From: Candidatus Cloacimonadales bacterium
Lineage (GTDB): Bacteria > Cloacimonadota > Cloacimonadia > Cloacimonadales > JAFGVF01
Assembly (NCBI GenBank): GCA_963667035.1
Contig: OY762964.1
Coordinates: forward strand, 259,245 to 323,244
Direction of reading: 5' to 3'
DNA: 64,000 nucleotides
Shown here: piece after piece, positions 1 through 64,000 of the stretch
How positions within the stretch are numbered: the stretch's first letter is position 1
Layout of the letters: the number at the start of each line of letters is the position of its first letter
Position numbers and translations under genes: made by a program
The notes under the pieces: generated by a model
Told to the model about the DNA's origin: nothing
Database searches by the model: none
Seen by the model: the letters and a program-made list of their open reading frames with translations, nothing else

Positions 1-801
1 GATTATGCTTTTGGAAATTTCAAGATTGTTCCAAGAAGCAATTCTGATATTCAACAACCAAGCATTAATATTCCGGAAATAAGCGTGGATAGTAGAAAAG
101 ATTTTATGATTCCCATTAGAACTTATGCAATTGATGTCTCTGAGGATATTACATCTTATGAGTTTCATCTTTCATATGATTCGGACATCATCTCAATATA
201 TGATACTAGTTTAGATGAGTCAGTCACAGATGATTTTAATGGGGAAGTTACTCTTGAAAATGAAGAAGATAACAAAGTCAAAGTTACCTGTAGTTTCCAG
301 AATGAGATTTTTGTGGATGACGATAATAGTCTTTTAATTTCACTTAAAGCAAAGCCTGTCGGTTATGGATCTTCCGAATTAGTATTTGATTCATTCTTGT
401 ATAATACTGATCCTGCCTTGCTTATTACTAATTCTTTTGTAAATATACCTTATGAAGAATCTAAACCTTATTTACAAATTTACACTGATGATAGTGATAA
501 GAACATTTTTAATCCTCATCTTTCATCAATAAATATTGACTATGGCTCAAGTGTTGACCGTTATACTGGATTCAAAGTTATTCTGAGTATATATAATTCT
601 AAGGGGCAACTAGAGAATACACTATTTAACGGTCATTTGGTAAGCTCATTTGGCGTAGACAGTTTCTCATGGGATGGTAAAGATAGAGAACATAGAATGT
701 TACCTCCGGGAATGTATATATGCCATTTAGAGATTATAAACTTAGAATCCGGTAAGAAACGAACAAAAACTCAGCCAATAGTTATATCAACAGAGTTATA
801 G
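1..801 (+). CDS. secreted surface protein, 5'-truncated by the window edge; cohesin-like beta-sandwich region plus FlgD-Ig/T9SS-type C-terminal sorting domain
   Basis: Frame 1 is open from base 1, so the gene starts upstream of the GTG at 85. The C-terminus (GVDSFSWDGKDREHRMLPPGMYICHLEIINLESGKKRTKTQPIVIS) resembles the C-terminal domains of the other T9SS-type cargo proteins in this window. Confidence 0.6.
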   Translation, partial: DYAFGNFKIVPRSNSDIQQPSINIPEISVDSRKDFMIPIRTYAIDVSEDITSYEFHLSYDSDIISIYDTSLDESVTDDFNGEVTLENEEDNKVKVTCSFQNEIFVDDDNSLLISLKAKPVGYGSSELVFDSFLYNTDPALLITNSFVNIPYEESKPYLQIYTDDSDKNIFNPHLSSINIDYGSSVDRYTGFKVILSIYNSKGQLENTLFNGHLVSSFGVDSFSWDGKDREHRMLPPGMYICHLEIINLESGKKRTKTQPIVISTEL

Positions 802-809
802 GAGTAGAG

Positions 810-1652
810 ATGAAAAAGATTGTTATTGTATTATTAATTGCTGTTTCCCTTCTATCACTCAATGCAGTTTTTGATGATTATGGCTCTTCTGCACGAGCTC
901 GTGGTATGGGTGGAGCTTTTTACTCAGTCTCAAATGATGCGTCAGCAGTTTTCTATAATCCTGCAGGTCTTGTTTATGCAGGGAATAATGTTATTGTAGG
1001 TTATACTGATTTGTGGAGTACAGGGTATAACAGTTTGATTAATGGAGCTGTCTCCTACAATCTTGGTAAAGCCGGAACAATAGGACTTGGGTATCAGTTC
1101 TTTGACGTATCATACGAAGATGTGACTCTTCAGTCAGAGAAAACAGTTGGTATTTTTCACGGTTTCACTGTTATGAAAGATATACATACTGAGTTAACTA
1201 TGGGTTATGGTGTAAATCTATATAATATTGAATTTTATGATCAGAATGATTCACAAACAGCTTTTGGTATTAACATTGGAGCTTTAGCTACTGTTAGACA
1301 GAGAACTAGATTAGCTTTCTCTGTTACTAATGTTAATAATCCAAAGATTGGTAAAGATTATGAAAGTGATCTTCCCCAAGTTTTTGTAATTGGTCTTTCT
1401 CATGTACCATATGAAAAAGTTACTACCTCTATTGAGTTAAAGCAAGAGTTTGGTGAAGAAACTCAAGTAATGGGTGGACTGGAGATTTCTCCTCATGATA
1501 TGGTTACTCTTAGAGGTGGTGTACATAATAAACCTAATGTAATTAGCTTTGGTGTGGGCTTTAATGTAAACAACATGTTAGTTGATTACGGTTATAACTC
1601 ACATTCAAATCTTGATGGCATACATCAAGTTGCAATTGGTTATAAGTTTTAA
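810..1652 (+). CDS. outer-membrane beta-barrel protein, PorV/PorQ-like
   Basis: Signal peptide followed by the motif ARARGMGGAFYSVSNDASAVFYNPAGL, typical of PorV/PorQ/FadL-like barrels. Alternating beta-strand pattern ending in ..VAIGYKF. GGAG RBS 8 nt upstream, 9 nt after the preceding cargo gene. Confidence 0.55.
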   Translation: MKKIVIVLLIAVSLLSLNAVFDDYGSSARARGMGGAFYSVSNDASAVFYNPAGLVYAGNNVIVGYTDLWSTGYNSLINGAVSYNLGKAGTIGLGYQFFDVSYEDVTLQSEKTVGIFHGFTVMKDIHTELTMGYGVNLYNIEFYDQNDSQTAFGINIGALATVRQRTRLAFSVTNVNNPKIGKDYESDLPQVFVIGLSHVPYEKVTTSIELKQEFGEETQVMGGLEISPHDMVTLRGGVHNKPNVISFGVGFNVNNMLVDYGYNSHSNLDGIHQVAIGYKF

Positions 1653-1663
1653 CGGAGGAACAC

Positions 1664-1951
1664 ATGGCTAAGAATAAAGAAAAGCATTCAATGTTACCTG
1701 CTTTTCTAACCATCTTTAGCAGTTTTATAAGTCCTTGGATACGTGACTTCAACCATAATAGTAAGATTAAGAAGTTTGACAAAACTGCAGAGAGGGTTGA
1801 AGTTTGTGAAAACTTGCTTGTAAAAGCTGAAAAGAAACAAAATGAGTTAAGAAAGATGATTGAAGACCTAAAGACCAGACTTTTTATCAGCTGGGGTGTT
1901 CAAGCCATTCTATTGTTACTTATTTTACTCAGAGTTTTCAACGTTATTTAA
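1664..1951 (+). CDS. small hypothetical protein with C-terminal transmembrane helix
   Basis: GGAGGA RBS immediately upstream of the ATG. Coiled-coil-like middle region and hydrophobic tail WGVQAILLLLILLRVF. Followed by an intrinsic terminator. Confidence 0.45.
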   Translation: MAKNKEKHSMLPAFLTIFSSFISPWIRDFNHNSKIKKFDKTAERVEVCENLLVKAEKKQNELRKMIEDLKTRLFISWGVQAILLLLILLRVFNVI

Positions 1952-1973
1952 GAATATCTTTTAGTTGTTTAAT

Positions 1974-2008
1974 CAGCAAGAACTTCTTAGTTCTTGCTGA
2001 ACTTTTAT
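1974..2008 (+). terminator. rho-independent terminator
   Basis: Perfect 10-bp stem CAGCAAGAAC / GTTCTTGCTG with 6-nt loop, followed by a T-rich tract. It overlaps the TTG-initiated extension of the lemA ORF. Confidence 0.6.
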
Positions 2009-2032
2009 GAACATATAGAAAATGAGGTAATT

Positions 2033-2626
2033 ATGAAAAAGAGTTTAATAATTCTATTAGTGATAATAGGAATAATAGTTTTAGGAATACTTGGTTTTAT
2101 TGGACGCTATAATTCGATGGTAAAGGCTAAGGTTCAAGTTGATAATATGTGGTCACAGGTAGAGAATCAATACCAGCGTCGCTATGATTTAATTCCTAAT
2201 TTAGTTGAAACAGTTAAAGGTTATGCTTCTCATGAAAAGGAAACATTACAAGCTGTTACGGAAGCTAGAGCAAAAATGGGTGGAACTATAGATGCCGGTA
2301 ATGTTATTAATGATCCTCAGGCATTTGCAAAATTCCAACAAATGCAAGCCGGGTTAAGTGGAGCTTTACAACGTCTTATGGTTGTAGCTGAGCGTTATCC
2401 GGATCTAAAGGCTAATCAGAATTTCTTAGCATTACAGAGTCAACTTGAAGGAACTGAGAATAGAATTGCTGTTGCCAGAAGAGATTTCAATGAGTCTGCT
2501 AATCGTTTTAATCAAATGATTATTACATTCCCTAATAATGTTCTGGCAGGAATGTTCAATATAACTAAGGTAGAATTCTTCAAAGCAACCGCTCAAGCTC
2601 AAGAAGCTCCTAAAGTAAAATTTTAA
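2033..2626 (+). CDS. lemA: LemA family membrane protein
   Basis: N-terminal TM helix, then YNSMVKAKVQVDNMWSQVENQYQRRYDLIPNLVETVKGYASHEKETL, the LemA signature region. Start moved to the ATG at 2033 (GAGGT RBS) because 1994-2032 overlaps the upstream terminator. Confidence 0.85.
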   Translation: MKKSLIILLVIIGIIVLGILGFIGRYNSMVKAKVQVDNMWSQVENQYQRRYDLIPNLVETVKGYASHEKETLQAVTEARAKMGGTIDAGNVINDPQAFAKFQQMQAGLSGALQRLMVVAERYPDLKANQNFLALQSQLEGTENRIAVARRDFNESANRFNQMIITFPNNVLAGMFNITKVEFFKATAQAQEAPKVKF

Positions 2627-2633
2627 TAAGCAA

Positions 2634-2660
2634 TACCCCATAAGAATTTCTTATGGGGTA
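2634..2660 (+). terminator. hairpin downstream of lemA (weak terminator)
   Basis: 11-bp stem TACCCCATAAG / CTTATGGGGTA with 5-nt loop; only a short T-rich tail follows. Confidence 0.4.
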
Positions 2661-2673
2661 ATCTATTTAAAGT

Positions 2674-3714
2674 ATGATTTCACAAGAGTTCATTAACAGG
2701 CATCTTAACAATAGAACTATTCTTTCATATTTACTATCTCCATTTTCAGTAATCTATAGTCATATCTTACTATTACGAAGGCTTATCCTCAAAAGGCAAA
2801 GTTGGAAAGCATCTGTTAAGGTTTTGAGTGTAGGTAATATAGTTAGTGGGGGAACCGGTAAGACTCCATATACAATTTATCTAGCTCACTTACTCACTTC
2901 GAGAGGCTATAAGGTCGCTGTTTCTCATAGAGATTATAAGGGAGGTTTTGAACATGATACTTCCGTTATATCCAACGATAAGGGCCTATATCCTATAGCT
3001 AATAATGCTTGTGATGAAGCTCTACTGATAGCTGAATCCCTTCCCGGAATAGCCGTAGCTGCCGGTAAGGATAGAAAGAAAGCAATAAGACTTCTTTTGC
3101 AAGAAAATCCTAAACTTGATTTTGTTATTCTTGATGATTCATTCCAGAATCTAAAAGTTTATCATGACATAGATTTTATCCTGTTCAAGACTCCTTCTCC
3201 TATTGGCAACGGGTTTGTAATACCGGCGGGTAAGCTGAGAGAATCATTAAAAGCTGTTAAATATGCAGATGTTTTAGTTGTTACCGGGGATAGTGAAATT
3301 CCCATTGAAATCTCAAGAAGTAAGAAGCCAATTCTAAAAGGACAGCACAGGTTAGCCGGAATCTATGATGCAACCGGGAAGACTATCAAATCAGAAGTTC
3401 TAATGGATTGTAAGATAGCTCTTATTTCCGGACTAGGAAATCCATTGAGTTTCGAAAAATCAGTTAAGGATAGTGGCATTGTTTTTGCTAAACATTTTAT
3501 TTATCCCGATCACTATGGCTATAATGATAAGCAAGACATGGAACAGATAAACAGTTACATAATTTCAAACAAAATTGACTATCTTCTTACTACCGAGAAG
3601 GACTTCGTTAAGCTTAAAAAATACTCCAAGTTACCATTGGCAGTTTTAAAAATCAAGTTTACTCCCTCAAATCCTGAGATTCTTTCAAGTGTCATCTCTA
3701 AGATTATAGATTAA
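2674..3714 (+). CDS. lpxK: tetraacyldisaccharide 4'-kinase (lipid A biosynthesis)
   Basis: P-loop VGNIVSGGTGKTP at the position typical of LpxK; length 346 aa; ILDDSFQN motif. Confidence 0.85.
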   Translation: MISQEFINRHLNNRTILSYLLSPFSVIYSHILLLRRLILKRQSWKASVKVLSVGNIVSGGTGKTPYTIYLAHLLTSRGYKVAVSHRDYKGGFEHDTSVISNDKGLYPIANNACDEALLIAESLPGIAVAAGKDRKKAIRLLLQENPKLDFVILDDSFQNLKVYHDIDFILFKTPSPIGNGFVIPAGKLRESLKAVKYADVLVVTGDSEIPIEISRSKKPILKGQHRLAGIYDATGKTIKSEVLMDCKIALISGLGNPLSFEKSVKDSGIVFAKHFIYPDHYGYNDKQDMEQINSYIISNKIDYLLTTEKDFVKLKKYSKLPLAVLKIKFTPSNPEILSSVISKIID

Positions 3715-3850
3715 AGTATATTCGGACTATTTGGAGCATTTTAGCTTATAAAGCTTTTAGCACTGACAAATATATAATAATCACAAAATAGTTGACAGAC
3801 GCACTAATAGAATTCGATTTTAGAAAACACAATCTTAAAGAGGAGTCGAA

Positions 3851-4924
3851 ATGAGAAGAATACTTATCCCAATCATACTATTAATAAACTCACTTGCGTT
3901 GATTGCCGAGGAACCATGGAAAGACTTTATCCCGGAACCGGATACTAATGCTTTTCCTAAGAAGTATTTTTGTCCCAAAGTGGATAACTCACCTGTGATT
4001 GACGGTATTATCAAGGATAGTGAATGGGTAAAATCTGAATGGACTGACAAGTTTGTTGATATTGAAGGCAAAAAAGCAAAGACTCCTACATATAGAACTA
4101 CAGTAAAAATGTGTTGGGATAATGACTATTTCTATTTTGCTGCTATGATGGAGGAACCTCATATATGGGCAAAATTGGAGGAGAGAGATTCTGTTATCTT
4201 TTATGATAATGACTTTGAGATTTTCATTGATCCTGATGGGGATACAAAGAATTATTATGAATTTGAAATGAATGCTCTTAACACAGTATGGGATTTGCTT
4301 CTCGTAAATGCATATAGAGATGGTAGCCCAAGTGCCATTGATTCATGGGATATTCAAGGATTAAAAACAGCAGTTCACATTGATGGATCAATCAATGACC
4401 CCTCAGATAAGGACAAGGGTTGGAGTGTTGAAGTAGCAATTCCTTGGAAAGTCCTGGAAGAATGTTCACAAGGTGCTCCACCTAAACATGGGGATGTGTG
4501 GAGAGTTAATTTCTCAAGAGTTGAATGGGATACTGATATTGCAAACGGAGAATACATAAAGAAGAATGCTCCTGAGCACAATTGGGTTTGGTCTCCACAA
4601 GGAATTATAAACATGCATTATCCTGAGCTATGGGGTTATGTTATCTTTAGAGAGGATGATAAAAAGGAGTTGCCGGAGAATTTTGTCATGCTTGAAAAAA
4701 TTAAATGGCAGTTACGTAGACTCTATTATAAAGAGTATACTTATTTTCTTAAAAATGGAGAGTATACAGATATTCCCAAAGATATGGGACTGGATGTTAG
4801 TCGAGAGTTCCCTCCTCCATATATTTTTATTACACCTAACTGGTATGAAGCAAGAATTATACATAAAGGATATTTTGTGAGTATTCAGGCTGATGGCAAA
4901 GTATGGGTTGAGAAAAAGCAATGA
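3851..4924 (+). CDS. secreted carbohydrate-binding family 9 (CBM9/DOMON-like) domain protein
   Basis: Signal peptide. IDGIIKDSEW..., MCWDNDYFYFAAMMEEPHIW and NDFEIFIDPDGDTKNYYEFEMNALNTVWDLLL match the CBM9-like pattern. GAGGAG RBS. Confidence 0.6.
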   Translation: MRRILIPIILLINSLALIAEEPWKDFIPEPDTNAFPKKYFCPKVDNSPVIDGIIKDSEWVKSEWTDKFVDIEGKKAKTPTYRTTVKMCWDNDYFYFAAMMEEPHIWAKLEERDSVIFYDNDFEIFIDPDGDTKNYYEFEMNALNTVWDLLLVNAYRDGSPSAIDSWDIQGLKTAVHIDGSINDPSDKDKGWSVEVAIPWKVLEECSQGAPPKHGDVWRVNFSRVEWDTDIANGEYIKKNAPEHNWVWSPQGIINMHYPELWGYVIFREDDKKELPENFVMLEKIKWQLRRLYYKEYTYFLKNGEYTDIPKDMGLDVSREFPPPYIFITPNWYEARIIHKGYFVSIQADGKVWVEKKQ

Positions 4925-6171
4925 GGATATTAATAAAGAATGCATTGTTTAATGGAGAGAAAAAAGATTTCTTTATTGATGGAAAGTATATAACGAGAAT
5001 TGATACAGCTCTCAATGAACAAGCTGATGTGGTCATTGATGCTACTGACAAAGCAGTATTACCTCCCTACATAAATGCTCATACACATGCCGCTATGACT
5101 TTACTGAGGGGATATGCTGATGACATGGATTTAATGGATTGGCTACAGAATAAAATCTGGCCGATTGAAGCAAAACTGACTGAAGAAGATGTGTATATCG
5201 GTACCAAACTTGCTTGCTTAGAGATGATAAAAACAGGAACTGCATATTTTATAGATATGTACTGGCATCTTCCCGGAATTTTTAAAGCAGTAGAAGAGAT
5301 GGGATTAAAAGCTCTATTGGCAGGTGTGATTATTGATATGTTTGATGATGTGCAAGCTAATGAACTTATTCGGAAGAATACTCGTCTCTATGAATATCTC
5401 AAATGGACGGATAGGATTAAATTCTGCTTAGGACCCCACTCGATATATACAGTTTCGGAGAAAAGCCTTAAATGGGTACGAAATTTTGCTTATGAGAACA
5501 ATATTCCTATTACTATTCACGTCTCTGAGACTGAGTATGAAGTAGAGCAGTGCCGGGAGAAAACCGGACTAAGACCGATTGAGTATCTTGAGAGTTTGAA
5601 TTTCTTGGGACCTGATGTGATAATTGCTCACGGTATTCACCTTAATGATTCTGAAATAGGAATACTTAGTAAGCATAAGACCATTGTAGCTCATAATCCT
5701 GTTTCAAACATGAAATTATGCTCCGGAACTATGCCTTTTCAAAAACTTATAGATAATGATATTGAAGTAGTATTAGGGACAGACGGGTGCTCTTCAAACA
5801 ACAATCTTAATATGGCTGAAGAGATGAAAGTGATGGCATTGATTCATAAAAGTGAAAGCGGTAATACTGAGCTGGCGTCAGCTAATGATGTATATGAAAT
5901 TGCAACAAATAACCGAGTAAAATCATTATTCCCGGAAACAGGATGCCTGGAAGTTGGAAAGAGAGCAGATCTCATTTTGGTTGATCTAAATCATTATCAA
6001 TTGCAACCTAATCATAATCTTATTTCTAACCTTGTATATTCAGGAACAGGTGACGTTGTCGATACAATGATTGTTGATGGGAACATACTTATGCTGAATA
6101 GAGTTGTTTATGGGGAAGAGGAGATTAGAATGCAGGTTAAAGAAGCCGTTAAAAATATCCTTAAAAGATAA
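4921..6171 (+). CDS. mtaD: 5-methylthioadenosine/S-adenosylhomocysteine deaminase (amidohydrolase superfamily)
   Basis: INAHTHAAMTLLRGYADDMDLMDWLQNKIWPIE metal-binding HxH region, later HVSE and GTDG motifs. ATGA overlap with the upstream gene. Confidence 0.8.
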   Translation: MRILIKNALFNGEKKDFFIDGKYITRIDTALNEQADVVIDATDKAVLPPYINAHTHAAMTLLRGYADDMDLMDWLQNKIWPIEAKLTEEDVYIGTKLACLEMIKTGTAYFIDMYWHLPGIFKAVEEMGLKALLAGVIIDMFDDVQANELIRKNTRLYEYLKWTDRIKFCLGPHSIYTVSEKSLKWVRNFAYENNIPITIHVSETEYEVEQCREKTGLRPIEYLESLNFLGPDVIIAHGIHLNDSEIGILSKHKTIVAHNPVSNMKLCSGTMPFQKLIDNDIEVVLGTDGCSSNNNLNMAEEMKVMALIHKSESGNTELASANDVYEIATNNRVKSLFPETGCLEVGKRADLILVDLNHYQLQPNHNLISNLVYSGTGDVVDTMIVDGNILMLNRVVYGEEEIRMQVKEAVKNILKR

Positions 6172-6193
6172 ATAATATTATAGTTTTAATTCC

Positions 6194-6228
6194 AGACCGA
6201 TGTTCTATCATCGGTCTTTTCTTTTTTA
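6194..6228 (+). terminator. rho-independent terminator of mtaD
   Basis: Stem AGACCGATG / CATCGGTCT followed by TTTTCTTTTTT. Confidence 0.7.
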
Positions 6229-6233
6229 TTGCT

Positions 6234-6395
6234 GTTTCATTCCTCTATCACAATTCATAATTCTCTCTGCCCATTTCCTTCCTACTTTCGAGACAGTCTC
6301 TTATCAATTTTAATAGGAGACCCTCAAGAGACTCGCAGGAATTGAACTACTTTTCCATAATTATTATGATAGAGCAATGAAATTATAATGAAACA
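6234..6395. repeat. intergenic nested-palindrome element (copy E1) lying between two convergent terminators
   Basis: 5' arm GTTTCATTCCTCTATCA (6234-6250) is complementary to TGATAGAGCAATGAAA (6367-6382), with a second AATGAAAC at 6388-6395. GAGAC occurs at 6290, 6317 and 6328 (the last two 11 nt apart) and inverted GTCTC at 6296. The 15-mer CCCATTTCCTTCCTA (6270-6284) is the exact reverse complement of 62471-62485. Confidence 0.5.
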
Positions 6396-6444
6396 CAAGA
6401 AGAAATCTGAAAGACTTCCCAAGTTATATGGACAGTTAAGAAGG

Positions 6445-6478
6445 TGCAAAAAAAGCCGGAGTAAAAACTCCGGCTTTC
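6445..6478 (-). terminator. rho-independent terminator of the 6515-8992 lipoprotein gene
   Basis: Stem AGCCGGAG / CTCCGGCT, followed on the minus strand by a T7 run. Confidence 0.65.
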
Positions 6479-6514
6479 AATATATTACTTATTATCTACT
6501 AAAAACTATCAATA

Positions 6515-8992
6515 TTAGTTTTCAATGTTATCATTTGTTAATGACTCGTAAATAGCATTAATAAGTTGGAATACAGGTTTAGTTGTATCGAACTCAAGTT
6601 CTACTGCATCAGGATCATCATTAGTATCTATCTGACTTTCCATATATGATAATGGGAATCCAAATACATATGCACAACCTTCAGTAAGAACATCTGCTTT
6701 AAATGCAACTGACTGCAGGTTATATTGTTCAAATTCATCTGGAGTTGGAGGTCTATTATCATCATACACTGATTTACAACCGAACTTAGCAACTGAGAAT
6801 GCAGTATGCTCAGCCATTGGGAAGTAAGTAATAGGTCCAAGTCCTTCGAATCTATCAACATAAGTACTGAAAGCAATATCTTCATTAACTTCTAGGTTAA
6901 CTGTAGTATCAGGAAGTAATTGGTCAGAAATAAACGCTTTAATGAAGTAAGGGTTCGCAGCAGCGTTAGTAGTAACAGATGCTGTGTATAGGTCTATAGG
7001 AAATTCAATTGAGTTTTCGAAACCAAACATATTTCTAAAGAAAGTTTTTTCTTCAGTGAAAGAGTTTCTAATTGCAGAATCTATATTTGCTCCACCGCTA
7101 ATAAGAATATTGCCACCTGTATGCATATAAAGGTTTAAACCATCATTCTCATCAACAAGTGCATTCTCTTCTCCGGGTGAGTCAGAATGATAAACAACCA
7201 GTTTGTATTTATTCAAATCTGTTGGAGAAATACGTCTTCCAATGTAATCCACATTATTCTCAAGAGATAATAAATCAAGATTATCAATTCTTGATACATT
7301 GCTGAAAGCAGTGTTATAGAATTCATCAGTGAATGCTTCAGGACTTAAGAACGCAGCTACCGGATGATCATCATCAATAATGATAACACCGTCTTTTTCG
7401 ATAGCCGGTATAGGGTCTTCTATTAAGAATTCAATAATTGCCGGAGTTTTATCAAATTCGCCTTGTAAGTCAACAGCTCTTACTTCAAATTTATGATATC
7501 CACTTTCAATACCAGAGATAACAATACTCTGTGCAATGCTGTGGTCAGCAGGAACTCTTAACCAGCTTTCTCCTGCATAAGCACCTGACTCATCAACTAT
7601 CTTGCGATCAGCTAATGGTGGATAATCATAAGCAGTACCATCTAATCTAAGGTCATAGTATTCAACGGAAGAGAAATAGTTTTCGTTTGTATCTTCATCC
7701 AAGAGAATATTAAGGGCACTATCATAAGGATTATCGGTAACAATTTCTTCGGAAGTCGCTTCATTTCTATAACCGAATTGACCATGGTAGCCCCAACGTA
7801 ACCAGATTTTTAAATCACTACTCCCTAAGCAGGAATAGTAACCGTCTTTGTTCTTGAACATTGCTGTTGCATAACTTCCGTCTGTTACAGGAGGGTCTTC
7901 TTCCAATTCTTTATAAAGATAATCGGTAAAATGGTTTCTACCTAAAGCATAAGTTCTTTCTTTGTAAATAATTGTTTCTGCATGATAGCCTTCTTTAACA
8001 GCAAAGCGAATGATTTTATCATCAGATTGAATTCCTGCCATATCTACAGAACGAGCAATAATTTCTGTATAAGAAGTTTGTAATGAGTTCACAAAGTCTG
8101 AAGAAATAGCCGGTGTTGTATATTTAGTAAGAAGGAATTCAGAAACATTTTCTCTATTACCATCTGTTTTTGTGTTATACCAAGTATTGTCAGCCGGTAA
8201 AGTTTGAATAACTTCACGAGTTGAAGCATCTCTTTTTAAAACTTTAAACAGATAATAATCTGCTTCAGCTTCAATGAAAGGATCACTATCGGCAATACTG
8301 AAATCAAGAATAATACCTGTTCCAACACTTGAGAGTTCTCTGGCATCAAATGGGTCAGGATCTTCTATTGCTCCCTTAGCAAGTTTTAAAAGACATTCAG
8401 GTTTCTCTGATTTTGCTTTAAACTTTCTGCTAGCAAGATTTGAAATTGATCCTCTATCATCAATACAGATAACTTCGAGAGTAGTAATTCTCTCTATAGG
8501 ATTTCCATCTGCGTCTGATGAAGGTAAGTTAATAGTAAGATATTTCTGATCAGACCAGATTGTCTTACTCTCTTTTGGAGCTTCAGCCAATGAAGTTTCT
8601 TGTAGAGCACCTTCTTTGAAATGCAAAACCCAACCACCACCGTAAAGCTCATTAACATCTTTAGGTACAATTGTATTTTCCATATCAATTACTGAATTAC
8701 CAGGAGTGCTGATAGGTACATTGTTTTCATCCAGTACACGATATGCATATGATGTTACTGTACCGTCTTTATCATCGGCATGCCAGTAAACTCTTTGTCT
8801 GGAATATATTACCAAACTATCGGGATACTGCTCATTATCGACTGATACATCAGTTCCTTCATAAGATGTGATTTCGATTGTAGGTGCTTGGTTAGTATCC
8901 TTATCTCCTTCTAAACCACATCCGTAAAAAAGAAAAGAAACTACTAATGTCAAAAGCAACATAGTAACCAATTTGTTACCTGCTTTCATCAT
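6515..8992 (-). CDS. large hypothetical lipoprotein
   Basis: Start moved to the ATGATG at 8992, preceded by GGGAGG. Lipobox ...VVSFLFYGCG. The 9118 start would overlap folD by 26 nt. No recognisable catalytic motif and no T9SS C-terminal domain. Confidence 0.7.
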   Translation of the reverse strand: MMKAGNKLVTMLLLTLVVSFLFYGCGLEGDKDTNQAPTIEITSYEGTDVSVDNEQYPDSLVIYSRQRVYWHADDKDGTVTSYAYRVLDENNVPISTPGNSVIDMENTIVPKDVNELYGGGWVLHFKEGALQETSLAEAPKESKTIWSDQKYLTINLPSSDADGNPIERITTLEVICIDDRGSISNLASRKFKAKSEKPECLLKLAKGAIEDPDPFDARELSSVGTGIILDFSIADSDPFIEAEADYYLFKVLKRDASTREVIQTLPADNTWYNTKTDGNRENVSEFLLTKYTTPAISSDFVNSLQTSYTEIIARSVDMAGIQSDDKIIRFAVKEGYHAETIIYKERTYALGRNHFTDYLYKELEEDPPVTDGSYATAMFKNKDGYYSCLGSSDLKIWLRWGYHGQFGYRNEATSEEIVTDNPYDSALNILLDEDTNENYFSSVEYYDLRLDGTAYDYPPLADRKIVDESGAYAGESWLRVPADHSIAQSIVISGIESGYHKFEVRAVDLQGEFDKTPAIIEFLIEDPIPAIEKDGVIIIDDDHPVAAFLSPEAFTDEFYNTAFSNVSRIDNLDLLSLENNVDYIGRRISPTDLNKYKLVVYHSDSPGEENALVDENDGLNLYMHTGGNILISGGANIDSAIRNSFTEEKTFFRNMFGFENSIEFPIDLYTASVTTNAAANPYFIKAFISDQLLPDTTVNLEVNEDIAFSTYVDRFEGLGPITYFPMAEHTAFSVAKFGCKSVYDDNRPPTPDEFEQYNLQSVAFKADVLTEGCAYVFGFPLSYMESQIDTNDDPDAVELEFDTTKPVFQLINAIYESLTNDNIEN

Positions 8993-9092
8993 AATTTTCC
9001 TCCCATATTTATCATCTTCGCTAAATTTATACTTAGGGATATTACCTTTATTTAATCTTTCTTTGATTAAGTCAATAATTTTTTTGTTGCCA

Positions 9093-9953
9093 CTAAACAT
9101 GATTAATACCTGATGCAATAACTACATTGTTGAGTAGTTTGTAAGTTGTCAATGAACCTATACCTCCAGGTACCGGAGTTATAGCTTTAGCCTTGTCATA
9201 ACACGCCTTATAATCAACATCGCCGACATATCTGCTATTACCTTCTTCATCAACTACTTCATTGATTCCAACATCAATAACTACAGCATTTTCTTTAATC
9301 ATATCTACAGACACAAAATTAGCTTTACCTATTGCAGCTATAAGTATATCTGCTTGAGTAGTGATACTTGGTAAATCCTTTGTTCTACTATGACAAACAG
9401 TGACAGTTGCATTTCCTGTAACATTCTTCCTTAAAAAAAGATTTGCTAATGGTTTTCCGACAATATTACTACGTCCGATAATCACTACATGTTTCCCGTT
9501 TGTAGAAATATTATTTGCTTCGAGCATCTCTAATACTGCAGCAGGAGTACAAGGTATAAAAGGAGATTCTTCCATAAACAATCCACCTAAGTTCTGAAGA
9601 TGAAATCCATCAACATCTTTACTAGGGGAGATAGCTTTGACAACTGCATCCTCTTCGATATGCTTAGGTAGAGGTTTTTGTAACATAATCCCGTCACAGA
9701 GAGTCGATTCATTTAATCTATAAATAATCTCTATGAGCTCTCTTTGTGACATCTCAGTTGAATGAGATAAGATATTTACTTCAATACCTATCTTCTTCCC
9801 ATTCTTAGCAAGATTCTGCACATAATAAGAGGCTGCAGGATCATTGCCAAGTTGAATAATACTAAGTGAAGGAGGTCTCTCCATTTCACTTATACGAGTT
9901 TGTAACTCATTGTATCTTTCTTTAACAATAGGCTTTGCTCTAAGTTCTTTCAT
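9093..9953 (-). CDS. folD: bifunctional methylenetetrahydrofolate dehydrogenase / methenyltetrahydrofolate cyclohydrolase
   Basis: Full-length FolD pattern (..PASYYVQN.., VIIGRSNIVGKP, PVPGGIGSLT). The ATG at 9953 lies 1 nt after the rny stop; the 9965 start in the track is a TTG. Confidence 0.9.
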   Translation of the reverse strand: MKELRAKPIVKERYNELQTRISEMERPPSLSIIQLGNDPAASYYVQNLAKNGKKIGIEVNILSHSTEMSQRELIEIIYRLNESTLCDGIMLQKPLPKHIEEDAVVKAISPSKDVDGFHLQNLGGLFMEESPFIPCTPAAVLEMLEANNISTNGKHVVIIGRSNIVGKPLANLFLRKNVTGNATVTVCHSRTKDLPSITTQADILIAAIGKANFVSVDMIKENAVVIDVGINEVVDEEGNSRYVGDVDYKACYDKAKAITPVPGGIGSLTTYKLLNNVVIASGINHV

Positions 9954-9954
9954 A

Positions 9955-11514
9955 TTATTTTGCAACAGCTACCTGTCTGGTTTCTCTGATAACGGTTACT
10001 TTTATCTGTCCGGGATATTGAACATCCTTTTCAATCTTTTCTGCAATGTCATTTGCTATGAAAGGAGTCTTTGTATCGTCAATCTCAGAAGGCTCAACGA
10101 TAATCCTTAACTCTCTACCTGCTTGAATAGCGTAGGTTTTAGTTACACCTTCAACTGAACTTGCAATTTCCTCAAGTTGTTCAAGACGTTTCATATAACT
10201 TTCAAGCATTTCTCTTCTGGCTCCGGGACGAGCACCTGATATAGCATCACATGCTTGTACAAGCGGTGCATAAACGGAGATAGGCTCAACATCTTCGTGA
10301 TGAGCTTCAACAGCATTGATAATAATCTTACTTTCACCGTTCTTTCTAACAATATTAGCACCGATTGCTGCATGAGAACCTTCAAATTCATGGTCAACAG
10401 CTTTCCCGATATCATGCAAAAGAGCAGCTCTTCTAGCTATTTGTTGATTTAATCCAAGCTCTGCAGCCATTATTCCACACATCCAAGCAGCTTCAATTGA
10501 GTGCTGAAGGATATTCTGACCATAACTGGTTCTATAGTGGAGCCTACCCAGCAGTTTAATTAGGTTTGGAGACAAATTGTGTATGTTTGCTTCGAGAGAT
10601 GCTTTCTCACCAATTTTAACAAGATTCTCATCCATCTCTTTTGCAGTTTTTTCAATAACTTCTTCTATTCTTCCCGGATGAATTCTACCATCCATGATAA
10701 GCTTCTCAAGAGCTAGTCTTGCTATTTCTCTACGTACAGGATCGAAGCAAGACAGTACAACAGCTTCAGGAGTATCATCAATGATTAAGTCAACACCGGA
10801 TGCTTTCTCGAAAGCTCTAATGTTTCTTCCTTCACGTCCGATAATTCTACCTTTCATTTCATCTCCTGGTAGAGAAACTACTGCAACAGTACTTTCGGAT
10901 ACATGGTCAACAGCCATTCTTTGAATTGATAAAGAAAGTATTTCCGCAGTTTTTTTGGCGGCGTCATTCTTAGTTTGGTTAATCATTTCACGAACTTCAC
11001 CGGAGATTCTCTTTTTAACTCCATCAATAAGTTCTGATTTTAACTGACCTGAAGCTTCTTCTCTTGTCATTCCGGCAATTTCAATGAGCTTTGTTTCTTG
11101 CTCTTGAATGAGCCCATCAAGTTGCTTATCTCTTTTACCAATATTTAACTCCAACTCTTTGAGTTGGCCTTCTTGTTTTTGGAGATTACTTTCTTTTTTG
11201 TCTAGAGACTCGATTCTCTTCTCAAGTTTTGTTACACGTTCATTATAAGTGTTTTCTTGAGTTCTAAGCTCTTTCTGTCTGTCTTTGATTTCATCTTCGT
11301 AAACTTTCTTGGTTTTGTACCAATCTTCTTTAGCTTCGAGAATTGTTTCTTTTCGTATGGAAGCTTTCTCATTGTTAGCTTCTTCAATTATTTTATCTGC
11401 CTGGTCTTTAGCGGTAAAGATTATAGCCTTTGAACGCTGTTTGAGGATAATAAAAAGAATACCTGCCCCGATTAGTCCTATAACTAATCCGATTAGAATA
11501 TAAACAATATTCAT
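9955..11514 (-). CDS. rny: ribonuclease Y
   Basis: N-terminal TM helix, long coiled coil, KH domain ([15 protein letters not shown]) and HD domain (LLHDIGKA). Start set at MNIVYILIG (11514) because the upstream 29 codons overlap a structured non-coding segment. Confidence 0.9.
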
Positions 11515-11537
11515 CGTTTTCCCTTTTTGAATATAAA

Positions 11538-11710
11538 CTCTACCCGCTGTACCGTGTTTGTTTGACTGTTGTGAACCTTTTACAAGGTGGGTAGCGTACA
11601 AATTAGCTTTATTATTCCGGATATAACCGGCCTTAATGCCACTAGAAGCTTGCTTCCCTATTTAACATTAGTTCAAAAGCAACACAAGGTCACGAATACC
11701 GCAGGCAGAT
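11538..11710 (-). ncRNA. candidate 6S RNA (ssrS-like) or other structured RNA in the zapA-rny gap
   Basis: About 173 nt starting right after the zapA stop. The 5' end UCUGCCUGCGGUAUUCGUG pairs with the 3' end CACGGUACAGCGGGUAGA (about 17 bp). This stem includes G-U pairs that exist only on the minus-strand transcript. Interior contains an asymmetric loop and an apical CCGG-UUAUAU-CCGG hairpin. zapA-ssrS adjacency is classical in E. coli. Confidence 0.45.
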
Positions 11711-11711
11711 G

Positions 11712-11981
11712 TTAAATATTATCGTTTAATAAGGAATCCGTAGCATTAAACAAAGATAATTCAGATCGAACAGATTCTAATTCCCCTCTCAATTTGAGAA
11801 ATTCCTCAGTAAGAATCATTGAAAATAGTACTAATAACTTATCTCTATCAAGCTCATTAAACTTATTGGCAAGCTTGTTTAATTCAGAATTTATATATAG
11901 TTCTAATTGTCTCGTATTCTCGGCAGAGTCGGTTTTCATCTGGTATCTTCGACCGAAGATGTCAACGCTTATTGATTCCAT
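11712..11981 (-). CDS. zapA: cell division protein ZapA
   Basis: 89 aa. The N-terminus ISVDIFGRRYQMKTDSAENTRQLELYINSELNKL follows the ZapA pattern (xVxIxGxxYxl...). Confidence 0.75.
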   Translation of the reverse strand: MESISVDIFGRRYQMKTDSAENTRQLELYINSELNKLANKFNELDRDKLLVLFSMILTEEFLKLRGELESVRSELSLFNATDSLLNDNI

Positions 11982-11990
11982 AGTTTATTT

Positions 11991-12356
11991 CTATACTTCG
12001 TCTAATAACGGTAAAATATCTTGTAGTTTCTCAGAAATACTATTAGCTTTATTGTTAGCTTCTAGCAATGTATTTCCAAGGTTTTCTTTTTCTGCAGTTA
12101 TAGTTGCAACCTTATTTTCAAGGTCGGCTTTAAGAGTTTCGAGTTCGGTAATTCTTTCATTTGCAATTTCAAGTTCAAGAATCTTTTCATCTCTAGTATT
12201 TTCAATTGAACTCAGTTGATTTTTTAATTCTTCATGCTCATCTCTCAAAGCGGCATGTTTTTCTTTTAATGATTTAAAGCCATCTATTAACCTCTGAATC
12301 TGTTGCCCTAAAGCACTGTCATTCTGAGGGGTAGTCTGTTGTTGGTTGTCAAACAT
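11991..12356 (-). CDS. coiled-coil protein, ZapB-like (function uncertain)
   Basis: 121 aa, almost entirely heptad-repeat coiled coil, directly upstream of zapA and 5 nt downstream of pheT. Confidence 0.45.
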   Translation of the reverse strand: MFDNQQQTTPQNDSALGQQIQRLIDGFKSLKEKHAALRDEHEELKNQLSSIENTRDEKILELEIANERITELETLKADLENKVATITAEKENLGNTLLEANNKANSISEKLQDILPLLDEV

Positions 12357-12361
12357 ATATC

Positions 12362-14764
12362 TTACCTCATTTTGATATTAAATTGCTGTTCTAACAGCTT
12401 AAGAATTTTTTTGAAAAGGTTCTCGATTAAGTTATCTGTCAATGTTTTTTTCTCCGACCCAAAGATTATTGAGAAGGTTAAACTTCGACTTCCGTACTCG
12501 ATACCTTTTCCTTTATATTCATCAATGAGTTTTACTTCCTTGATAATTGAGGGATTAACAGATTTAATCGCTTTCTCTATATTCTCAATAGTGATTTCTA
12601 CTGATGATAGGAAAGATAAATCTCTTCTAATTAGCGGGAACTTTGAAGGTTCAACAAACTCCCTCGGGCTTGTTGAAGAGTTCGTCAGCATTTCTGTAAG
12701 ATTAAAATCAAAAACAAATATGTCCTGCTTAAAATCAAGAATATTGATTCCGAAATTTTCTACCACTTGAGGGTTTAACTTCCCTATCCTACCTATAACC
12801 ACATCTCCTTTGGAGATCTCCAAAGACATGTTACCGACAAAATACGGTTCTTCACAAGCTTGGAACTTAGTATCTTGAATCTTCAAAGCATCAATAATCT
12901 CTTCGGCAATTCCTTTAACATCAAAGAAATCTATGTTATTGGTTCCGTCTTGCCAATATTGATTTGTGCGATTACCGGTCATAAGACCTGATAACCGGTA
13001 GTTTTCATTGTATTGGTTATCAATATTATGGTATACTTTGTTTATTTCAAAAGTTTTAATATCCTGAGAGCCTCTATTCATATTGTAAAGAGCAATTTTA
13101 ATTTGGTCAGTTATCAGATTGGTTCTCAAGATTGATGTGTCTGTCCCTTGTGGATTGATAAGTTTCACAGCTTTTCTTAGATAAGCATCATCGGACAGCT
13201 TCAGTTTATCCAAATCTTCAGGATTAGCAAAGGACAGTGTAACGGTATCGTAGAAACGATTATTTATTAATAAGTCCTGAAGTTTTCGCTTGGCATTAAA
13301 CAGTGCATGATTCATTATTCTTTGTGGTTTTAAACGTTGCTCAACGTTATTATAACCATGAAGTCGAATAATCTCTTCAATCAGGTCAATTTCTCTGGTT
13401 AAATCATTACGATAAGAAGGAATTTCAAAGAATAAAGTATTGTTCTTATCTTCTTGGAATTTAAGTCCTAGATTCTGTAAATAGGCAATAATAGTGCTGT
13501 TATCAAGATTAATGGTGAGTACTTTTTTGACTCTCTCAGGTCTTAATCCAACAATTTGAGGAGTTAGCTTAGCGCTTCCTTTATCAAGACTTCCTTTAAC
13601 AATTTTACCACCGGATAACTCTGCTATAAGTTCACAAGTCCTTTCACTTATAACATCACAAGTTTCCGGACTTAAACCTCTTTCAAATCTATATGAGGAA
13701 TCGGTAAACACTTTATGTTTATAAGAACTTTTCCTAACTGTAGGATACTCAAAGCAAGCAGCCTCAACAACAATATTAACAGTCTTATCGTGAATACTCT
13801 TTTCATTTCCTCCGATAATTCCGGCTAATGCAATCGGACCGTCACTGTCTGCAATGACAAGGTCATCGTTAGTAAGATAATAAGTCTCATTATTCAGGGC
13901 GGTAAGCTTTTCACCTTCGACAGCATTTCTAATAATTATCTTTTTATCAGTTAAAAGATCATAATCAAAGGCATGTATAGGATGACCCCATTCCATCATC
14001 ACATAGTTTGTAGCATCAACTATGTTATTGATAGGTCTCATTCCTATAGCTGTCAAATAACGTTTTAACCAGTCCGGAGATTCTTTAATCTCAACGTTTT
14101 TAATGATTCTAGCTTTATATCGAGGGCATTTATCAGTAGCCTCAATATCCAGAGTTAACAAATCTTCAATTTTCTCTTCATCTTCTTGAAATACAGGAGT
14201 TTGAAGTTTTAGGGGGATGTTCAATAGGGCGGATAAATCACGAGCGACTCCAACCATTCCAAGAAGATCAGGTCTGTTAGGAGTAATTTCCACTTCATAG
14301 ACAGTGTCTTCTAACTCGTAATAAGTAGCTAAATCAGTTCCGATAGGGGCATCAGCAGGAAGCTCAATAATTCCGTCATGATTATCGGATAATTCCAGTT
14401 CTTTCTCAGAACAAATCATGCCTAAAGATTGATAGCCTCGAAGTTTTGCTTTCTTAATTTTAAACTCTCCAAGAATAGTGCCAACAGGAGCAAAAGCTAC
14501 TTTCAATCCTGTTCTAACATTTGGAGCACCACAAACAACCTGGACGGTCTCTGAACCGTCATTTACTTGGCATAAGCTTAAATGGTCAGAGTCAGGCATC
14601 TTTTCGCAATTTAACACTTCTGCAATCTTAATTTGCTTTTGTAAATTACCACTCTTTTCAACTGCTTCAACTTCGATTCCGGCAAAAGTTAATCTATCTT
14701 CAAGCTCTTCCGGAGTGAGCTTCAAATCTATGTATTGTTTTAGCCAATTATAACTAATCCGCAT
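12362..14764 (-). CDS. pheT: phenylalanine--tRNA ligase beta subunit
   Basis: 800 aa. MRISYNWLKQYIDL N-terminus, tRNA-binding, B3/4, B5 and FDX-ACB regions readable. Confidence 0.95.
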   Translation of the reverse strand: MRISYNWLKQYIDLKLTPEELEDRLTFAGIEVEAVEKSGNLQKQIKIAEVLNCEKMPDSDHLSLCQVNDGSETVQVVCGAPNVRTGLKVAFAPVGTILGEFKIKKAKLRGYQSLGMICSEKELELSDNHDGIIELPADAPIGTDLATYYELEDTVYEVEITPNRPDLLGMVGVARDLSALLNIPLKLQTPVFQEDEEKIEDLLTLDIEATDKCPRYKARIIKNVEIKESPDWLKRYLTAIGMRPINNIVDATNYVMMEWGHPIHAFDYDLLTDKKIIIRNAVEGEKLTALNNETYYLTNDDLVIADSDGPIALAGIIGGNEKSIHDKTVNIVVEAACFEYPTVRKSSYKHKVFTDSSYRFERGLSPETCDVISERTCELIAELSGGKIVKGSLDKGSAKLTPQIVGLRPERVKKVLTINLDNSTIIAYLQNLGLKFQEDKNNTLFFEIPSYRNDLTREIDLIEEIIRLHGYNNVEQRLKPQRIMNHALFNAKRKLQDLLINNRFYDTVTLSFANPEDLDKLKLSDDAYLRKAVKLINPQGTDTSILRTNLITDQIKIALYNMNRGSQDIKTFEINKVYHNIDNQYNENYRLSGLMTGNRTNQYWQDGTNNIDFFDVKGIAEEIIDALKIQDTKFQACEEPYFVGNMSLEISKGDVVIGRIGKLNPQVVENFGINILDFKQDIFVFDFNLTEMLTNSSTSPREFVEPSKFPLIRRDLSFLSSVEITIENIEKAIKSVNPSIIKEVKLIDEYKGKGIEYGSRSLTFSIIFGSEKKTLTDNLIENLFKKILKLLEQQFNIKMR

Positions 14765-14781
14765 TATCTATCCCGTATATA

Positions 14782-15813
14782 TTAATTTTCGTTTCTGAAC
14801 TGTTTTAAAACTCTTAAATCATTTTCGTAAAGTACTCTGATATCTCTTATTTTATACTTAAGCATTGCAATACGATCGATTCCCAATCCAAAAGCAAAGC
14901 CCGTGTATTTTTCAGGATCAATTCCGGTCATTTCGAATACATTGGGATCAACCATTCCTGCTCCACCCATTTCAATCCAACCGCTGTCCTTACAAATCCG
15001 GCAACCGCTTCCACCGCAGCCTATGCAACTAATATCAATTTCGGCGCTTGGCTCTGTAAATGGGAAGAAATGAGGTCTAATCCTCGATTTAGTACCGGGA
15101 CCAAACATCTTAACAACAAACTGATTCAATGTGTCTTTCAAATCTGCAAAGGTAACATTCTCATCCACATAAAGCGCTTCCACCTGATGGAAAACAGGTG
15201 AGTGAGTTGCATCAATCTTATCATTTCTATAGGCTCTACCCGGAGAAATGATACGGATTGGTGGCTCAAACTTCTCCATAGTTCTGATTTGTACCGGAGA
15301 AGTATGAGTTCTCAGCAAAAGATTGTTTTCAACATAGAAGGTATCTGCCAGATTCCTGGACGGATGGTCCTTAGGGGTGTTCAGAGCGTCAAAGTTATGA
15401 AATTCATCTTCTATGTCAGTGCCTTCAGCTATCTCGAAACCGAGACTCATGAAAGCATCTTCAATCTCACGCCAAACTAGAGTGAGAGGATGGAGAGACC
15501 CTTTATTAAAGCGTCTGCCCGGCATTGTTAAATCAATTGAAACATCCTTATTCTGGCGAGTAATCTCAGCACTCTTCAGCTCTGTTTGTTTCTCTGTTAT
15601 CAATTTATCAAGTGCTTTTTTGGCATCATTTATAGCCTTACCAAAAGCAGGTCTCTCTTCGGGACTAAGTTCCTTCAGCTTAAGCATAAGCTGACTTAGC
15701 TCACTCTTTTTCCCTAAAAAAGTGGATTTAAGATTTAACAGTTCAGGCACCTTACTTGCCTTGGTTACCTTTCCCTCTGCTAACTCAATAATCCTTTTAA
15801 GCTTTTCTTTCAC
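14782..15813 (-). CDS. pheS: phenylalanine--tRNA ligase alpha subunit
   Basis: Class II motifs (HPLT.., FRNDKIDATHSPVFHQVE, GFAFGLGIDRIAML). Confidence 0.95.
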   Translation of the reverse strand: MKEKLKRIIELAEGKVTKASKVPELLNLKSTFLGKKSELSQLMLKLKELSPEERPAFGKAINDAKKALDKLITEKQTELKSAEITRQNKDVSIDLTMPGRRFNKGSLHPLTLVWREIEDAFMSLGFEIAEGTDIEDEFHNFDALNTPKDHPSRNLADTFYVENNLLLRTHTSPVQIRTMEKFEPPIRIISPGRAYRNDKIDATHSPVFHQVEALYVDENVTFADLKDTLNQFVVKMFGPGTKSRIRPHFFPFTEPSAEIDISCIGCGGSGCRICKDSGWIEMGGAGMVDPNVFEMTGIDPEKYTGFAFGLGIDRIAMLKYKIRDIRVLYENDLRVLKQFRNEN

Positions 15814-15818
15814 TGTAT

Positions 15819-16169
15819 TTATTCACCTTTAGCAAGCTGACAAACACGTGCGAAAGCTTCAGCATCATGCCAAGCTAAATGAGCAAGAACCTTACGGTTA
15901 ATGCGAATTTCAGCTTTATGTAAACCGTTAATCAATTGGCTGTAAGATAAGCCATTGATTCTGCTGGCTGCATTGATACGAGTAATCCAGAGACGACGGA
16001 AATTACGTTTCCTTTGTTTTCTATCTCTATAAGCGTATGTCCAACCTTTTTCTACAGTTTGGCGAGCTGTTTTATATCTGGTTCTTCTTGATGCGAAGTA
16101 ACCCTTGGCGGCTTTTAAGTATGTTTTTTTTCTTCTTTTAGCGGCAACATTATTTACTGAACGTGGCAT
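15819..16169 (-). CDS. rplT: 50S ribosomal protein L20
   Basis: MPRSVNNVAAKRRKK...RDRKQRKRNFRRLWITRINAA, canonical L20. Confidence 0.95.
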   Translation of the reverse strand: MPRSVNNVAAKRRKKTYLKAAKGYFASRRTRYKTARQTVEKGWTYAYRDRKQRKRNFRRLWITRINAASRINGLSYSQLINGLHKAEIRINRKVLAHLAWHDAEAFARVCQLAKGE

Positions 16170-16193
16170 TTCATTCTCCTTTAATTTCTTTCT

Positions 16194-16388
16194 TTAGCAA
16201 CCAATCATCTTTTTGATTCTTGGAACGTCAACGTTAACAACTATCGCAGAATCTCTGAGGTTTCTTTTAAGCTTTCTGCTTTTCTTGGTTTTAATATGAG
16301 CTGCTTTTGCATGATGACGTTTTACCTTACCGGTACCGGTTACTTTGAATCTTTTTGCCGCTGCTCTATGAGTTTTGATTTTAGGCAT
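16194..16388 (-). CDS. rpmI: 50S ribosomal protein L35
   Basis: [24 protein letters not shown].., canonical L35. Confidence 0.95.
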
Positions 16389-16408
16389 TATTCCTCCTCA
16401 ATCTTCGT

Positions 16409-17035
16409 CTATTCGTTTGTCTCTTCCTGAGTTTCATCAGTGTCTATGTCTTCGATTACAACACCTTTTTGTTCCAGAATTTTGTCGATTTCCTTCTTAG
16501 GACTAACTACCATTGACAATAAGTTTCTGTCACTTCTTGGTTTTGAATCCACATCTATAAAATCTTTTAGATCTTCGGTAATGCGTTCAAGAAGCTCGAA
16601 TCCTCTGTCCTTATGTGCCATCTGGCGACCACGGAATCTTACGGTAAACTTCACTTTATTGTGCTGTTTAAGGAACCTCATGGCATTCTTAGTTTTGAAA
16701 TTATAGTCATGCTCTTCAGTGTTGGGACCGAACTTAACCTCTTTCACCTGAACCACATGCTGTTTCTTTCTGGCATCGCGTGCCTTGCGCTCTTTTTCAT
16801 AGTAATACTTACTGAAATCAAGTATTCTGCATACAGGGGGTGTTGCCTTTGGAGAAATCTCCACTAAATCAAGTCCGGCTTCTTCAGCTTTTTTCAAAGC
16901 CATTTTTACACTTACAACTCCGACCTGTTTTCCGTCTGCATCGATCAATCTTACTTCTCGTGCTGTAATTTGATCATTAATGTTTTCTTTTGGGACGACT
17001 TCTTTAGTCTTAGCCTTCCCTTTGCGTATCCGAAT
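16409..17035 (-). CDS. infC: translation initiation factor IF-3, non-AUG start
   Basis: The track ORF starts at a TTG (16948), which would delete the conserved N-terminal INDQITAREVRLID segment. That segment is in frame upstream. AGGAGG at 17050-17045 is followed by in-frame ATT (17041), ATA (17038) and ATT (17035), with no ATG/GTG/TTG. The AUU at 17035 has 9-nt SD spacing; 17038 and 17041 are alternatives. Confidence 0.85.
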   Translation of the reverse strand: MRIRKGKAKTKEVVPKENINDQITAREVRLIDADGKQVGVVSVKMALKKAEEAGLDLVEISPKATPPVCRILDFSKYYYEKERKARDARKKQHVVQVKEVKFGPNTEEHDYNFKTKNAMRFLKQHNKVKFTVRFRGRQMAHKDRGFELLERITEDLKDFIDVDSKPRSDRNLLSMVVSPKKEIDKILEQKGVVIEDIDTDETQEETNE

Positions 17036-17080
17036 TATAATAAACCTCCTGTGTTTATCCTTGTTAATTCTTTCGCCAAT

Positions 17081-17106
17081 AAAAAAAGGCGGTATTACCG
17101 CCTGCT
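17081..17106 (-). terminator. intrinsic terminator about 30 nt upstream of the infC RBS (possible attenuator)
   Basis: Minus strand AGGCGGU-AAU-ACCGCCU followed by U7, preceded by another hairpin CUACCUUAC...GUAAGGUUAG (about 17113-17148). Confidence 0.6.
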
Positions 17107-17402
17107 TAAAATAGAGTTAACTTCTATTTATCACTAACCTTACACATACTATTGCAATGGTAAGGTAGAAGCAGACAGCTTCATTTCCTTAATGACATAT
17201 ACAAGATTTATGAATGCGTAACTACGTCAAGAAAAAAGAATTAATTAACGTTGTGGACTCAGTTGACTTAGTAGGAGGAGCTATAAAAGTAAAACTCGAG
17301 GTCAAATGGTTCAAACAGAGAATATTTTTAAGTAAAATCCTTTGATCTCATTTCTAAGATGGAAGATAACTGAGTCTCTGCTCTCTTTCTGCAAATGAAT
17401 AA

Positions 17403-17525
17403 CCAAAACGCAGTTTTCCCACTGGTTCTGCACTGTGAAGGCACTGCCCACGCACTGAAACACCGGGTTGGTACTGGAGTCACAGTGCGTGCACAGTGCA
17501 AAAACAGTGAGTTATTAGTTTGTGG
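17403..17525 (-). repeat. GC-rich island with 11-bp-phased GCACTG / CAGTGC hexamer array; also foldable as a rod-like hairpin
   Basis: CACTG at 17420, 17431, 17442 and 17453 (exact 11-nt spacing), and CAGTG at 17483, 17494 and 17505 (exact 11-nt spacing). Perfect 9-bp pairings TGCACTGTG/CACAGTGCA and CACGCACTG/CAGTGCGTG. A C-A mismatch on the plus strand becomes a G-U pair on the minus strand. Confidence 0.5.
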
Positions 17526-17591
17526 AGTGAAAGAGAAGGAAAATAGCGTAAGTTGTTGCAAATTGCACTGCTTATGGATACACATTCACTT

Positions 17592-17628
17592 AAAAGCAAA
17601 AAAGGCTGTTGAATATCTCAACAACCTT
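17592..17628 (-). terminator. rho-independent terminator of the Nif3-family gene
   Basis: Minus strand AAGGUUGUUGA-GAUAU-UCAACAGCCUU followed by UUUUUUGCUUUU. One pair is G-U on the minus strand but C-A on the plus strand. Confidence 0.65.
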
Positions 17629-17689
17629 TAAAAATCTTTGTCGTGATTAACGATAGATAATACAGAAACTAATCTTAATCAGTTACGAA

Positions 17690-18778
17690 CTATATACTCT
17701 CCAGAGTAGTATACTCATGCTCATCAAGAGTTAGGTATTCGAACTCTAGCTCATCACAGGACAGATAGTTCTCAAGTTTCTTAAGTACAGGATACTCAGT
17801 AAATAGATGTCCCGCATCGATCAAAGGGAGTTTACTGTCCAGAATAGTATGGTAAGTGAGGTCGGCAGTTACAAGAATATCAGCTTTACCAATAGCTTTT
17901 CCAATAACAGATGCTCCGCTTCCACCACATACGGCGACAGTAGTAACATTGGATTCTTTGCTCTTATTTCCATACCAAAGTCTTACAAACGGTGCGTTCA
18001 ATTGTTTTTTCACAAATGTTGCAAAACTTCTAAAATCAATTGGCTCAGCCAGTTTCCCAATTAATCCAAGGCTGTATGTGGGAATAGGATTCTCTACTTT
18101 AGTGATGGTATAAACCGGCTCCTCATAGGAGTGGTTAGCATGAATCACTCTCATCATTGTTGCTTTTAGAAATGATTCAGCCATGAATTCAAGTTTCACT
18201 TCTTTTACCGTAGAAAGTTCATCATTAGTTCCCAAGGTTGGATTACTTCCATGTAGAGGTTTGAAGTTACTCTCAACTTGCCAGGAGCTTGAACAACTGT
18301 CATAGAATCCTATTTTGCCTCCACCGGAATCAGCAACAGCCTTCTTAACTCTATCTAGATCTTCTTCCGGTAGATATACTTCAAATTTAAGCCAATCGGT
18401 TCCCGATTCATGTGATAATGCTTGCCAATCCGATAATCCGAGAGTTTCAGCTAGTGCAGTATTTACACCTCCGTCTACAATATCCAAATTAGTGTGCATT
18501 GAGATAACTGCTATTCTTTTTTGGATAAGTTCAATATAGACCGGATTTGTTATGCAATTTATTGCTCTGAAAATGAATGGATGGTGAGAGATAATCAAAT
18601 CCGCCTTTATCTCAATAGCTTTCTTTATAGCTTTATCCGTAACGTCAAGGGTGAGCAGTATTTTCTTTACTTCCCAATCGGGACTTCCAAGCATCAAACC
18701 TACATTATCCCAATGATAAGCAATTGCCGTAGGAGCAAGTGTGTTTAATCTATTCAATATATCTTTGATTGTTAGCAT
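17690..18778 (-). CDS. Nif3-like dinuclear metal center protein (YqfO/YbgI family)
   Basis: N-terminus ..WDNVGLMLGSPDWEVKKILLTLDVT...ADLIISHHPFIF, an inserted middle domain, and C-terminus VAVCGGSGAS...DAGH. Confidence 0.85.
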   Translation of the reverse strand: MLTIKDILNRLNTLAPTAIAYHWDNVGLMLGSPDWEVKKILLTLDVTDKAIKKAIEIKADLIISHHPFIFRAINCITNPVYIELIQKRIAVISMHTNLDIVDGGVNTALAETLGLSDWQALSHESGTDWLKFEVYLPEEDLDRVKKAVADSGGGKIGFYDSCSSSWQVESNFKPLHGSNPTLGTNDELSTVKEVKLEFMAESFLKATMMRVIHANHSYEEPVYTITKVENPIPTYSLGLIGKLAEPIDFRSFATFVKKQLNAPFVRLWYGNKSKESNVTTVAVCGGSGASVIGKAIGKADILVTADLTYHTILDSKLPLIDAGHLFTEYPVLKKLENYLSCDELEFEYLTLDEHEYTTLESI

Positions 18779-18803
18779 GAATACCTCTTAAAGTATAATC
18801 TGA

Positions 18804-19616
18804 TTAAAGTAGTCTTTCGACCATCTCCGTGAAACCGTTCTTATTGTTTGAAGCAACGACTTCGTATTTCTTCTTCATATCGGCAGGAGCATTATTGACA
18901 ACAAAGCTGTTATCGGTGATTTCCAACATATCAATGTCATTGTAATCATTCCCTAATACTGCTATTTCGGTTCTGTTTATTTCAAGCCTGTCAGCAAGAA
19001 GAAGAGAAGTGTGACCTTTGGAAACATTCAGAGGGAATATCTCAATCCAAGTGGATTTTTTATCAATAGGAGAGGTTGTCCTGATTATGGTTAGTTCCGG
19101 CATAAGCACTCTAAGCTTTTCAATAACGTTCTTGCCATCTTCCGGAACAATACCCAACACTTGAGTTGCAGGTTTATAGCAATGGCTTTCCTTTATCAAT
19201 TCTGTGCCGTAATTCTCATATAGTTTGATTCTTCTTTTGAAATCAGGATTCATGCACCCGTGACTATAATAATAGAACTTATGGTTTTCCGGGATTGGTT
19301 CATGTACCATGAAGTCTATCTCATGTTCCATTAAGATTTCAGAGCACATTTGTACTTCTTCCTGAGTTAACTCGGCAGTCTCAAGCATAGTTTGTGTTTT
19401 CCAGTTCATTAAACCACCACCGGAAGAAAAAATAAGGAAATCAATAGGAAAATCGGGAGGAATAACTTCTTTGAAACTGAATAAAGATCGCCCTGTTGCG
19501 ATAACCCTAAATATCTTTTTCTGCCCTACCTTCTCAAGTGTGTAATAATCAATCTCACTCACTTTACCTCTATTAGATAAAAGTGTCCCGTCCAAATCCG
19601 TAATAACTAATCTCAT
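18804..19616 (-). CDS. Cof-type HAD-IIB family hydrolase
   Basis: MRLVITDLDGTLL motif I, ATGR motif II, GNDYNDIDML motif IV. Confidence 0.8.
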   Translation of the reverse strand: MRLVITDLDGTLLSNRGKVSEIDYYTLEKVGQKKIFRVIATGRSLFSFKEVIPPDFPIDFLIFSSGGGLMNWKTQTMLETAELTQEEVQMCSEILMEHEIDFMVHEPIPENHKFYYYSHGCMNPDFKRRIKLYENYGTELIKESHCYKPATQVLGIVPEDGKNVIEKLRVLMPELTIIRTTSPIDKKSTWIEIFPLNVSKGHTSLLLADRLEINRTEIAVLGNDYNDIDMLEITDNSFVVNNAPADMKKKYEVVASNNKNGFTEMVERLL

Positions 19617-19619
19617 AAT

Positions 19620-20489
19620 TTACTCCATCAATTGATAAGTACTTAAACTTAAAGGTGATCTAAGACTTCCAAGAGTTTTCTCTATGAAAACACCCTCTTG
19701 TACTGATTTCTGATAACCAAAAGTAGATCTAATGGATAAAGAAACAAACTGAACTGCTCTCTCCAAAGCAATAGGCAAACTGTCACCTTGCATCAAAGAA
19801 CCGTTCAAGACACTAGTAAAAACGTCTCCGGTTCCGGGATACTCGGCAGGAAGATATGTACAATCGACCTTCCAGAATCTATCCATATCTTTATTATAAC
19901 CCACAACAGAGGTAATGGCACCATCTTTTTGAGGGATGCTTGTAATAACTGAATAGCTGGGTCCGAGTTTAGACAATTCAAAACACCAGTCTTTAATCAT
20001 CTCATTGCTCATTTCAGAAGGAATCTGTCTGTCTAAAAGAAAAGCAGCTTCAGTGATATTCGGTGTTATTAAATCAGCTATTTGGACTAATTCTTTCATC
20101 TTTACTATTATATTCTCGTCGAAGCACGAATAAAGTTCTCCATTATCAGCCATAACGGGATCAATCGTAATTAATTGATTATCCTTCTTGAAGTCATGAA
20201 TAAATGATTTCACTATATTGATTTGTTTGGGGGAGCCTAAGAACCCACTGTAGATATTATCAAAAGTAAATTCCAACTTCTTCCAGTGAGCAATAAACTC
20301 GTGCATCTGAGGGGTGAGATCAAGAAAACTGAAACCACTTAATCCGGTGTGAGTAGATAATATGGCTGTAGGTATTGAACTAACTTGTATTCCCATCGTT
20401 GTAAGAATAGGAATAACAACGCCTAATGAGACTCTTCCGAAGCCTGATAAATCATGAAATGCTGCACAGTGTTTAACCGGATTTAACAT
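19620..20489 (-). CDS. pdxK: pyridoxal/pyridoxamine kinase (PdxK/PdxY family)
   Basis: AAFHDLSGFGRVSLGVVIPILTTMGIQV N-terminus and GTGDVFTS near the C-terminus. Start set at the ATG at 20489 (AGGGAG RBS, TATAAT about 20 nt upstream) rather than the extended ORF. Confidence 0.75.
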   Translation of the reverse strand: MLNPVKHCAAFHDLSGFGRVSLGVVIPILTTMGIQVSSIPTAILSTHTGLSGFSFLDLTPQMHEFIAHWKKLEFTFDNIYSGFLGSPKQINIVKSFIHDFKKDNQLITIDPVMADNGELYSCFDENIIVKMKELVQIADLITPNITEAAFLLDRQIPSEMSNEMIKDWCFELSKLGPSYSVITSIPQKDGAITSVVGYNKDMDRFWKVDCTYLPAEYPGTGDVFTSVLNGSLMQGDSLPIALERAVQFVSLSIRSTFGYQKSVQEGVFIEKTLGSLRSPLSLSTYQLME

Positions 20490-20634
20490 ATCAACTCCCT
20501 GAATTATTATAGTAACTCCTATAAACCCTTCTACAAACATGGATAGGCGAAAAGAGATTTATGACAAGCTTTTTATCCATAGATTTATCTAAGAACTTGG
20601 GAGCTATTCTGTTGTCTATTTGAATAGCAAAATT

Positions 20635-23600
20635 CTATTGAAGGATTAATAAATCAATCTCTGCCGGAGCCATGAGCTTGATGAATTGATTATAGCTCCT
20701 AATAAATGAGTTTTGCCAATTTATATCTTGGAATTGCTTAAAGCTTCTGATAGGAATGTGTAATCCTACTTTGATGTTCCTTGAAGTTTTTTTATAGTAG
20801 ATGTTCGAAAGCTTGTTTTGTATCTTTAATTTGATATAGTTACCTAACAAGTCTCTAGAGAATGGATAATCAAGGTTGAGGGTGAATTCAATCTTTATAC
20901 TATTATTGATTAATCCTATTTCAAGCAGTTGCTTTCTAGAGGGTTTAAGTCTTTCCGTGTTCAAGTAAAGTTTCGCTATTGTGGGATTATCAAGATATTG
21001 AAGTTTTAGAGCTTCATTAGATTTTGACTGTACGAAACGCTTAAAGCTATGGAACTCCTCAAAACCAACAGGTAGTTTCCTTTGATAATTGTTTAATACG
21101 TTTTCTATGATAGGGATATAGTCTTCATTAAGCACCATAGTGCGGTCGGAATAGCTATATTCTAACGGTGATTCTATCAGGTAGCTGGTGAAGTATCTGT
21201 TGCTGACGCTTATAAACTTCTGAGGAGTACGAAAAATCCCATGCTCTTCAAGAACAGAATTGATATTATTGAATGTCATCTCGTCTTCCTTTCTATGCAT
21301 TAAAAGCATAGTTTGAAGGAATACATCAAAGCTGGAGATACGAGACTCTTCTAAAATCATTCGTAACAAGTTTCCGGTGAGCGGTTGGATGTTTAAACTA
21401 CTGACGTGTAAGTTATAGGAAATTATCTCAGGAAGAACCTCTCGCAATTTAGCTGAGTAGATAGCCTTGTAGTGATACGGAGCTGTTTTACCGAGTGAGA
21501 ATTTAATCCCTTTATTGTTTAGAACTTCTTCACTAACTCCTCTTAAATGAATTGTCAGACGTTTAGGAGAAACAGTTATCCTAATAGTTTTTTGAACAGC
21601 TTTGAATAATGGGAAAGCTTTGATTGTGTAGAAATCTATGTGCGTACGATTCTCATCGGTAACATAACGTAAGAACCAACCACGAAAGAAGATTCTTTCA
21701 CTTATTTCTTTGTATAACTTATCATAAGACATTACAAAATGTCTTAAACTATCTTTTTGGGCATCCGTAAATGTGGAAATATGATGTTTCAAACTCAAGC
21801 TCTTGATTTGTAACAAATCTAATACAAACTGTTGAAGAGTGACAATACTCTCTTCTACTTCATTCTTGTTAAAGGCTTTTCTTGCTTGAATCAGTATATA
21901 CTTCCCTTCATCTTTGTTACACTTGACGAATGGGAAGTCGGAGAATTTATCTTTATAACTATAGAAGCCATAATCATCAATTGCAAGTAGGTCCTTAGTC
22001 ATTTTACTGAATCCGGAAGTACTAACTAAAATACACAATTGCTTTTTATCATTCAAACAGAAATAAGCTTTCTTAAAAGGATAATTAAAATTATAGGGTA
22101 GGTCTCCATGGATTCTGTATATAGCAAGATTACCTTCAATAGAAATATCCGTGTTGGCAGAAAACAATCCCATAACTTTATCTGTAGCCTGTTTGCATAA
22201 GAAGAGAGGAATAACGGATTTAAGCATCCATCTGATGGAACGTCCTAATAATCCTTTGAACTTATCTGCATTGATATTGGGAGCGAAAGCATCTATCTTA
22301 GAATAATCAAAAGCATTGAGGTGATGTTTTAATGCTATTCTTTCAATGGGATATTCAGATTCATGGAAGTCACCTCTTAGATAGATGTTAACTTCATTTT
22401 TCCAATATTGAATTATAGCAAAAGGACAACTCAAGTCAGAAATGGCAAACATATCAAAGCCTTCACGATACGCCTTTTCTATTAGAGAAATTCCCATTCT
22501 GTCAGCAGTTTCAAGTATTAGACTCTTGATTACTTCAACTTTGACCTCTCTTTCCATTTCCTCGATATTGTGTCCCTTCAAAGCAGGAACATCTTTATAC
22601 TTTAACTTAATTAACTGAAGTTGTAAATTCTCTTCTTCGGCAAGAACAAGATCACTCCAAGCAGTTTGTAACAGTTGTCTGAACTCATAGATCGGGTTGT
22701 TGCGAACGAGAACCTTGTAACCACCATGGAATGTGCTATATACCTTGCCTTTGTAGTCATAATAGACTAATTCCCTAAATCTCATGTATTGAATACCTGC
22801 ACTCTTGAGAACAAGTTCGAAAGTTATTTCCTCATTACTTCTTGGATTGAGATTTCCATGCCAGGTTTCACTACCGTTCTTGAGTTCTACTCCTTCCGGT
22901 AAGAATACGGTAAAATCTACATCTTTAGCTACTCCTAAACCGGAATTTCTGAGACTGACAGTGAGATTTATTGTTTCACCTATTCTTGCTTCATCCTGTT
23001 TATGACCGGAGCTGTCTAGTCCGTAGTCTAAACTAACCGACATGTTAACAACAGGGATAATGCTAAATACGTCAGAGGGGTCAATTACTGTGCAGAATAG
23101 AGCTTCGGAATACTCAGTATTAGTCTTTATACCATCTTCATCCGGCATAGGTTTTACGTTATTGCCTCTAACGTCTGTATAGCAATAGCTTAACCTTAAA
23201 GGTGGAAACTCATATTGCCCGCTTCGCTTGGGACTTATCTCGACTCTTGTTTTCCAAGTTCCGTTAGGCTCTAAATCAATATCCTCAAAGGCGATTGTAT
23301 GATAGTCATCACTTGTGTTTTTTAAGATAAGTGTACGACCTTTATGAAAGTCAAAGTAAACAGGTAACTTAAGTTCGAAGTTCACATCTTCTGCGACTGT
23401 ATCTCCATTGTTCTTGATGCTAATATCCAGATAGGTTTTATCTTCTTTAGTAATGAAGTCATCTATCAGCTTATACTTTACATGAATTGACGGAGCTACT
23501 TCTTGTAGAAGAGAGTCATCTTCAATAAGTAATCTTAAGTTGAAGAAATCTCTGGATATTACATCAAATCCGGAGTCAAAGTCGTTTACTTCATCTCTAG

Positions 23601-24384
23601 CTATAGTAATAATCTCTCTATTATTCATGTATTGAATGATACCTTTCTTCCTGTTCACGGTTTTGTAATAAGTATAGCCGAAGCTCCTTAAATCGTTTCC
23701 GCTTTTCGGTAGATTGATAAACATTGGGTAGAGAGACAGAAATCTTCCTGTTTTAATTTCCATTAAGTAGGGTTTGAACAGTTCTAGGGCATTATTGGAA
23801 TGAGATATTGTGGCTATGGTTATTGAACCGTTAAGGTAAGTCTTTACCCTGTAACTAATCCCCCCGGTTGTTGATAGAGTCTCTATCGGAACTACAATCT
23901 TATATCTTCTAAGAAAGTCACAACGCTCCAGCATTGCAGTTATAATTTCTTGTCTTCTATTCAGTTCCTTATTCAGCTCCGATTCATCTAAGATAAGCCC
24001 GCTATGAGCATCTTGGTTTCTAGCTGAAATATAGGAACTGACAAAATTCTCCCAATCTGAATCCATATCATGATAAAGATTATAAATTTCAGGGACAAAG
24101 CTATTCTCTCCCAGTATCTCACTAATTGTTCTAGCAATCATATTCCATCTGCCAAGTGATATCTGAGAAAGGTCAATGCCCTTTGGAACAGGTAGTTTTT
24201 CAGAAGATGAGTTTAGACTCTTCTTGTGGAGTAATGAGTAATTACTAATAGAGATAATAGAGAGGAATCTCAGCAATGTTTCTACACATAGTCTTTGATA
24301 ATCTCTTCTTTGGATAGAATTTTCAAGGCTTTGTTTATATGGTAGATAAACAATTGCAGGATAATCAGAGAAGTCGTTATACAT
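20635..24384 (-). CDS. 1249-aa hypothetical protein: N-terminal HEPN-like four-helix region (R122-N-Q-D-A-H127), two CARDB-like Ig domains, large uncharacterised C-terminal half; no signal peptide
   Basis: Uninterrupted 3.75-kb ORF. ISARNQDAHSG is encoded at 24030-24001. DISIKNNGDTVAEDVNFELKLP and INLTVSLRNSGLGVAKDVDFTVFLPEGV resemble CARDB repeats. The ATG lies 1 nt after the stop of the upstream HTH gene, with no SD of its own. Confidence 0.8.
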   Translation of the reverse strand: MYNDFSDYPAIVYLPYKQSLENSIQRRDYQRLCVETLLRFLSIISISNYSLLHKKSLNSSSEKLPVPKGIDLSQISLGRWNMIARTISEILGENSFVPEIYNLYHDMDSDWENFVSSYISARNQDAHSGLILDESELNKELNRRQEIITAMLERCDFLRRYKIVVPIETLSTTGGISYRVKTYLNGSITIATISHSNNALELFKPYLMEIKTGRFLSLYPMFINLPKSGNDLRSFGYTYYKTVNRKKGIIQYMNNREIITIARDEVNDFDSGFDVISRDFFNLRLLIEDDSLLQEVAPSIHVKYKLIDDFITKEDKTYLDISIKNNGDTVAEDVNFELKLPVYFDFHKGRTLILKNTSDDYHTIAFEDIDLEPNGTWKTRVEISPKRSGQYEFPPLRLSYCYTDVRGNNVKPMPDEDGIKTNTEYSEALFCTVIDPSDVFSIIPVVNMSVSLDYGLDSSGHKQDEARIGETINLTVSLRNSGLGVAKDVDFTVFLPEGVELKNGSETWHGNLNPRSNEEITFELVLKSAGIQYMRFRELVYYDYKGKVYSTFHGGYKVLVRNNPIYEFRQLLQTAWSDLVLAEEENLQLQLIKLKYKDVPALKGHNIEEMEREVKVEVIKSLILETADRMGISLIEKAYREGFDMFAISDLSCPFAIIQYWKNEVNIYLRGDFHESEYPIERIALKHHLNAFDYSKIDAFAPNINADKFKGLLGRSIRWMLKSVIPLFLCKQATDKVMGLFSANTDISIEGNLAIYRIHGDLPYNFNYPFKKAYFCLNDKKQLCILVSTSGFSKMTKDLLAIDDYGFYSYKDKFSDFPFVKCNKDEGKYILIQARKAFNKNEVEESIVTLQQFVLDLLQIKSLSLKHHISTFTDAQKDSLRHFVMSYDKLYKEISERIFFRGWFLRYVTDENRTHIDFYTIKAFPLFKAVQKTIRITVSPKRLTIHLRGVSEEVLNNKGIKFSLGKTAPYHYKAIYSAKLREVLPEIISYNLHVSSLNIQPLTGNLLRMILEESRISSFDVFLQTMLLMHRKEDEMTFNNINSVLEEHGIFRTPQKFISVSNRYFTSYLIESPLEYSYSDRTMVLNEDYIPIIENVLNNYQRKLPVGFEEFHSFKRFVQSKSNEALKLQYLDNPTIAKLYLNTERLKPSRKQLLEIGLINNSIKIEFTLNLDYPFSRDLLGNYIKLKIQNKLSNIYYKKTSRNIKVGLHIPIRSFKQFQDINWQNSFIRSYNQFIKLMAPAEIDLLILQ

Positions 24385-24385
24385 T

Positions 24386-25012
24386 TTAATCTGTATTAAG
24401 TACTGAATTCTTATCTTTAAATATCAGTTCCGAAGCATAATCATTATCATCAGCAAGTGCATCACTTAAACTAACTTCTTTCTGAGGAGTCTCAGTTTCC
24501 TGACTTTCTTTAAGCTTCTTCATTAACTCTCTTTGAGTATCTTCCGGAGTTTCCTCGTTTTCAGTATCACTGTTAGCAGGGGGGGGGGCAGGCTTTTCAA
24601 TGTTAACAAATCTCTTCTTAAATGGAGAACCAAGACTTCCTTTTTGATATAGTCTAGCAAGTGAGAAGGCAATAATTATAACTAGTATACTTATTCCGAT
24701 TATGTATAGAAGATTAAAGGAGATAAGAATCTTGTTTTCTTTTATATTTTCTTGAGGTTTAAAATTATGATTATTTGAATGGGGATAAGTATTATCGAAA
24801 GTATAGAGAATCTCTTTCTCATTAGCTTTGAGAGCTTTTCCATAGTTGAAAACAACAGCTCTGGCTATACCGTAATCATGAAGAATCTGAAATCTATTGG
24901 ATTCAATGTCTTCAAGATAATCAGTTCTAATCCTTGTAATATTATTAACATCATCAATTGAGAGTCCGTTAGCTTCTCTAAGCTGCTTCAGAAATGTTCC
25001 GATTTTCTCCAT
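24386..25012 (-). CDS. Xre-type HTH membrane protein (RodZ-like architecture, lacks the RodZ C-terminal domain)
   Basis: N-terminal HTH (FLKQLREANGLSIDDVNNITRIRTDYLEDIE), one TM helix (ILISFNLLYIIGISILVIIIAFSL), then a short acidic/proline tail. Confidence 0.65.
   Translation of the reverse strand: MEKIGTFLKQLREANGLSIDDVNNITRIRTDYLEDIESNRFQILHDYGIARAVVFNYGKALKANEKEILYTFDNTYPHSNNHNFKPQENIKENKILISFNLLYIIGISILVIIIAFSLARLYQKGSLGSPFKKRFVNIEKPAPPPANSDTENEETPEDTQRELMKKLKESQETETPQKEVSLSDALADDNDYASELIFKDKNSVLNTD
24579..24588. repeat. G10 (C10 on the coding strand) homopolymer inside the HTH-membrane gene
   Basis: Read directly: gttagcaGGGGGGGGGGcaggc. It encodes the PPP of KPAPPPANS. I noticed no comparable G/C run elsewhere in the window. 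Confidence 0.95.
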
Positions 25013-25016
25013 TTAA

Positions 25017-25808
25017 TCAACCGACCTTTTTGTAATAATATATCCCTTCGAATACATAACAGACCCTTCCACAAAGATAATAATTGTCAATATCTTCTTT
25101 GTATTTAACGGTAACAGTACCACCCGGTAGTTCAACATAAACTTCATTATCAAGAAGACCTAACTTAATACCTATTGCGACTACGGCAGTTGCTCCGGTG
25201 CCACAAGCAAGGGTTGCTCCCGAGCCTCTTTCCCAAACTTTGACTGTTACTTGTGACGGTGTAATGATATTCACAAACTCTATGTTCTGACTTTTAGAAT
25301 AGATATTGGGTAAGTCCTCCATAGTTGGTGCTACAGTTTTGAAAGTCTCTTTATCAATTCCTTGGAAGACTACAAAATGAGGATTACCAACATTTACTGA
25401 GTATCCTTCAAAGCCATTAAGGGATATAGGTCTTTCCATGCATGTTGCCGTACCCATGTTGACTTCAACTTCATCATTGAGTATGATGTTGCCATGTCTC
25501 AGCCCTGCTTTTGTTTCAACAGTAATTGTTTTCAATTCATTCTGCTTGCATAAATAGTAGACTAAAGAGCGAAGAGCAGAGCCACACATTTCGGCTTCAC
25601 TTCCGTCAGAGTTGAATATCCTCATTTTTGTATCGGCAATCTCAGACTTTTCATAAGTAACTAATCCGTCACTGCCTATACCGAAGTTTTTCTTAGAAAT
25701 CTCTATGCTTAAATCATGCAATTCATTATCACTCAAGGAGAGTTCGGTTTGATTAATGTAAACATAATCATTACCTTGAGCATGCATCTTAAAGAAAGGT
25801 ATTTTCAT
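25017..25808 (-). CDS. dapF: diaminopimelate epimerase
   Basis: FFKMHAQGNDYVYI, catalytic Cys contexts EMCGSALR and LACGTGATA. Confidence 0.9.
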   Translation of the reverse strand: MKIPFFKMHAQGNDYVYINQTELSLSDNELHDLSIEISKKNFGIGSDGLVTYEKSEIADTKMRIFNSDGSEAEMCGSALRSLVYYLCKQNELKTITVETKAGLRHGNIILNDEVEVNMGTATCMERPISLNGFEGYSVNVGNPHFVVFQGIDKETFKTVAPTMEDLPNIYSKSQNIEFVNIITPSQVTVKVWERGSGATLACGTGATAVVAIGIKLGLLDNEVYVELPGGTVTVKYKEDIDNYYLCGRVCYVFEGIYYYKKVG

Positions 25809-26558
25809 CTACTCTCCAATAATCTCGGTAAACACTTCTTGGAAGTTGAACAATCCGGTTTTACCTTCTATCCATTTTGTGGCTAATAATGTCCCTGAAG
25901 CTAATCCCTTTCTATTTCTGATTGAATGACTAAGAGTTATTACGTCAGCCTCGGAATCAAACATTATTGTATGCTCTCCCATATTATGACCGGCTCTTAT
26001 ACTGGCAAAATGGAGTTCTTCTTCTTTAATCTTTCTGTCTACTCTGTCGTATTGTTCAACCTTTTTATCCGAGATGTTTTCTAGGATTATTTCTGTAAGT
26101 TTTTTTGCTGTTCCCGACGGGCTATCGAGTTTCTGTCTATGATGTATCTCAAGACCCGATACATCGTAGCCTTTGACACTAGAGAACTTCTTAGCTGTAT
26201 CCTCAATAATCTTAAAGAAGAGGTTCATACCAACGCTATAGTTGGAACTGTAGATAATCCCGACATTGTATGATTCGGTTATATTCTTTAGCTCTTCCAG
26301 ATGTAGCTCCAGACCTGTAGTACCAATAACAACAGATTTACCTAGCATTGCGACTTTCTTACAGTTGTATAGAACAGAAGCAGGGGTGGTATATTCAACA
26401 CAGATGTCACAATCTTTTAATGAGTTCTCGTTAATCTCTTCAAAACAACCTTTAACGAAAGGATCAATGATTGAAACAATTTCCATATCATATTCAGGAG
26501 CCATTTGTTTCAGCATCTTTCCCATCTTACCATATCCAATTAATGCAATCTTAATCAT
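25809..26558 (-). CDS. dapB: 4-hydroxy-tetrahydrodipicolinate reductase
   Basis: MIKIALIGYGKMG Rossmann start and EIHHRQKLDSPSGTA signature. Start set at the ATG at 26558. Confidence 0.9.
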   Translation of the reverse strand: MIKIALIGYGKMGKMLKQMAPEYDMEIVSIIDPFVKGCFEEINENSLKDCDICVEYTTPASVLYNCKKVAMLGKSVVIGTTGLELHLEELKNITESYNVGIIYSSNYSVGMNLFFKIIEDTAKKFSSVKGYDVSGLEIHHRQKLDSPSGTAKKLTEIILENISDKKVEQYDRVDRKIKEEELHFASIRAGHNMGEHTIMFDSEADVITLSHSIRNRKGLASGTLLATKWIEGKTGLFNFQEVFTEIIGE

Positions 26559-27678
26559 ATACACCTCTACTGTTAACATACAGATTTATGAATTCTTCAA
26601 TCCACACAGTTCCCATTTCCAAATCCCTTACTCTGATTTGCTCTTCACAAGTGTGAACTTTATCCATTCCTGTTCCTATAACGGCAACTTTGATTCCATC
26701 TTTATTTAAAACGTTTGCATCACTTCCGCCTCCGGCTTTAGTGAATACAGGCTCAACACCAATTTCTCTAAAAGCTTCTGCAGCTATTTGAAGATATGGT
26801 AACTCCGGATTGAGACTGAAAGAATGATACTCTCGTGAGGAATCAACTTTTAATCCGGAATCGGTACTGTTGTTCACTGCAGTTTGAGCATTAAGGAAGA
26901 GTTCTCTGGTATAACTTTCAAGCTTCTCTTCGGAATGAGATCTGACTTCACCAGTTACAATAACACTATCAGGAACAATATTATTGGCTTGTCCTCCATA
27001 GATGACACCAAGATTTGCTGTAGTCTCTTCGTCAATACGACCTAGCTTCATGTCTTTAACTGCCTCGGCAGTTACTTTAATAGCATTTACACCCTTTTCC
27101 GGTTCAAAGCCTGCATGAGCTTTTCTGCCTGTAAATTCAATCTGTATTGTATTCTGGGCAGGAGCAGCTATCACAATATCGCCTATTTTCATTGAATCCA
27201 ATGCAAATCCCTGCTTAGATTTCAGTACTGAGTTATCGAAATGCTTTGCACCTAACAAGCCAATCTCTTCACATGAAGTGAACAGCATTTCGATAGGTGG
27301 AAGAGGGACGTTATTTTCCTTGAGCTTTTTCAGAGCAAAGAGTAACTGAGCAATACCCGATTTGTCATCACTTCCAAGAATTGTGTTGCCTTTACTTCTG
27401 ATGATACCGTCTTCGATTATTGGCTCTATATCAATTCCGGGTTTAACAGTATCAAGATGACAGCAGAAAAGAATTGGTTCAAGTTCAATATCACCGGGGA
27501 AAGAGGCAAATATATTACCACTTCCGTCTTTTTCTCCAATACTGAAACCATCAATCTCTATCTTAGCTCCCAGTTCTAGTAACTCATCGGTTATAAAAGC
27601 AGCAAACTCCTTTTCATGTCCTGATTCACTATTTATTCTAACCATTTGGATGAAATAATCTACAATGTTATCTTTCAT
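26551..27678 (-). CDS. M20 family metallohydrolase (peptidase T-like / possible N-acyl-diaminopimelate deacylase)
   Basis: CHLDTV, GSDDKSG and EEIGLLG metal-ligand motifs of the M20 family. Overlaps dapB by 8 nt. Confidence 0.7.
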   Translation of the reverse strand: MKDNIVDYFIQMVRINSESGHEKEFAAFITDELLELGAKIEIDGFSIGEKDGSGNIFASFPGDIELEPILFCCHLDTVKPGIDIEPIIEDGIIRSKGNTILGSDDKSGIAQLLFALKKLKENNVPLPPIEMLFTSCEEIGLLGAKHFDNSVLKSKQGFALDSMKIGDIVIAAPAQNTIQIEFTGRKAHAGFEPEKGVNAIKVTAEAVKDMKLGRIDEETTANLGVIYGGQANNIVPDSVIVTGEVRSHSEEKLESYTRELFLNAQTAVNNSTDSGLKVDSSREYHSFSLNPELPYLQIAAEAFREIGVEPVFTKAGGGSDANVLNKDGIKVAVIGTGMDKVHTCEEQIRVRDLEMGTVWIEEFINLYVNSRGVYD

Positions 27679-28349
27679 ATCAATCTCGTTTTATATGGGA
27701 TAGGGTCTTCCACTCCTGCTTTTTTAAAAGCTCTTAATCTTAGAACACAGCTATCACAGGTCCCGCAGGCTTCATCTTCACTTCTGTAACAGCTCCAACT
27801 CAACTCAAAGGGAGCTCCTAAATCCTGACCGATTTTGATTATATCAGACTTGTTCTTATGTATTATCGGAGTTTTGATACTTATTGGGAACTCATTCTTT
27901 GTCCCTTGTCTGATAGTCTCGTTAAAGCTTTTATAGAAGCTCTCGCGGCAATCAGGATAGCCGGAGCTATCTTCTTCTACGGCTCCGATGTATATTGATT
28001 GAGCTCCGATAACTTCCGCCCAACTGACAGCAATACATATTAGATGAGCATTTCTAAAGGGAACATACGTATTGGGAATGCTTTCATCACCGTTAAAGTC
28101 ATGAATCTCCATGCTATCGTCCGTTAGGCTTGAACCACCTATTTTAGTTAGATAATCTATACCGGTGACTAAAGTGTCTGCCGGTTGGTAATGGTCAACT
28201 ATTCTACTAAAGCATTCAAGCTCTTTATGTTCTGTCTTTTGACCATAGTTTACGTGAAGAAGGTATATTTGGTTATTCTCTTGTTTGGCTATTGCCGTAG
28301 TTACGAGACTATCCAAACCACCACTTGTGAGTACTATTGCTTTTTTCAT
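27675..28349 (-). CDS. queC: 7-cyano-7-deazaguanine synthase
   Basis: MKKAIVLTSGGLDS PP-loop and the C-terminal CGTCDSCVLR zinc motif. Start set at the ATG at 28349, 1 nt after the upstream stop. Confidence 0.9.
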   Translation of the reverse strand: MKKAIVLTSGGLDSLVTTAIAKQENNQIYLLHVNYGQKTEHKELECFSRIVDHYQPADTLVTGIDYLTKIGGSSLTDDSMEIHDFNGDESIPNTYVPFRNAHLICIAVSWAEVIGAQSIYIGAVEEDSSGYPDCRESFYKSFNETIRQGTKNEFPISIKTPIIHKNKSDIIKIGQDLGAPFELSWSCYRSEDEACGTCDSCVLRLRAFKKAGVEDPIPYKTRLI

Positions 28350-28350
28350 T

Positions 28351-29229
28351 TTACCACCATAACTCAGGATTATACTTGCTTTCAAGTTCATCCTCAAACT
28401 TGTTAGGAAGTCGTTCAAAGAAATCAATTCCTGTTAGTCTCTCGACTTCATCGACACTCATAGAATAAGCTTTCAGAGCTTTTTCTCCTTTCTTATTAGG
28501 GATTACAAGTCCAATAGCTTTAATCTCAGGTTCCTGTATATCAAGGATAACTTTATAGTAACTATCTGGGACAGTAACTTTGTTATCTCCAATAGTTTTC
28601 TTAAGTTCATCAGTTAAGATCGGACCGGTAACAATAAACAGCTTACTATCTTTATCCGCCCATTTTCTAACTTGTAACTCCAAATCCTTCCATATTCCCC
28701 TGTTAAAGCGGGGTTTCTGGGGACTCATATTGCTCATGAAGAAAGATTCACTCATTGCCTGGTCAGACCATTTCATGTCCGCAGCAGGAGCTAGATGTCC
28801 TCTGTCATACCCTGAGTTTTTATAATCTTTCACATTTGCGGAGTGAGTTGAAACAGATTTATCGGCTCTAAAGTTATCTTTGCGTTTTGCATTACCACTC
28901 AAATGTTCTTTTGTTAGTAAATAAGCAACCCAATCAGCCTGTTCATGTTTCTCATCATATTGAAGGGAATAAGCATAATGCTTAATAATCTCTTTGCCTG
29001 CTTCTTTTTTGGGGAAAAGATAGGTTTCGTAATCGGATTGATTAAGACTGGAGAACTTGAAATCAGTATCTATTTTAGCTAGTTCTTTTAACTCTTCGAC
29101 CTGTTCGGAAGATGAAATTCGGTCGAAAACCTTATTTACCCGACCGGGATTTACTATGTAATAAGCGACTGCTAATACAATCGCTAACCAAATGACAGGT
29201 CGTTTACTCTTATGCTTGCTCATTTGCAC
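28351..29229 (-). CDS. secreted/membrane-anchored DNA/RNA non-specific endonuclease (NucA / EndoG family)
   Basis: N-terminal TM/signal segment. Catalytic DRGHLAPAADM and downstream SNMSPQ motifs. Confidence 0.85.
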   Translation of the reverse strand: MQMSKHKSKRPVIWLAIVLAVAYYIVNPGRVNKVFDRISSSEQVEELKELAKIDTDFKFSSLNQSDYETYLFPKKEAGKEIIKHYAYSLQYDEKHEQADWVAYLLTKEHLSGNAKRKDNFRADKSVSTHSANVKDYKNSGYDRGHLAPAADMKWSDQAMSESFFMSNMSPQKPRFNRGIWKDLELQVRKWADKDSKLFIVTGPILTDELKKTIGDNKVTVPDSYYKVILDIQEPEIKAIGLVIPNKKGEKALKAYSMSVDEVERLTGIDFFERLPNKFEDELESKYNPELWW

Positions 29230-29257
29230 TCCCGAAAGAATTCATATTTCTACAATT

Positions 29258-29285
29258 ATTATACTTGATAGAGCTTATATGTCAA
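29258..29285 (-). promoter_or_regulatory. sigma70-consensus-like promoter of the endonuclease gene
   Basis: Minus strand TTGACA-16 nt-TATAAT, with the -10 about 29 nt upstream of the ATG and a GGGAG RBS in between. Confidence 0.5.
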
Positions 29286-29434
29286 TATTAATATTAACTA
29301 TTAGCTCTGATAGTACAGAGTAACGTTTTTCAGAATGAGAAGTTTTGCTATTACTCAGATTTTCTTTAACAGCATGAAAATACTGTTCAGGGGATTTGGT
29401 GTAGAATTCAATTAATAGTTTTTCCTGCTTTACG

Positions 29435-29568
29435 CTCCCTTACAACACACGGGACTTACTCGGGAATCACACGGGACTTTACCCGAGAAATTCCCGGGAT
29501 TTTCTCGAACAATTTCCGAAAGAATCCCGAGCGTTGTAAGAGACTGCAGAGAGAACATTCTCCGGTTT
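29435..29568. repeat. intergenic repeat/palindrome element (copy B) with about 22-nt periodic units
   Basis: CTCCCTTACAAC (29435-29446) is complementary to GTTGTAAGAG (29533-29542) and encloses four roughly 22-nt units. The first two are CACACGGGACTTACTCGGGA and CACACGGGACTTTACCCGAGA. TTCTCCGGTTT (29558-29568) is identical to 62320-62330. Confidence 0.5.
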
Positions 29569-29586
29569 TGAAACTAGTAAGAAATG

Positions 29587-30489
29587 CTATCTCTTTTTAG
29601 ATGTAATCTGTATTAGAATGCCGTTCATAATGTGGTGTGATATTAAGTAGAAAACCGTTGGTATAGCGGCTATAGGTGAGAATAGGCTAACACAAATCAT
29701 GATTGATAGCAATGTATTTTTGTGTCCCAAAGCAACGGGTAGAGTTCTTTGCATAATCGGATTCTTTCTTGAGACAATATATCCGAAACCATATAAGAAA
29801 AGGGTAATAATAAATGTTGAAAGAAACAAGATAACAACCTCATGAAAAGGAGTCTCACGAATCTTTAAACTGGCAGATGATACTGCAACCATTACCATAA
29901 ATATCTGTAAGATGTTCTTTCTCGAATCAATATGCAGGATTATCCAGTTCTTAGTCTTCTTGTAATGCTTAACTATCAGTGCCAATATCATAGGGATGAA
30001 TACTACAATGACTACTCTCATAAGTATATCTATTGTTGGAATTTTAATACCTTCATTACGGAATAACAGAGTTGGAATGAAAGAAAAAGTTAATGGTGAA
30101 AGGAGATTGTATATAACGACATTGCTCATCATAAACTCAAGATTACCCCTTGTGATAGATATAATAATGGGTGAGCCTAAAGCTGGTGGAGTTATGACAG
30201 CGAAAAGTAATCCTATTCTGTAATCATTGGCTATTCCATTCGTTGCAAAGAAAACTAAAAGAGGTAGAACCAACCAATTGAAGATAGGGAAGAGGAGTAA
30301 GTTAGGATTTATGAAATGTTCAGGCTTGAAATCTACTCTTAAGAAGCTACAGAATAAAAGTAAGAGCAGAATGTAAAAGATTAATTGTTTAAAAACTGCT
30401 AATTGAGGAAAGACAAGCCCTATTATACAGGAAATAATAAGAAATATACCTGTATACTGCTTTATGAAAGCTTCTATCTTGTAAAACAT
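29587..30489 (-). CDS. polytopic membrane transporter (BASS / ACR3-like; family assignment tentative)
   Basis: 300 aa with about 9-10 hydrophobic helices. Size and topology resemble bile acid:sodium symporter-fold transporters. Confidence 0.45.
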   Translation of the reverse strand: MFYKIEAFIKQYTGIFLIISCIIGLVFPQLAVFKQLIFYILLLLLFCSFLRVDFKPEHFINPNLLLFPIFNWLVLPLLVFFATNGIANDYRIGLLFAVITPPALGSPIIISITRGNLEFMMSNVVIYNLLSPLTFSFIPTLLFRNEGIKIPTIDILMRVVIVVFIPMILALIVKHYKKTKNWIILHIDSRKNILQIFMVMVAVSSASLKIRETPFHEVVILFLSTFIITLFLYGFGYIVSRKNPIMQRTLPVALGHKNTLLSIMICVSLFSPIAAIPTVFYLISHHIMNGILIQITSKKR

Positions 30490-30491
30490 TC

Positions 30492-31256
30492 TCAGAATTT
30501 AACGATGTCTTGATTTAAATAATCAAGGCAATCTTCTATTGGAATGAGTAACTTGATTTCTCCTTCAGAATAGGGAGCAACTTCATAAGGATTATAAATG
30601 AAGCAAAGAAACTGCTTTGATATAGAGAAATTCTCTGAAAGCTTAAATTTATTGTTTTCAAATTGATAGATTGTGTCTTCCAATCTCACGTCAGGAGCTA
30701 ATCCTTTCTCCTTAACAAAAAATCTGTAGGCAATATCGGCGATGGCCTTAATATCTGTTACTATATCCGTGATAACAAGTTCATGGGCGGAAGCAGTGTC
30801 ATAAGTCTTAAGTATTTTATAAGAGTTATCGTGAGCTCCTCCGGCATACGAAGATTCCATTGTAATAATTGTGACCGTAGAGTTAGTCCACGCATAGAAA
30901 CCGGAATAACGATCTATGTACCAATCAGGAATATCGTCGTCAAAATCGGTAACAAAATCATAGTATTCTTTTTGGAAATTATCATAATATAATGTTGTGT
31001 TATCTTTAGAACTGAGAGCATTATTCTTTATCAGCTTATTAAGCTTTACTAGAGAAGGATACCCCTCTATTTCAGGAAGGAACACAGCTTTTGCTTCCAT
31101 TTTTAGATTTAATGAATCAGGGGATTCGTATGAATATAAGGTTTCAACTTCTCCCAAATTCTTAAATAAGTATTCGTCTAAAGGAGGATAATAGCTTTTT
31201 TTGTTACAAGCTGTAACAACTAATATCAAGAACAAAATCGGGATTAATCTTTTCAT
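30492..31256 (-). CDS. DUF3298/DUF4163-type lipoprotein (RsiV/PdaC C-terminal domain-like)
   Basis: Lipobox LILVVTACNK after MKRLIPILF. ESSYAGGAHDNSYKILKTYD matches the YxGGAHG motif of DUF3298. Start set at the ATG at 31256. Confidence 0.7.
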   Translation of the reverse strand: MKRLIPILFLILVVTACNKKSYYPPLDEYLFKNLGEVETLYSYESPDSLNLKMEAKAVFLPEIEGYPSLVKLNKLIKNNALSSKDNTTLYYDNFQKEYYDFVTDFDDDIPDWYIDRYSGFYAWTNSTVTIITMESSYAGGAHDNSYKILKTYDTASAHELVITDIVTDIKAIADIAYRFFVKEKGLAPDVRLEDTIYQFENNKFKLSENFSISKQFLCFIYNPYEVAPYSEGEIKLLIPIEDCLDYLNQDIVKF

Positions 31257-31258
31257 AA

Positions 31259-32506
31259 CTACTCCGCTATCGAAACAGATTCTGCTGCAAGCCAAGCTGT
31301 CGACCATGCAATCTGAAGATTGTAACCTCCGGTATCAGCATCAAGATCCAGTAACTCGCCAATCACGTATAAACCCGGGATTAGTTTTGATTCCATAGTG
31401 GATTGTTGGATTTCCTTTAGACTAACACCACCGGCAGTTATAATTGCCTCTTCAATACTTCTTGTTGATTTAACCTTAAATCGTAAATCCTTACAGAAGC
31501 GATGCAGTCTGATTCTCTCTTTTGCTGTGATTTGACTGACAGGTTTGTTAAGTGGCACTGAAATTCTCTTTGAACAGAATGGGACGACTTTCCCGGGGAA
31601 TAGTGTTCTTAAAACTGATTCAAACTGGCGTTTATTCTTATCTTCGAACTCTCTTAGAAGTCTGGCTTTCAATTTCTCATCGTCGAGGGCAGGCTTGAAA
31701 TCAATACTAATCTCAACTTCCTTTCCTTCAGATAAATATCTACTAACATATCGACTCAAAGTTAATATAATTGGTCCTGTCAAACCAAAATGGGCAAAAA
31801 GCATTTCTCCGAATTCGCTCTTAACTTTCTTACCATCAATGTAGATTGAAGCACTAACATTTTTTAAACTAACACCCATTACATCCTCAACATCAGTTTC
31901 AACAGTGTTAAGCGGCACTAAAGAGGGAAGTATAGGATTAATGGTATGACCGTGAGCGGCTAGTATATTATAGCCTGAACCGTCTGTTCCTGTTAGAGGA
32001 TAAGATGCTCCCCCTGTTGCAAGGATGACTTGATTAGCATAATGATGATTACCTTCAGTGTCAATTATACCAACTAACTTGTCTTCATGAAATAGTAAGT
32101 CTTCTATTGTCGTGTCATTAAGGATTTTAACATCATTATGAAGATTCCAGAAAAACAGAGCATCAACAATATCTTGTGCTTTGTCTGATTCCGGAAAGAA
32201 TCTTCCACCTCGTTCTTCCTTAACGGGAATGTCTAGAGTGTTTTCCACTAAGGATATCATGTCTTTGTTAAAGAATTTCTTGAAGGCAGGATACAAGAAT
32301 TTCGGATTAGGCTCAATATGTTCCATGAATTCTCTAAGAGAAGCTGAATTAGTAATGTTACATCTACCTTTACCCGTTATTCTTAACTTACGTCCGCATT
32401 TCCCCATTTTTTCTATAATGAGAACTTTAGCACCTCTTTCGGCAGCATGACCGGCAGCTAACAAGCCGGCAGCTCCTCCACCTGCAACTATTACATCATA
32501 TCTCAT
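31259..32506 (-). CDS. HI0933/BaiN-like NAD(P)/FAD-dependent oxidoreductase
   Basis: YDVIVAGGGAAGLLAAG...GRKLRITGKGRCNITN, characteristic of the HI0933 family. Confidence 0.85.
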   Translation of the reverse strand: MRYDVIVAGGGAAGLLAAGHAAERGAKVLIIEKMGKCGRKLRITGKGRCNITNSASLREFMEHIEPNPKFLYPAFKKFFNKDMISLVENTLDIPVKEERGGRFFPESDKAQDIVDALFFWNLHNDVKILNDTTIEDLLFHEDKLVGIIDTEGNHHYANQVILATGGASYPLTGTDGSGYNILAAHGHTINPILPSLVPLNTVETDVEDVMGVSLKNVSASIYIDGKKVKSEFGEMLFAHFGLTGPIILTLSRYVSRYLSEGKEVEISIDFKPALDDEKLKARLLREFEDKNKRQFESVLRTLFPGKVVPFCSKRISVPLNKPVSQITAKERIRLHRFCKDLRFKVKSTRSIEEAIITAGGVSLKEIQQSTMESKLIPGLYVIGELLDLDADTGGYNLQIAWSTAWLAAESVSIAE

Positions 32507-34635
32507 AAATCAATGCCTAGAATATTCATAATGAAAGCATATTGAAAAGCCAATTCTTCGAAGTATTGATAGCGTCCCGAAGCTCCTTGATGTCCGGACA
32601 TGTTAGTCCTAAGTAATAAAACGTTCTTGTCAGTCTTCATATATCTTAGTTTGGCAACCCATTTAGCCGGTTCCCAGTAGTTTACTCTAGGGTCATAAAA
32701 TCCTGCTATAACAAGCATGTGTGGATAATTACTTGTTCTTACATTGGTATAAGGACAGTAAGAACTCATATAGTCAAAATACTTATCCTCTCCGGGATTT
32801 CCCCATTCTTCATATTCTGCTACAGTTGCAACTAAGGTAGTATCCAACATTGTGTTTATAATATCAACAAAAGGCACTTCAGCGATAGCTATCTCGCTAA
32901 TATCAGGACGTTGATTTAAAACAGCACCGATTAGCAAGCCTCCGGCACTTCCACCATCAATAACCAGTTTCTTGCGAGAGGTATAATTAGTTTTGACCAG
33001 ATAATCACAACATGCAATGAAATCATTAAAAGTATTCTTTTTATTAAGAAGTCTACCGGCATTGTACCAACTATCACCGTTTTCTCCACCACCACGAATA
33101 TGAGCGATAGCATAAACAAATCCACGGTCAAGAAGACTAAGACGACTAGAAGAGAAGTAAGGTTCACTAATAGTTCCATAAGCTCCATAGCCTTCCAAAT
33201 ATAGTGGATTACTTCCATTCTTTTTAAACAATTGTTTGTTATAAACCAATGAAATGGGGATTAGGGTTCCATCATCGGCTTTAGCATATATCTTTTCAGA
33301 TTCATAATTATTCTGGTCATAGCCGGAAGGAATCTCCCTTTTCTTTAACACCTTTCTCGATTTAGTTAACAGGTCATACTGATAGGCTATTTCAGGAGTA
33401 GTGAGAGATTCATAACTATATCTGAGACTAGTTGTGAAGAAGTCAGGATTTCCATGAGTATAATAAGTATAAGCAGGATCATCAAAATCAATATAATATT
33501 TTTCATTACTAATAAAATCATGAATTTTCATCATCATCTTACCGTCAATAATCTCATTAAGAACCATGAATCTATCGAACAATTCAAAATAATCAAGGAA
33601 AATACTTGAGTCTTCTCTAACGAGTTCTTTCCAGTTTTCATAATCCGGATTATCTGATTCTACAGTCATAAGTCTGTAGTTAGGTGCATTGTCATTTGTT
33701 AGGATATAGAATAGTCCATCTTTATGTGATAATGAATACTGTATACCGCTAATCCTTTGTCTCAATAACTTAAAACTAGGATTTATTGCATTAGCATCTG
33801 CGTAATAAATTTCATCTGTAATCTTGCTACTGGATCCGGCTATAAGATAACTCTTATCTTTTGTTTTGTATAACCAGACAAGATATTTAGCATCATCTTC
33901 TTTCAACAAAAGAGCATCGTCTTCTTGTTTATCTCCAAGTCGATGTCTATATAGCGAGTCAGTGTAATTCTCTATTTGATTGTCTTTTGTATAATAGATA
34001 TATTTACTATCATTACTCCACTCTACAGATGAGATTGAAGAGAGTGTATCAGGTAGGATTTTGCCATTTGCAATGTTCAGTACAACCAAATCATATATCT
34101 CTTCTCCGGTAGAATCATAAGCATAAGCAACAAGTTTATGATTAGGACTGACTGCGATTACATCAAGAGAAAAGTAATCATGCCCTTTTGCAAGCTTGTT
34201 TATATCAATAATAATCTCTTCCGGTGATTCCATGGAGTCCTTACGTCGGCAATAGATAGAGTAATCCTTGCCTGCTTCTTCTCTCATGTAATAGAAGTAA
34301 CAATCGCGTTGAACAGGTAAGGATAAATCATCCTCATTCATTCTGGAAATCATTTCTTTGTACAGTTTATCTTGATTATCTACTGTAGGCTCCATGATCT
34401 TACTTGTATAAATGTTCTCTTGTTCTATGTAAGATATTACTCCCTCATTAGTTCTGGACTTATCCTTTAACCAATGATATGGATCTCTGATATAGTGATT
34501 ATTTACTCTCTCGTAATAATCTGTACGCTTAGCTTTTGGAGGGGTTACTACACGTGCTAAATCTGATATATCAACTGCTCTTAGAATTGTTAATCCTAAG
34601 AGCAGTGAAGCTAAAATTATAAGCTTTCTATTCAT
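32503..34635 (-). CDS. S9A family serine peptidase (oligopeptidase B / prolyl oligopeptidase-like), secreted
   Basis: Signal peptide, beta-propeller region, catalytic GGSAGGLL serine motif and a C-terminal ..SGHQG.. histidine region. Confidence 0.8.
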   Translation of the reverse strand: MNRKLIILASLLLGLTILRAVDISDLARVVTPPKAKRTDYYERVNNHYIRDPYHWLKDKSRTNEGVISYIEQENIYTSKIMEPTVDNQDKLYKEMISRMNEDDLSLPVQRDCYFYYMREEAGKDYSIYCRRKDSMESPEEIIIDINKLAKGHDYFSLDVIAVSPNHKLVAYAYDSTGEEIYDLVVLNIANGKILPDTLSSISSVEWSNDSKYIYYTKDNQIENYTDSLYRHRLGDKQEDDALLLKEDDAKYLVWLYKTKDKSYLIAGSSSKITDEIYYADANAINPSFKLLRQRISGIQYSLSHKDGLFYILTNDNAPNYRLMTVESDNPDYENWKELVREDSSIFLDYFELFDRFMVLNEIIDGKMMMKIHDFISNEKYYIDFDDPAYTYYTHGNPDFFTTSLRYSYESLTTPEIAYQYDLLTKSRKVLKKREIPSGYDQNNYESEKIYAKADDGTLIPISLVYNKQLFKKNGSNPLYLEGYGAYGTISEPYFSSSRLSLLDRGFVYAIAHIRGGGENGDSWYNAGRLLNKKNTFNDFIACCDYLVKTNYTSRKKLVIDGGSAGGLLIGAVLNQRPDISEIAIAEVPFVDIINTMLDTTLVATVAEYEEWGNPGEDKYFDYMSSYCPYTNVRTSNYPHMLVIAGFYDPRVNYWEPAKWVAKLRYMKTDKNVLLLRTNMSGHQGASGRYQYFEELAFQYAFIMNILGIDL

Positions 34636-34637
34636 AG

Positions 34638-36779
34638 TTATTTAATGATAATTGCCTTTGTTGATGTTGATTGGGTAGGGGAGTTCAGTTTAACAAAATA
34701 AATACCGGAACTAAGTTTTGCTGACCATTTAATCTCACTGATTCCCTTGTTAATGTTACCTTTAAAGATTTTGTCTACAAGTTGTCCTTTTACGTTGTAA
34801 ACTCCAATCGTTGCTTCGTTTATCGAATTATCAGTTTTTACTTTAAGAGTTGATAAACTAATCATAGGATTAGGATAGATACTCATGGATATCTGAGGAA
34901 TTACAGATTGAATGTTTTCATCATTATCGACACCTGCGAACAAATGGAATCCAAGATGAGAAAAGTCATCTGACTCATAAACATCCCACTCGCCATTATT
35001 TAGAGGGTCTGCTTGTCCTGCATGAGGAGTACTAACATGTAGTTTTCTTACTAATGTAACATTCTGAGCAAAGTTTGTGTCTCCTGAAATTCCTATCCTA
35101 TCAAGTTCTTCTCCGTTCTTTAGCAACCTGATTTGATCGTTTCCATTAAAATTGATTACTCCGTTGTTTGTAGCATCAGCTAAATATACCAAATCCTGAC
35201 TTGCTTGAGAATTTGCTATAACTATAACATCATTATGACCTAGAGTTCCGGATAAAATATATGTGTTACCGAATTCATCATTACCGTTAACATCTTTCTC
35301 AAGACTATATTGTGATAGGTCAATTGGCATTCCGGTTCCGTTATAAATCTCCAAAGCTTTGTTATAACTACTTCCTTCAACATACTCAGAGATTATTAGG
35401 TCTGTAGTAAAATACATAGAACCCGCTTCTGTTGTTACTGACATAATATTTGAATACTCGCCATATGTATTATTATGGAAAGCTCTTACTCTATAGTAGT
35501 ATGTGCTGGCAGGATATATGCCTGTAACTTCTATATGTTGATCATCAACTAGTAAGCCTTGATAACCGTTTACGTAAGTTGTAAAGGTATTATCGGTTGC
35601 AAGCTCGAATGAGTAAGAGTCAACTGTAGCTGATGATTGCCATTCTGCTCTAAAGCTATTGGATTCAACATTTATTGGGTTTAGGAGATTTATCTCAGGT
35701 AAGTCATTATCAATGATATTTAAGAGGAAAGTTGAAATAGGACCAGGTCCAGGATTGTTAGAACCGGTGAAATTTCGTAAACCGAATTGTATAGCTTCTG
35801 AACCTTCTACTAATGAATCATCGGTGATATCTATACTAATTGTCTGAGCTTCCTCTGAGTTTGCAGGGAAGACCACAACTTGAGGAGTAAAACCGTCTAC
35901 ATCAGAATTGTCACCGGATATGATATAGACTTCAACTGATGTTTGCTCATCTCCCGGATTAATTAGATTCAAGTTTACATTAATGCTACCATAACTCTCA
36001 GGAAGTGAGATTGAATTCATTGAAAATTGAATCACAGTGTTAGGAGAAGTTGAACCCCAAATATAATCAATATACTCAGGATGGTCAACAAATGGATTTC
36101 TGTTGTTTTGGTACCCCCAAATATCATCATTTCGTTGTTGCTCTGAAACATCTACGGGATCTAGAGCATTCCATTCCAATAGAGTATTCAGCATATCAAT
36201 TCCACCTCTAGTTAATGATTCATTGTATCTGACATTGAAATAAAGTAAAGCTCTTGCTAAGTTACCTTTATGTTGATCTGCAGGCTCGAAGCATGTTGTC
36301 CCATTGATATTAGCACCTCTTTTGCTAACATATCCGTTAGCTGAAGAATACGTGTTACCTACACTTGTAACATTATCAAATGGAAGGTTACCTCTTGATG
36401 AGTTAACAGTACTGTTTGACGGGAAAAGATGATGAATGTCAGCTTTTTTAGTAGTTGACTCACTTGAACCAAACCAGCTCTGAGCAAAAGTATGTTCACA
36501 GTTCAAATAAGTTTGATTTGGCATGGTACCTTGAGGTACACTATAATCTTGTCCTGTATATACACATCTGACGGTATTGTTGTGATTATCAATATATCCA
36601 AACATCTCATCTTTTGCACCATCGTAGCTTGTGTTGTGATTAGTTGAAATTATAGAATGCAATCCATTTCTTAGAGCTTCTCCCGTAAGCCCTGAAACAC
36701 TGTCATAATAGCCATTAGGCTCGGCAATTAATAATGTAAGACTAACTACCATTAGTAATAAAATGAAGATCTTTTTCAT
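34638..36779 (-). CDS. secreted endonuclease I family nuclease with FN3, lamin-tail-like and T9SS C-terminal domains
   Basis: CEHTFAQSW and DIHHLFPSNSTVNSSRGNLPF (Endonuclease_1 motifs). FN3-like STYYYRVRAF. C-terminus GIYFVKLNSPTQSTSTKAIIIK. Confidence 0.8.
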   Translation of the reverse strand: MKKIFILLLMVVSLTLLIAEPNGYYDSVSGLTGEALRNGLHSIISTNHNTSYDGAKDEMFGYIDNHNNTVRCVYTGQDYSVPQGTMPNQTYLNCEHTFAQSWFGSSESTTKKADIHHLFPSNSTVNSSRGNLPFDNVTSVGNTYSSANGYVSKRGANINGTTCFEPADQHKGNLARALLYFNVRYNESLTRGGIDMLNTLLEWNALDPVDVSEQQRNDDIWGYQNNRNPFVDHPEYIDYIWGSTSPNTVIQFSMNSISLPESYGSINVNLNLINPGDEQTSVEVYIISGDNSDVDGFTPQVVVFPANSEEAQTISIDITDDSLVEGSEAIQFGLRNFTGSNNPGPGPISTFLLNIIDNDLPEINLLNPINVESNSFRAEWQSSATVDSYSFELATDNTFTTYVNGYQGLLVDDQHIEVTGIYPASTYYYRVRAFHNNTYGEYSNIMSVTTEAGSMYFTTDLIISEYVEGSSYNKALEIYNGTGMPIDLSQYSLEKDVNGNDEFGNTYILSGTLGHNDVIVIANSQASQDLVYLADATNNGVINFNGNDQIRLLKNGEELDRIGISGDTNFAQNVTLVRKLHVSTPHAGQADPLNNGEWDVYESDDFSHLGFHLFAGVDNDENIQSVIPQISMSIYPNPMISLSTLKVKTDNSINEATIGVYNVKGQLVDKIFKGNINKGISEIKWSAKLSSGIYFVKLNSPTQSTSTKAIIIK

Positions 36780-36865
36780 TTAAAACCTCTTATTCCTTTT
36801 CTCTTGAGTTTAAGCTAAAACTTCGATGAATAACGTCAATAAAAACTATAACTACCTTGTTTGCA

Positions 36866-36897
36866 GACAAAAAGAAACCGCATGTACATGCGGTTTC
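36866..36897 (-). terminator. rho-independent terminator
   Basis: 10-bp stem GAAACCGCAT / ATGCGGTTTC with a GTAC loop, followed on the minus strand by TTTTTG. Confidence 0.7.
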
Positions 36898-36922
36898 TAT
36901 AGAGTGCTATTTATGTTTATTC

Positions 36923-39703
36923 TTATTTTAAAAGCATAGCTTTTGTTACACCTTCGTAATCGGAAGTTTTCATACGTATGAAGTAAACACCACTTGAGAC
37001 GCTCTTACCTGATTCATCTTTCCCATCCCAATCAATCTGATGAAAACCTTTGTCATAATATCTATTAATTATGTCTCTAACCTTTTTCCCTCTAACATCA
37101 TAGATATTTATTATTACATTATCTCCCTCAGCAAGATTGAACGAAATCTTGGTTGAAGGGTTGAATGGGTTAGGGTAACAAGTATTAATAGCTGTTTCCT
37201 CAATAATGACCGGAGGTCCATCTTCATAATCTCCTTCTAGATTTGCTACAACAGGACCAAAGAGATGAGTTGTGCCATCTATGTCAACGCACTCTAACCA
37301 GTACCAGTAAGAATAACCTTCAAAAACTTCACTATCAGTGAATGAGTATGTCTTTTGAGTGTTCTGAACGCTTACCGGATTAGTAATCATGACATTGATT
37401 TTATCTGATAGTTCCCATTGTTCGGTTGCTGACCTATAAAGATAATATCCACTCACTCCGTTTTCTGTCTCAGTAATCCAAGTTATCGTTACATTTTTAT
37501 CTTCAGTACTTACTGCATTAAAGAATGAAAGTTCTACAGGTAATACGGATCCTTCAACAGCTTCACCTATTGGGAAATTGCCTTGTATACCATTATCATA
37601 TTCTCCTGATGCCGAAATGCCATCATTAGGTATTGTTGCTTTTATCACATGTCCCATTACCGCAGTATCACTTAATGATGCTGTAAAGAAAATGTAACTT
37701 TCAGTAGAAGTTATGACGGCAGATAAGCCTGTCCAAATCAGATTTGCATTAAAGTCTTTTGATGTACCTATTTGAGTAGCAGTTGAAGTGCTGAAGGTAG
37801 GATTGCTACTATGCCAAATCTTGAAAGATCCTGCATCAAAATCACTTGTAACAACACTACCAGATATATCAATGTCAAGTTGAGTTATACTGGTAGAACC
37901 GCAATTAGTGCTTAAATCTAACCTAAAATATGGACCTTGGGAACTATGCATAACATAATCTGAAGCATATCCTGTATAAACAGCAGGCTTTAGGTATTTC
38001 TCGGTGACTGTCAATCCGGTAAAAGAGATATCTTCATTCATGGTTATGTCACTACTATCAATTGAAAGTGATACATTGTCAGTATCATCAACAATATTAC
38101 TTAATCTCATTGCAACAAATACAAAGCCACCATTAGAATCAAATGATTGGTTGAGTCCGGTGAATGCTACTAAAGAACTGTATGGTTGGCCTGTTCCAAG
38201 TTGGCTATCAGAAGCAACATTAAAATTGGAGTCTGTACTATAGAAAAGACCAATCCCGGCAGAGTGGAAATCTGAAGCAGAAGCAGTTCCACTAAAGTTA
38301 ATATCTAATGCAGAAAGAGTAGCACTAGATGAGTTTGTCATTAAGTCTAAATATGCTATGGGTTGCCAATCACCTAAAGAGTAACCGTTTAACGGTTGTC
38401 CGGAATTTGTCTCGTACCCGGTTATTGTACATGTTACTGTTACTGCTACATAATGTACCATGCTACTAGTGAACGACGTAATACTATTACCGGCTCTATC
38501 GTGAAATTCGATTTGGAAATAATAATCAGTATCGTCTGTTAATGTATTAAAGCCTGTTACATTTTCAACTGATGTTGTGCTTGCAATTAAATTAGAACCA
38601 TCAAGAGTTATAGATTTAGCACCGGAAGTATAAATCCCATCCATTTGAACAGTAGATACTTCAACTAAAGAGGAATTAAGAATTTTTACATAAATTCCAT
38701 CATCAATGGATTGTTCATCCAAGTTAAAACTGATTGATATATCAGAGCCACTACCATCTAAAACAACTAATGAGGATGGGCGATTGATAGATGTATCATA
38801 TTGAAGTATATTCCAATCAGAGACTGCCTCAGTGTTTCCTGAAATATCCCTATAACCTATAGCAACATAATAAGTTGTTCCATTAGTTAAACTTGATGCT
38901 CCGGTAACACTATCAATATCACTATCACTAGTTGAAATCGAACTTGCATTTATCTCAAAAGTCCTTGCTCCTACAGCTTCATGAGCCGAAGATAACTCAA
39001 TTGTAGTTGACGGTGATGAACCATCGGAGTTAGTAGAAAAATATAGTTTTACACTATTAGCTAATGCAGCTTCAGTCAGTGAGTAGCTAATCCCAAGACT
39101 ACTATTATCATAAGTAGGGATAGTTGTACTTGAAGGTGTAGTTAATACAGGAGCTTCTGTTGAATTATCTATGACAGTTTCCAAATAACTTTGCCAACCT
39201 GCCTCCGGACTCCCAGATGTTAATGGGTATGAACCACTTATAGCAAAATGAGAAGAGTACCTTTGAGCATTATAGATATTGAAGTCACCATCTTCACCAT
39301 AAAATCCGAGCATCAATTGAAATGATTGTGCTCCGGTTACTATCGTTGGCATAGTAAATGAAAATTCTGCTGTTTTGTCAGTACCGGTTACACCAGTATA
39401 TGTGAAACCTGATATGTTTATTCCTACAGAAGAAATATAAGTCCCTGAAGAAGGGACACTACTACTGTACCAATATAATCTTACTTTATCAAGATTAGTA
39501 GAACTAAAGTATGGTCCTAATATCGACTCCATCAAGACAGGATCATATTGTACTTTGACACTAATCTGTTCGCCAGCTTCAGCTCCAAAATCAGTGGTGC
39601 CTTCGCTACCATGCATACCAATCCAGTCCAGACTAATGGATTGAGCGTAAACACTACCTATAAATACAAGGAGTATAATAACAAACAAATACCCTTTCTT
39701 CAT
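36923..39703 (-). CDS. 926-aa secreted repeat protein with T9SS C-terminal sorting domain
   Basis: Signal peptide ..IGSVYAQS, internally duplicated Ser/Thr-rich beta domains, C-terminus SGVYFIRMKTSDYEGVTKAMLLK. AGGAAGG RBS. Confidence 0.7.
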   Translation of the reverse strand: MKKGYLFVIILLVFIGSVYAQSISLDWIGMHGSEGTTDFGAEAGEQISVKVQYDPVLMESILGPYFSSTNLDKVRLYWYSSSVPSSGTYISSVGINISGFTYTGVTGTDKTAEFSFTMPTIVTGAQSFQLMLGFYGEDGDFNIYNAQRYSSHFAISGSYPLTSGSPEAGWQSYLETVIDNSTEAPVLTTPSSTTIPTYDNSSLGISYSLTEAALANSVKLYFSTNSDGSSPSTTIELSSAHEAVGARTFEINASSISTSDSDIDSVTGASSLTNGTTYYVAIGYRDISGNTEAVSDWNILQYDTSINRPSSLVVLDGSGSDISISFNLDEQSIDDGIYVKILNSSLVEVSTVQMDGIYTSGAKSITLDGSNLIASTTSVENVTGFNTLTDDTDYYFQIEFHDRAGNSITSFTSSMVHYVAVTVTCTITGYETNSGQPLNGYSLGDWQPIAYLDLMTNSSSATLSALDINFSGTASASDFHSAGIGLFYSTDSNFNVASDSQLGTGQPYSSLVAFTGLNQSFDSNGGFVFVAMRLSNIVDDTDNVSLSIDSSDITMNEDISFTGLTVTEKYLKPAVYTGYASDYVMHSSQGPYFRLDLSTNCGSTSITQLDIDISGSVVTSDFDAGSFKIWHSSNPTFSTSTATQIGTSKDFNANLIWTGLSAVITSTESYIFFTASLSDTAVMGHVIKATIPNDGISASGEYDNGIQGNFPIGEAVEGSVLPVELSFFNAVSTEDKNVTITWITETENGVSGYYLYRSATEQWELSDKINVMITNPVSVQNTQKTYSFTDSEVFEGYSYWYWLECVDIDGTTHLFGPVVANLEGDYEDGPPVIIEETAINTCYPNPFNPSTKISFNLAEGDNVIINIYDVRGKKVRDIINRYYDKGFHQIDWDGKDESGKSVSSGVYFIRMKTSDYEGVTKAMLLK

Positions 39704-39947
39704 ACGCTTACCTTCCTTTTATTTATCACTTTAATATTATTCAAAAATCATTTCTCGCACATGTTAAAACATAATAATCAATATTTCTACCAAATCAACC
39801 TAATTCTTCCGAGAAATTTTGCCAAGTATTTTCTTTTTTTTCAAATTTTACAGAAACTTAACCAACATTAAGAAGCCTTTATATGTTGATGTAGCTATTT
39901 TTACTTTACATATTACTAAGTATTTTTTGTTTGATACTGAGGTGATT

Positions 39948-40835
39948 ATGTATATATTTCTAGTTTATAATAATGGAGCAGGAAATCTAAAAGCTAAGAA
40001 GCTATTTAATAGGGTAACAGAATTGTTAAGTATTCATGAAATTACTTATGATTTGTTCATTCCAAGGTACCATAAGCACGCAATTGATGAAGTACAATAT
40101 AAAGAATTATCTAATTATGATGCGATTATCGCTGCCGGAGGGGATGGGACAATTTTCGAAGTAGTTAATGGTTACATGGCTAACTCATGTTTAACTAAGC
40201 CTCCATTAGGTTTTATACCCCTTGGTACAGGGAATGCTTTTACCAGAGAATTTTTTTCCGATGATAAATCTTGGGAAAAAGCGATTAAAGTGATTGCAAA
40301 CAATAACATAAAGTATATTGATGTTATGAGAGCTACAAATTATAAACGGAGTTTTTACTTTGTTGGAGTCATGGGATTTGGATTATTAACACTAGCTACA
40401 AGTATGGGAACGCCACTAAAAAAAATTGGACCATTAAGCTATGTCATCGCAGGAATTTTTGCTTTGCTGTTACAAAAAAGTATTGAATTGGAGTTATCAA
40501 TTGATAACGAGATAATCAAGACAACTTCCTTACTTTTGTGTTGCTCAAATACACAATACATTTCAAATTTGTTAATTGCACCTAAAGCATCTCATCAGGA
40601 CGGTCTTATTGATGTAGTAAATGTGAAGAATATGAGCAGATCAAAACTGCTTGGTTTAATTCCACTTGCGTTTTCCGGAAAACATGTTAACAGAAGTGAA
40701 GTGGAGTATTACAAAGCTGAAAGAGTTGCGATTGTCTCAAAACCTAAAATTATTCCTTCTCCGGATGGAGAGTTTGTTGAGAAAACTCCTATAAGTATTG
40801 AATGCTTAAAACAAATTCTTCCGGTGTTAGTCTAG
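39948..40835 (+). CDS. diacylglycerol/lipid kinase family protein (YegS/LCB5-like)
   Basis: AAGGDGTIFEVVNG and PLGTGNAF motifs. Start set at the ATG at 39948 (GAGGTGA RBS); the upstream extension is a low-complexity promoter region. Confidence 0.8.
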   Translation: MYIFLVYNNGAGNLKAKKLFNRVTELLSIHEITYDLFIPRYHKHAIDEVQYKELSNYDAIIAAGGDGTIFEVVNGYMANSCLTKPPLGFIPLGTGNAFTREFFSDDKSWEKAIKVIANNNIKYIDVMRATNYKRSFYFVGVMGFGLLTLATSMGTPLKKIGPLSYVIAGIFALLLQKSIELELSIDNEIIKTTSLLLCCSNTQYISNLLIAPKASHQDGLIDVVNVKNMSRSKLLGLIPLAFSGKHVNRSEVEYYKAERVAIVSKPKIIPSPDGEFVEKTPISIECLKQILPVLV

Positions 40836-41617
40836 CTTGTTATTACAACTTCTAAAATTCTAAAGAACTCATCTTTTGCTTCTTTTTCTCTCCAAGGATC
40901 ATGTCCACAATTCTCTAATAGATAGAATTCATAATCCAAATCAGTCTCAAATAGAGGAAAATATACCCCTTCCCATGGATGGGGATCCCAATCACCATGG
41001 ATAGCAATAATTTTACACTTTACTTGTAGCAACTTACTTATTAGTTTACCACTCTCTCTTAAAGCTGATGCTTCTCCCCAGACTTTAGTATGAATCTCAA
41101 AATTGAAGCCTTTGTCTTGAAATTTTTCTTCTAGTGGATTATAATTATCGTTCATACATAAATATGAAGCATATTCCATGAACAATTTATCTTTAGCCTC
41201 ATTTGGCAATGTTGCCATTTTTTCTTGTATTTTTTCAATTGCTTGTTTATCTTCATCTGTCAATCTTGAGATTCTTGTTGGTGTTATAGATTTGGCATAA
41301 GAACACTGGAAAGGTCCACTACCAACTAAAATAAGCTTGTAAGTTAGTTCTGGATATTTCGCAGATAATAGGATAATCAACCAAGCCCCCCAAGAATGTC
41401 CAATTAACACAACAGGAATCTCTGCATATTGTTTAATTAAAGATGCTAATTCCTCAATTTGAGAATCGATACTAAACTTGGTCTGGATTGCTTCAATCAC
41501 ACCAAACCGTTGTTTTAAAGCATCAGCTATTGCTTCTAATCCTCCATTAGCTCCAGGTCCTCCATGAACAAGAATAACCTTGTATGGCATACTCCCATGT
41601 AATATCACATTACCCAT
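40832..41617 (-). CDS. alpha/beta hydrolase
   Basis: Nucleophile elbow LIGHSWGAW and C-terminal CGHDPW histidine region. Confidence 0.7.
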   Translation of the reverse strand: MGNVILHGSMPYKVILVHGGPGANGGLEAIADALKQRFGVIEAIQTKFSIDSQIEELASLIKQYAEIPVVLIGHSWGAWLIILLSAKYPELTYKLILVGSGPFQCSYAKSITPTRISRLTDEDKQAIEKIQEKMATLPNEAKDKLFMEYASYLCMNDNYNPLEEKFQDKGFNFEIHTKVWGEASALRESGKLISKLLQVKCKIIAIHGDWDPHPWEGVYFPLFETDLDYEFYLLENCGHDPWREKEAKDEFFRILEVVITS

Positions 41618-41699
41618 AACTTATCACCTTTTTACAGATTTTCATTGCCAGAGTTATAATTCTTGTAATAATGCATTTTGAAAAGGAATTTATTATATC

Positions 41700-42779
41700 A
41701 TGGTTTTTAGTTATTATCTCATAAAAATACCGTATTGCATAGCATGGTATACTCTTAGAATATTCAGACGTAAAAGAAAAGGTTACTTTTATTGTGGCGA
41801 TTTATTTGATATTGAGATTTTCAAATCTGTAAGCAAGTTTTTAGCAACAATTCCGGTAATTGCGAAAAACAAGAAAGTTAAAGAACAGCTTTCTAAAATG
41901 GGTATTAACTCTATATTACTTCCTCGCTTTCCCGATTATGTTATTATGACTAGACATGCTGCCCATAAATTTCCTTGTAATAGAATTACTCGCATTGGAA
42001 TGCGGCATGGTCCATATCATTTCAAAAATTATACTAATGCATCTAACTATAACATGTTTGATGTATACTTTATGACTAGTCCTGAGGATGTTAGAATTGG
42101 CTCTAAAAAAGGAATTAAGAGTGCTATCGGAGTCGGCTACCCTAAACTTGATTGTGCTTTCGATGGAACTTATACTCAGGATTATCTAGATTCCATAAGG
42201 CAAGAGTATTGTTTGGTTAAGCATAAACCTACCGTACTTTTTTCTGCTACATGGGAAGGATCCGGTATGTCAGCAATTGATAGATGGGCTAATAAATTAT
42301 CATCACTCACTTCAAAATACAATGTGCTTGTTACTCTACACCCTTGGGTAAGTGATAACTATCGTGAAATTATCTCTTTAACTGAGGGGGTTGTTGTAAT
42401 TGAAGATAATGATCTAGTGCCTTGGATTATGATTTCTGATATATGTGTAGGTGATACATCTTCAGTTCTTGCTGAGTTTTCAGCATTAAACAAACCAGTT
42501 ATTACTTTTAAAGTACAACGAGCAAATAGACTTACTGAAGAGATAATCAAACTACTTGACTTCTTCACATATAGAGTAGACACTTTTGATGAGTTACGAA
42601 TAAAATTAAGAGAAGTTATTCATACTGATAATTTAGATCAAGCAAGAATTCAAGCTAATAGGATAATGTTCAATCATTTGGATGGCTCAGCAGGATTAAG
42701 GATAGCTTCAACTATTGTTAAGTTAATACCTGAGTTAAAACTTCCACAGATTGATTATTACTTGGAAAATGTTGATTGA
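41700..42779 (+). CDS. CDP-glycerol glycerophosphotransferase (TagB/TagF)-like protein
   Basis: VLFSATWEG, TLHPW and GDTSSVLAEFSALNKPVI resemble the ILYAPTxR / HP / DxSSxxxDF pattern of the TagF family. No clear RBS at 41700, so the start is uncertain. Confidence 0.5.
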   Translation: MVFSYYLIKIPYCIAWYTLRIFRRKRKGYFYCGDLFDIEIFKSVSKFLATIPVIAKNKKVKEQLSKMGINSILLPRFPDYVIMTRHAAHKFPCNRITRIGMRHGPYHFKNYTNASNYNMFDVYFMTSPEDVRIGSKKGIKSAIGVGYPKLDCAFDGTYTQDYLDSIRQEYCLVKHKPTVLFSATWEGSGMSAIDRWANKLSSLTSKYNVLVTLHPWVSDNYREIISLTEGVVVIEDNDLVPWIMISDICVGDTSSVLAEFSALNKPVITFKVQRANRLTEEIIKLLDFFTYRVDTFDELRIKLREVIHTDNLDQARIQANRIMFNHLDGSAGLRIASTIVKLIPELKLPQIDYYLENVD

Positions 42780-43452
42780 TTCACATTGCCATTTGTCCCA
42801 TTTCGATAATCTTGATATTATTCTTCAAGATGCATATAGAAATGGAGTTAAGAAGATTGTTACTAATGCATTGAATGAAAAAGAACTGATAGAATGTGAT
42901 AACTCCTATGGTATAGAAATTGTTCAGTATGCAGGAGTACATCCTTACTCCAGGGATATGTATAAGAGCTTGTTTGATAAACTTCCAGAATTGATTGAAT
43001 TAAAGAAGATAAGGGGAATAGGAGAGGTCGGACTGGATTCTAGAGATAATAATCCGGCTTTTCAAAAAGAGTTATTGTGTAATCAATTGGATATAGCAGT
43101 TCAATATGATATTCCTGTTTCATTTCATTGTGTTAGGAAATATTATGAGTTAGCCGGGATTATTAAAAAGAGTTTCCCCAATGTAAGAGGTACACTTCAC
43201 GGGTTTATAGGAAGCAAAGAAATTACTGATTTGTTTTTTCCATACAACATAAGATTTGGTATACATCCGGGAGTTCTTAGTTCAAGAAAAACACTTAGAC
43301 AGTTATTATCATTATCAATTGCTAAAAAGCTATCTCTTGAAACAGATGCTCCATATTCTCATCATAAGAATTATCAAATGGACATTATCCCATATACTAC
43401 ATTAAAACGATTTTGTTCACATTTATCTAGTGAATACGGTATCAACATCTGA
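42769..43452 (+). CDS. TatD family metal-dependent hydrolase
   Basis: MLIDSHCHL start, EVGLD and SFHCV motifs. The ATG at 42769 overlaps the upstream gene by 11 nt. Confidence 0.8.
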   Translation: MLIDSHCHLSHFDNLDIILQDAYRNGVKKIVTNALNEKELIECDNSYGIEIVQYAGVHPYSRDMYKSLFDKLPELIELKKIRGIGEVGLDSRDNNPAFQKELLCNQLDIAVQYDIPVSFHCVRKYYELAGIIKKSFPNVRGTLHGFIGSKEITDLFFPYNIRFGIHPGVLSSRKTLRQLLSLSIAKKLSLETDAPYSHHKNYQMDIIPYTTLKRFCSHLSSEYGINI

Positions 43453-43469
43453 TATGTTAATGCATAATT

Positions 43470-43505
43470 ATAAAAGCCCCTGATTTTCAGGGGCTTTATT
43501 TATTT
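43470..43505. terminator. bidirectional rho-independent terminator between convergent genes
   Basis: Stem AAAGCCCCTGA / TCAGGGGCTTT with a TTT loop, flanked by A-rich and T-rich tracts on both sides. Confidence 0.7.
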
Positions 43506-43518
43506 AGACGATTTTAGA

Positions 43519-46500
43519 CTACTTTATAAGTATCATCTTTCGTGATTTAGTATAAGTTCCAGAATGCATTTTATAGAAATAAACACCACTGGATACTTGT
43601 TTCCCGTTATTATCGATACCATTCCATACAACACTATGATGACCAGCATTGAAATCACCGTCAGCCACAGTTGCTATTCTCTGACCTTTGATATTATAAA
43701 CATCAATTGTTACAGGTGAGTTTTCTTTAAGGTCGAAGTTAATGGTGGTTTCCGGATTGAATGGGTTAGGATAGTTACCACATAGGGCTGTTCTATCTGG
43801 GATAGCAACTTGTCCGTGTGAATCAAGTGTTGCACCGTTATTCATAACTTCAATATCATCGATCATTAGGAAGAATGTTTCATCGGATATACAGTGGAAA
43901 GCAACACGAATCAGTTGAGTGGCATAATTATCAAGTTCGATATGATGCAGACTCCATTCTTGAGATGCTTCGATTGGAGAATCTCCAGAAATAACTGTGA
44001 AGTCCTCAGGTTCATTTCCTCCGTTAGAGATTGCTACTTCAATAAGTTCAGGTCCAAACTGAGTTGTATATGAACGAACTTTGAAGTTAAGATAAGCAGT
44101 CTCATTGGTTAACTGAATCTTAGGAGTGATTAACCAGTCATCATTAGGACCGGATTCTGCAGAGAAGCAAGCCCCGTATTTATCTCCACTAAATGCATCA
44201 GCAAATTGTAGTGGTGGAGTTGTACTACTTGGATTGAATATGATAAATGACATTGGGTCAGTATCACCAGGGAATGAAATTCCGTTAGTAAAGCCAAATG
44301 TATCTTCTCCATCAACATCAAGAAGAGTCCAGTATTGCATAGAAGTTGCAAAATCATCATAGCTTTCGAAATCTTCTGCTATAATAGGAGGATCAACTCC
44401 TATAAATGTTACCATCACTGAATCACTGGCTACAGATTCGCCGGCAGGTGCTGAGTATATGGCTGTTATCTTGTATTCATATGTTTCATCAATTACTGGT
44501 GTTGTGTCAAGATAGAATAAAGATGTAACAGGATCAGTATTTATGATCGAATCATCACGGTAGACATTGTAACCTTCAAGCTGTCTTGTTGCCGGGATAG
44601 GAGCTCCCCAAGTAAGATTAACTCCTTGATAAGTAATTGTATAGGCTAGATTTATCGGTTCATCAAATCCGGAAGGTCTAACAGGATTATCTGTTGAAAT
44701 CCAAAGTTTGTAATCTCCTGTACTCCAACGAGTAGTTGGTTCTGTTGGTTCAGGATGCTGTTCCAATATTTGATTATCTTTAGCCTTAGCTTTATTTATA
44801 GAGGAAGTTAATGTATTCTTATTACTACCAGCAAAACTATCATTTTTCGAAACTCTAACCTCTTCTTCTTCCGGTGAGTTATCGCTTCTGGCAATTCTGA
44901 GATAATAGAAACCGGAGGCTTCTGTATCGTCCGGTACATTATATACAATATGAGGATTCATATTATCATTCCAACTATCATCATCAAAATCTACTGCCGA
45001 GAATTCATCTATGTCCATATTAGCTTCATCATAAGGACCATACAAGAATGCTGCTAAATCAATTGTTGAACCATTAGCGTTCTCGGTATGGATATCCAGT
45101 TCAGCAGGGGCTGTTTGCCAGAATACATACCAATCAACATCTGTTTCTGGCTGAATAATTGCTTCATATTCCTCTACAAGGTCATCGTATAAAGCAAATT
45201 CAATCGCTTGAGTTGATGAATCGTTGGTATCTTGAACAAATCCGTAACCATGAAGAGATATCTCGTACGTATTACGAACTTCTTCTTCAGGAACAAAGTC
45301 ATCTACAATAGTCAACATTCCTGTTTTATGACCTACAGATGTAGGAGAAAAAACTATGTCCATTGTTGCTTGGGTTCCTTGAGCTATACTCAAAGGATAA
45401 GTATTATTGTCAGTAATCTCGAATTGATCGATATCATCTCCGGTTAGTGTAGGTTGATTGGCTATCACTATAGTAGTATCAGTAAAGTTACGCATCCTCA
45501 GTTGGAATACATCTGAATCATCGTTTACTGTCACAACATTAAACTCAATGTCAGTTGGTATCATCAAGCCGTTTCCTCCATCGGAAAGATCGCCTGGTGT
45601 CTGTGCATAGCAAATAGCCATTGGATCATTGATAGGACCACCAACACCGTTATTTCTATATTGATGTCCGATTGTACCGTCTGCATTTTCAATTCCTACA
45701 CAAGTATCTCCGATAATGGAATTTAAATCTATATCTCCATTAGGGTTAACATAGTTACGATATTGAATTTTAATTCTTCCACTCTGATAAAGGATAACCT
45801 GAACGTCTATATACTCAGCAGGGTCATTGTAATCATCATACATTAAGGCTGTATATACAAAATTACCCTCTTCATCATTACCATAAGTAAGAGTAGATGG
45901 AATATCCTCCGGATCAGAGTCCATAGCCAAGAATGCTATTAAATCATTAGGAGCTTCACTATTAGGTATTGCTAGATTGGTATGTGCAACATGATTAGAA
46001 TTATAATTAGAGAACTGTATTGTTCCATTAGAACAAATTGATAGTTCTGTGTAGTCATTTCCAAAGAAGTTAAAAGTAAATCCAATAGGAACAGTCCAAT
46101 AGCCATCATCGTAGCTTCCTGTCGTTATATTTGCACCATTAAGAGTTGTTTCATTATCCGATATTTCAACCCATTCAAATAGCGGCTGATGTCCAAGTCC
46201 ATTACCGGCATCAGTACTATTGGCAAAGTAATAACCTCCATATAAAGTACCATCTCCGCCATAGTTCTGATTAGAGTTAGTAGTAAATGACCAGATAGGA
46301 CAATTTATTGCATCTCCAACAAAGTTGTAAGGAACAATTTGCCAGTAATATGTTGTTTCGAACTGAAGAGGTGTGGTAACTTCATATGAGGTAACTAAAC
46401 CTAAATCCAAGCCGTTATTAATATCGGTTGGAGGATTATCTGATCCCAAGTATAGTTTGTATCCGTCAGGGAAGTTATCAGCAGGATTCCATGATAGTGT

Positions 46501-48966
46501 AGGCAATTCTGGAACAGATTCCGCTAGGTTAGCAGGTGCAATAGCTGTTGTAGCTAGGGGTAACTCATTGAATGTAGTAAAAGACCAAATAGGGCAATTA
46601 GATGCATTCCCATTTGGATTGTAAGGGATTACTTGCCAATAGTAAGTTACTCCTGCCTGCAAGCCTGCATAGCTCAAAGAAGTTGTATTTCCAACATCTT
46701 CAGTATTATAAACGTCGGTAGGGGGATTATCTGTTCCTAATGAGACATAGTAACCGGAAGTACCTTGAGTGGTATTCCATACTAAATCACCAGTCATTGC
46801 AACACCGGTTTCGGTATCGGTAGGAGAGATTAGTGTAGTAGGAGCAGGAGGTGCTGAATTATCATACAAAGCTATATCGTCTACGCAGATATCACCATAG
46901 AAATCTCCCGCGGTTTCCATTGCTCTGAAATCTATAATAACAGTTTGATTTATATAATCTGCTAATGATACTTCATAATATGCCCATTCGGTTGCCCCGT
47001 CGGGATCGCTTATTACCGCTAAATCACTTGTTGTGTTACCGCCAACCGAAACATCAATATTTATGGTTGATGTATTGGCTGCATCTCCTATCCAATAATT
47101 GAATGCAAGGATAGGGTTAGTGAGGCCCGATAAATTAAATGGGGGAGAATACAGATGAGCAGGTATAGTATCGGGGTCAGAATCATCAACTCCGATATAG
47201 TAACCATTGTTACCTGTTGCTTCATTTGGAGCTCCATGCCCACCGAATTCATTATTTGCAAGTACCCAACTATCATCAACAGGATTTACTGTCCATTCAA
47301 TAGGATATTCATCAGTATCGAAGGTCTGTGAATAAGGATAAGACGATACAGTCGCTTCAAATCCGGTTCCTGTAATGGTAACATCATGACTAATTCGTGT
47401 TACATCGTCAGTTATTGTTATGGTACTGCTTATAGGACCATCAACTACTGGATTAAAAATAACTTCGAAAGTACTTAAAATAGTAGAGTCAAGAGTTAAT
47501 GGATAAGTGTTATTATCGACTAATGAGAAATTTGATGTATCATTAAGGACAACAGAAGATACATTAAGAGAACTTCCACCTATATTTTGCATAGTAATTG
47601 TTACAGGATCGGAAGATGCTTCAACGAATACAATTCCAAAGTCAATAGAATCAGGATATACTGCTAATTCTCCGTTCGGGTTTACGTCCCCGAAGGTCAA
47701 TCTTGTATTTGGAATAATGCTAGATGTTCCATTAGCTGTTAACGGAGAAACAGGATCAGTATCTGTCGTATCATTGTAGTAGAAAATACTTCTTTGATCT
47801 GTTACGGTTGTTCCGTAGAATTCTTCTGTTGTAAGACCAAAATCTTGCTGATTTTCTTCAACAGCTATTACTAAATTATCAATATTATTATATACGAAAG
47901 GAGCTGTTAAATTGAATTCAATCCAACCATCAGCAGGAATTGTTGGTAATGGACCTGTATACACGACTTGGAATTGATCAATAGGGAGCCATGAATCATT
48001 TCCATTATAAGATGTGTTAGATGTGTGTCCCATATAAATAACCCACTCATTACAGTTGTTAAGTGTGTTATCCATATTGTAATGATAAGCTACTTTTTCA
48101 ATTCTTCTACCCTGAACATCTATTTCACTTTGAAGATAAATGGTTTGGGTATAGGAATAGCCATAATACGGTTCAATCGGAAGATGTGTATTTGTTTCAG
48201 TACCACTTCCTATTGTTAAGACATCGTCACCTAGAGTAGTTTGAAAAGTTAGATTTGCTATTGAGGTAGTGGTTGTTAGAGTATTATGACCAACAACTTT
48301 CCAATAATACCAAGTTCCCAGAGCTAAATCAGATGTGGGAGTATAGGAACCGTTTGCTCCTGCAACATCACCGCTGACAACCTGAGTTACAGGTGGATAG
48401 ACAGTATCTAGATAAACATCATAAGTCTCAGTATTAGCTCCAAAATCCCAAGATAAAGTTGGTATTGTATCAACATTTACAGCTCCATTAACAGGTAAAA
48501 TGTTTGAAATTTGAGCGGGAGCATCGGCATCATTAATGGTTCCTGCTTGATCAGCAATAACATTCATGACATAAGAACCATTGTAAGTACTGTATCCTTC
48601 TACACAGATAAAGTAATCTACATAAGGATCAAGAGTCAAACCTGATAGCAGAGATGTTGAGTCGACACCACTGTCATCATCAGACCATAGTTCTGTATGA
48701 TTCGAGTCATAAACTGTGAGGTAAGTATCAAATGATGATCCTGTTAGATCAATAGAAACATTTGTTAATTGAGTAACTGCATTGATTACATAGAATGCAT
48801 CATTTGAATCGTAACCTATTACATTTGTTAAATTTGTTGTATCCCCTGTATCGTTGTATGGTAGTGCCGTAATTGGAACTGCCAAGTTGAAATCATCACC
48901 GCCTATAGCAAGTAAAGATCCCATTACAAGAATTGAGATGATAAAAAACACTAATTTCTTACTCAT
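43519..48966 (-). CDS. 1815-aa multidomain T9SS cargo protein (PPC-like, FN3-like, MAM-like and choice-of-anchor-J-like regions)
   Basis: Signal peptide. Repeated ..TYYWQV/IIPYN.. FN3-like modules. MAM-like GDICVDDIALYD. C-terminus VSSGVYFYKMHSGTYTKSRKMILIK. GGAGGA RBS. Confidence 0.8.
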   Translation of the reverse strand: MSKKLVFFIISILVMGSLLAIGGDDFNLAVPITALPYNDTGDTTNLTNVIGYDSNDAFYVINAVTQLTNVSIDLTGSSFDTYLTVYDSNHTELWSDDDSGVDSTSLLSGLTLDPYVDYFICVEGYSTYNGSYVMNVIADQAGTINDADAPAQISNILPVNGAVNVDTIPTLSWDFGANTETYDVYLDTVYPPVTQVVSGDVAGANGSYTPTSDLALGTWYYWKVVGHNTLTTTTSIANLTFQTTLGDDVLTIGSGTETNTHLPIEPYYGYSYTQTIYLQSEIDVQGRRIEKVAYHYNMDNTLNNCNEWVIYMGHTSNTSYNGNDSWLPIDQFQVVYTGPLPTIPADGWIEFNLTAPFVYNNIDNLVIAVEENQQDFGLTTEEFYGTTVTDQRSIFYYNDTTDTDPVSPLTANGTSSIIPNTRLTFGDVNPNGELAVYPDSIDFGIVFVEASSDPVTITMQNIGGSSLNVSSVVLNDTSNFSLVDNNTYPLTLDSTILSTFEVIFNPVVDGPISSTITITDDVTRISHDVTITGTGFEATVSSYPYSQTFDTDEYPIEWTVNPVDDSWVLANNEFGGHGAPNEATGNNGYYIGVDDSDPDTIPAHLYSPPFNLSGLTNPILAFNYWIGDAANTSTINIDVSVGGNTTSDLAVISDPDGATEWAYYEVSLADYINQTVIIDFRAMETAGDFYGDICVDDIALYDNSAPPAPTTLISPTDTETGVAMTGDLVWNTTQGTSGYYVSLGTDNPPTDVYNTEDVGNTTSLSYAGLQAGVTYYWQVIPYNPNGNASNCPIWSFTTFNELPLATTAIAPANLAESVPELPTLSWNPADNFPDGYKLYLGSDNPPTDINNGLDLGLVTSYEVTTPLQFETTYYWQIVPYNFVGDAINCPIWSFTTNSNQNYGGDGTLYGGYYFANSTDAGNGLGHQPLFEWVEISDNETTLNGANITTGSYDDGYWTVPIGFTFNFFGNDYTELSICSNGTIQFSNYNSNHVAHTNLAIPNSEAPNDLIAFLAMDSDPEDIPSTLTYGNDEEGNFVYTALMYDDYNDPAEYIDVQVILYQSGRIKIQYRNYVNPNGDIDLNSIIGDTCVGIENADGTIGHQYRNNGVGGPINDPMAICYAQTPGDLSDGGNGLMIPTDIEFNVVTVNDDSDVFQLRMRNFTDTTIVIANQPTLTGDDIDQFEITDNNTYPLSIAQGTQATMDIVFSPTSVGHKTGMLTIVDDFVPEEEVRNTYEISLHGYGFVQDTNDSSTQAIEFALYDDLVEEYEAIIQPETDVDWYVFWQTAPAELDIHTENANGSTIDLAAFLYGPYDEANMDIDEFSAVDFDDDSWNDNMNPHIVYNVPDDTEASGFYYLRIARSDNSPEEEEVRVSKNDSFAGSNKNTLTSSINKAKAKDNQILEQHPEPTEPTTRWSTGDYKLWISTDNPVRPSGFDEPINLAYTITYQGVNLTWGAPIPATRQLEGYNVYRDDSIINTDPVTSLFYLDTTPVIDETYEYKITAIYSAPAGESVASDSVMVTFIGVDPPIIAEDFESYDDFATSMQYWTLLDVDGEDTFGFTNGISFPGDTDPMSFIIFNPSSTTPPLQFADAFSGDKYGACFSAESGPNDDWLITPKIQLTNETAYLNFKVRSYTTQFGPELIEVAISNGGNEPEDFTVISGDSPIEASQEWSLHHIELDNYATQLIRVAFHCISDETFFLMIDDIEVMNNGATLDSHGQVAIPDRTALCGNYPNPFNPETTINFDLKENSPVTIDVYNIKGQRIATVADGDFNAGHHSVVWNGIDNNGKQVSSGVYFYKMHSGTYTKSRKMILIK

Positions 48967-49346
48967 AAATTCCTCCTTAAATAAGAAATCCTTTCATCAA
49001 TAAATAATGCACTGGAATTGATTATTTTTCTCCCTATGCATCAATAACGTTTACCCATCTCAGCTAACCACAGCAATTCTCATAGTTTGGAATAATACTG
49101 TCAAACCATTTTTTTGAAGAAGTTTATATCCTATATTATCTTTTGAAGTAAGCAAATCCTGAATAAACGATTGTAACTAATAGTGAGCGTCATTTGGAAG
49201 ATAATTATTTCTTTATGAAAAATTTGTACTTGTAAGATATTTTGAGTTCTGTTTATCTAGTCTAAGCAGGCAATTTATCAAGAATTATCTTTACTAGTAA
49301 ATATTTATGTGGAATTATTGATTAATTACTTTTATTAGGAGGAATC

Positions 49347-49628
49347 ATGATTAAAAAAATCATCATTGTACTTTTGATTGTATCCATGTTTCTTATGCTC
49401 TCCGGTTGCTTTGCAGGGACAAAGGATTCAGATGATAAACCCGCTGGATTTTTCTTAGGTATCTGGCATGGTTGGATAGCACCACTTTCTCTTATACTAG
49501 AGGTCTTTAGCTCAACAATAAAAATCTATGAGCCTCACAATCGAGGTTTTCTCTATGACCTTGGATTCTATATGGCAATTATTGCCGGTTTTGGAGGATT
49601 ATCACTTATAAGAAAGTCAAAGAAATAG
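49347..49628 (+). CDS. small lipoprotein/membrane protein, hypothetical
   Basis: AGGAGG RBS, lipobox MLSGC, two further hydrophobic segments. Confidence 0.55.
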   Translation: MIKKIIIVLLIVSMFLMLSGCFAGTKDSDDKPAGFFLGIWHGWIAPLSLILEVFSSTIKIYEPHNRGFLYDLGFYMAIIAGFGGLSLIRKSKK

Positions 49629-49678
49629 TTTGTCTTCAATCAACAACACTTAAGATACTTTTCATCAAAGGAGATTCA

Positions 49679-50794
49679 ATGAACTGTCCGATTTGTTTCT
49701 CAGAACTAGAACCCAAGCATGATGATAACCATATACTATATCACTGTCCAAGATGTGAACTGGCCTATACAAGCATTACATACTTGAAGAACAATGGCAA
49801 GAAGGAGAAGAATCTACTCCACTTAAGGAACAAGATTCTCTCAGAAGGTAGAGAATCGCATGCTTGTCCTAATTGTAATAGAACGATGAAAGGACTCAAA
49901 ATCCCTGAATTCAACGGTGAACCTGAGGTTGAGGTTTGCAAGATGTGTAACTATTTCTTTATGCCGGATGGTGCGGTTTCTGAGCTTCCAAATGATCTTC
50001 GTAAAGCAAGGGATAACGTTCCTGTCAGTAAATCCACAGAAAGGAAAGCAGTTCATTCTCATCGAACAATGGACATAGCTAAAACTAAAAGGTATGAGTA
50101 CTCCAGTACTATTGAAAGAGCCGGTACTATAAGGCAACTATTTTTCCCGGAGATGATTAATCCCCCGAATATTTCTACTCCTGCATATATTACTTACATT
50201 TATACATTAGGAACTATCCTAGTTTCATTACTAGTGCTGTTTAAGGTTATTCCATATTTCAAAAATGATTATTCGGATGTACAGAATGTTCTTACATCAT
50301 TCTTTGTATTCAGGAATATGGTCCATGTTTTGTATCTTTATTTCTTTATTTTGATGGGATATTATGTGGAAGCTGTACTTGGAAGAATTATATACATTAT
50401 CCTAATTTGCTCAGGGTTCTTAATCAATCTGTTTTTAGGATCAACTTTATCCCAATGGCATATTACAGGTCCGGATATGGTAATAGGCTTAACTATTTTT
50501 ACTTTTGTATTCCTTTTCCCATTCAAAGAATTCGACACCGGTTCGATAATATTTTTAAGAGCTTATTATTTTAGGGTGCAGGCTTGGATTATGGTTACAT
50601 TCTTTATTATAGTTAGAGTATTTACAAGACATCTACAGGGAAGAAACTTATCTTTTTTTGAACAGTTTACTTGGTTGGTTATCTCGCTAACAGTTTCATT
50701 TGTTTTAGTTCAAATTTTGGGAGGTCGCAAGGTAGCTTTAACCCGTAAGGGTATAGAAGCTGAAGATAATCCTGCTTGCACTTCAAAAGATTAG
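49679..50794 (+). CDS. double zinc-ribbon protein fused to a rhomboid-like polytopic membrane domain
   Basis: CPIC...CPRC and CPNC...CKMC pairs at the N-terminus. The membrane domain has HVLYLYFFILMGYYVEAVLG, resembling the rhomboid TM2-TM3 region. AGGAGA RBS. Confidence 0.55.
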   Translation: MNCPICFSELEPKHDDNHILYHCPRCELAYTSITYLKNNGKKEKNLLHLRNKILSEGRESHACPNCNRTMKGLKIPEFNGEPEVEVCKMCNYFFMPDGAVSELPNDLRKARDNVPVSKSTERKAVHSHRTMDIAKTKRYEYSSTIERAGTIRQLFFPEMINPPNISTPAYITYIYTLGTILVSLLVLFKVIPYFKNDYSDVQNVLTSFFVFRNMVHVLYLYFFILMGYYVEAVLGRIIYIILICSGFLINLFLGSTLSQWHITGPDMVIGLTIFTFVFLFPFKEFDTGSIIFLRAYYFRVQAWIMVTFFIIVRVFTRHLQGRNLSFFEQFTWLVISLTVSFVLVQILGGRKVALTRKGIEAEDNPACTSKD

Positions 50795-50880
50795 TGTAAA
50801 TATAACTTATTCTCAGTATATGGTTTGACAGATAACCCTATTCTTATTTCTTTGCCGAAATACCACTAAAGGAGTACTAA

Positions 50881-51627
50881 ATGGAAAATAAAGTTTTAGC
50901 TAAAGTTAACGGTAAAGAGATTACTCAGAACGATGTCAACATCTTCATCGAAAGATTAGGACCACAGCACGCAGCTCAATTTCAGGGTGAAGCAGGACAG
51001 AAACAAATTCTTGATGAACTCGTGAATCAGAGCCTTTTTTGTGCCGATGCTGTTGAAAATAAAATCAACGAAACTGATGCTTACAAAGATGAAATGGCAA
51101 AGATGAGTGACATGGTTCTCACTCAGATTAATGTTTCTAACCTTGTTAACTCAATTCAAGTAACTGATGAAGAAGCAGCTAATTATTTTGAAATGGCAAA
51201 AGCTAACTTTGCTCAACCTGCAACAGCAGATACAAGTCACATTCTTGTAGCTGATGAAGAAACATGTAAAGATTTAAGAAACAAGATTATAAATGAAGAG
51301 ATCTCATTCGAAGATGCAGCAAAAGAACACTCATCATGCCCATCAAAGGATAATGGTGGACGTTTAGGAAGCTACCCTAAAGGTCAGATGGTTCCCGAGT
51401 ATGATGCAGTTTCATTTGAGATGAGTGAAGGTGAAATCAGTGAACCTGTCCAAACTCAGTTTGGTTATCACCTTATTCGCTTAAACAGCAAAACCGAGGG
51501 TGGAGAAGCTGTTTATGAAGAAGTTAAAGACAGAGTTCAAAAAGAACTTCTTACTCAGAAGCAGCGTGAAGCTTATGTTGCGAAAATTGCTGATATGAAA
51601 GCTAAGCATAGTGTAGAATATCTTTAA
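50881..51627 (+). CDS. parvulin-type peptidyl-prolyl cis-trans isomerase (PrsA/PpiC-like)
   Basis: SHILV...CPSKDNGGRLGSYPKGQMVPEYD...FGYHLIRL parvulin domain. Confidence 0.8.
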   Translation: MENKVLAKVNGKEITQNDVNIFIERLGPQHAAQFQGEAGQKQILDELVNQSLFCADAVENKINETDAYKDEMAKMSDMVLTQINVSNLVNSIQVTDEEAANYFEMAKANFAQPATADTSHILVADEETCKDLRNKIINEEISFEDAAKEHSSCPSKDNGGRLGSYPKGQMVPEYDAVSFEMSEGEISEPVQTQFGYHLIRLNSKTEGGEAVYEEVKDRVQKELLTQKQREAYVAKIADMKAKHSVEYL

Positions 51628-51650
51628 TAGATTACTAATTGTTTAGATTT

Positions 51651-51683
51651 AAGGCAGAGTGATAAGCTCTGCCTTTTATATTT
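51651..51683 (+). terminator. rho-independent terminator of the PPIase gene
   Basis: Stem AAGGCAGAG / CTCTGCCTT followed by TTATATTT. Confidence 0.65.
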
Positions 51684-51798
51684 GAAAGTTTCTTATACCA
51701 ATAGTATTGCAGTGGAAGTCATACTGCAATCTACGGATAACCAATGGTTTCCCTTGATTGGGTTTCGTTGCCTCATTGATGCAATAACTTAATAGAAA

Positions 51799-51830
51799 AG
51801 AGCTTACTAACAAATTTATTAGTAAGCTCT
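51799..51830 (-). terminator. orphan 12-bp hairpin, possibly the displaced terminator of the dnaE-GWxTD operon
   Basis: AGAGCTTACTAA / TTAGTAAGCTCT with an 8-nt loop; a T-rich tail is present only on the minus strand. Confidence 0.35.
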
Positions 51831-51839
51831 CTTAATGTG

Positions 51840-52545
51840 TAACGAAATCCACCTGCTCTGCAGGTGGTTCCCCAAAGCTTTAGCTATGCACAAAAATTCC
51901 TCCATCGTAACTTTGTAGTGTCAGCTGCAAAATAAACAAAGGAGGAGTAATGGATAATAGTACATTATCACATACTACATGGAATTGTAAATACCACATA
52001 GTCTTTTCACCTAAGTATCGACGACAGGTAATTTATCGCAAACTAAAAAAAGATATTGGTGAGATACTGCGAGTATTATGTGAACGGAAACAGATTGAAA
52101 TCATTGAATCAGAGGCTTGCCCCGATCACATTCACATGTTGATAAAAATACCACCGAAATATAGTGTTTCATCAATAATGGGATATCTTAAAGGTAAGAG
52201 TAGCCTGATGATTTTTTGACCGACATGCTCAACTGAAATACAAGTATGGTCAACGTCGATTTTGGTGTCGAGGCTACTTTGTCGATACCGTTGGCAAAAA
52301 TGAACAGCGAATAGCAAATTATGTCAGGTCACAACTCCAAGAAGATGTACTCTCTGATTAGATGACAATCAAAGAGTTTATTGACCCGTTTACGGGTAAG
52401 CAAGAAAACTAAGGCATTCAAATAACCCCTTTAGGGGTATCCGGAAATAGTTGTGCAGCTGACATTTTCTCAGAGGGCGAGAGCCTGGTCAGTGTCTGCC
52501 CTTATAGGGCGAGTCCAAACCACCAGCTGAGCTGGTGGTCATGAT
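51840..52545 (+). mobile_element. IS200/IS605-family insertion sequence (tnpA only); boundaries approximate
   Basis: Y1 (HUH) transposase gene flanked by similar subterminal hairpins: CCACCTGC-TCT-GCAGGTGG (51849-51867) and ACCACCAGC-TGA-GCTGGTGGT (52519-52539). Confidence 0.75.
51950..52361 (+). pseudogene. tnpA: IS200-type Y1 transposase TnpA, split by a +1 frameshift in a T6 run
   Basis: The first frame ends ..KGKSSLMIF* at 52217-52219. From 52218 the +1 frame reads DRHAQLKYKYGQRRFWCRGYFVDTVGKNEQRIANYVRSQLQED, the expected continuation. The HUH motif (HIHMLI) and the C-terminal Tyr region are therefore in different frames. T run at 52212-52217. Confidence 0.8.
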
Positions 52546-52559
52546 TGATAAGATTATTT

Positions 52560-53876
52560 CTATTCCATGTCACTGACGTCAAAGTCAGATCCCATATATT
52601 CTTTCCACTTTGGGTCAGATGATTCATTTTCGTCATTTAAGACATGGACGATTCTGTAATTCTTGTTCATTTGCATATCTAGGAAGAGATAAGATGGTCG
52701 GTTTTTACTTTCATACTTCCAGATTTCATAATCTTTCTTTACTAGATATGTTCCTTCGGCAGTAGTTTGTCCGATGATGATTTCATCAGGTTCTCCATGA
52801 AGAATATATATTCTTCCTCTATCAGTCAGCCAACCTCTCTTGAATTTGTAATCATATTTTGAAGAGTCAGCAACTCTCTTACGAAGGAAGCTAATATAAT
52901 CTTCAATTTCCATCCGATTTTCTATAGCTTTTTGTGTCCAAAACTTAGTAGCGAAGCGCTTCTTAGCATCTGGAGAATTGAGTCTATGCCATCTTGAAGT
53001 TTCGTTGTTATTACCGAAGTACTTTATTAGCACATATTCATCTTCTAATTTTTCTGTTACAGTATAAATATCACGTTTGATTCTTTTTATAACTAAATAG
53101 CTATTTGCTAGCATGTTATTTTCTGTATCCTTAATAACAATTTCATAAAAACCGTTATCAAACTTGTTTAACTTTATAGGGAATGCACCGCTAGAGTCTT
53201 CTTTAAGCTTTAGCGATTTGACTAACTCATCCTTTCTATAAATCTCTAATTTACTAGATGTTAAGTCAAAATCTGGTTTGGTATCAATGCTAAGATAAGC
53301 ATGTTCTGTAGTTTGTAGATCTATGATATGGGAAGGTTCAACTTTATAAATAAATCCCTCTCTTTGAAATTTCTTGAGATAATCACTTTTAGCTGGAATC
53401 ACTTTAGATGAAATCTCAATATCACCAACTAGAGCATCTTTAGCCAAAGCAATCAACTCTGTTTCCCATTCAAATTCACTAGTTGTTGATGGTTCGGTGA
53501 ATACTAATCTTAAACCAACATCATCGCCTTTAAAGGTATAATTAAGCTTATCCAGATAACCTTTATCGCTTAGTTGAGTATCAAATTCATTAGACACTGC
53601 AATATGAAAAGTATTTGTTGTATTATAAAATATAGAATCTGCTTTAGTGAAAGTAATATCAAGATCAACAACCGAAACAAAATAGTTTTCCCTTTTTTCA
53701 AATTCTAATGAGTTATAAGGGATATAGAAATTGATATCAAAAGAAGTTTTATCAGCTATATTGAATGATCGAACCAGTTCAATTTGCATTGGTAACTCTA
53801 TAGCTATTGCTATAGATGAAAAAATAAGAAATACAAATAGGAGACTAATACTCATCTTGTGTATTTTGTAATTCAT
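52560..53876 (-). CDS. GWxTD domain-containing secreted protein
   Basis: Signal peptide and C-terminal GWLTDRGRIYILHGEPDE motif. ATG at 53876 preferred (alternatives 53855 and 53885). Confidence 0.8.
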   Translation of the reverse strand: MNYKIHKMSISLLFVFLIFSSIAIAIELPMQIELVRSFNIADKTSFDINFYIPYNSLEFEKRENYFVSVVDLDITFTKADSIFYNTTNTFHIAVSNEFDTQLSDKGYLDKLNYTFKGDDVGLRLVFTEPSTTSEFEWETELIALAKDALVGDIEISSKVIPAKSDYLKKFQREGFIYKVEPSHIIDLQTTEHAYLSIDTKPDFDLTSSKLEIYRKDELVKSLKLKEDSSGAFPIKLNKFDNGFYEIVIKDTENNMLANSYLVIKRIKRDIYTVTEKLEDEYVLIKYFGNNNETSRWHRLNSPDAKKRFATKFWTQKAIENRMEIEDYISFLRKRVADSSKYDYKFKRGWLTDRGRIYILHGEPDEIIIGQTTAEGTYLVKKDYEIWKYESKNRPSYLFLDMQMNKNYRIVHVLNDENESSDPKWKEYMGSDFDVSDME

Positions 53877-54960
53877 AATCACCAAATCCTTTTATGTCCT
53901 GAAACAGGAAATTTTTGTTAATGTTGTAATAGTACCAAATGATGTATGGCTTAGTTCCTATTGGTAGAGCTTCTTTCAAGATTTCATCAGGCTCTCCGTA
54001 TTTTATGAGAATTCTACCTCTGTCAGTCATCCATCCCTTTTTATATTTTCTAAATGAAAATCTGTTATCTGCTTCAATAACTCTTTTGTAAAAAGTTGAA
54101 CGCATACTTTCCGGACCTGCATCTGTTTCACTATAGGCATCCCAGAATTTATTAATTCCTGCCTCTATTTCATTATCTTTCTTAAGCTTTCTGAGATGCC
54201 TCCACTGATTCTGGGTTGTGATATAGCGTAATTGAGCAAGTTTGTGTTTCCAAGAATAGAGTCCTGAATAGAGAACTTCAACTTGCTTGCTTCCCAGAGT
54301 CAGTCTAGTAGTCTGACCCTTAAGATTGAAAACAAAATGACTTGAAGGATTCAATTGCTGCCTAATCTCTTTTTTAGGAGAATAAACAATTAAGGTGTCC
54401 GATTCTATATCAATAGAAAGACTATCATTACATTGCAGTGATATAGCATCCGGAGTAAATTTAAATGCAAAATAGAAAACTAATTCCTGTAGGGAACCAT
54501 ATTGCTTAATATCATCTACAATCTGCATTGTGAAAGGATTGACTGCAATAGGTGCTACATAGTCTACGGAACTATTAATTTTAAAACTAACGCTGTCTTT
54601 AAATCTATTTCCTAAAGCGTCATTGAAGAAATTGAAGTAAAGGGTATAATTACCCTTTGATAACGTTGTATTGTAAATTGAGATAAAGGTTTCACGTTTT
54701 CTAAAATTATCATCATGAATGATAATATCACGAAAGTCTCTGTAAACAACTTGTTCATCTTCATTCTCTATCGTTATTGCTATACCGTTTTTTGAGATGT
54801 TAATGCCATTGGGAAAATTTATATAATCTCCATTAAGATATAAGACTAATCTCTGATAATTCCCCAAGTTATCTACTTTTATAGATTGGGCTGATAGCAA
54901 AGAAAATCCTAACAATAAAGCAATGATTATTAAATATGTATATATCTTCATTCTATTCAT
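53845..54960 (-). CDS. GWxTD domain-containing secreted protein (paralog)
   Basis: Signal peptide ..LLSAQS and GWMTDRGRILIKYGEPDE motif. The ATG at 54960 overlaps the dnaE stop (alternative ATG at 54951). Confidence 0.8.
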   Translation of the reverse strand: MNRMKIYTYLIIIALLLGFSLLSAQSIKVDNLGNYQRLVLYLNGDYINFPNGINISKNGIAITIENEDEQVVYRDFRDIIIHDDNFRKRETFISIYNTTLSKGNYTLYFNFFNDALGNRFKDSVSFKINSSVDYVAPIAVNPFTMQIVDDIKQYGSLQELVFYFAFKFTPDAISLQCNDSLSIDIESDTLIVYSPKKEIRQQLNPSSHFVFNLKGQTTRLTLGSKQVEVLYSGLYSWKHKLAQLRYITTQNQWRHLRKLKKDNEIEAGINKFWDAYSETDAGPESMRSTFYKRVIEADNRFSFRKYKKGWMTDRGRILIKYGEPDEILKEALPIGTKPYIIWYYYNINKNFLFQDIKGFGDYELQNTQDEY

Positions 54961-57900
54961 CAAAAACCAAGTTGAAGTTTAAGCTAATATCATTTAAAGT
55001 GTCAATAATATTCTTTGTAAGGTCTATCTTCAAATTCTTAGGTGTCAACTCTAATATACCAAAATCCTTAGTAGTTGTTTCAATAACGAAATTGAATTTA
55101 CCAAGCTCATTGTGTAACTTTACTAACTCATCGGCAAAAATTCCATTAAGCTTGTAACTCTCTACCTTGAGCATAATCTTACCGCTATTGGAGGTTAAGA
55201 CTTCATCTATAGGCACAATCTGTTTAGGTTTTATCTTAAGGAGCTTTTCTCCTTCAAATGATGAATTGAAACCTTTTACGAAAAGAATATCACCAATGCT
55301 GATTTTGTCGAAGAAGAGATCAAAGTCTTTACCGAATAAGGATACTTCAAACTTTCCGTGCATGTCTTCCAGAGCAACAATACCAAAGATGTTACCCTTT
55401 CTTGATTTCTTACGTTGACATGAAGATACAATACCTACGATTCTTATTGTATTAGGGACATGCCCTTCACTAATGGTATTGGAATATGTGTTGGAAAAGT
55501 GTTTAATAATGTACTCATACTCAAAAAGTGGATGTCCCGAAAGATAGAATCCAAGAACGTTTTTTTCATTCTCAAGTCTATCCATATAACTCCATTCCTC
55601 TCTTTGTTCAAGTTCGGGGAAGTAATCATTTTCATCATCGTCATCTTCTCCCAGCATATCGAACAAAGTAATCTGTCCGCCTCTTTTGTCTTTCATTGCT
55701 TGAGCAGAGTAGTTAACAGCCATTTCAACAGAAGCGAAGTGGGATGCTCTGTTACCTTCGAATGAATCCAAAGCTCCGGCTGAGATTAAGCTCTCTAAAA
55801 CGGTTTTGTTTACTGAAGATGAATCACATCTACCCATAAGGTCAAACATGCATTTATATGGACCTTTTTCATCCCTCTCGGCAATAATAGCTCTTATGGC
55901 AGCAGAACCTACATTCTTAATTCCTTTGAATCCAAAGAGTATTTTGTTGTCTTTAACACTAAAATCCCTTTCTGATAAGTTTATATGAGGAGTAATCACT
56001 TCAATCTTCATTTTTCTGCATTCTTCCAGGAACTTGGTAATATCCTCGGGATTCTCAGACATTGAGAGGTTAGCAGCCATGAATTCAACGGGATAATGTG
56101 CTTTTAGATAGGCTGTCTGATATGCTACATAAGCGTAGCAAGCAGCATGAGATTTATTGAAAGCATAGTTTGCAAAGGTTTTCCAGTCTTCCCAAACTTT
56201 ATCGATTATCTTTCTTTCAATTCCGTTTTCTGTACAGCCTTTTAAGAATAGGTTGTACATATCCGCTAGCATCTTGGCTTTCTTTTTTGAAATAGCTTTT
56301 CTCAAAGTCCCGGCTTCTGCACTGGAGAAGTTTGCCATTATTTTAGAGAGTTGCATCACCTGCTCTTGATAGACTGTAACCCCGTAAGTCTCCTTTAAAA
56401 CTTCTTCCATAGAAGGATGCTCGTAAGTAATGGGTTCCTGTCCGTATTTACGCTTAATGAAGGAGGGAATATTATCCATAGGACCTGGACGGTAAAGTGC
56501 AACCATAGCTATCAAGTCTTCGAACACATTAGGTTTTAACTCTCTGAGGTATCTTTGCATACCTTTAGATTCATACTGGAATACACCTCCGGTATGTCCT
56601 TCGGAAAGTAAGTCATAAGTGTCTTTATCTTCTAGAGAGATGTTATTTATATCAATATCTATTCCACGGTCTGCTTTGAGCATTTTTAGGGCTTTATCAA
56701 TTACAGTAAGTGTCTTTAAACCGAGAAAATCCATCTTCAGCATTTTTAAATCATCAAGCCATTTACCTTCATATTGAACTAGAATGCTCTTCTCTCCGTC
56801 TTTCTGTTGTGATACAGCTAAAGGTACGAAATTACTTAAATCATCAGGACCAATAACAACACCGGCAGCATGTATACCTGTTTGTCTGACTAATCCCTCA
56901 AGAACCATACCATGTCTAAGAATACTCCTGTAAAGATCATTACTTTCCATAAGGTTCTTGAATTCCGGTGATTTCTCAAGAGCTTTCTCTAAAGTAACTT
57001 TTGGACCATCAGGTATTAGCTTTGTCATCTGATTAGCATCAGCAACGCTAACTTCTAAAGCTCTTGCAATGTCTTTTATGACAGACTTGGCTTTTAGTGT
57101 TCCGAATGTGATGATTTGAGAAACACTTTTACGTCCGTATTTTTGTACAACGTAATCAATAATTTTAGCTCTGCCTTCAGCACAGAAATCGATATCAATA
57201 TCAGGCATTCCGACTCGCTTAAGATCAAGGAATCTTTCAAACAACAGCCCGTATTTAAGGGGTTCAAGACGGGTAATATCAAGACAATATGCAACAATAG
57301 AGCCGGCTGCAGAACCTCTTCCCGGACCTACTGGTACATCTTGAGCTCTGGCAGCATCAATGAAGTCTTTAACCACCAAGAAATATGCATTATAGCCCAT
57401 TTTACTAATAATACCAAGCTCAAAGTCTATTCTATCCGTGACTTCTTGAGTTAGCTTTTCATATCTTTCTTTAGCACCTTCATATACAAGATGTCTTATA
57501 TAATCATCGGTATTGTCATTGAATTGAGCGGGAACATCTGTTTTAGGGAATAAAAACTTATCGTATTTAAGCTCTAGTTGAATTTTGTCAGCAATCTTTA
57601 CAGTATTATCATAAGCTTCAGGAACATTCGGAAACAATTTACGCATTTCATCTTCATTCTTGAAATATAGCTCTGTAGTTTCGTATTTAAGCCTGTTTAC
57701 ATCATTAACTGTTTTAGATTCTTGCATGGCGAGCATCACATCGTGTGATTCCCAGTCTTCTTTATCAATATAGTGACAGTCGTTGGTCACAACCATTGGA
57801 GTATTAGTTTTTTTAGCCAGTTCTATCAATTGTGGCATAACTTTCTTTTCTTCAGAAAGACCATGGGCTTGTAGCTCAATATAAAAGTCATCTCCAAACA

Positions 57901-58387
57901 TATCCTTGTAATCACTGATATATGCTTCGGCTTGCTCAACATTACCTTGTAAGATTGAGTAAGGTACGTCTCCTTGAATACATGCCGTTAAACAAACAAT
58001 TCCATCTGCATGTTCTCTAAGTGTCTTCTTATCAATTCTAGGTTTATAGTAAAAACCGTCTGTGAAGGAGTAAGAGGATAACTTGATGAGATTCTGATAG
58101 CCTGTTTGGTTTTTCGCCAGTAAGATGATGTGATGACGCTTAAGCTTTTTAGATGCTTCCTCATTTACGTCACCGTTTATTATATATGCTTCCAGACCGA
58201 TAATTGGCTTAATATCATTATTAATACAGGTATTATAAAAATCTATAGTTCCATACATATTACCATGATCAGTCATAGCAACGGCAGGCATTCCGAGTTC
58301 TTTAGCTTTTTTGACGATTCTATCAACACGACAAGCACCGTCTAATAGGGAGTATTGCGTATGATTGTGCAAATGAACAAAGGACAT
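54953..58387 (-). CDS. dnaE: DNA polymerase III alpha subunit
   Basis: PHP domain start MSFVHLHNHTQYSLLDGA, polymerase core (PDIDIDF), HhH and OB-fold regions; 1144 aa. Confidence 0.95.
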   Translation of the reverse strand: MSFVHLHNHTQYSLLDGACRVDRIVKKAKELGMPAVAMTDHGNMYGTIDFYNTCINNDIKPIIGLEAYIINGDVNEEASKKLKRHHIILLAKNQTGYQNLIKLSSYSFTDGFYYKPRIDKKTLREHADGIVCLTACIQGDVPYSILQGNVEQAEAYISDYKDMFGDDFYIELQAHGLSEEKKVMPQLIELAKKTNTPMVVTNDCHYIDKEDWESHDVMLAMQESKTVNDVNRLKYETTELYFKNEDEMRKLFPNVPEAYDNTVKIADKIQLELKYDKFLFPKTDVPAQFNDNTDDYIRHLVYEGAKERYEKLTQEVTDRIDFELGIISKMGYNAYFLVVKDFIDAARAQDVPVGPGRGSAAGSIVAYCLDITRLEPLKYGLLFERFLDLKRVGMPDIDIDFCAEGRAKIIDYVVQKYGRKSVSQIITFGTLKAKSVIKDIARALEVSVADANQMTKLIPDGPKVTLEKALEKSPEFKNLMESNDLYRSILRHGMVLEGLVRQTGIHAAGVVIGPDDLSNFVPLAVSQQKDGEKSILVQYEGKWLDDLKMLKMDFLGLKTLTVIDKALKMLKADRGIDIDINNISLEDKDTYDLLSEGHTGGVFQYESKGMQRYLRELKPNVFEDLIAMVALYRPGPMDNIPSFIKRKYGQEPITYEHPSMEEVLKETYGVTVYQEQVMQLSKIMANFSSAEAGTLRKAISKKKAKMLADMYNLFLKGCTENGIERKIIDKVWEDWKTFANYAFNKSHAACYAYVAYQTAYLKAHYPVEFMAANLSMSENPEDITKFLEECRKMKIEVITPHINLSERDFSVKDNKILFGFKGIKNVGSAAIRAIIAERDEKGPYKCMFDLMGRCDSSSVNKTVLESLISAGALDSFEGNRASHFASVEMAVNYSAQAMKDKRGGQITLFDMLGEDDDDENDYFPELEQREEWSYMDRLENEKNVLGFYLSGHPLFEYEYIIKHFSNTYSNTISEGHVPNTIRIVGIVSSCQRKKSRKGNIFGIVALEDMHGKFEVSLFGKDFDLFFDKISIGDILFVKGFNSSFEGEKLLKIKPKQIVPIDEVLTSNSGKIMLKVESYKLNGIFADELVKLHNELGKFNFVIETTTKDFGILELTPKNLKIDLTKNIIDTLNDISLNFNLVFDE

Positions 58388-58530
58388 TAATTAACTCCAA
58401 ATGATATTTTTTATACTTAATGTACTTGTCCCGATTATTGTCAAACTCTTTACAAGATTTTCTGAGATAGGGGAGACTTAATATTAATAATGCTTTATCA
58501 TAGAGTAATTTATCTTATGAGAAACAAAAA

Positions 58531-58552
58531 AGCCTGTTACTTGTAACAGGCT
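58531..58552. repeat. 22-bp target-site duplication, left copy (itself a terminator hairpin)
   Basis: AGCCTGTTACTTGTAACAGGCT is identical to 60215-60236. Confidence 0.85.
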
Positions 58553-60214
58553 CAGACTGTTGACAAAGCTATGAGTAAGATTTCATAGCTTTGTCTTTTT
58601 TTAGCTTAAAATAAGAACATCAATCATTGACAAAAACCCCCTTAGTTTATACTTAAACCATCATAATTAGAGGTGGTTATGCTTAAAAAAGTTTCTGACA
58701 CACAGTCCCAAATGGAATTTGTAATAATAGATGATCTTGTCCCGGAAGATCATATTCTACGCAAGATTGACAGGGTAATAGATTTTAGTTTTATTATGGA
58801 CCGAACTGCTCATTTGTATTGCCCCGACAACGGTCGTCCCCCAGTGCATCCCATAACTTTCTTCAAAATGCTTTTTATTGGTTATCTATTTGGTATCCGT
58901 TCTGAGCGACAACTAATCAGAGAGATTCAGGTCAATGTAGCATATCGCTGGTTCTTAGGGTATGGGCTTACTGATAAAATACCGAGTCATTCTCTCTTCA
59001 GCCAGAATCGTCGCAGACGCTTTACTGATAGCACTGTTTTTGAAGAGATTTTCATTGATATTGTAAAACTTGGTATCGAGAATGGTTTGGTAGATGGCAA
59101 GGTTCTTTATAGCGATTCAACTCATCTGAAAGCTAATGCTAATAAAGGCAAATATGAATCAATTAAAGTAGAGACCACACCTCAGAGTTATCTTGAAGAT
59201 CTAAATAAAACAGTGGATGAAAACCGAAAAGCTCACGGTAAGAAGCCACTCCCACCTAAAGACAATGACTTTAAAGGCGGTTCGTCACCCAAAGTTAAAG
59301 AGATTAAGTCTAGTAAAACAGATCCTGACAGTGGTTTCATGACGCGAGACAAGAAACCACAAGGTTTCTTCTATCTTGATCATAGAACCGTAGATCCTAA
59401 AGTAAACTTCATAACAGATGTTCATATTACCGCCGGCAATGTGAATGACAGTTCTTGCTATATTGATAGGCTAAAAGTGCAGCAAGAGCGTTTTGGTTTT
59501 GATGTCCTGGCAGTAGGTCTTGATGCCGGGTATGATACAGCTAATATATGCAAAGAATTAGTAGATATGGGAATCATGGGAGTAATAGGTTATCGTCGAC
59601 TTGGAGGTAAAAAAGGTCTTTTCAAGAAGCGTGATTTTAAGTTCATTTCAGATAGAGACATATACATCTGTCCAGAAGGGAAAGAGCTTAAATATCGAAC
59701 AACAAACCGTAACGGTTATGATGAATATGCATCCGAGAGTAGCTATTGTAAAAACTGTCCAATGCTTAACAAATGCACCGAGAGCAAGAACCATCAAAAA
59801 GTTATCATGCGTCATGTATGGGAAGACAGTAGAGAGATTATCCATAAAAACAGGTTAACCTTTTGTGGCAAAGAGATATACAAAAAACGAAAAGAAACCA
59901 TTGAGAGAAGCTTTGCAAATGCAAAGCAACTTCATGGTTATCGGTATGCGAAATATCGAGGTATAGAACGAGTTCGAGAACAAGCATATATGACATCAGT
60001 AGTTCAAAACATAAAGAAACTGGTTAAATACCTTTTCAATGGCATATCAGGGAAAGTGGCATCAATGTTATTAGCTTTTTATGTTAATATATGCTCTGGT
60101 TTAGACGAATATAGAGCTAAATCTCATTATCCTGATATTGTACTCAACTAATCAGAAATAAACTTACAATGTAAAAACCCAGTCATTTTCATAACTGGGT
60201 TTGTAAACGGTCTG
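58553..60214 (+). mobile_element. IS1182-family insertion sequence, apparently intact (1662 bp)
   Basis: Imperfect terminal inverted repeats: CAGACTGTTGACAAAGC on the left versus the reverse complement CAGACCGTTTACAAACC on the right. Single 492-aa DDE transposase ORF, flanked by the 22-bp direct repeat. Confidence 0.85.
58673..60151 (+). CDS. IS1182-family (IS5-like DDE) transposase
   Basis: InsH-type N-terminal domain (FFKMLFIGYLFGIRSERQLIREIQVNVAYRWFLG) and C-terminal ERSFANAKQLHGYRYAKYRGIERV. Confidence 0.9.
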   Translation: MVMLKKVSDTQSQMEFVIIDDLVPEDHILRKIDRVIDFSFIMDRTAHLYCPDNGRPPVHPITFFKMLFIGYLFGIRSERQLIREIQVNVAYRWFLGYGLTDKIPSHSLFSQNRRRRFTDSTVFEEIFIDIVKLGIENGLVDGKVLYSDSTHLKANANKGKYESIKVETTPQSYLEDLNKTVDENRKAHGKKPLPPKDNDFKGGSSPKVKEIKSSKTDPDSGFMTRDKKPQGFFYLDHRTVDPKVNFITDVHITAGNVNDSSCYIDRLKVQQERFGFDVLAVGLDAGYDTANICKELVDMGIMGVIGYRRLGGKKGLFKKRDFKFISDRDIYICPEGKELKYRTTNRNGYDEYASESSYCKNCPMLNKCTESKNHQKVIMRHVWEDSREIIHKNRLTFCGKEIYKKRKETIERSFANAKQLHGYRYAKYRGIERVREQAYMTSVVQNIKKLVKYLFNGISGKVASMLLAFYVNICSGLDEYRAKSHYPDIVLN

Positions 60215-60236
60215 AGCCTGTTACTTGTAACAGGCT
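60215..60236. repeat. 22-bp target-site duplication, right copy
   Basis: AGCCTGTTACTTGTAACAGGCT is identical to 58531-58552. Confidence 0.85.
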
Positions 60237-60260
60237 TTTAACACTTATATGATGTGACTA

Positions 60261-62063
60261 TTATTTAAAACCGAAAGCTTCTCTGTTATCAATGATTTTC
60301 GCATTGTCACGAAGCCCTCTCCACCAGTCACCGTAATACTTATTCTGTTCTCTTTCAAGAGTAGTTTTAAGAAGTTCATCTTTTTCTGCTTCAAACTTGT
60401 CCATATCAGGTTTTGTATGTTTGTTAACTTCAGCTAAATAAACGCCTTTGTCAGTTTTAACAACATTAGTCCATTGACCTTCTTCGGTTAAAAGCATTGC
60501 ATCATTAAGCTCTTTTACCATTCCAAGACCTGTAATAGAAGCTTTCACATTAATATCTTCAGCATCAGCAAGCTTAAGATTCATTTCTTTAGCTTTAACT
60601 AAATATTGATCAGGTTGGTTATCTTTAACAAACTTCAAAGCTTCTTCATAAGCTAACTCAAGTTTCTTCTCACGTTTAAGTCTGTTCTCAATTCCGCCCT
60701 TAGCTTTTTCAAGCTCTTGGTAATGCTGACCTTTACGCTCGGATACTACATAAACATAGTAGAATTTCTCATTATTATCTGTATAAACTTCAGATACTTT
60801 ACCGACTTTCTGATGCTTAATAAAATCTATCACTTCTTCATTGTTACCAATACCGGGAACGTAAGTTGAGTTTTCTCTGATTTCTGATGTTTCTCTTGAT
60901 TCGAAACCCCTTGCTTCAGCTTCTTTGTCAAAGTTCTCGATATTTGCAATTTCTGCGAAGTTATTAACTGCATCAATCTGTTTCTGTTTTGAATCTTCAC
61001 CGGCTTCAACTTTGAGAAGAATATGACGAGCCCAAACTTCATCTTTTCCCTTATCATCTTTTCTGTCGCCAAGCTTCTGAATAATGTGCCAACCGAATTT
61101 AGTTTTAACAGGTTCAGAAATCTCATCTTTCTTTAAAGCAAAAGCAACATCTTCAAATTCTTTAACCATTCTACGACGTCCAAAATAACCTAAGTCTCCA
61201 CCCTTATCCTTATTGGAATCATCTTGGGAAAATTCTTTAGCCATTTCAGCAAAGTCAGCACCGTCTTTAATTTTTTTGTAAAGCTCATCGGCTTTATCTT
61301 TAATAACTTTATAATCAGCATCTGTTGGAGCTGTAATGTCAACTCTTACATACTTTGCTTTTGAATATGGTTCTCTCTTGAACTCTTCTTTATTGTCATC
61401 ATAATATGATTTGATTTCTTCGTCTGAAATTGTAATATCTTTGATATCCATAGAGTTAAAATCAATTACTTTTCCTGAAACTCTTGTGTTATCTTCAATA
61501 TAGTCAGCTTTAACGCTATCTTCTGTTACAACAACTTCATTCTTGATTTTCTCTTCTAAGATTGAGTAAGGAAGAGTTTCGTTCATATATGCTTCAATAC
61601 TTGCACCGAACTGTGGGTTGTCAGCTAACATAGAAGCAAGCTTGTTGTAGTCATAAACACCATCAGTTTGTGCTTGTGGTAAAGATTTAATATCCTCAGG
61701 AGGATCGTTTTTAAGTCTGTCGATGATAATATCTTTATCAATCTTAATATTGCTCTTCTTCAATTCTTTGCTAAGAAGAATACGAGCCATAAATCTTTCC
61801 CATGTTTGATTCATGAGACGTTTTTCAGTCGCTTCATCTAACTCTTTGTCTTTGTTTGCTTCCTGAGAAGCCCATGCCTGAACTTCGGCACGATAGTTAT
61901 CAACAAACTCTTTTCTCTCAATCTTTACACCATTGATTTTACCTACATAACCGGGTCGTCCGTTAAACAAACCTGTTATACCTCCAACTGCCATACCTAC
62001 AATAAATACAAAAACAATAACGTAAATTACTACTTTCTGTTTCTCACGAAATTTCTCAAGCAT
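60261..62063 (-). CDS. ppiD: periplasmic chaperone / peptidyl-prolyl isomerase PpiD-like
   Basis: N-terminal TM anchor, SurA-N-like region and a parvulin domain (DKGGDLGYFGRRRMVKEFEDVAF...FGWHIIQ). Confidence 0.8.
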   Translation of the reverse strand: MLEKFREKQKVVIYVIVFVFIVGMAVGGITGLFNGRPGYVGKINGVKIERKEFVDNYRAEVQAWASQEANKDKELDEATEKRLMNQTWERFMARILLSKELKKSNIKIDKDIIIDRLKNDPPEDIKSLPQAQTDGVYDYNKLASMLADNPQFGASIEAYMNETLPYSILEEKIKNEVVVTEDSVKADYIEDNTRVSGKVIDFNSMDIKDITISDEEIKSYYDDNKEEFKREPYSKAKYVRVDITAPTDADYKVIKDKADELYKKIKDGADFAEMAKEFSQDDSNKDKGGDLGYFGRRRMVKEFEDVAFALKKDEISEPVKTKFGWHIIQKLGDRKDDKGKDEVWARHILLKVEAGEDSKQKQIDAVNNFAEIANIENFDKEAEARGFESRETSEIRENSTYVPGIGNNEEVIDFIKHQKVGKVSEVYTDNNEKFYYVYVVSERKGQHYQELEKAKGGIENRLKREKKLELAYEEALKFVKDNQPDQYLVKAKEMNLKLADAEDINVKASITGLGMVKELNDAMLLTEEGQWTNVVKTDKGVYLAEVNKHTKPDMDKFEAEKDELLKTTLEREQNKYYGDWWRGLRDNAKIIDNREAFGFK

Positions 62064-62254
62064 ATATATTCCTCCAGCTTAATATCATTTTAGCATTACC
62101 AAATGCAATAACAAAAAAGAACTCTTTTTGTTCAAGTAATTTTTTCAGAATGTTGATTTTATATGGATGTGATAATTTATAATCTCTTAAGGAGTTTCTG
62201 TTAATGGGGGCGGGAGTAATCCGACAGATGTGTAAAAATTGGAGCTTTTTACTC

Positions 62255-62490
62255 TCTCTATTTTCATTCCTTTAGCAATCCCACCAACTACGTATTTTTT
62301 TCAAGATTTTCTCTCATTTTTCTCCGGTTTCTCTCCCGTTGCGAGCAACGGGAGACCAACGGGAGAGCAACGGGAGAGCAACGGGAGACTAACCCGAAAG
62401 AAACCCGTGGTTGGTGGACGCCTAAAAGGAGTCATTCAAGAAATGAAAATAAGATAAAATAGGAGATAAATAGGAAGGAAATGGGAGTCG
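62255..62490. repeat. intergenic nested-palindrome element (copy E2) containing an 11-nt tandem repeat
   Basis: CAACGGGAGA[C/G] occurs 4 times at 62346-62389, with two degenerate units to 62411. An inverted unit TCTCCCGTTG at 62332-62341 forms a 10-bp hairpin with the first unit. The outer stem CCACCAACTACG (62281-62292) pairs with CGTGGTTGGTGG (62406-62417). Outer arms TTTTCATTCCTTTAGC and GCCTAAAAGGAG...GAAATGAAAA. Confidence 0.6.
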
Positions 62491-62575
62491 AAAACCAGAG
62501 CAAATATGTGTCTTTACAACGTCCTAAATAAAGTAGACACATATATAACTGAGAGAAATTAAAGGTTTACAGAAA

Positions 62576-63365
62576 ATGAAACAGAAAACAGCATTATGCT
62601 ATAGTGAAGTATTTAAACGCAAAGTAGTTAAAGAAATTGAAGATGGAGTCCTAACTATCTCCCAAGCAAGAACTATTTACAACATAGGTGGCTCCTCAAC
62701 TTTGAAACGTTGGATTAATGAATACGGAATAAATGATTGCATGGGAAGGACGGTACACTTGGATGCAGCCGAAAAGCTACTACAAAGAGAAGAAAGCCTT
62801 AGAGCAAAAGATAGATTTTGAAGAGAAGGTAATCTCTAAAGTTATGGTTATACGTTCAGTAATTCCAGAGACCGGAGGTCGTAAATTACAGGAGCATCTT
62901 CCTGATCCTGAATATGGAGTTCCAATCACAGTTGGACGCGATAAGCTTTTTGATATACTCAGAGCTCAAGGTTTGTTGTTTAAACATAAGCCTCGTAAGG
63001 TATATACATCTGTCTCTGACCCGGATCATCAAGTATATCTAAATTTATTAGAGAATCTGACAGTAACTCGACCTAATCAGGTTTGGGTAACAGATATAAC
63101 CTATTTGCAGTTAGTAAATGGTAAGCATTGCTATCTATCAATAATGATTGATTACTACAGTCGTAAGATTGTGGGTTTTACAGTACAGAAAGACATGACG
63201 GCAGAAAGTACACTTGCAACCTTCAATAAAGCTTATAAGAGTATCAAGCCTGCACCCGGCTTGATACACCACTCTGATAAAGGTTCTCAATACACTTCAG
63301 GAGTCTATACTAATCGATTGCAAGAGTGTGGAGTAGATATAAGCATGACCGGTCCTAACAAATCA
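62576..63365 (+). mobile_element. IS3-family element remnant (orfA + truncated orfB); left boundary not determined
   Basis: HTH orfA (62576-62821) and an rve-type integrase core (..VWVTDITYL.., HHSDKGSQYTS). Homology stops after ISMTGPNK at about 63362, next to the pepA terminator. Confidence 0.75.
62733..63365 (+). pseudogene. IS3-family transposase orfB, 3'-truncated
   Basis: It lacks the conserved region that normally follows ..ISM(S/T).. (DNA..E..). The remaining ORF tail runs through the pepA terminator and is unrelated sequence. Confidence 0.7.
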
Positions 63366-63382
63366 AAGACCATAAAATTCGT

Positions 63383-63419
63383 AAAAGAAAAACCCCAAGT
63401 TTATTTCGAAACTTGGGGT
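63383..63419 (-). terminator. rho-independent terminator of pepA
   Basis: Stem CCCCAAGTTT / AAACTTGGGG, followed on the minus strand by TTTTTCTTTT. Confidence 0.65.
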
Positions 63420-63447
63420 AAACTGATTTATCGTTCTTATGCTTTAT

Positions 63448-64000
63448 TTATTCAGCTAAGTTCTCTATTAGAGCAGTAATTAGTCTAACTCCCCAGCCGG
63501 TAGCACCGGATGGAGTATACCCTTTATCTTTTGCACTTAAAGCAAGTCCCGCCATATCAACATGGAGCCAAGGCTTGCCCTGTACGAATTCTTCAATAAA
63601 CATTCCTGCAGTTATAGTCCCCGCTTCTCTGCCACCAACATTTTTAATGTCAGCAATGTTAGATTTGAGAAGATCTTTGTATTCTTCAAAGTTTGGGAGA
63701 GGCCATATTTTTTCACCTGTAATGTCTGAAGCAGCATCAAGAGCTTCCAGAAGACCTTCATCATTAGTTACAACAGCCGAAGCAACTGTTCCTAAGCAAA
63801 CCACTTGTGCTCCTGTAAGAGTAGCTATATCGAGAAGTCCGTAAACATTTTCTTTTTCAATTGCATAGTGAATAGCATCTACAAGAGTTAATCTTCCTTC
63901 AGCATCGGTATTAATAACTTCAATGGTTTTGCCGGCCATTGAACCGATTATATCTCCGGTACGATAGGCATCTCCTGAAATCATATTTTCACAAGTTGCA
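63448..64000 (-). CDS. pepA: leucyl aminopeptidase (M17), C-terminal part; N-terminus lies beyond the window
   Basis: [18 protein letters not shown]17 signature. The frame stays open to base 64000. Confidence 0.9.

Follow-up and report, generated by a model that had tools for sequence, protein, structure and literature searches.

A dispersed palindrome on an 11-nucleotide lattice in the intergenic DNA of Cloacimonadota

The gap between nif3 and infC in a 64-kb stretch of a Cloacimonadota chromosome (the window, meaning the whole stretch analysed) holds a real, conserved, non-coding element of ~175 bases, here called element A, which recurs at unrelated places in the genomes of this phylum of uncultured syntrophs, dominant in many anaerobic digesters. 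Element A is a single continuous lattice of 11-nt rows, five with the core CACTG and then five with the core CAGTG, around a 3-nt apex. With somewhat less than even confidence, we favour the reading that it is a dispersed palindromic DNA element of the MITE or REPIN kind, in which the phased cores are putative protein recognition sites.

Results

Layout of element A

The extent of element A was defined by BLAST, a covariance model and a four-sequence alignment (A6) of the window with the homologous loci L221, L325 and L328; the flanks beyond this block are non-homologous. Its parts are as follows, in window coordinates.

17400-17575, no strand assigned: element A as a whole, homologous to L221 1357-1560, L325 1741-1530 (minus strand) and L328 4088-4290.
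17403-17409 and 17518-17525, no strand assigned: outer helix arms CCAAAAC and GTTTGTGG, mutually paired in the sequence and in the folds.
17409-17457, plus strand: 5′ arm of five 11-nt rows, with cores at 17409 (degenerate, CGCAG) and CACTG at 17420, 17431, 17442 and 17453.
17458-17460, no strand assigned: ancestral apex, on which the dyad of the lattice is centred, AAA here and ATT or AAT in homologous copies.
17461-17509, plus strand: 3′ arm of five 11-nt rows, with decayed cores CACCG at 17461 and TACTG at 17472, and CAGTG at 17483, 17494 and 17505.
17382-17389, no strand assigned: outermost pyrimidine arm TCTCTTTC, with its partner GAAAGAGA at 17529-17536.
17529-17546, plus strand: purine-rich tract GAAAGAGAAGGAAAATAG, which lies after the palindrome and before the distal block.
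17557-17570, plus strand: distal block, TGCAAATTGCA overlapping a further GCACTG, off the lattice.

The initial annotation of this region had reported the four CACTG and three CAGTG cores at a spacing of exactly 11 nt, and this was confirmed: the window contains five phased CACTG-N6-CACTG pairs, all inside element A, against 0.06 in shuffled sequence (maximum 1). The hexamer GCACTG as such is not enriched, with 17 occurrences in the window against 14.6 expected, 6 of the 17 being inside element A. What had been described as a 25-nt spacer between the two sets turned out to hold the two degenerate rows CACCG and TACTG, both in phase, while a third such row (CGCAG) precedes the direct set. Rows 5 and 6, in the 3′ arm, both read CAGTG in L325 and L328, and the position of the apex follows from comparing the lattice of the window with that of L325, where the tip of the hairpin is CACTG-ATT-CAGTG.

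The palindrome spans ~110 nt. The outermost arm TCTCTTTC is a window-specific feature outside the homologous block; purine-rich counterparts of the GAAAGAGAAGGAAAATAG tract are present in L221 and L325, and the distal block has a counterpart, CTC(T/C)GCAT...C(G/C)CACTGTAGATT, in all three homologues. Because the distal block is present, off the lattice, on one side, element A is asymmetric. The additional GCACTG next to a palindrome that had been noted earlier is found at 17565-17570, with the near-palindrome TGCAAATTGCA at 17557-17567. The 64-kb window contains no further copy of element A.

As the initial annotation had stated, local GC content is raised (0.55 at 17400-17499 versus 0.29-0.44 in the surroundings) and the proposed stems are present. 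Both strands fold far better than shuffled sequence (-74.5 kcal/mol, z = -4.5, and -74.6 kcal/mol, z = -3.9), and the strand preferred by minimum free energy switches between copies. The flanks, pyrimidine-rich on the left and purine-rich on the right, are an outward extension of the palindrome; a polarity derived from them was rejected, since they read alike on either strand. A coding reading was also rejected: three copies share one open frame, yet it has no third-position bias and no Pfam match, in keeping with the earlier suspicion that the overlapping open reading frames are artefacts. A word-indexed protein search with three translated copies gave no match, while a full HMMER search of representative proteins returned one mis-called open reading frame (P0242), which led to locus L328.

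Homologous copies at unrelated loci

The three homologues are 73-79% identical. BLAST identity is 78% across window positions 17404-17513, and covariance-model scores are 79.8 bits for L325 and 66.1 for L328. Together the copies occupy three contexts in four genomes or metagenome populations, namely nif3|infC in the window, a lacI-like gene|glycosidase in L221 and L325, and a hypothetical gene|697-aa protein in L328, with one copy seen in the window and one locus in each relative. The copies at these three unrelated loci occur in both orientations; flanks are non-homologous between contexts, and orientation relative to the downstream gene differs. A block of 175 nt that is shared at unrelated loci, including its spacers and distal segment, indicates common descent of a dispersed element. 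At 73-79% identity the copies are not near-identical, so nothing indicates a recent burst.

A metagenome scan with three GCACTG-N5 units yielded one true homologue (L221) among the matches listed, most of the others listed being unrelated tandem repeats on GC-rich or probably eukaryotic contigs. When covariance model R1 was run on all Cloacimonadota loci, the only further similarity was weak and non-significant, to L015 (E = 0.26) and to a second hairpin of the window, element B (E = 2.6). Between copies, the optimal pairing register moves by entire rows, and the rows that are intact differ as well. Alignment places the boundaries of element A to within ~5-10 nt, a resolution at which no target-site duplication is definable; the sole candidate for an empty site, L326, was dropped as too diverged in sequence to define boundaries or a target duplication.

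Genomic setting

The window belongs to a chromosome of ~3.1 Mb, and nif3 is on the same contig as ribosomal-protein genes. An exact search for the Nif3 protein of the window returned no record. Neighbouring genes are pheST, rplT, rpmI, infC, nif3, a HAD hydrolase gene and a pyridoxal-kinase-like gene. The features that border element A are the following.

17601-17629, minus strand: intrinsic terminator of nif3, a 13-bp stem followed by a T run, outside element A.
17214-17345, plus strand: decayed remnant of a divergent four-helix-bundle (PF05635) gene, intact in L001 at 2048-2683.
17075-17240, minus strand: conserved infC promoter-like block (TTGACG at 17230-17225) with an L20-leader-like attenuator (17192-17075).

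Both flanks named in the initial annotation, the nif3 terminator (17629-17601 on the minus strand) and the leader upstream of infC (the L20-leader-like element at 17192-17075), were thus confirmed. Homology of the infC locus stops at ~17289 in comparison with L001 and at ~17236 in comparison with L002, which places element A outside the leader. The upstream neighbour at the infC locus differs in each relative; these differing neighbours, the points at which homology stops and the gene remnant in the window together put element A at a breakpoint, and the alignments indicate that the PF05635 remnant marks a break in synteny adjoining it. Neither element A nor a phased CACTG pair is present at the infC loci of GTDB species representatives (absent from 80/80), those of the nearest relatives included, and the nearest nif3 loci (L081-L084) are likewise without element A. 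The array is located ~170-370 nt upstream of the infC -35 region, past the gene remnant. Element A has no part in the control of the infC/L20 leader.

Conservation of cores, spacers and pairing

Across the four copies, 40 of the 50 core columns are invariant, compared with 25 of the 51 spacer columns (p = 0.002). The same difference is seen in the pair formed by the window and L325, which is free of search-pattern bias (core identity 86% versus 63% for spacers, p = 0.012), and in the orthologous L221-L325 pair (90% versus 71%). The initial annotation had offered two readings, an array of protein sites on DNA and a rod-like structured RNA, and had suggested aligning homologous loci; the alignment favours the first in that conservation is centred on the phased cores. 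The claim that the spacers are not conserved did not hold, as each row retains part of its own spacer across homologues (row 8 reads CAGTGCAAA in 4/4 copies).

With regard to pairing, ~68% of positions are paired in 4/4 copies, compared with 25-48% when the partner is slid, while eight mismatched positions are unpaired in 4/4 copies. Compensatory covariation was 0.095 against a shuffled mean of 0.104 in a low-power comparison of four sequences, and with three sequences it was likewise not above shuffles. Substitutions in the cores disrupt pairs and are uncompensated. Counts of G·T versus A·C across three pairing registers (17:12, 5:8 and 6:7) revealed no strand bias. The absence of excess covariation, the eight constant mismatches and the lack of a G·T versus A·C bias argue that RNA helices are not the conserved feature, and the substitution pattern points to selection that is centred on the cores and proceeds without compensatory change.

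A role for element A as RNA is possible, given that a stable rod forms on both strands (z about -4) and that 11 nt is the helical repeat of A-form RNA as well. We nevertheless regard it as unlikely that the element is primarily a structured RNA, whether a rod-like sRNA gene or a multi-copy 3′-UTR or intergenic RNA element. Such an RNA would align helices and internal loops, by virtue of the 11-nt rows, on one A-form face for a dsRNA-binding protein or RNase III, and the conserved internal mismatches could serve as protein-binding loops. A GC-rich island within AT-rich DNA, folding of both strands well beyond shuffles with a largely constant set of paired positions, and conservation above that of flanking intergenic DNA would all be expected of it, and the plus strand has a sigma-70-like promoter match (17310-17338), though such matches are no commoner in the scanned region than in shuffles. 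The rod-like reading of the initial annotation may hold, but the alignment of copies lent it no support. The changes in the cores break pairs rather than preserve them, no strand is favoured given the lack of G·U versus A·C asymmetry, the strand preferred in folding flips between copies and the pairing register varies from copy to copy. In addition, no promoter or terminator conserved within the homologous block was found across copies.

Nor did the Rfam scan proposed in the initial annotation supply an RNA family. At gathering thresholds, the sole match in the whole window was 6S RNA at 11537-11710, and a permissive scan of 16900-17750 assigned no family to element A. In that scan the L20_leader match, at 17075-17192, lies away from the element, and microRNA look-alikes (mir-33, mir-450 and mir-460) reached 26 bits against a cutoff of 50; they were attributed to chance, mir-33 itself having GCAUUG twice, 11 nt apart.

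A host DNA-binding protein would provide another explanation for conservation centred on cores. Element A would then be a chromosomal binding array of two convergent sets of five 11-bp units, acting as an operator, insulator or architectural site, and palindromes with other cores (see below) would be the sites of paralogous regulators, which would account for the combination of one period with different cores. We consider this improbable, even though a hexamer and a 5-nt spacer repeat every 11 bp exactly, the core being the focus of conservation, and the cores of the orthologous copies appear to be under purifying selection. There is also a precedent in the 11-nt direct repeat units to which response regulators of the OmpR/PhoB family bind head-to-tail. 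PhoP operators consist of 2-8 consecutive 11-nt units with the first 6-7 positions conserved, in which a 10-nt unit binds poorly and weaker units are filled cooperatively (PMC2275107). What element A has in common with these PHO boxes is an uninterrupted run of 11-nt units in which a core is conserved and the rest of the unit varies. It differs from them in that PHO boxes are direct repeats at the promoters of a regulon, with no palindromic 5+5 arrangement and no copied blocks of 175 nt, whereas the sets of element A are convergent and ~170-370 nt upstream of the infC -35. Homology over 175 nt, with spacers, purine tract and distal block included, is not a property of regulon operators and indicates common descent of a dispersed block. 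An inverted partner array, which is specific to the period-11 arrays here, is not described in the text of the paper on PhoP operators (PMC2275107). Finally, the array lies past a gene remnant, and no functional connection is evident among the genes that adjoin the element at the three loci.

A wider class of 11-nt-lattice palindromes

Two other hairpins on an 11-nt lattice, each with a different core, are present in the window.

62236-62500: hairpin B (element B), with four almost perfect units on one arm.
29437-29548: hairpin C, of which L001 has a 77% copy in an unrelated context.

Some ten further 11-nt-lattice hairpins with other cores occur in related loci, and the cores across families include CACTG, CGGGA, AAGGGTG and others. 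A search for two direct and two inverted phased copies gave 7 matches at period 11, 0-2 at any other period and ~0 in shuffles, and the control collections had no period-11 peak for direct-plus-inverted arrays. The 11-nt-lattice palindromes form a phylum-wide class with other cores. The sequence TTAACCAC, considered as a terminus common to all families, was rejected for want of an overall enrichment; it holds only within one subset, MITE-like elements built of 9-10-nt units.

It is distinctly unlikely, in our assessment, that element A is a neutral palindromic minisatellite, produced by 11-nt slippage together with fold-back (inverted) duplication and tolerated in long intergenic gaps. Intergenic DNA here is rich in arrays of 7, 9 and 11 nt, the rows that are intact vary by copy, the pairing register moves by whole rows, and the near-perfect units of element B suggest recent expansion. 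On the other hand, row identity is kept across four copies at three loci, as in an array that is old, stable and not homogenised, and the cores are conserved well above the spacers. Homologous copies at unrelated loci need dispersal rather than local slippage, and slippage leaves the preference of direct-plus-inverted arrays for period 11 unexplained.

The initial annotation had also likened the array to plasmid iterons and to the centromere parC of plasmid R1, which comprises two sets of five 11-bp units, each unit bound by one protein dimer on B-form DNA, the ten direct units being arranged around a 39-bp promoter beside parMR on the plasmid (PMC2241845). The likeness is limited to the 5+5 units of exactly 11 nt, and a plasmid-type site at which a ParR-like or Rep-like protein controls partition or replication is highly improbable: the parC blocks are direct and flank the par promoter, whereas those of element A are inverted, abut at a 3-nt apex, are surrounded by housekeeping genes (par, rep and actin-like genes being absent within ~10 kb), and recur at unrelated loci of chromosomes, with 0 matches in 72,556 plasmids.

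Searches of mobile-element collections were negative. Beyond the 72,556 plasmid records, there was no match in the phage collection and none (0) to the conserved 19-mer in viral contigs, and an inverted partner array accompanied 0 of the 120 matches listed (at least 120 in all) when viral contigs were searched with the loose pattern of three CACTG-N6 units. Readings of the region as attC, retron, DGR, CRISPR or oriC were dropped on the basis of the sequence and the neighbouring genes: an attC-type R′/R″ motif, a nearby reverse transcriptase, integrase or cas gene, DnaA boxes and a skew switch are all absent.

Discussion

Comparison with known dispersed elements

Element A shares with REPs and REPINs the properties of short, non-coding, imperfect intergenic palindromes that form long hairpins, lie scattered over unrelated loci in one orientation or the other and are conserved between related species. 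It differs in size, with a palindrome of ~110 nt, in the lattice of repeated 11-nt cores on its arms, which is absent from REPs, and in sequence, as GTAG, CTAC, CGTC and GACG do not occur at 17395-17575. REP units are 20-40 nt long and marked by a GTAG or CGTC tag (PMC3733652). They number tens to hundreds and are accompanied by a RAYT gene; no RAYT gene was seen among the open reading frames of the window that were scanned.

The likeness to bacterial MITEs such as Correia and BrickBuilt elements lies in a length of 100-300 nt, the lack of coding capacity, inverted ends and an intergenic position near promoters or terminators. In the Correia elements of Neisseria, only the terminal inverted repeats are complementary and TA is duplicated, whereas the whole body of element A consists of two inverted arrays of 11-nt units. 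BrickBuilt belongs to a related phylum and also has an internal array of short tandem units; these are 23-nt direct units between a 'leader' and a 'tail', in 19 copies per genome of Porphyromonas gingivalis (PMC4596501), and compared by description, element A differs in its 11-nt unit and its inverted arrays. As in a MITE, element A is ~175 nt long, non-coding and palindromic, with homologous copies at non-homologous loci. Among the loci examined, neither a full-length, autonomous parent element with the same ends nor a transposase with matching ends was found, and no recognisable product is encoded on the metagenome contigs (L298, L313) in which distant inverted GCACTG arrays enclose longer inserts.

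Several short binding sites per end, with the two ends inverted, are typical of transposon ends (Tn7, Mu, IS21-type, and the subterminal repeats of plant En/Spm), and non-autonomous derivatives reduce to two abutting ends. The transposase sites of Tn7 and Mu are ~20-22 bp, and other such ends are irregularly spaced. Element A differs from these: our analysis identified neither a cognate transposase nor end-defining TG...CA termini.

Short-period arrays with units of 7, 9 and 11 nt are abundant in the intergenic DNA of Cloacimonadota. Cyanobacterial STRR heptamers and the TAACTGA repeats of Beggiatoaceae resemble element A as lineage-specific, abundant intergenic arrays of short units, but those units are of 7 nt, almost all direct and form no hairpin, and Cloacimonadota have heptamer and nonamer arrays as well. 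For TAACTGA, 169 direct sets of 7-nt units and one indirect set are given (PMC4679880).

A proposed dispersed DNA element and its possible mobiliser

On the reading of element A as a MITE- or REPIN-like palindrome, it would most likely act as DNA, as a non-autonomous element that is mobile or spread by recombination. Through the pentamer cores, a protein would assemble along the two arms on a single helical face, comparable to the multi-site ends of transposons, and the element would have been inserted or carried into a gap, bounded by the nif3 terminator and the infC promoter, that is prone to rearrangement. The cores are putative protein-binding sites, the protein may be a transposase- or recombinase-like mobiliser, and the element would be, or have been, mobile. 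Published work offers precedents: BrickBuilt for a MITE with an internal array of short tandem repeats (PMC4596501), and R1 parC (PMC2241845) and PhoP (PMC2275107) for proteins that bind exact 11-bp units. If the cores are transposase sites, however, the several core families within one genome need several cognate proteins. Also against a mobile reading, the cores of L221 and L325 are kept at 90% while neighbouring intergenic DNA of this orthologous pair is only 38-60% alignable; for cores maintained amid such diverged intergenic DNA, a function at the level of the host fits at least as well as selfish persistence.

A broader proposal, which we put forward tentatively and regard as rather doubtful, is that the 11-nt-lattice palindromes constitute a class of bacterial cis-element not described before, one that is common in the long gaps between Cloacimonadota genes and in which selection falls on the phased pentamer or hexamer cores and not on the helices. 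Each palindrome would be a two-fold symmetric scaffold that loads ~10 protomers of a sequence-specific protein on one face of DNA (or of an A-form RNA rod), with family-specific cores read by paralogous proteins. Such a chromosomal nucleoprotein system could be mobile in origin, or the host could have taken it over to insulate transcription units from one another or to organise them.

Implications

The present results take element A out of the infC/L20 regulatory region and out of the candidate riboswitch-like RNAs, and the covariance model, together with a simple period test, can now be used to catalogue the class. If the interpretation is correct, Cloacimonadota would own a distinct kind of dispersed intergenic palindrome, whose design of a strict 11-base lattice, conserved cores and a switch of orientation at the dyad is unlike that of REPs, Correia elements and other described MITEs, and would suggest a protein that polymerises along both arms in steps of one helical turn. 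Elements of this kind would mark rearrangement breakpoints, as here beside a decayed gene, and would give rise to spurious annotated open reading frames. Insulation or termination of transcription between housekeeping operons may be a further effect.

Element A and its genomic setting

Element A, the block of about 175 nt at 17400–17575, carries CACTG starting at 17420, 17431, 17442 and 17453 and CAGTG starting at 17483, 17494 and 17505, together with a GCACTG at 17565 that adjoins TGCAAATTGCA. These coordinates from the initial annotation proved exact on re-reading of the sequence. Its 11-nt phasing was borne out by five occurrences of CACTG-N6-CACTG in the 64 kb, all in element A, versus 0.06 expected, and its local GC island by values of up to 0.55 in the element versus 0.29–0.44 nearby. 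The two overlapping ORFs do behave as artefacts of the repeat, with no Pfam match and no third-position bias in substitutions among copies. The surrounding features, with every gene around the element on the minus strand, are:

16409–16948, minus strand: infC
near element A, minus strand: rpmI, rplT, pheS and pheT
17629–17601, minus strand: canonical nif3 terminator
17690–18778, minus strand: nif3 (PF01784)

The nif3 product is encoded on a contig of 3.1 Mb; identity to its closest relatives is just 65–66%. The infC region was compared with the 80 closest loci among GTDB species representatives, nearly all of them labelled Cloacimonadota. Upstream of infC there is a conserved block in which the motif TTGACG is promoter-like and 17192–17075 forms an L20-leader-like attenuator. 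The corresponding L20_leader match (17075–17192, minus strand) scores 34 bits, under the Rfam gathering score of 58.7. Matches of 34–44 bits, all below gathering, occupy the same position upstream of infC in six Cloacimonadota including the window (Rfam scan: L057 2741–2858, L004 2663–2816, L003 2759–2883, L084 2795–2914 and L002 2754–2872), and a terminator hairpin and T run close each match of the window type. They probably mark an L20-responsive attenuator that occurs beyond Firmicutes.

Homology with the two closest genomes ends at about 17289 (L001) and 17236 (L002), and past this point the neighbour differs in every relative: a divergent four-helix-bundle gene in L001, crcB in L084 and, downstream of nif3, an ATP synthase or methyltransferase gene in L081 and L082. 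A 43-codon ORF at 17214–17345 (plus strand) is a decayed, internally deleted remnant of the L001 four-helix-bundle gene (PF05635, 23S rRNA-intervening-sequence protein family), which is intact there at 2048–2683. The stretch preceding the infC promoter is a rearrangement hot spot. Element A therefore sits at a breakpoint of synteny and not within the infC leader.

Homologous copies share one lattice

A metagenome scan for three GCACTG-N5 units yielded, among the matches listed, L221, a contig of 38% GC with 78% identity to window 17404–17513 over 110 nt and unrelated flanks. Its flanking glycosidase is Cloacimonadota-like, and L325 was reached through P0121, a relative with 90% identity to that protein. 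L325 comes from the same MAG as L002, and in it the glycosidase gene and one for a LacI/GntR-type regulator enclose a copy orthologous to that of L221. When the spurious 78-aa ORF of the window served as query in a full HMMER search, P0242 emerged, likewise a mis-called ORF, whose contig L328 holds a fourth copy in a third genomic context. Relative to the downstream gene, the window and L325 copies have the same orientation and that of L328 is opposite. In a more distant relative of the lacI–glycosidase locus (L326) the intergenic region is short and lacks the element, and searches of plasmids, phages and viral contigs returned no sequence resembling it.

One unbroken 11-nt lattice fits all four copies: a degenerate row, or 11-nt unit, with the pentamer core CGCAG; four rows of nnnCACTGnnn; a 3-nt apex; and five rows of CAGTGnnnnnn. 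Decay of rows 5 and 6 in the window (17461 CACCG, 17472 TACTG) creates an apparent 25-nt spacer and moves the best pairing by two rows; what had been described as a spacer is a gap in appearance, made of two decayed in-phase rows. The best pairing is shifted by two rows in the window, one in L221 and zero in L325, with 65–75% of positions paired in each register. On the 3' side of the palindrome a variable, mostly purine-rich tract is followed by a conserved distal block, where one more (G/C)CACTG occurs (17557–17570 in the window; CTCTGCATAAAACGCACTGTAGATT in L221), and this one-sided block makes the element asymmetric.

Conservation is centred on the cores

Pairwise identity over the lattice was 73–79%, and the orthologous pair L221–L325 (79%) was not closer than pairs from different contexts. 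Across the four copies 40 of 50 core columns were invariant versus 25 of 51 in spacers (p = 0.002). For the window–L325 pair, a comparison free of search-pattern bias, identity was 86% in cores versus 63% in spacers (p = 0.012). Between L221 and L325 these values were 90% and 71%, while adjacent intergenic DNA of the same loci aligned at just 38–60%. Each row keeps its own spacer, row 8 being CAGTGCAAA in all four copies, which indicates that the array is old and stable and is not being homogenised. That it is a neutral palindromic minisatellite is accordingly rather improbable.

A rod-like RNA, the second reading of the initial annotation, is also unlikely, if less so. Both strands of element A gave rod-like folds, far more stable than those of shuffles (z = −4.5 and −3.9), and the dyad structure imposed on the four copies paired 68% of cells versus 25–48% with slid partners. 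Covariation in the four copies was not above shuffles (0.095 versus 0.104), eight positions were mismatched in all four, core substitutions disrupted pairs, and G·T and A·C mismatches were balanced (17:12, 5:8 and 6:7). Alignment of homologues had been proposed to separate the two readings; with four sequences only, it revealed core-centred conservation and no compensatory change. A gathering-level Rfam scan of the window gave no match on element A, and a permissive scan over it returned microRNA look-alikes alone, far below threshold. The sole gathering-level match was a full-length 6S RNA (RF00013, 11537–11710, minus strand, 76.9 bits), directly upstream of the RNase Y gene and overlapping the start of its longest ORF.

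In row 7 of L328 (4165–4175), one G-to-C change turns the 3'-arm core from CAGTG to CACTG, flipping its orientation and breaking a pair; such a reversal would be surprising in an RNA helix under conservation.

A wider class of 11-nt-lattice palindromes

Two further hairpins in the window, B and C, are built on the 11-nt lattice with other cores:

62236–62500: element B, long imperfect palindrome with inner arms on the lattice
62346–62393: B arm, CAACGGGAGAC ×4.4
62317–62340: B arm, TTTCTCTCCCG ×2.2, opposite
62576–62821: IS3-family orfA with HTH_28
62733–63479: IS3-family orfB with rve
29437–29548: element C, palindrome whose cores, CGGGA and TCCCG, recur with a period of 11 nt

Element B is flanked by the start of a SurA/PpiD-like gene and, about 160 nt away, by the IS3-family element; no other copies were found among the loci compared. 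Overlapping the 3' end of orfB by about 30 nt is an M17 leucyl aminopeptidase ORF (63448–63984, minus strand), of which the C-terminal catalytic half alone is open (178 aa, profile positions 140–309); the gene may be disrupted, or may start past a frame change near the window end. Element C follows a gene of the bile-acid/sodium symporter family (SBF) at a distance of 39 nt and precedes an endonuclease gene by 196 nt; it has a 77% copy between unrelated genes in L001 (1306–1393). The window has nine large intergenic gaps: three hold an 11-nt-lattice element of this sort, and five others, when folded, held none. Related loci carry GCAYTGC cores (L015, weakly detected by R1, the covariance model of element A, at E = 0.26; L056), AAGGGTG cores (L007, L008, L057) or TAAGGTTATAC units (L034, L045), and L006 also belongs to the class.

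In 0.54 Mb of Cloacimonadota DNA, triple phased 5-mer arrays peaked at periods 7, 9 and 11. Under a stricter test, two direct and two inverted phased copies within 160 nt, period 11 gave seven matches, other periods 0–2 each and shuffles about none. The period-11 peak was absent from unrelated contigs, viral and metagenomic, totalling 1.7 Mb, where this period made up about 11% of clusters versus 54% in the Cloacimonadota set.

Cloacimonadota intergenic DNA also holds many direct heptamer arrays, such as (ACAGGTG)n, (CAGGCGT)n and (AAAGTTA)n, and nonamer arrays, such as (GTTTAGAAG)n and (CACAGATTT)n (L029 3752–3853, L009 2588–2628, L024 1251–1284, L076 2485–2544, L075 2074–2145). They are reminiscent of cyanobacterial STRR and Beggiatoa TAACTGA repeats and, unlike the 11-nt arrays, mostly lack an inverted partner. 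MITE-like elements of 250–300 nt were also seen (L084 2405–2720, L046 ~2380–2645, L032, L035, L029), their inverted ends being TTTAACCAC(G/A)(G/A)A, after which CAC(G/A)(G/A)A motifs come at a 9–10-nt phase; L084 carries an inverted repeat that is perfect over 28 bp, AACCACGGAAGGCACTGAAAGCACGGAA. These may be related to the 11-nt class, since B ends in CCACCAACCACG and L007 in TTAACCACCC.

Long, nearly perfect 11-nt arrays with GCACTG cores in inverted orientation were also observed in metagenome contigs of other organisms (49–62% GC, or 32%): L245 430–760, with 7+7 units around a 110-nt centre; L313 225–296 and, on the minus strand, ~52–112 (1298–1358 numbered from the opposite end); L305 4850–5100; and L298 1–70. 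No recognisable coding content was found in these contigs, which are possibly eukaryotic.

Discussion

Homologous 175-nt blocks at three unrelated loci, in either orientation, strictly intergenic and in one case beside a rearrangement scar, point to a dispersed repeat of the MITE or REPIN kind rather than a locus-specific regulator. Core-centred conservation, the exact 11-bp register and opposed equal sets at a dyad argue that one face of the helix is recognised in a sequence-specific manner, the simplest case being a protein bound to DNA. In plasmid R1 parC, two sets of five 11-bp iterons bind one ParR dimer per iteron (PMC2241845), and PhoP operators consist of consecutive 11-nt units, binding being poor with a 10-nt unit (PMC2275107); these precedents show that a protein register of exactly 11 bp is a natural one. 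MITEs of a related phylum, BrickBuilt, can hold internal short-unit arrays (PMC4596501).

We tentatively favour a non-autonomous palindromic element, mobile or formerly so, whose phased cores are putative sites that a mobilising protein would bind. Neither a target duplication nor a parent element was found for element A, and the copies are old, not recent; these are the weak points of a mobile origin. Another is that the cores, apparently under purifying selection, would be just as compatible with a host function. An array bound by a regulator or architectural protein of the host is, like the RNA, a doubtful explanation. Of the initial annotation, DNA-level phased sites stand as the better of its two readings; its plasmid-type iteron or centromere is very improbable, given the inverted blocks, the chromosomal setting and the lack of par or rep genes. 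The element belongs with the dispersed intergenic palindromes, a kind already known; its sharply defined 11-nt lattice is unusual, and is common to a phylum-wide class.

Follow-up and report, generated by a model that had tools for sequence, protein, structure and literature searches.

The window examined here, a 64-kb stretch of DNA from a Candidatus Cloacimonadales bacterium, encodes a protein of 1249 residues (the giant) that we tentatively propose to be a sensor-gated HEPN RNase, with effector and sensor in a single chain and possibly domesticated in this lineage (probability about 0.45). The giant belongs to a rare family that carries no annotation and whose layout, on this reading, is that of an immune or stress protein with sensor and RNase joined in one chain. 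The protein is labeled 'hypothetical protein' at NCBI, and searches of the whole sequence against PADLOC, Pfam, NCBIfam and PDB returned nothing that names it, in agreement with a preliminary description of this DNA in which no described system was recognised. The features discussed below are collected in Table 1.

Table 1. Features of the giant, the adjoining HTH gene and their transcriptional setting (positions within the window)
Feature	Residues	Position (nt)	Strand	Basis and remarks
Perfect sigma-70 consensus TTGACA-16-TATAAT		29258..29285	-	Consensus match only
HTH/TM gene	208 aa	24386-25012	-	ORF calls; stop TAA 24388-24386
HTH_25 domain	8-68	24809-24991	-	Pfam HTH_25, E 2.8e-14
Single TM	~95-119	24656-24730	-	Kyte-Doolittle 2.84 at residues 95-119
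C10 homopolymer (G10 on + strand)		24579..24588	-	Inside HTH gene, 195 nt upstream of giant ATG
Stop-start junction TAA-A-ATG		24382..24388	-	1-nt spacer; no GGAG upstream
Giant ORF	1249 aa	20635-24384	-	ORF calls; ATG at 24384
Helical HEPN-like domain	1-160	23905..24384	-	AF2 pLDDT 80.5, pTM 0.86
R122-N-Q-D-A-H127, putative catalytic Rx4H motif	122-127	24004..24021	-	Conservation
Beta-rich domain (strands 161-261) and helices 273-293	161-300	23485..23904	-	AF2
Two Ig-like domains, CARDB/DUF11/BatD type	301-560	22705..23484	-	Pfam, NCBIfam
Helical linker and alpha+beta modules	561-1249	20638..22704	-	AF2 pLDDT 83.7, pTM 0.66
Terminator-like hairpin		17601-17629		After last gene of run

The N-terminal domain and its RN-x2-AH motif

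AF2 models, each built from six sequences only, place N-terminal helices at residues 10-19, 26-58, 77-94, 98-105, 111-127 and 134-160. Helices 26-58, 77-94, 111-127 and 134-160 form the core and 98-105 is a short insertion; the motif closes helix 111-127, the third core helix, ahead of the loop to the fourth, just as the preliminary description had placed it. This helix order, with an insert between helices 2 and 3, agrees with the published account of HEPN domains, in which the motif likewise ends the third core helix (Anantharaman et al. 2013, PMC3710099). The bare Rx4-6H pattern alone is not beyond chance: it occurs three times in the giant and is conserved only at 122. At that position the motif is invariant in six full-length homologues, down to 28% identity, and across 61 aligned modules the arginine and asparagine are universal (61/61 each) and the histidine is retained in 57/61. 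Other conserved positions are E35 (51/61), G78 (61/61) and W80 (58/61).

Profile searches gave a divided result. With the giant itself as query, a cut-off as lax as E<=10 brought up no match to a HEPN model, whereas 37 related modules gave Pfam matches, all of those to HEPN falling under curated thresholds, most often to HEPN_RiboL-PSP (12), HEPN_Swt1 (6), Apea (3) and MAE_28990 (3), four families that are all HEPN. The best of these had an E value of 1e-6, and module P0134, at 28.2 bits, fell just short of the 28.4 bits needed to pass its gathering threshold. Weak PADLOC matches were mostly to HEPN-containing models (CARF_HEPN, Csx1, RTasHEPN). Foldseek with the confident N-terminal model found no solved HEPN structure (best E 0.09), and neither a BFVD search with this model nor a profile search of PDB sequences returned anything. 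The want of a structural or supra-threshold match, together with the commonness of the bare pattern, would also suit an unrelated helical domain using RN-x2-AH for other chemistry or for binding. We regard this as unlikely, since two independent libraries converge largely on HEPN-containing models, the place of the motif on the helix map matches HEPN, and an acidic residue (E35) is conserved in an N-terminal helix. The earlier HEPN-like assignment is supported by the motif, the helix map and the relatives, but not by any direct match of the giant to a HEPN model or structure. Our preferred reading of the N-terminal domain is a HEPN of the RiboL-PSP/Swt1-like kind, a fold that is supported, not proven; with its motif apparently intact, the domain would be expected to act as an RNase.

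Accompanying domains and the wider module family

The beta-rich domain gave no fold match. It accompanies the HEPN domain throughout, the two forming a single module of ~270 aa as judged from hmmsearch envelopes in other architectures. The two CARDB/DUF11-like Ig segments of the preliminary description were confirmed: Pfam matches to DUF11 (463-517, E 7e-5), BatD (356-409) and NPCBM_assoc (314-341) are joined by TIGR01451 at 465-507 (28.1 bits, cut-off 24), and the homologue L008:3278-7258 exceeds the gathering thresholds for CARDB, BatD and DUF11.

Ig domains of this kind are usually extracytoplasmic and typical of cell-surface proteins, and several T9SS cargo proteins are encoded near the gene pair. 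Both observations would suit an exported surface protein, or a HEPN toxin delivered by non-classical secretion. However, as previously noted, the giant lacks both a signal peptide and a TM segment (its maximum Kyte-Doolittle 19-mer, inside an Ig strand region, is 1.66, versus 2.84 for the HTH protein), and no Por_Secre_tail (T9SS tail) was detected by Pfam, so that its sequence predicts a cytoplasmic protein. Polymorphic toxins carry the toxin domain at the C-terminus, unlike the N-terminal HEPN of the giant, and the HEPN plus Ig arrangement also occurs in the cytoplasmic STAND-TPR protein P0108. Export therefore seems extremely improbable.

In the AF2 model the C-terminal half contains about four alpha+beta modules (~600-740, 741-866, 867-1000 and 1106-1249) and a helical or winged-helix-like insert at ~1001-1105. 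Foldseek aligned this half with ARPC2 (E 4e-3), YbjN/AmyR (prob 0.98-1.0, TMt ~0.5), T3SS chaperones and CapZ, with no match at E<1e-3; TM scores were about 0.5 per module. The modules appear to weakly resemble the secretion-chaperone/YbjN/ARPC2 fold. The roughly 650 residues previously called unplaceable still have no firm fold match, but they can now be described as repeated alpha+beta modules in a confident model. Neither a Walker A motif nor sequence repeats were found in the C-terminal region, which is common only to the P0001-P0014 clade, and we propose that these ~690 residues form a sensor or scaffold half.

Residues 1-650 are common to about 30 clusters, with C-terminal halves that vary, and the N-terminal module recurs in about 60 proteins. 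It heads P0108, which combines STAND (AAA_16) and TPR regions with an Ig domain, and is N-terminal as well in receiver-domain proteins, in a kinase-WD40 protein and in one that joins ParA to STAND; a receiver-HEPN gene adjoins a TIR_2 gene. This shared N-terminal position across several architectures suggests that the module is an effector. A distant clade contains tandem paralogues, as expected if sensors diversify. An exhaustive profile search of 1.84 billion representatives recovered 38 clusters at E<=1e-30; by this measure the family is extremely rare and patchy.

The gene pair and its genomic setting

The 1-nt spacing between the HTH/TM gene and the 3.75-kb ORF was found exactly as first described. 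The orthologous junctions read TAG-CA-ATG (L001) and TAA-TT-ATG (L002), giving a spacing of 1-2 nt across three syntenic Cloacimonadota genomes. The start codon of the giant is supported because all homologues are conserved from residue 1, with M1, P9, P15 and Y16 invariant. No GGAG-like Shine-Dalgarno sequence was found before this ATG, as had been claimed; this is weak evidence because inspection of upstream sequences showed that many other predicted starts in the window also have no obvious GGAG-like motif. The two genes are probably translationally coupled.

The upstream protein has HTH_25 and a single TM helix in RodZ order, followed by an acidic tail of 85 aa. It differs from RodZ in giving no Pfam match to the C-terminal DUF4115 and in scoring 45 bits against NCBIfam rodZ_Strepcoccus, a Streptococcus-specific model, far under its 375-bit cut-off; no mre genes were found in the neighbourhood examined. 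Orthologues share 71% (L001) and 57% (L002) identity, the latter being named 'helix-turn-helix domain-containing protein' in NCBI. The C10 tract, a possible slippage switch, is the sole G/C run of >=7 in the 64 kb and is missing from the orthologues; a +/-1 change there would leave a truncated HTH protein of 162 or 146 aa, its reading frame closing far upstream of the stop-start junction.

The whole queC-M20-dapB-dapF-HTH-giant block is syntenic in the three genomes, so that the HTH-giant adjacency could be mere inheritance. At four loci with homologues of 28-31% identity, tblastn with the HTH protein found no match; three of these have upstream sequence and no adjoining HTH_25 gene, while in L003 the upstream sequence stops at the contig end after 95 nt. 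Judged from these loci, the RodZ-like pairing holds only in the three syntenic genomes and is not family-defining. A survey of neighbours had been set beforehand as a test of the pair as a system, and it found the tight junction kept within the lineage but not conserved beyond it. This bears on the earlier suggestion that the giant is a RodZ-associated cytoskeletal factor. In a fuller form of that idea the giant would be a scaffold or structural partner of the RodZ-like protein and MreB machinery, with a HEPN-like part that only binds RNA or protein. Such a role could account for the junction, would be suited by long tandem modules and Ig domains, and might explain why ARPC2 of Arp2/3 and CapZ are among the best C-terminal matches. 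Yet ARPC2, CapZ, YbjN and T3SS chaperones are all instances of a single generic alpha+beta fold, and these matches have TM of 0.1-0.2 over the query; an inert domain would not require the R, N and H that are invariant in full-length homologues; and neither the missing DUF4115 nor the distant loci fit. We found no positive evidence for this idea beyond adjacency and fold-level resemblance, and consider it very unlikely.

The sigma-70 consensus heads an 11.6-kb same-strand gene run containing the pair, in which the giant is followed by a thiD-like gene without an intervening terminator-like site. The giant is single copy in the window, which is free of mobile elements, defence genes and tRNAs. 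Orthologues of the giant are 75% and about 58-59% identical, a divergence resembling that of dapB, dapF and the HTH gene, which indicates a real, constrained gene, and this housekeeping rate of evolution is easier to reconcile with domestication than with an arms race. The core biosynthetic operon setting counts against a defence reading. 

Eukaryotic HEPN proteins such as Las1 and Swt1 have routine cellular functions. The giant could likewise be a domesticated RNA-processing or quality-control nuclease, with an active HEPN domain and a routine, lineage-specific role, in which it would be expressed along with the rodZ-like and dap genes and would sense no invader. An uninterrupted core operon from consensus promoter to terminator, synteny, neighbour-like divergence, a lone copy without defence neighbours in the window, and the precedent of HEPN domains 'institutionalised' for core roles (PMC3710099) all favour this explanation. 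It nevertheless appears somewhat unlikely, given about 38 patchily distributed clusters, distant members in quite different genomic contexts with tandem paralogues, and the presence of the module elsewhere on STAND, TIR-neighbour and kinase-WD40 architectures. Such architectures are typical of conflict systems. The stress/defence or RNA-targeting idea of the preliminary description is favoured by HEPN/STAND-type relatives, but not by the housekeeping operon or its neighbours.

Proposed mechanism and comparison with known systems

HEPN RNases need a composite active site formed from two HEPN domains. In the sensor-gated reading, the C-terminal half, as tandem protein-binding (secretion-chaperone/YbjN-like) modules, would bind a protein ligand, foreign or endogenous, and the Ig domains would serve as spacers or interaction surfaces. 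Ligand binding would lead to dimerisation or oligomerisation, bringing two HEPN endoribonuclease domains, each with its beta-rich companion, into one active site for RNA cleavage, and hence translation or growth arrest. In the Cloacimonadales lineage the gene would have become a fixed member of a housekeeping operon, immediately following the RodZ-like gene, co-transcribed with it and probably translated by termination-reinitiation; the HTH membrane protein may tether or restrain the giant, a link that would be lineage-specific.

The nearest families for the module are RiboL-PSP-HEPN (PF18735), Swt1-like HEPN (PF18731) and MAE_28990/MAE_18760-like HEPN (PF18737), which give its relatives their best profile matches. 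The giant agrees with them in having hhxxRN-x2-AH-G where the third core helix ends, and in a helical bundle whose helices 2 and 3 are separated by an insert. A link to ParA and fusion with 'a novel beta rich domain' are reported for MAE_18760 members (PMC3710099), echoed here by the ParA-fused relative P0130 and the beta domain. In contrast, no module reaches a curated threshold, and the obligatory HEPN, beta-domain and Ig supermodule and the C-terminal half of the giant lie outside any described family.

STAND NTPases (Avs/NLR-like) with N-terminal HEPN effectors resemble the giant in joining such a domain to a large C-terminal region; P0108 (HEPN-Ig-AAA_16-TPR) is a true module relative, and C-terminal halves vary in the giant family. 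The giant differs in having no NTPase (no Walker A, no AAA/NACHT match in Pfam) and a tail of alpha+beta modules without TPR, WD40 or LRR repeats. A similar layout is offered by NTPase-less effector-sensor proteins of the Dsr1/Dsr2 type, with an N-terminal enzymatic effector and a >600-aa sensor, and by a Streptomyces HEPN protein that has the Avs7 sensor in common (PMC13581612). Like these, the giant is one polypeptide with a predicted N-terminal effector, a predicted sensor of >600 aa and no NTPase switch, but its sensor half has no sequence or fold relation to theirs that we could find, and it lies in a housekeeping context, where a defence role is a proposal from architecture. Finally, in the oyster HEPN-Ig-DED-TRADD-N-WD40 immune expansion (Kaur et al. 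2021, PMC8195603) an N-terminal HEPN RNase comes first, Ig repeats second and a sensor region after them. That family is eukaryotic and carries death-fold adaptors; the giant would follow the same HEPN-Ig-sensor order, a resemblance of layout only.

Gene pair and its operon

The gene for the 208-aa RodZ-like HTH protein and the gene for the 1249-aa predicted cytoplasmic giant lie head to tail, and the ORF coordinates confirm the 1-nt spacing between the TAA of the former and the ATG of the latter that the preliminary description had read from the sequence (see Table). It had also proposed that the giant lacks a Shine-Dalgarno sequence of its own, and no GGAG-like motif precedes the ATG; this says little alone, since inspection showed no obvious motif of this kind at many other predicted starts in the window. 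Both genes belong to an 11.6-kb same-strand run (EndoNS, queC, M20 peptidase, dapB, dapF, HTH gene, giant, thiD-like kinase, HAD hydrolase, NIF3) that is headed by a perfect sigma-70 consensus and closed by a terminator-like hairpin, with no terminator-like site after the giant. From this geometry, co-transcription and termination-reinitiation of the pair are plausible.

Gene order is identical in two syntenic Cloacimonadota loci, where the giant shares 75% (L001) and 58-59% (L002) identity and the HTH/giant junctions read TAG-CA-ATG and TAA-TT-ATG, respectively. Identities to these orthologues (giant 75/59%, dapF 65/57%, dapB 75/66%, HTH protein 71/57%) indicate that the giant diverges at the rate of its neighbours; in this lineage it is therefore a real gene, under constraint and inherited vertically. 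In L001 the giant is separated from the thiD-like kinase by a PAP2 phosphatase gene, where the window has only a 94-nt gap; the arrangement downstream of the giant is thus not rigid. Conservation of the two genes as neighbours, which the preliminary description had set as a check on its reading, failed beyond this lineage: among four distant loci with giant homologues of 28-31% identity, no HTH_25 neighbour was found in the three with upstream sequence (the contig of the fourth, L003, has only 95 nt ahead of the gene), and tblastn with the HTH protein returned nothing in any of them. The pair is therefore characteristic of a single Cloacimonadota lineage in which the whole block is syntenic.

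Within the HTH protein, residues 8-68 match the RodZ-type HTH_25 (Pfam E 2.8e-14) and one strongly hydrophobic segment follows at residues 95-119, giving the RodZ order of HTH_25 then a single TM. Past the HTH there is no Pfam match, DUF4115 included, and the tail consists of 85 acidic, low-complexity residues. The sole match in PADLOC-DB was to a generic HTH_VI model (E 4.5e-4), and an exact look-up found no record of the window's HTH protein. A G10 run in this gene reads C10 on its coding strand, where it encodes PAPPPA; no other G/C homopolymer of 7 or more occurs in the 64-kb window (36% GC), and the run is absent from the HTH orthologues. Slippage of +/-1 at the tract would leave an HTH protein of only 162 or 146 aa, with the stop 130-190 nt upstream of the giant ATG. 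A frameshift fusion of HTH protein to giant was considered and ruled out, as both shifted frames stop early. The tract could be a phase-variation switch, or merely a homopolymer at risk of assembly error.

Elsewhere in the window, a 6S/SsrS RNA overlaps the 5' end of a mechanically called TTG ORF, the true start of which is probably further downstream. Among three large proteins with a C-terminal Por_Secre_tail (T9SS), one combines Endonuclease I, lamin-tail and fn3 domains and another, of 1815 aa, carries ASH/Cep192-like Ig domains.

Coordinates of features in the window and at related loci
Feature	Locus	Position	Strand	Remark
HTH ORF	window	24386-25012	-	208 codons; stop 24388-24386
Giant ORF	window	20635-24384	-	1249 codons; ATG at 24384
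Sigma-70 consensus	window	29285-29258
Terminator-like hairpin	window	17629-17601
Gap downstream of giant	window	20541-20634		94 nt
G10 run	window	24579-24588
6S/SsrS RNA	window	11537-11710	-	Rfam RF00013; 76.9 bits, gathering 46.4
TTG ORF	window	9955-11601
T9SS proteins	window	34638-36779, 36923-39703, 43519-48966	-
867-aa ORF	window	6515-9118	-	no Pfam match at E<=1e-4
PAP2 phosphatase gene	L001	9764-10522
Channel genes	L003	4611-8164		Ion_trans/TrkA_N/RCK
Channel genes	L005	1261-2061, 3228-4880		Ion_trans/TrkA_N/RCK
Tandem giant paralogues	L005	4890-8879, 8889-12734
Tandem giant paralogues	L008	145-7258		upstream copy in fragments
Giant homologue with Ig matches	L008	3278-7258
Second giant family	L004	1950-6035
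Second giant family	L005	12768-16841
Small conserved ORF	L004	6004-6411
Small conserved ORF	L005	16953-17321
Polymorphic-toxin fragment	L005	21949-22734		PT-HINT + Ntox21
TIR_2/P0155 region	L010	1431-3073		4-nt overlap

The HEPN-like N-terminal module

The giant was originally described as opening with long helices and a HEPN-like motif. The motif, RNQDAH, occupies residues 122-127; since the giant contains three instances of the bare Rx4-6H pattern, it is meaningful only through conservation. Across 61 aligned modules (the N-terminal ~270 aa, comprising a helical and a beta-rich domain) R122 and N123 are invariant (61/61 each) and H127 is retained in 57, so that the homologues conserve an Rx4-6H with a polar residue after the R, as expected of a HEPN motif. 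Further conserved positions are G78 (61/61), W80 (58/61), R85 (54/61) and E35 (51/61).

An AF2 model of residues 1-300, built from six sequences (pLDDT 80.5, pTM 0.86), places helices at 10-19, 26-58, 77-94, 98-105, 111-127 and 134-160, in agreement with the helical reading of the first 160 residues; a beta domain (161-261) comes next, and then helices at 273-293. In this model RNQDAH ends helix 111-127, entering the loop before helix 134-160. HEPN domains are four-helix up-down bundles that often carry an insert between helices 2 and 3 (Anantharaman et al. 2013, PMC3710099), and the predicted helix map agrees with this description as judged by helix order only.

The window giant itself matched no HEPN profile model. 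When 37 diverse modules were compared with Pfam, the four commonest families were all HEPN: RiboL-PSP (PF18735; 12 of 37, best E 1e-6), Swt1-like (PF18731; 6 of 37), and Apea (PF18739) and MAE_28990 (PF18737) with 3 of 37 each. All of these matches were sub-threshold, the best being that of the receiver + module protein P0134, which reached 28.2 bits where the gathering threshold is 28.4; the HEPN profile evidence is transitive and sub-threshold throughout. Weak PADLOC matches went mostly to CARF_HEPN, Csx1 and RTasHEPN models. Besides the giant's own lack of a HEPN match, further searches argue against HEPN: Foldseek with the 300-residue model (not the isolated domain) reached a best E of 0.09 against PDB with no HEPN in the top 50, its search of BFVD returned nothing significant and no HEPN, and a profile of the 37 modules had no matches among PDB sequences. 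We give a non-HEPN N-terminus a small weight. HEPN is very probably the right assignment and the best supported, drawing on the conserved motif, the modelled helix map and the matches of relatives; the original reading survives on these grounds, and not through any HEPN match of the giant itself or of its model.

Ig domains, C-terminal half and wider family

TIGR01451, a DUF11-type repeat, matches giant residues 465-507 above its cut-off (28.1 vs 24), Pfam DUF11 falls just short (23.6 vs 24.6), and weak Pfam matches to DUF11, BatD and NPCBM_assoc span residues 314-517. Together with an L008 homologue that scores above gathering for CARDB, BatD and DUF11, this bears out the CARDB/DUF11-like segments of the preliminary description. 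The giant has two Ig-like domains yet no export signal: a signal peptide or N-terminal hydrophobic segment, a TM helix and a Por_Secre_tail are all absent, the first and second as had been noted. Such Ig domains are usually extracytoplasmic and accompanied by a signal peptide or sorting signal, whereas the giant has neither, and we regard its export as improbable.

The C-terminal ~650 residues, at first judged unplaceable, still fall in no family; modelling does resolve alpha+beta modules. The AF2 model of residues 561-1249 (six sequences; pLDDT 83.7, pTM 0.66) opens with a helical linker, continues in about four modules of helix, 4-7-stranded sheet and helix, and includes a helical segment with a possible winged-helix shape. 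Foldseek returned nothing at E<1e-3; its best matches are variants of one alpha+beta 'secretion-chaperone-like' protein-binding fold, including ARPC2 of Arp2/3 (E 4e-3, low TM), YbjN, AmyR and Spa15 (prob 0.98-1.0, TMt 0.43-0.57, E 0.04-0.3), the T3SS chaperones SycH, ExsC, CesT, Spa15 and SicP, and CapZ. We treat this predicted fold as a lead only. No Walker A and no internal sequence repeats were detectable in the giant and its C-terminal half, respectively. That the giant is a scaffold is likewise given little weight.

Word-indexed protein searches found 6 (twice) and 3 proteins, counts that are lower bounds because a missed paralogue was seen on a fetched contig. An exhaustive profile search of 1.84 billion representatives provides a better census, with 306 matches at E<=1e-3, of which 38 reach E<=1e-30. 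Alignment extends over the full length in about a dozen clusters, roughly twenty proteins of ~1200-1600 aa have only residues 1 to ~650 in common, and many more have only the first ~250-270; no proteins but those of the full-length clusters have the C-terminal 690 residues. As the representatives carry no taxonomy or context, the family's distribution is poorly known. The closest relatives are in Cloacimonadales/Cloacimonadota MAGs. Pattern scans of metagenome contigs (with HTH and giant alignments) and of viral contigs found no relatives, and a scan of GTDB genomes recovered 4 loci only. Assignment of the giant to a family via Pfam, NCBIfam, PADLOC and PDB sequences was abandoned, as only the weak DUF11 and TIGR01451 matches appeared; no PADLOC-DB anti-phage system model matched the giant, and public records name the protein 'hypothetical'.

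The ~270-aa module recurs, N-terminally or internally, in several architectures: HEPN-Ig-AAA_16(STAND)-TPR (P0108, 2275 aa), ParA + module + STAND (P0130), an internal module followed by kinase + WD40 (P0113), PCMT methyltransferase + module (P0081), receiver + module (P0134, P0155) and module + HEAT repeats (P0071). At the locus of P0155 the TIR_2 gene lies directly upstream and another receiver gene precedes, an arrangement that resembles a small cassette for signalling or conflict. The module's companions are those found with effector domains in prokaryotic conflict and signalling systems, a general theme (PMC7159879, PMC8195603).

Genomic context of the giant family was seen at seven loci, from perhaps four lineages. 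Tandem paralogues in L005 and L008 are 38-50% identical and head-to-tail with 9-nt spacers. A constant N-terminal half with variable C-terminal halves, and these tandem copies, fit diversifying sensors. Voltage-gated-type channel genes flank distant homologues in two arrangements, two Ig-less Ion_trans channel genes preceding the L005 paralogues, and small TM proteins adjoin the L008 homologue. A second giant family (~1360 aa, 43% mutual identity; weak N-terminal DHH match, E 5e-4; 5-6 C-terminal TM or hydrophobic segments) adjoins homologues in L004 and L005, accompanied by a small conserved ORF (36% identical); it was rejected as a partner of the giant, having no homologue in the window. Every context examined thus has a membrane-protein neighbour (HTH-TM, Ion_trans channels or TM-bearing second giant), a theme that we do not count as evidence because chance alone often gives such neighbours. 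Downstream of the L005 cluster, at a distance of about 9 kb, lies a polymorphic-toxin fragment.

Proposed function and comparison with known systems

HEPN endoRNases, characteristically metal-independent and reliant on the R and H of the motif, need two HEPN domains for one active site. The giant has one, so activation by dimerisation or oligomerisation is the natural model. The C-terminal modules and Ig domains would give ligand-dependent assembly, triggered by either a phage protein or an endogenous signal. We put the probability of this sensor-gated RNase model at about 45%. A purely housekeeping RNA-processing role is rather unlikely. The annotated immediate neighbours of the pair are dap, queC, thiD-like and similar genes, and this housekeeping context, with the giant's slow evolution, favours domestication, whereas the wider family favours a conflict origin. 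A physical or regulatory link between HTH protein and giant, such as membrane tethering or restraint of the RNase, may also exist. At its most speculative, and with long odds, the family could be an unrecognised NTPase-less HEPN 'pattern-recognition' class with a secretion-chaperone-like ligand-binding half in place of repeats, which in Cloacimonadales would have become a domesticated membrane-proximal RNase checkpoint, with its translation obligately coupled to that of a RodZ-like protein, and could be turned off by C10 slippage in the upstream gene. If true, such a checkpoint would make RNA cleavage responsive to the state of the cell envelope or of morphogenesis.

In Cas13, Csm6, many abortive-infection and toxin-antitoxin systems and some STAND sensors, the module that kills or arrests the cell is a HEPN RNase. 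The giant family would add a distinct HEPN + beta-domain + Ig 'effector cassette' reused across sensor chassis, and an NTPase-less chassis with a chaperone-like tail could be a new mode of protein-ligand recognition. The giant would exemplify the fixation of such a protein in a core operon, here in Cloacimonadota, an uncultivated phylum common in anaerobic digesters, and would bear on the transition of proteins from conflict to housekeeping.

Known elements are the HEPN superfamily, HEPN effectors mounted on large sensors, and HTH proteins of the RodZ type. The HEPN + beta + Ig cassette, the NTPase-less chaperone-like C-terminal array and fixation of the gene behind a RodZ-like gene appear undescribed: as the preliminary description had supposed, no system of this architecture was found in the domain and defence libraries or the literature searched. 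The papers searched had no description of RiboL-PSP-HEPN either. RodZ shares with the HTH protein the N-terminal cytoplasmic HTH_25 and one TM, but not its extracytoplasmic DUF4115. Unlike T9SS cargo the giant has no sorting tail, and unlike polymorphic toxins it carries its HEPN at the N-terminus rather than as a C-terminal toxin. STAND/Avs-type immune NTPases have a P-loop NTPase (NACHT/NB-ARC/AAA_16) that is absent from the giant, which matches no NTPase family; an NTPase-less effector + sensor design is established in Dsr1 and in a Streptomyces HEPN protein sharing the Avs7 sensor (PMC13581612). Current ideas are not overturned; rather, a known theme is extended, with the giant as a concrete testable candidate.

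Follow-up and report, generated by a model that had tools for sequence, protein, structure and literature searches.

Runs of about ten G or C inside open reading frames, in which gain or loss of one unit leads to a premature stop, are known from genes of Neisseria, Campylobacter and Helicobacter, such as hmbR and hpuA (PMC3786947, PMC5084427). Such tracts vary between and within isolates, occur many times per genome, are mostly positioned early in the gene and are found in surface, uptake or restriction genes. In meningococci, hpuA tracts of 10 and 13 G are the common ON states, hpuA being the leading gene of the hpuAB pair (PMC3786947). C-terminal phase variation was described in Helicobacter canadensis, where homopolymers at the extreme 3′ end of genes alter or remove the C-terminus following slippage while most of the protein is still made, and where sequencing reads gave a range of tract lengths per locus, e.g., G11-17 (PMC2823697). 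Isolated G/C runs have been reported as well, the 7C run in glpK of M. tuberculosis (bioRxiv 10.1101/717272) and the poly-G run in rmpA of Klebsiella (bioRxiv 10.1101/2025.09.12.675794) both acting as reversible switches, with variants recovered from populations and tied to a phenotype. In the literature as far as its text was accessible, no report was found linking Cloacimonadota with repeat-mediated phase variation; the single paper containing both terms concerns, by its title and abstract, flagellar evolution.

The DNA analyzed here is a 64-kb stretch from a member of this phylum (the window; 64,000 nucleotides, GC content 35.9%). The initial annotation had pointed to a run of ten G, being C10 on the coding strand, as a possible ON/OFF switch for the giant gene located downstream. 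Reading of the minus strand and a census of homopolymer run lengths placed the run at 24579-24588, in the coding context AAG CCT GCC CCC CCC CCT GCT AAC AGT (KPAPPPANS). The codons GCC CCC CCC CCT specify A-P-P-P, residues 142-145 of a 208-aa protein, at 68% of the length of its gene. The peptide given in the annotation was thereby confirmed, as was the statement that no comparable G/C run exists in the 64 kb: the census yielded this single G10 and no other G/C run longer than 6, the next longest being two C6 runs (23860-23865 and 41386-41391), while the longest A/T run measured 8. Tandem Repeats Finder, run on the 64-kb window, detected no other contingency-type repeat. With its ten units, C10 lies within the slippage-prone length of contingency loci, taken as a G/C run of about 8 or more.

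The chance expectation of such a run was calculated in two ways. Under an independent-base model, 0.0013 runs of at least ten G and 0.0025 runs of at least ten C are expected per 64 kb, giving about 0.004 in total. In the second approach, the proteins of 42 crudely called genes were kept fixed and codons were redrawn synonymously according to codon usage in the window; G/C runs of at least 10 appeared in 6 of 1000 resamples and runs of at least 9 in 20 of 1000. For one window, C10 is improbable. Extrapolated to the 3.1-Mb genome (about 50 windows), approximately 0.2-0.3 chance G/C runs of this length are expected, so that one isolated run needs no selection as an explanation. A single long G/C run is improbable locally, yet is to be expected occasionally per genome and many times across hundreds of thousands of windows. 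The codons making up the run are rare in the window, CCC representing 12% of proline and GCC 14% of alanine codons, and the joint probability of GCC CCC CCC given the peptide APPP is about 0.002. PPP was found twice in the 42 genes, the second instance being coded as CCT CCT CCA, without a run. Both the rare codons and the run-free coding of the other PPP indicate that the run itself, rather than the peptide, is the primary feature.

The gene carrying C10 occupies 24386-25012 on the minus strand and was identified as RodZ-like using Pfam HTH_25 and family alignments. In its protein, an N-terminal helix-turn-helix (HTH) domain and a single hydrophobic span precede a charged linker of hypervariable sequence; a conserved motif lies at the C-terminus, and the tail is acidic. 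The HTH_25 domain (PF13413; E = 2.8e-14, 53 bits against a cut-off of 24.6) covers residues 8-68 (24809-24991, minus strand). A presumed transmembrane segment, ILISFNLLYIIGISILVIIIAFSL, was read from the translation at approximately residues 95-118 (24659-24730, minus strand); the hydrophobic character of this 24-residue block is kept in 45 homologues, as judged from the alignment. The C-terminal motif, D-x-x-D-Y...L-I/L-F....S-x-L/F-N, was located at 24389-24457 (minus strand) by means of the same 45-homologue alignment, in which identities range from 25 to 71% and D188 and D191 are at least 90% conserved; its form in the family is D-(T/S)-T-D-Y...L-L-F....S-P-x-N. Following the alignment, the order common to the family is HTH, membrane span, a juxtamembrane G-x-L-x-x-P-F motif, hypervariable charged linker and C-terminal motif. 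C10 is situated at the very start of the hypervariable linker. Between the G-x-L-x-x-P-F motif and the C-terminal motif, no conservation was seen in the alignments of 5 orthologues and of 45 homologues, and the linker carrying C10 is probably disordered.

The 208-aa protein resembles RodZ, an HTH membrane protein associated with MreB, in the order HTH_25, single membrane span, extracytoplasmic tail, and in the proximity of dapB and dapF, which are cell-wall precursor genes. Unlike RodZ, it gave no match to DUF4115 in Pfam; its match to the NCBIfam model rodZ_Streptococcus (NF041534) was weak and partial, 45 bits being far under the cut-off of 375, and it belongs to a separate family of about 205 aa. 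Since the DUF4115 domain is lacking, the protein is described here as RodZ-like and not as a demonstrated RodZ. An exhaustive HMMER search returned 996 relatives with E < 1e-3, about 75 of them with E < 1e-10; the best-scoring relatives are mostly about 205 aa long and align end to end. One database source gives an orthologue the name 'cytoskeletal protein RodZ', and a second source assigns one to Candidatus Cloacimonetes. The relatives make up a distinct family with its own C-terminal motif at the place where RodZ has DUF4115. In this family a basic cluster follows the membrane span, which is the opposite of the juxtamembrane arrangement in E. coli RodZ.

Alleles differing in tract length were constructed in silico in order to check the frameshift outcomes. 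The C10 allele is in frame up to the normal stop and yields 208 aa. As the initial annotation had read, C11 leads to an immediate TAA (CCC TGC TAA; 24573-24575, minus strand) and C9 to the TAA in GAG AGT TAA (24523-24525, minus strand), giving products of 146 and 162 aa, respectively; the first stop is shared by C8 and C14, the second by C6 and C12. These stops are located 189 nt (C11) and 139 nt (C9) before the next ATG, in agreement with the distance of more than 130 nt put forward earlier. Loss of the acidic tail following either slip was likewise seen in the constructed alleles: 63 residues of the 208-aa protein are gone, and the conserved C-terminal motif is missing from every frameshift allele. 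A change of one unit in either direction alters the product (146 or 162 aa versus 208 aa), as it does in contingency loci. Because rod shape in E. coli depends little on the periplasmic part of RodZ (PMC6946637), the RodZ-like protein could stay partly active without its tail and, by this analogy, might retain part of its function.

Downstream of the RodZ-like gene lies the giant gene, encoding 1249 aa (20635-24384, minus strand). Both genes meet in a stop-start junction TAA-A-ATG at 24382-24388 on the minus strand (TAA 24388-24386, A, ATG 24384-24382). No Shine-Dalgarno-like pairing is present in the 22 nt upstream of the giant gene's ATG (duplex +0.4 kcal/mol), so the earlier statement that this gene lacks its own ribosome-binding site holds. 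Among the 42 crudely called genes of the window, 57% also miss the mark of -5 kcal/mol; pairing of that strength or better was found for about 43% of them, versus 14% of random positions. Operon-internal genes in the window mostly have no such pairing, which makes a missing ribosome-binding site weak evidence for special coupling in this organism. A spacing of 1-2 nt between stop and start is conserved in four lineages, including that of the window. The pair therefore has the adjacent stop and start, the missing Shine-Dalgarno sequence and the maintained arrangement that were looked for in a coupled pair, and this conserved tight junction would fit translational coupling. A further feature of such pairs, sequestration of the start in structure, was not seen in the predicted fold: no structure hiding the start was detected, the 266 nt around the ATG folding as shuffles do (z = -0.14), and in the centroid structure the ATG is unpaired within an AU-rich region no more structured than shuffles. 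Given an unstructured start and more than half of the genes without Shine-Dalgarno sequence, independent initiation of the 1249-aa gene is plausible according to the folding model. The termination-reinitiation coupling proposed initially would fit the spacing, kept in three other lineages, and is weakened by the open start and by the 57% of genes that likewise do without a Shine-Dalgarno sequence.

On the minus strand, the genes are ordered Endonuclease_NS, queC, M20 peptidase, dapB, dapF, RodZ-like, 1249-aa gene, Phos_pyr_kin kinase and HAD hydrolase. A sigma-70-type consensus, TTGACA-16-TATAAT, with a perfect 12/12 match was obtained by consensus scan only, upstream of the Endonuclease_NS gene (29258-29285, minus strand). 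This site probably heads an operon comprising Endonuclease_NS, queC, the M20 peptidase gene, dapB, dapF, the RodZ-like gene and the giant gene. Between C10 and the giant gene, a scan revealed no terminator-like site, and a promoter search between C10 and the giant gene's ATG gave only chance-level consensus matches.

The 1249-aa protein was characterized by domain searches, alignment and structure modeling. It is a signal-less member of a rare family and consists of an N-terminal helical bundle, a beta domain, two DUF11/CARDB-like repeats and a large uncharacterized C-terminal part; in Pfam and NCBIfam, only a DUF11 repeat was found. In the model of the N-terminal 320 residues (pLDDT 78.5, pTM 0.82), the helical bundle spans residues 10-160 and is followed by the beta domain. 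The bundle carries the motif R-N-x-D-A-H-x-G, which is common to the whole family, R122-N-x-D-A-H127 being invariant in 8 homologues. Some members gave sub-threshold Pfam matches to HEPN domains (HEPN_Swt1, E = 0.068; Csx1_HEPN, E = 0.01). Comparison of the 320-residue model with the PDB using Foldseek returned no match at E < 1e-3, the HepT toxin 6m6w having E = 0.26, and neither PADLOC nor a PDB sequence search with the 1249-aa protein produced a match. HEPN membership of the N-terminus is only hinted at, all matches staying under the family thresholds. The family is very rare, a search of 5.8 billion sequences yielding 6 proteins. Its distant members (28-31% identity), at the loci L007 (2002-13953), L008 (1430-9879) and L009 (96-8164), stand in other contexts without any HTH gene. 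The homologues in L007 and L008 adjoin further giant proteins, in L007 a paralogue, and those in L007 and L009 adjoin ion-channel genes (Ion_trans, TrkA_N/RCK).

Orthologous loci represent four lineages other than the window's own. In L001/L004 (71% protein identity), the RodZ-like gene is abutted by a giant gene of 1248 aa via TAG-CA-ATG. The giant gene is also abutting in L003 (56%; 1100 aa called; TAA-TT-ATG) and in L010-L013 (54%; 12 contigs; 1247 aa; TAA-TC-ATG). In L002 and L006 (58%), there is no giant gene and hence no junction; its absence means that the giant gene was gained or lost at exactly this junction. In its place, a non-coding stretch of approximately 600 nt leads to a MerR gene (1564-2159 in L002, after 1783 in L006). 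Taken together with the distant giant genes lacking an HTH partner, the solitary RodZ-like gene of L002/L006 shows that the pair is not an obligate unit, and from gene content the combination is a clade-specific arrangement rather than an obligate two-part system. Downstream of the giant gene, L001 has a PAP2 phosphatase gene (10393-11151) before the Phos_pyr_kin kinase gene, where the window has a 94-nt gap (20541-20634).

At the tract site, none of these four lineages (L001, L002/L006, L003, L010) has a homopolymer, the sequence being mixed, and no G/C run of at least 7 occurs anywhere in the 13 related loci that were fetched. None of the orthologues, nor any of the 45 aligned homologues, has PPP at the position of the tract. 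Retention of the tract in relatives, as looked for in a contingency locus, was consequently not seen, the nearest relative having 71% protein identity. Protein searches, exhaustive HMMER and scans of genome and metagenome contigs for closer relatives returned only the lineages of 54-71% identity, none with the tract. As judged from the loci compared, C10 is private to the window's lineage. Length variation was looked for in the single sample in which the strain was found, using three separately assembled runs available as Logan contigs (depth 5-11). G10 was identical in the three assemblies and no alternative contig appeared, contigs being known to drop minor alleles. An exact look-up of the predicted C7, C8, C9, C11, C12 and C13 products among approximately 15 billion proteins returned none of them, while the C10 form was present on a single contig.

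On balance, these results favor the view that C10 is a lineage-specific, incidental hypermutable run in a tolerant linker, not kept as a switch. The linker position apparently tolerates any amino-acid sequence, and the run would most likely have arisen by drift or slippage, the gene as sequenced being in frame and so ON. Judged from the G/C runs of similar length that have been studied, C10 would be a hot spot for slipped-strand errors of one unit. Each slip would leave a protein of 146 or 162 aa with HTH and membrane span and without the conserved C-terminal motif, and ribosomes would stop 139-189 nt before the abutting giant gene, the translation of which may fall, although its AU-rich, unstructured start could still be used alone. 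We infer hypermutability, a possible effect on the downstream gene and, most likely, a lack of selection for switching. On the sequence evidence, the tract is in the least conserved block of the family, and all four orthologous lineages are without the run, three of them with the same gene pair. The context, a housekeeping operon (queC, M20, dapB, dapF), points in the same direction, contingency genes being typically found among surface-glycan, adhesin or restriction functions.

Several observations pull against the incidental origin. The rare codons GCC CCC CCC imply that the run is not a by-product of coding prolines. Where a gene has a conserved tail, a long G/C run imposes a frameshift load, and population-genetic reasoning would expect synonymous changes to break up such runs when they are neither recent nor useful. 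Stochastic switching would be understandable if the HEPN-like giant protein served in conflict or defence. The variation data, moreover, come from one sample at depth 5-11, in contigs that drop minor alleles.

A rival reading is a true contingency locus, in which selection would keep C10 and slippage would toggle between full-length and tail-less RodZ-like protein, together with the 1249-aa protein; the downstream gene would respond through lost termination-reinitiation and perhaps also Rho polarity. We consider this unlikely, although its sequence-level mechanics stood up in the present analysis. The tract length is within the range of proven switches, both off-frames stop quickly, and rare codon choice marks the run and not the peptide as the feature. 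The RodZ-like and giant genes appear co-transcribed, with no terminator between them in the scan, and their 1-2-nt stop-start spacing without Shine-Dalgarno sequence is kept in four lineages. Precedents are hpuAB, where the leading gene of the pair, hpuA, carries the tract (PMC3786947), and genes in which a late tract alters the C-terminus (PMC2823697). Against these stand the orthologues with the same gene pair, all without the tract; absence of the homopolymer with retention of the pair was what the initial annotation had named as speaking against its switch, and L001, L003 and L010-L013 show exactly this. No length variant was found in the three assemblies or in the C7-C13 product look-up, and the tract is the only one in 64 kb. 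Translation of the giant gene could begin on its own at an unstructured start, and the two genes also occur apart, the RodZ-like gene without a giant gene in L002/L006 and the distant giant genes without an HTH gene. Nor is the layout the classical one that had been proposed: the tract sits at 68% of an upstream gene in a housekeeping operon, not inside the gene supposedly controlled and not near its 5′ end or promoter. As a classical switch for the giant gene, the locus therefore found no support. The evidence against a switch is weak, coming from one sampling of the strain, from contigs and from distant orthologues, and leaves the idea unproven rather than refuted. The strongest version, in which C10 would be a working Cloacimonadota switch that strips the outer tail from the RodZ-like protein and at once uncouples and silences the 1249-aa HEPN-like protein, thus acting on a downstream gene via lost termination-reinitiation, is still more doubtful. 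If the tract did switch, homopolymer phase variation would extend to an uncultured phylum of anaerobic digesters or sediments and to a pair of envelope and giant proteins, and natural ON/OFF alleles would offer a handle on the role of the rare 1249-aa family.

In the absence of EF-P, ribosomes stall on polyproline, and +1 shifts tend to occur at CCC-C sites when m1G37 of tRNA-Pro or EF-P is limiting. APPPA on CCC-C could accordingly be imagined as an EF-P-dependent pause or +1-shift-prone site that tunes reinitiation on the giant gene with no change in DNA. The rarity of PPP (2 in 42 genes, the other one coded without a run) and the fact that ribosomes shifting by +1 would terminate at the TAA reached by C9 would suit such a translation-level device; it is nevertheless improbable, PPP not being conserved at this position in orthologues or in the 45 homologues. 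A sequencing or assembly error, with a true tract of other length or an interrupted one, hardly deserves consideration: long-read platforms err mainly at homopolymers and the 3.1-Mb contig suggests a long-read assembly, but the three separately assembled runs all have G10, so that C10 is not an assembly artefact, and it is with G10 that the conserved C-terminal motif is read in frame.

C10 can be set beside the described systems. It shares with the poly-G/C genes of Neisseria, Campylobacter and Helicobacter an in-frame run of about 10 in which one unit more or less gives a premature stop and, as in hpuAB, the leading gene of a pair carries it. Unlike those tracts, it is single, shows no observed variation, is located two-thirds into a gene of a cell-wall operon and is absent from relatives. 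The likeness to Helicobacter canadensis consists in a late homopolymer, slippage in which would alter or remove the C-terminus with most of the protein still made. There, the tracts are at the extreme 3′ end and length ranges were obtained from reads; in C10, a slip would cost 63 residues including a conserved motif, and the tract is known from contigs. The reversible variants of glpK and rmpA were recovered from populations, whereas C10 is known from the contigs of one sample; what it has in common with both is an isolated G/C run within a single gene, a configuration that can act as a reversible switch even in genomes not otherwise rich in tracts. The phenomenon itself, a poly-G/C tract, is of a known kind.
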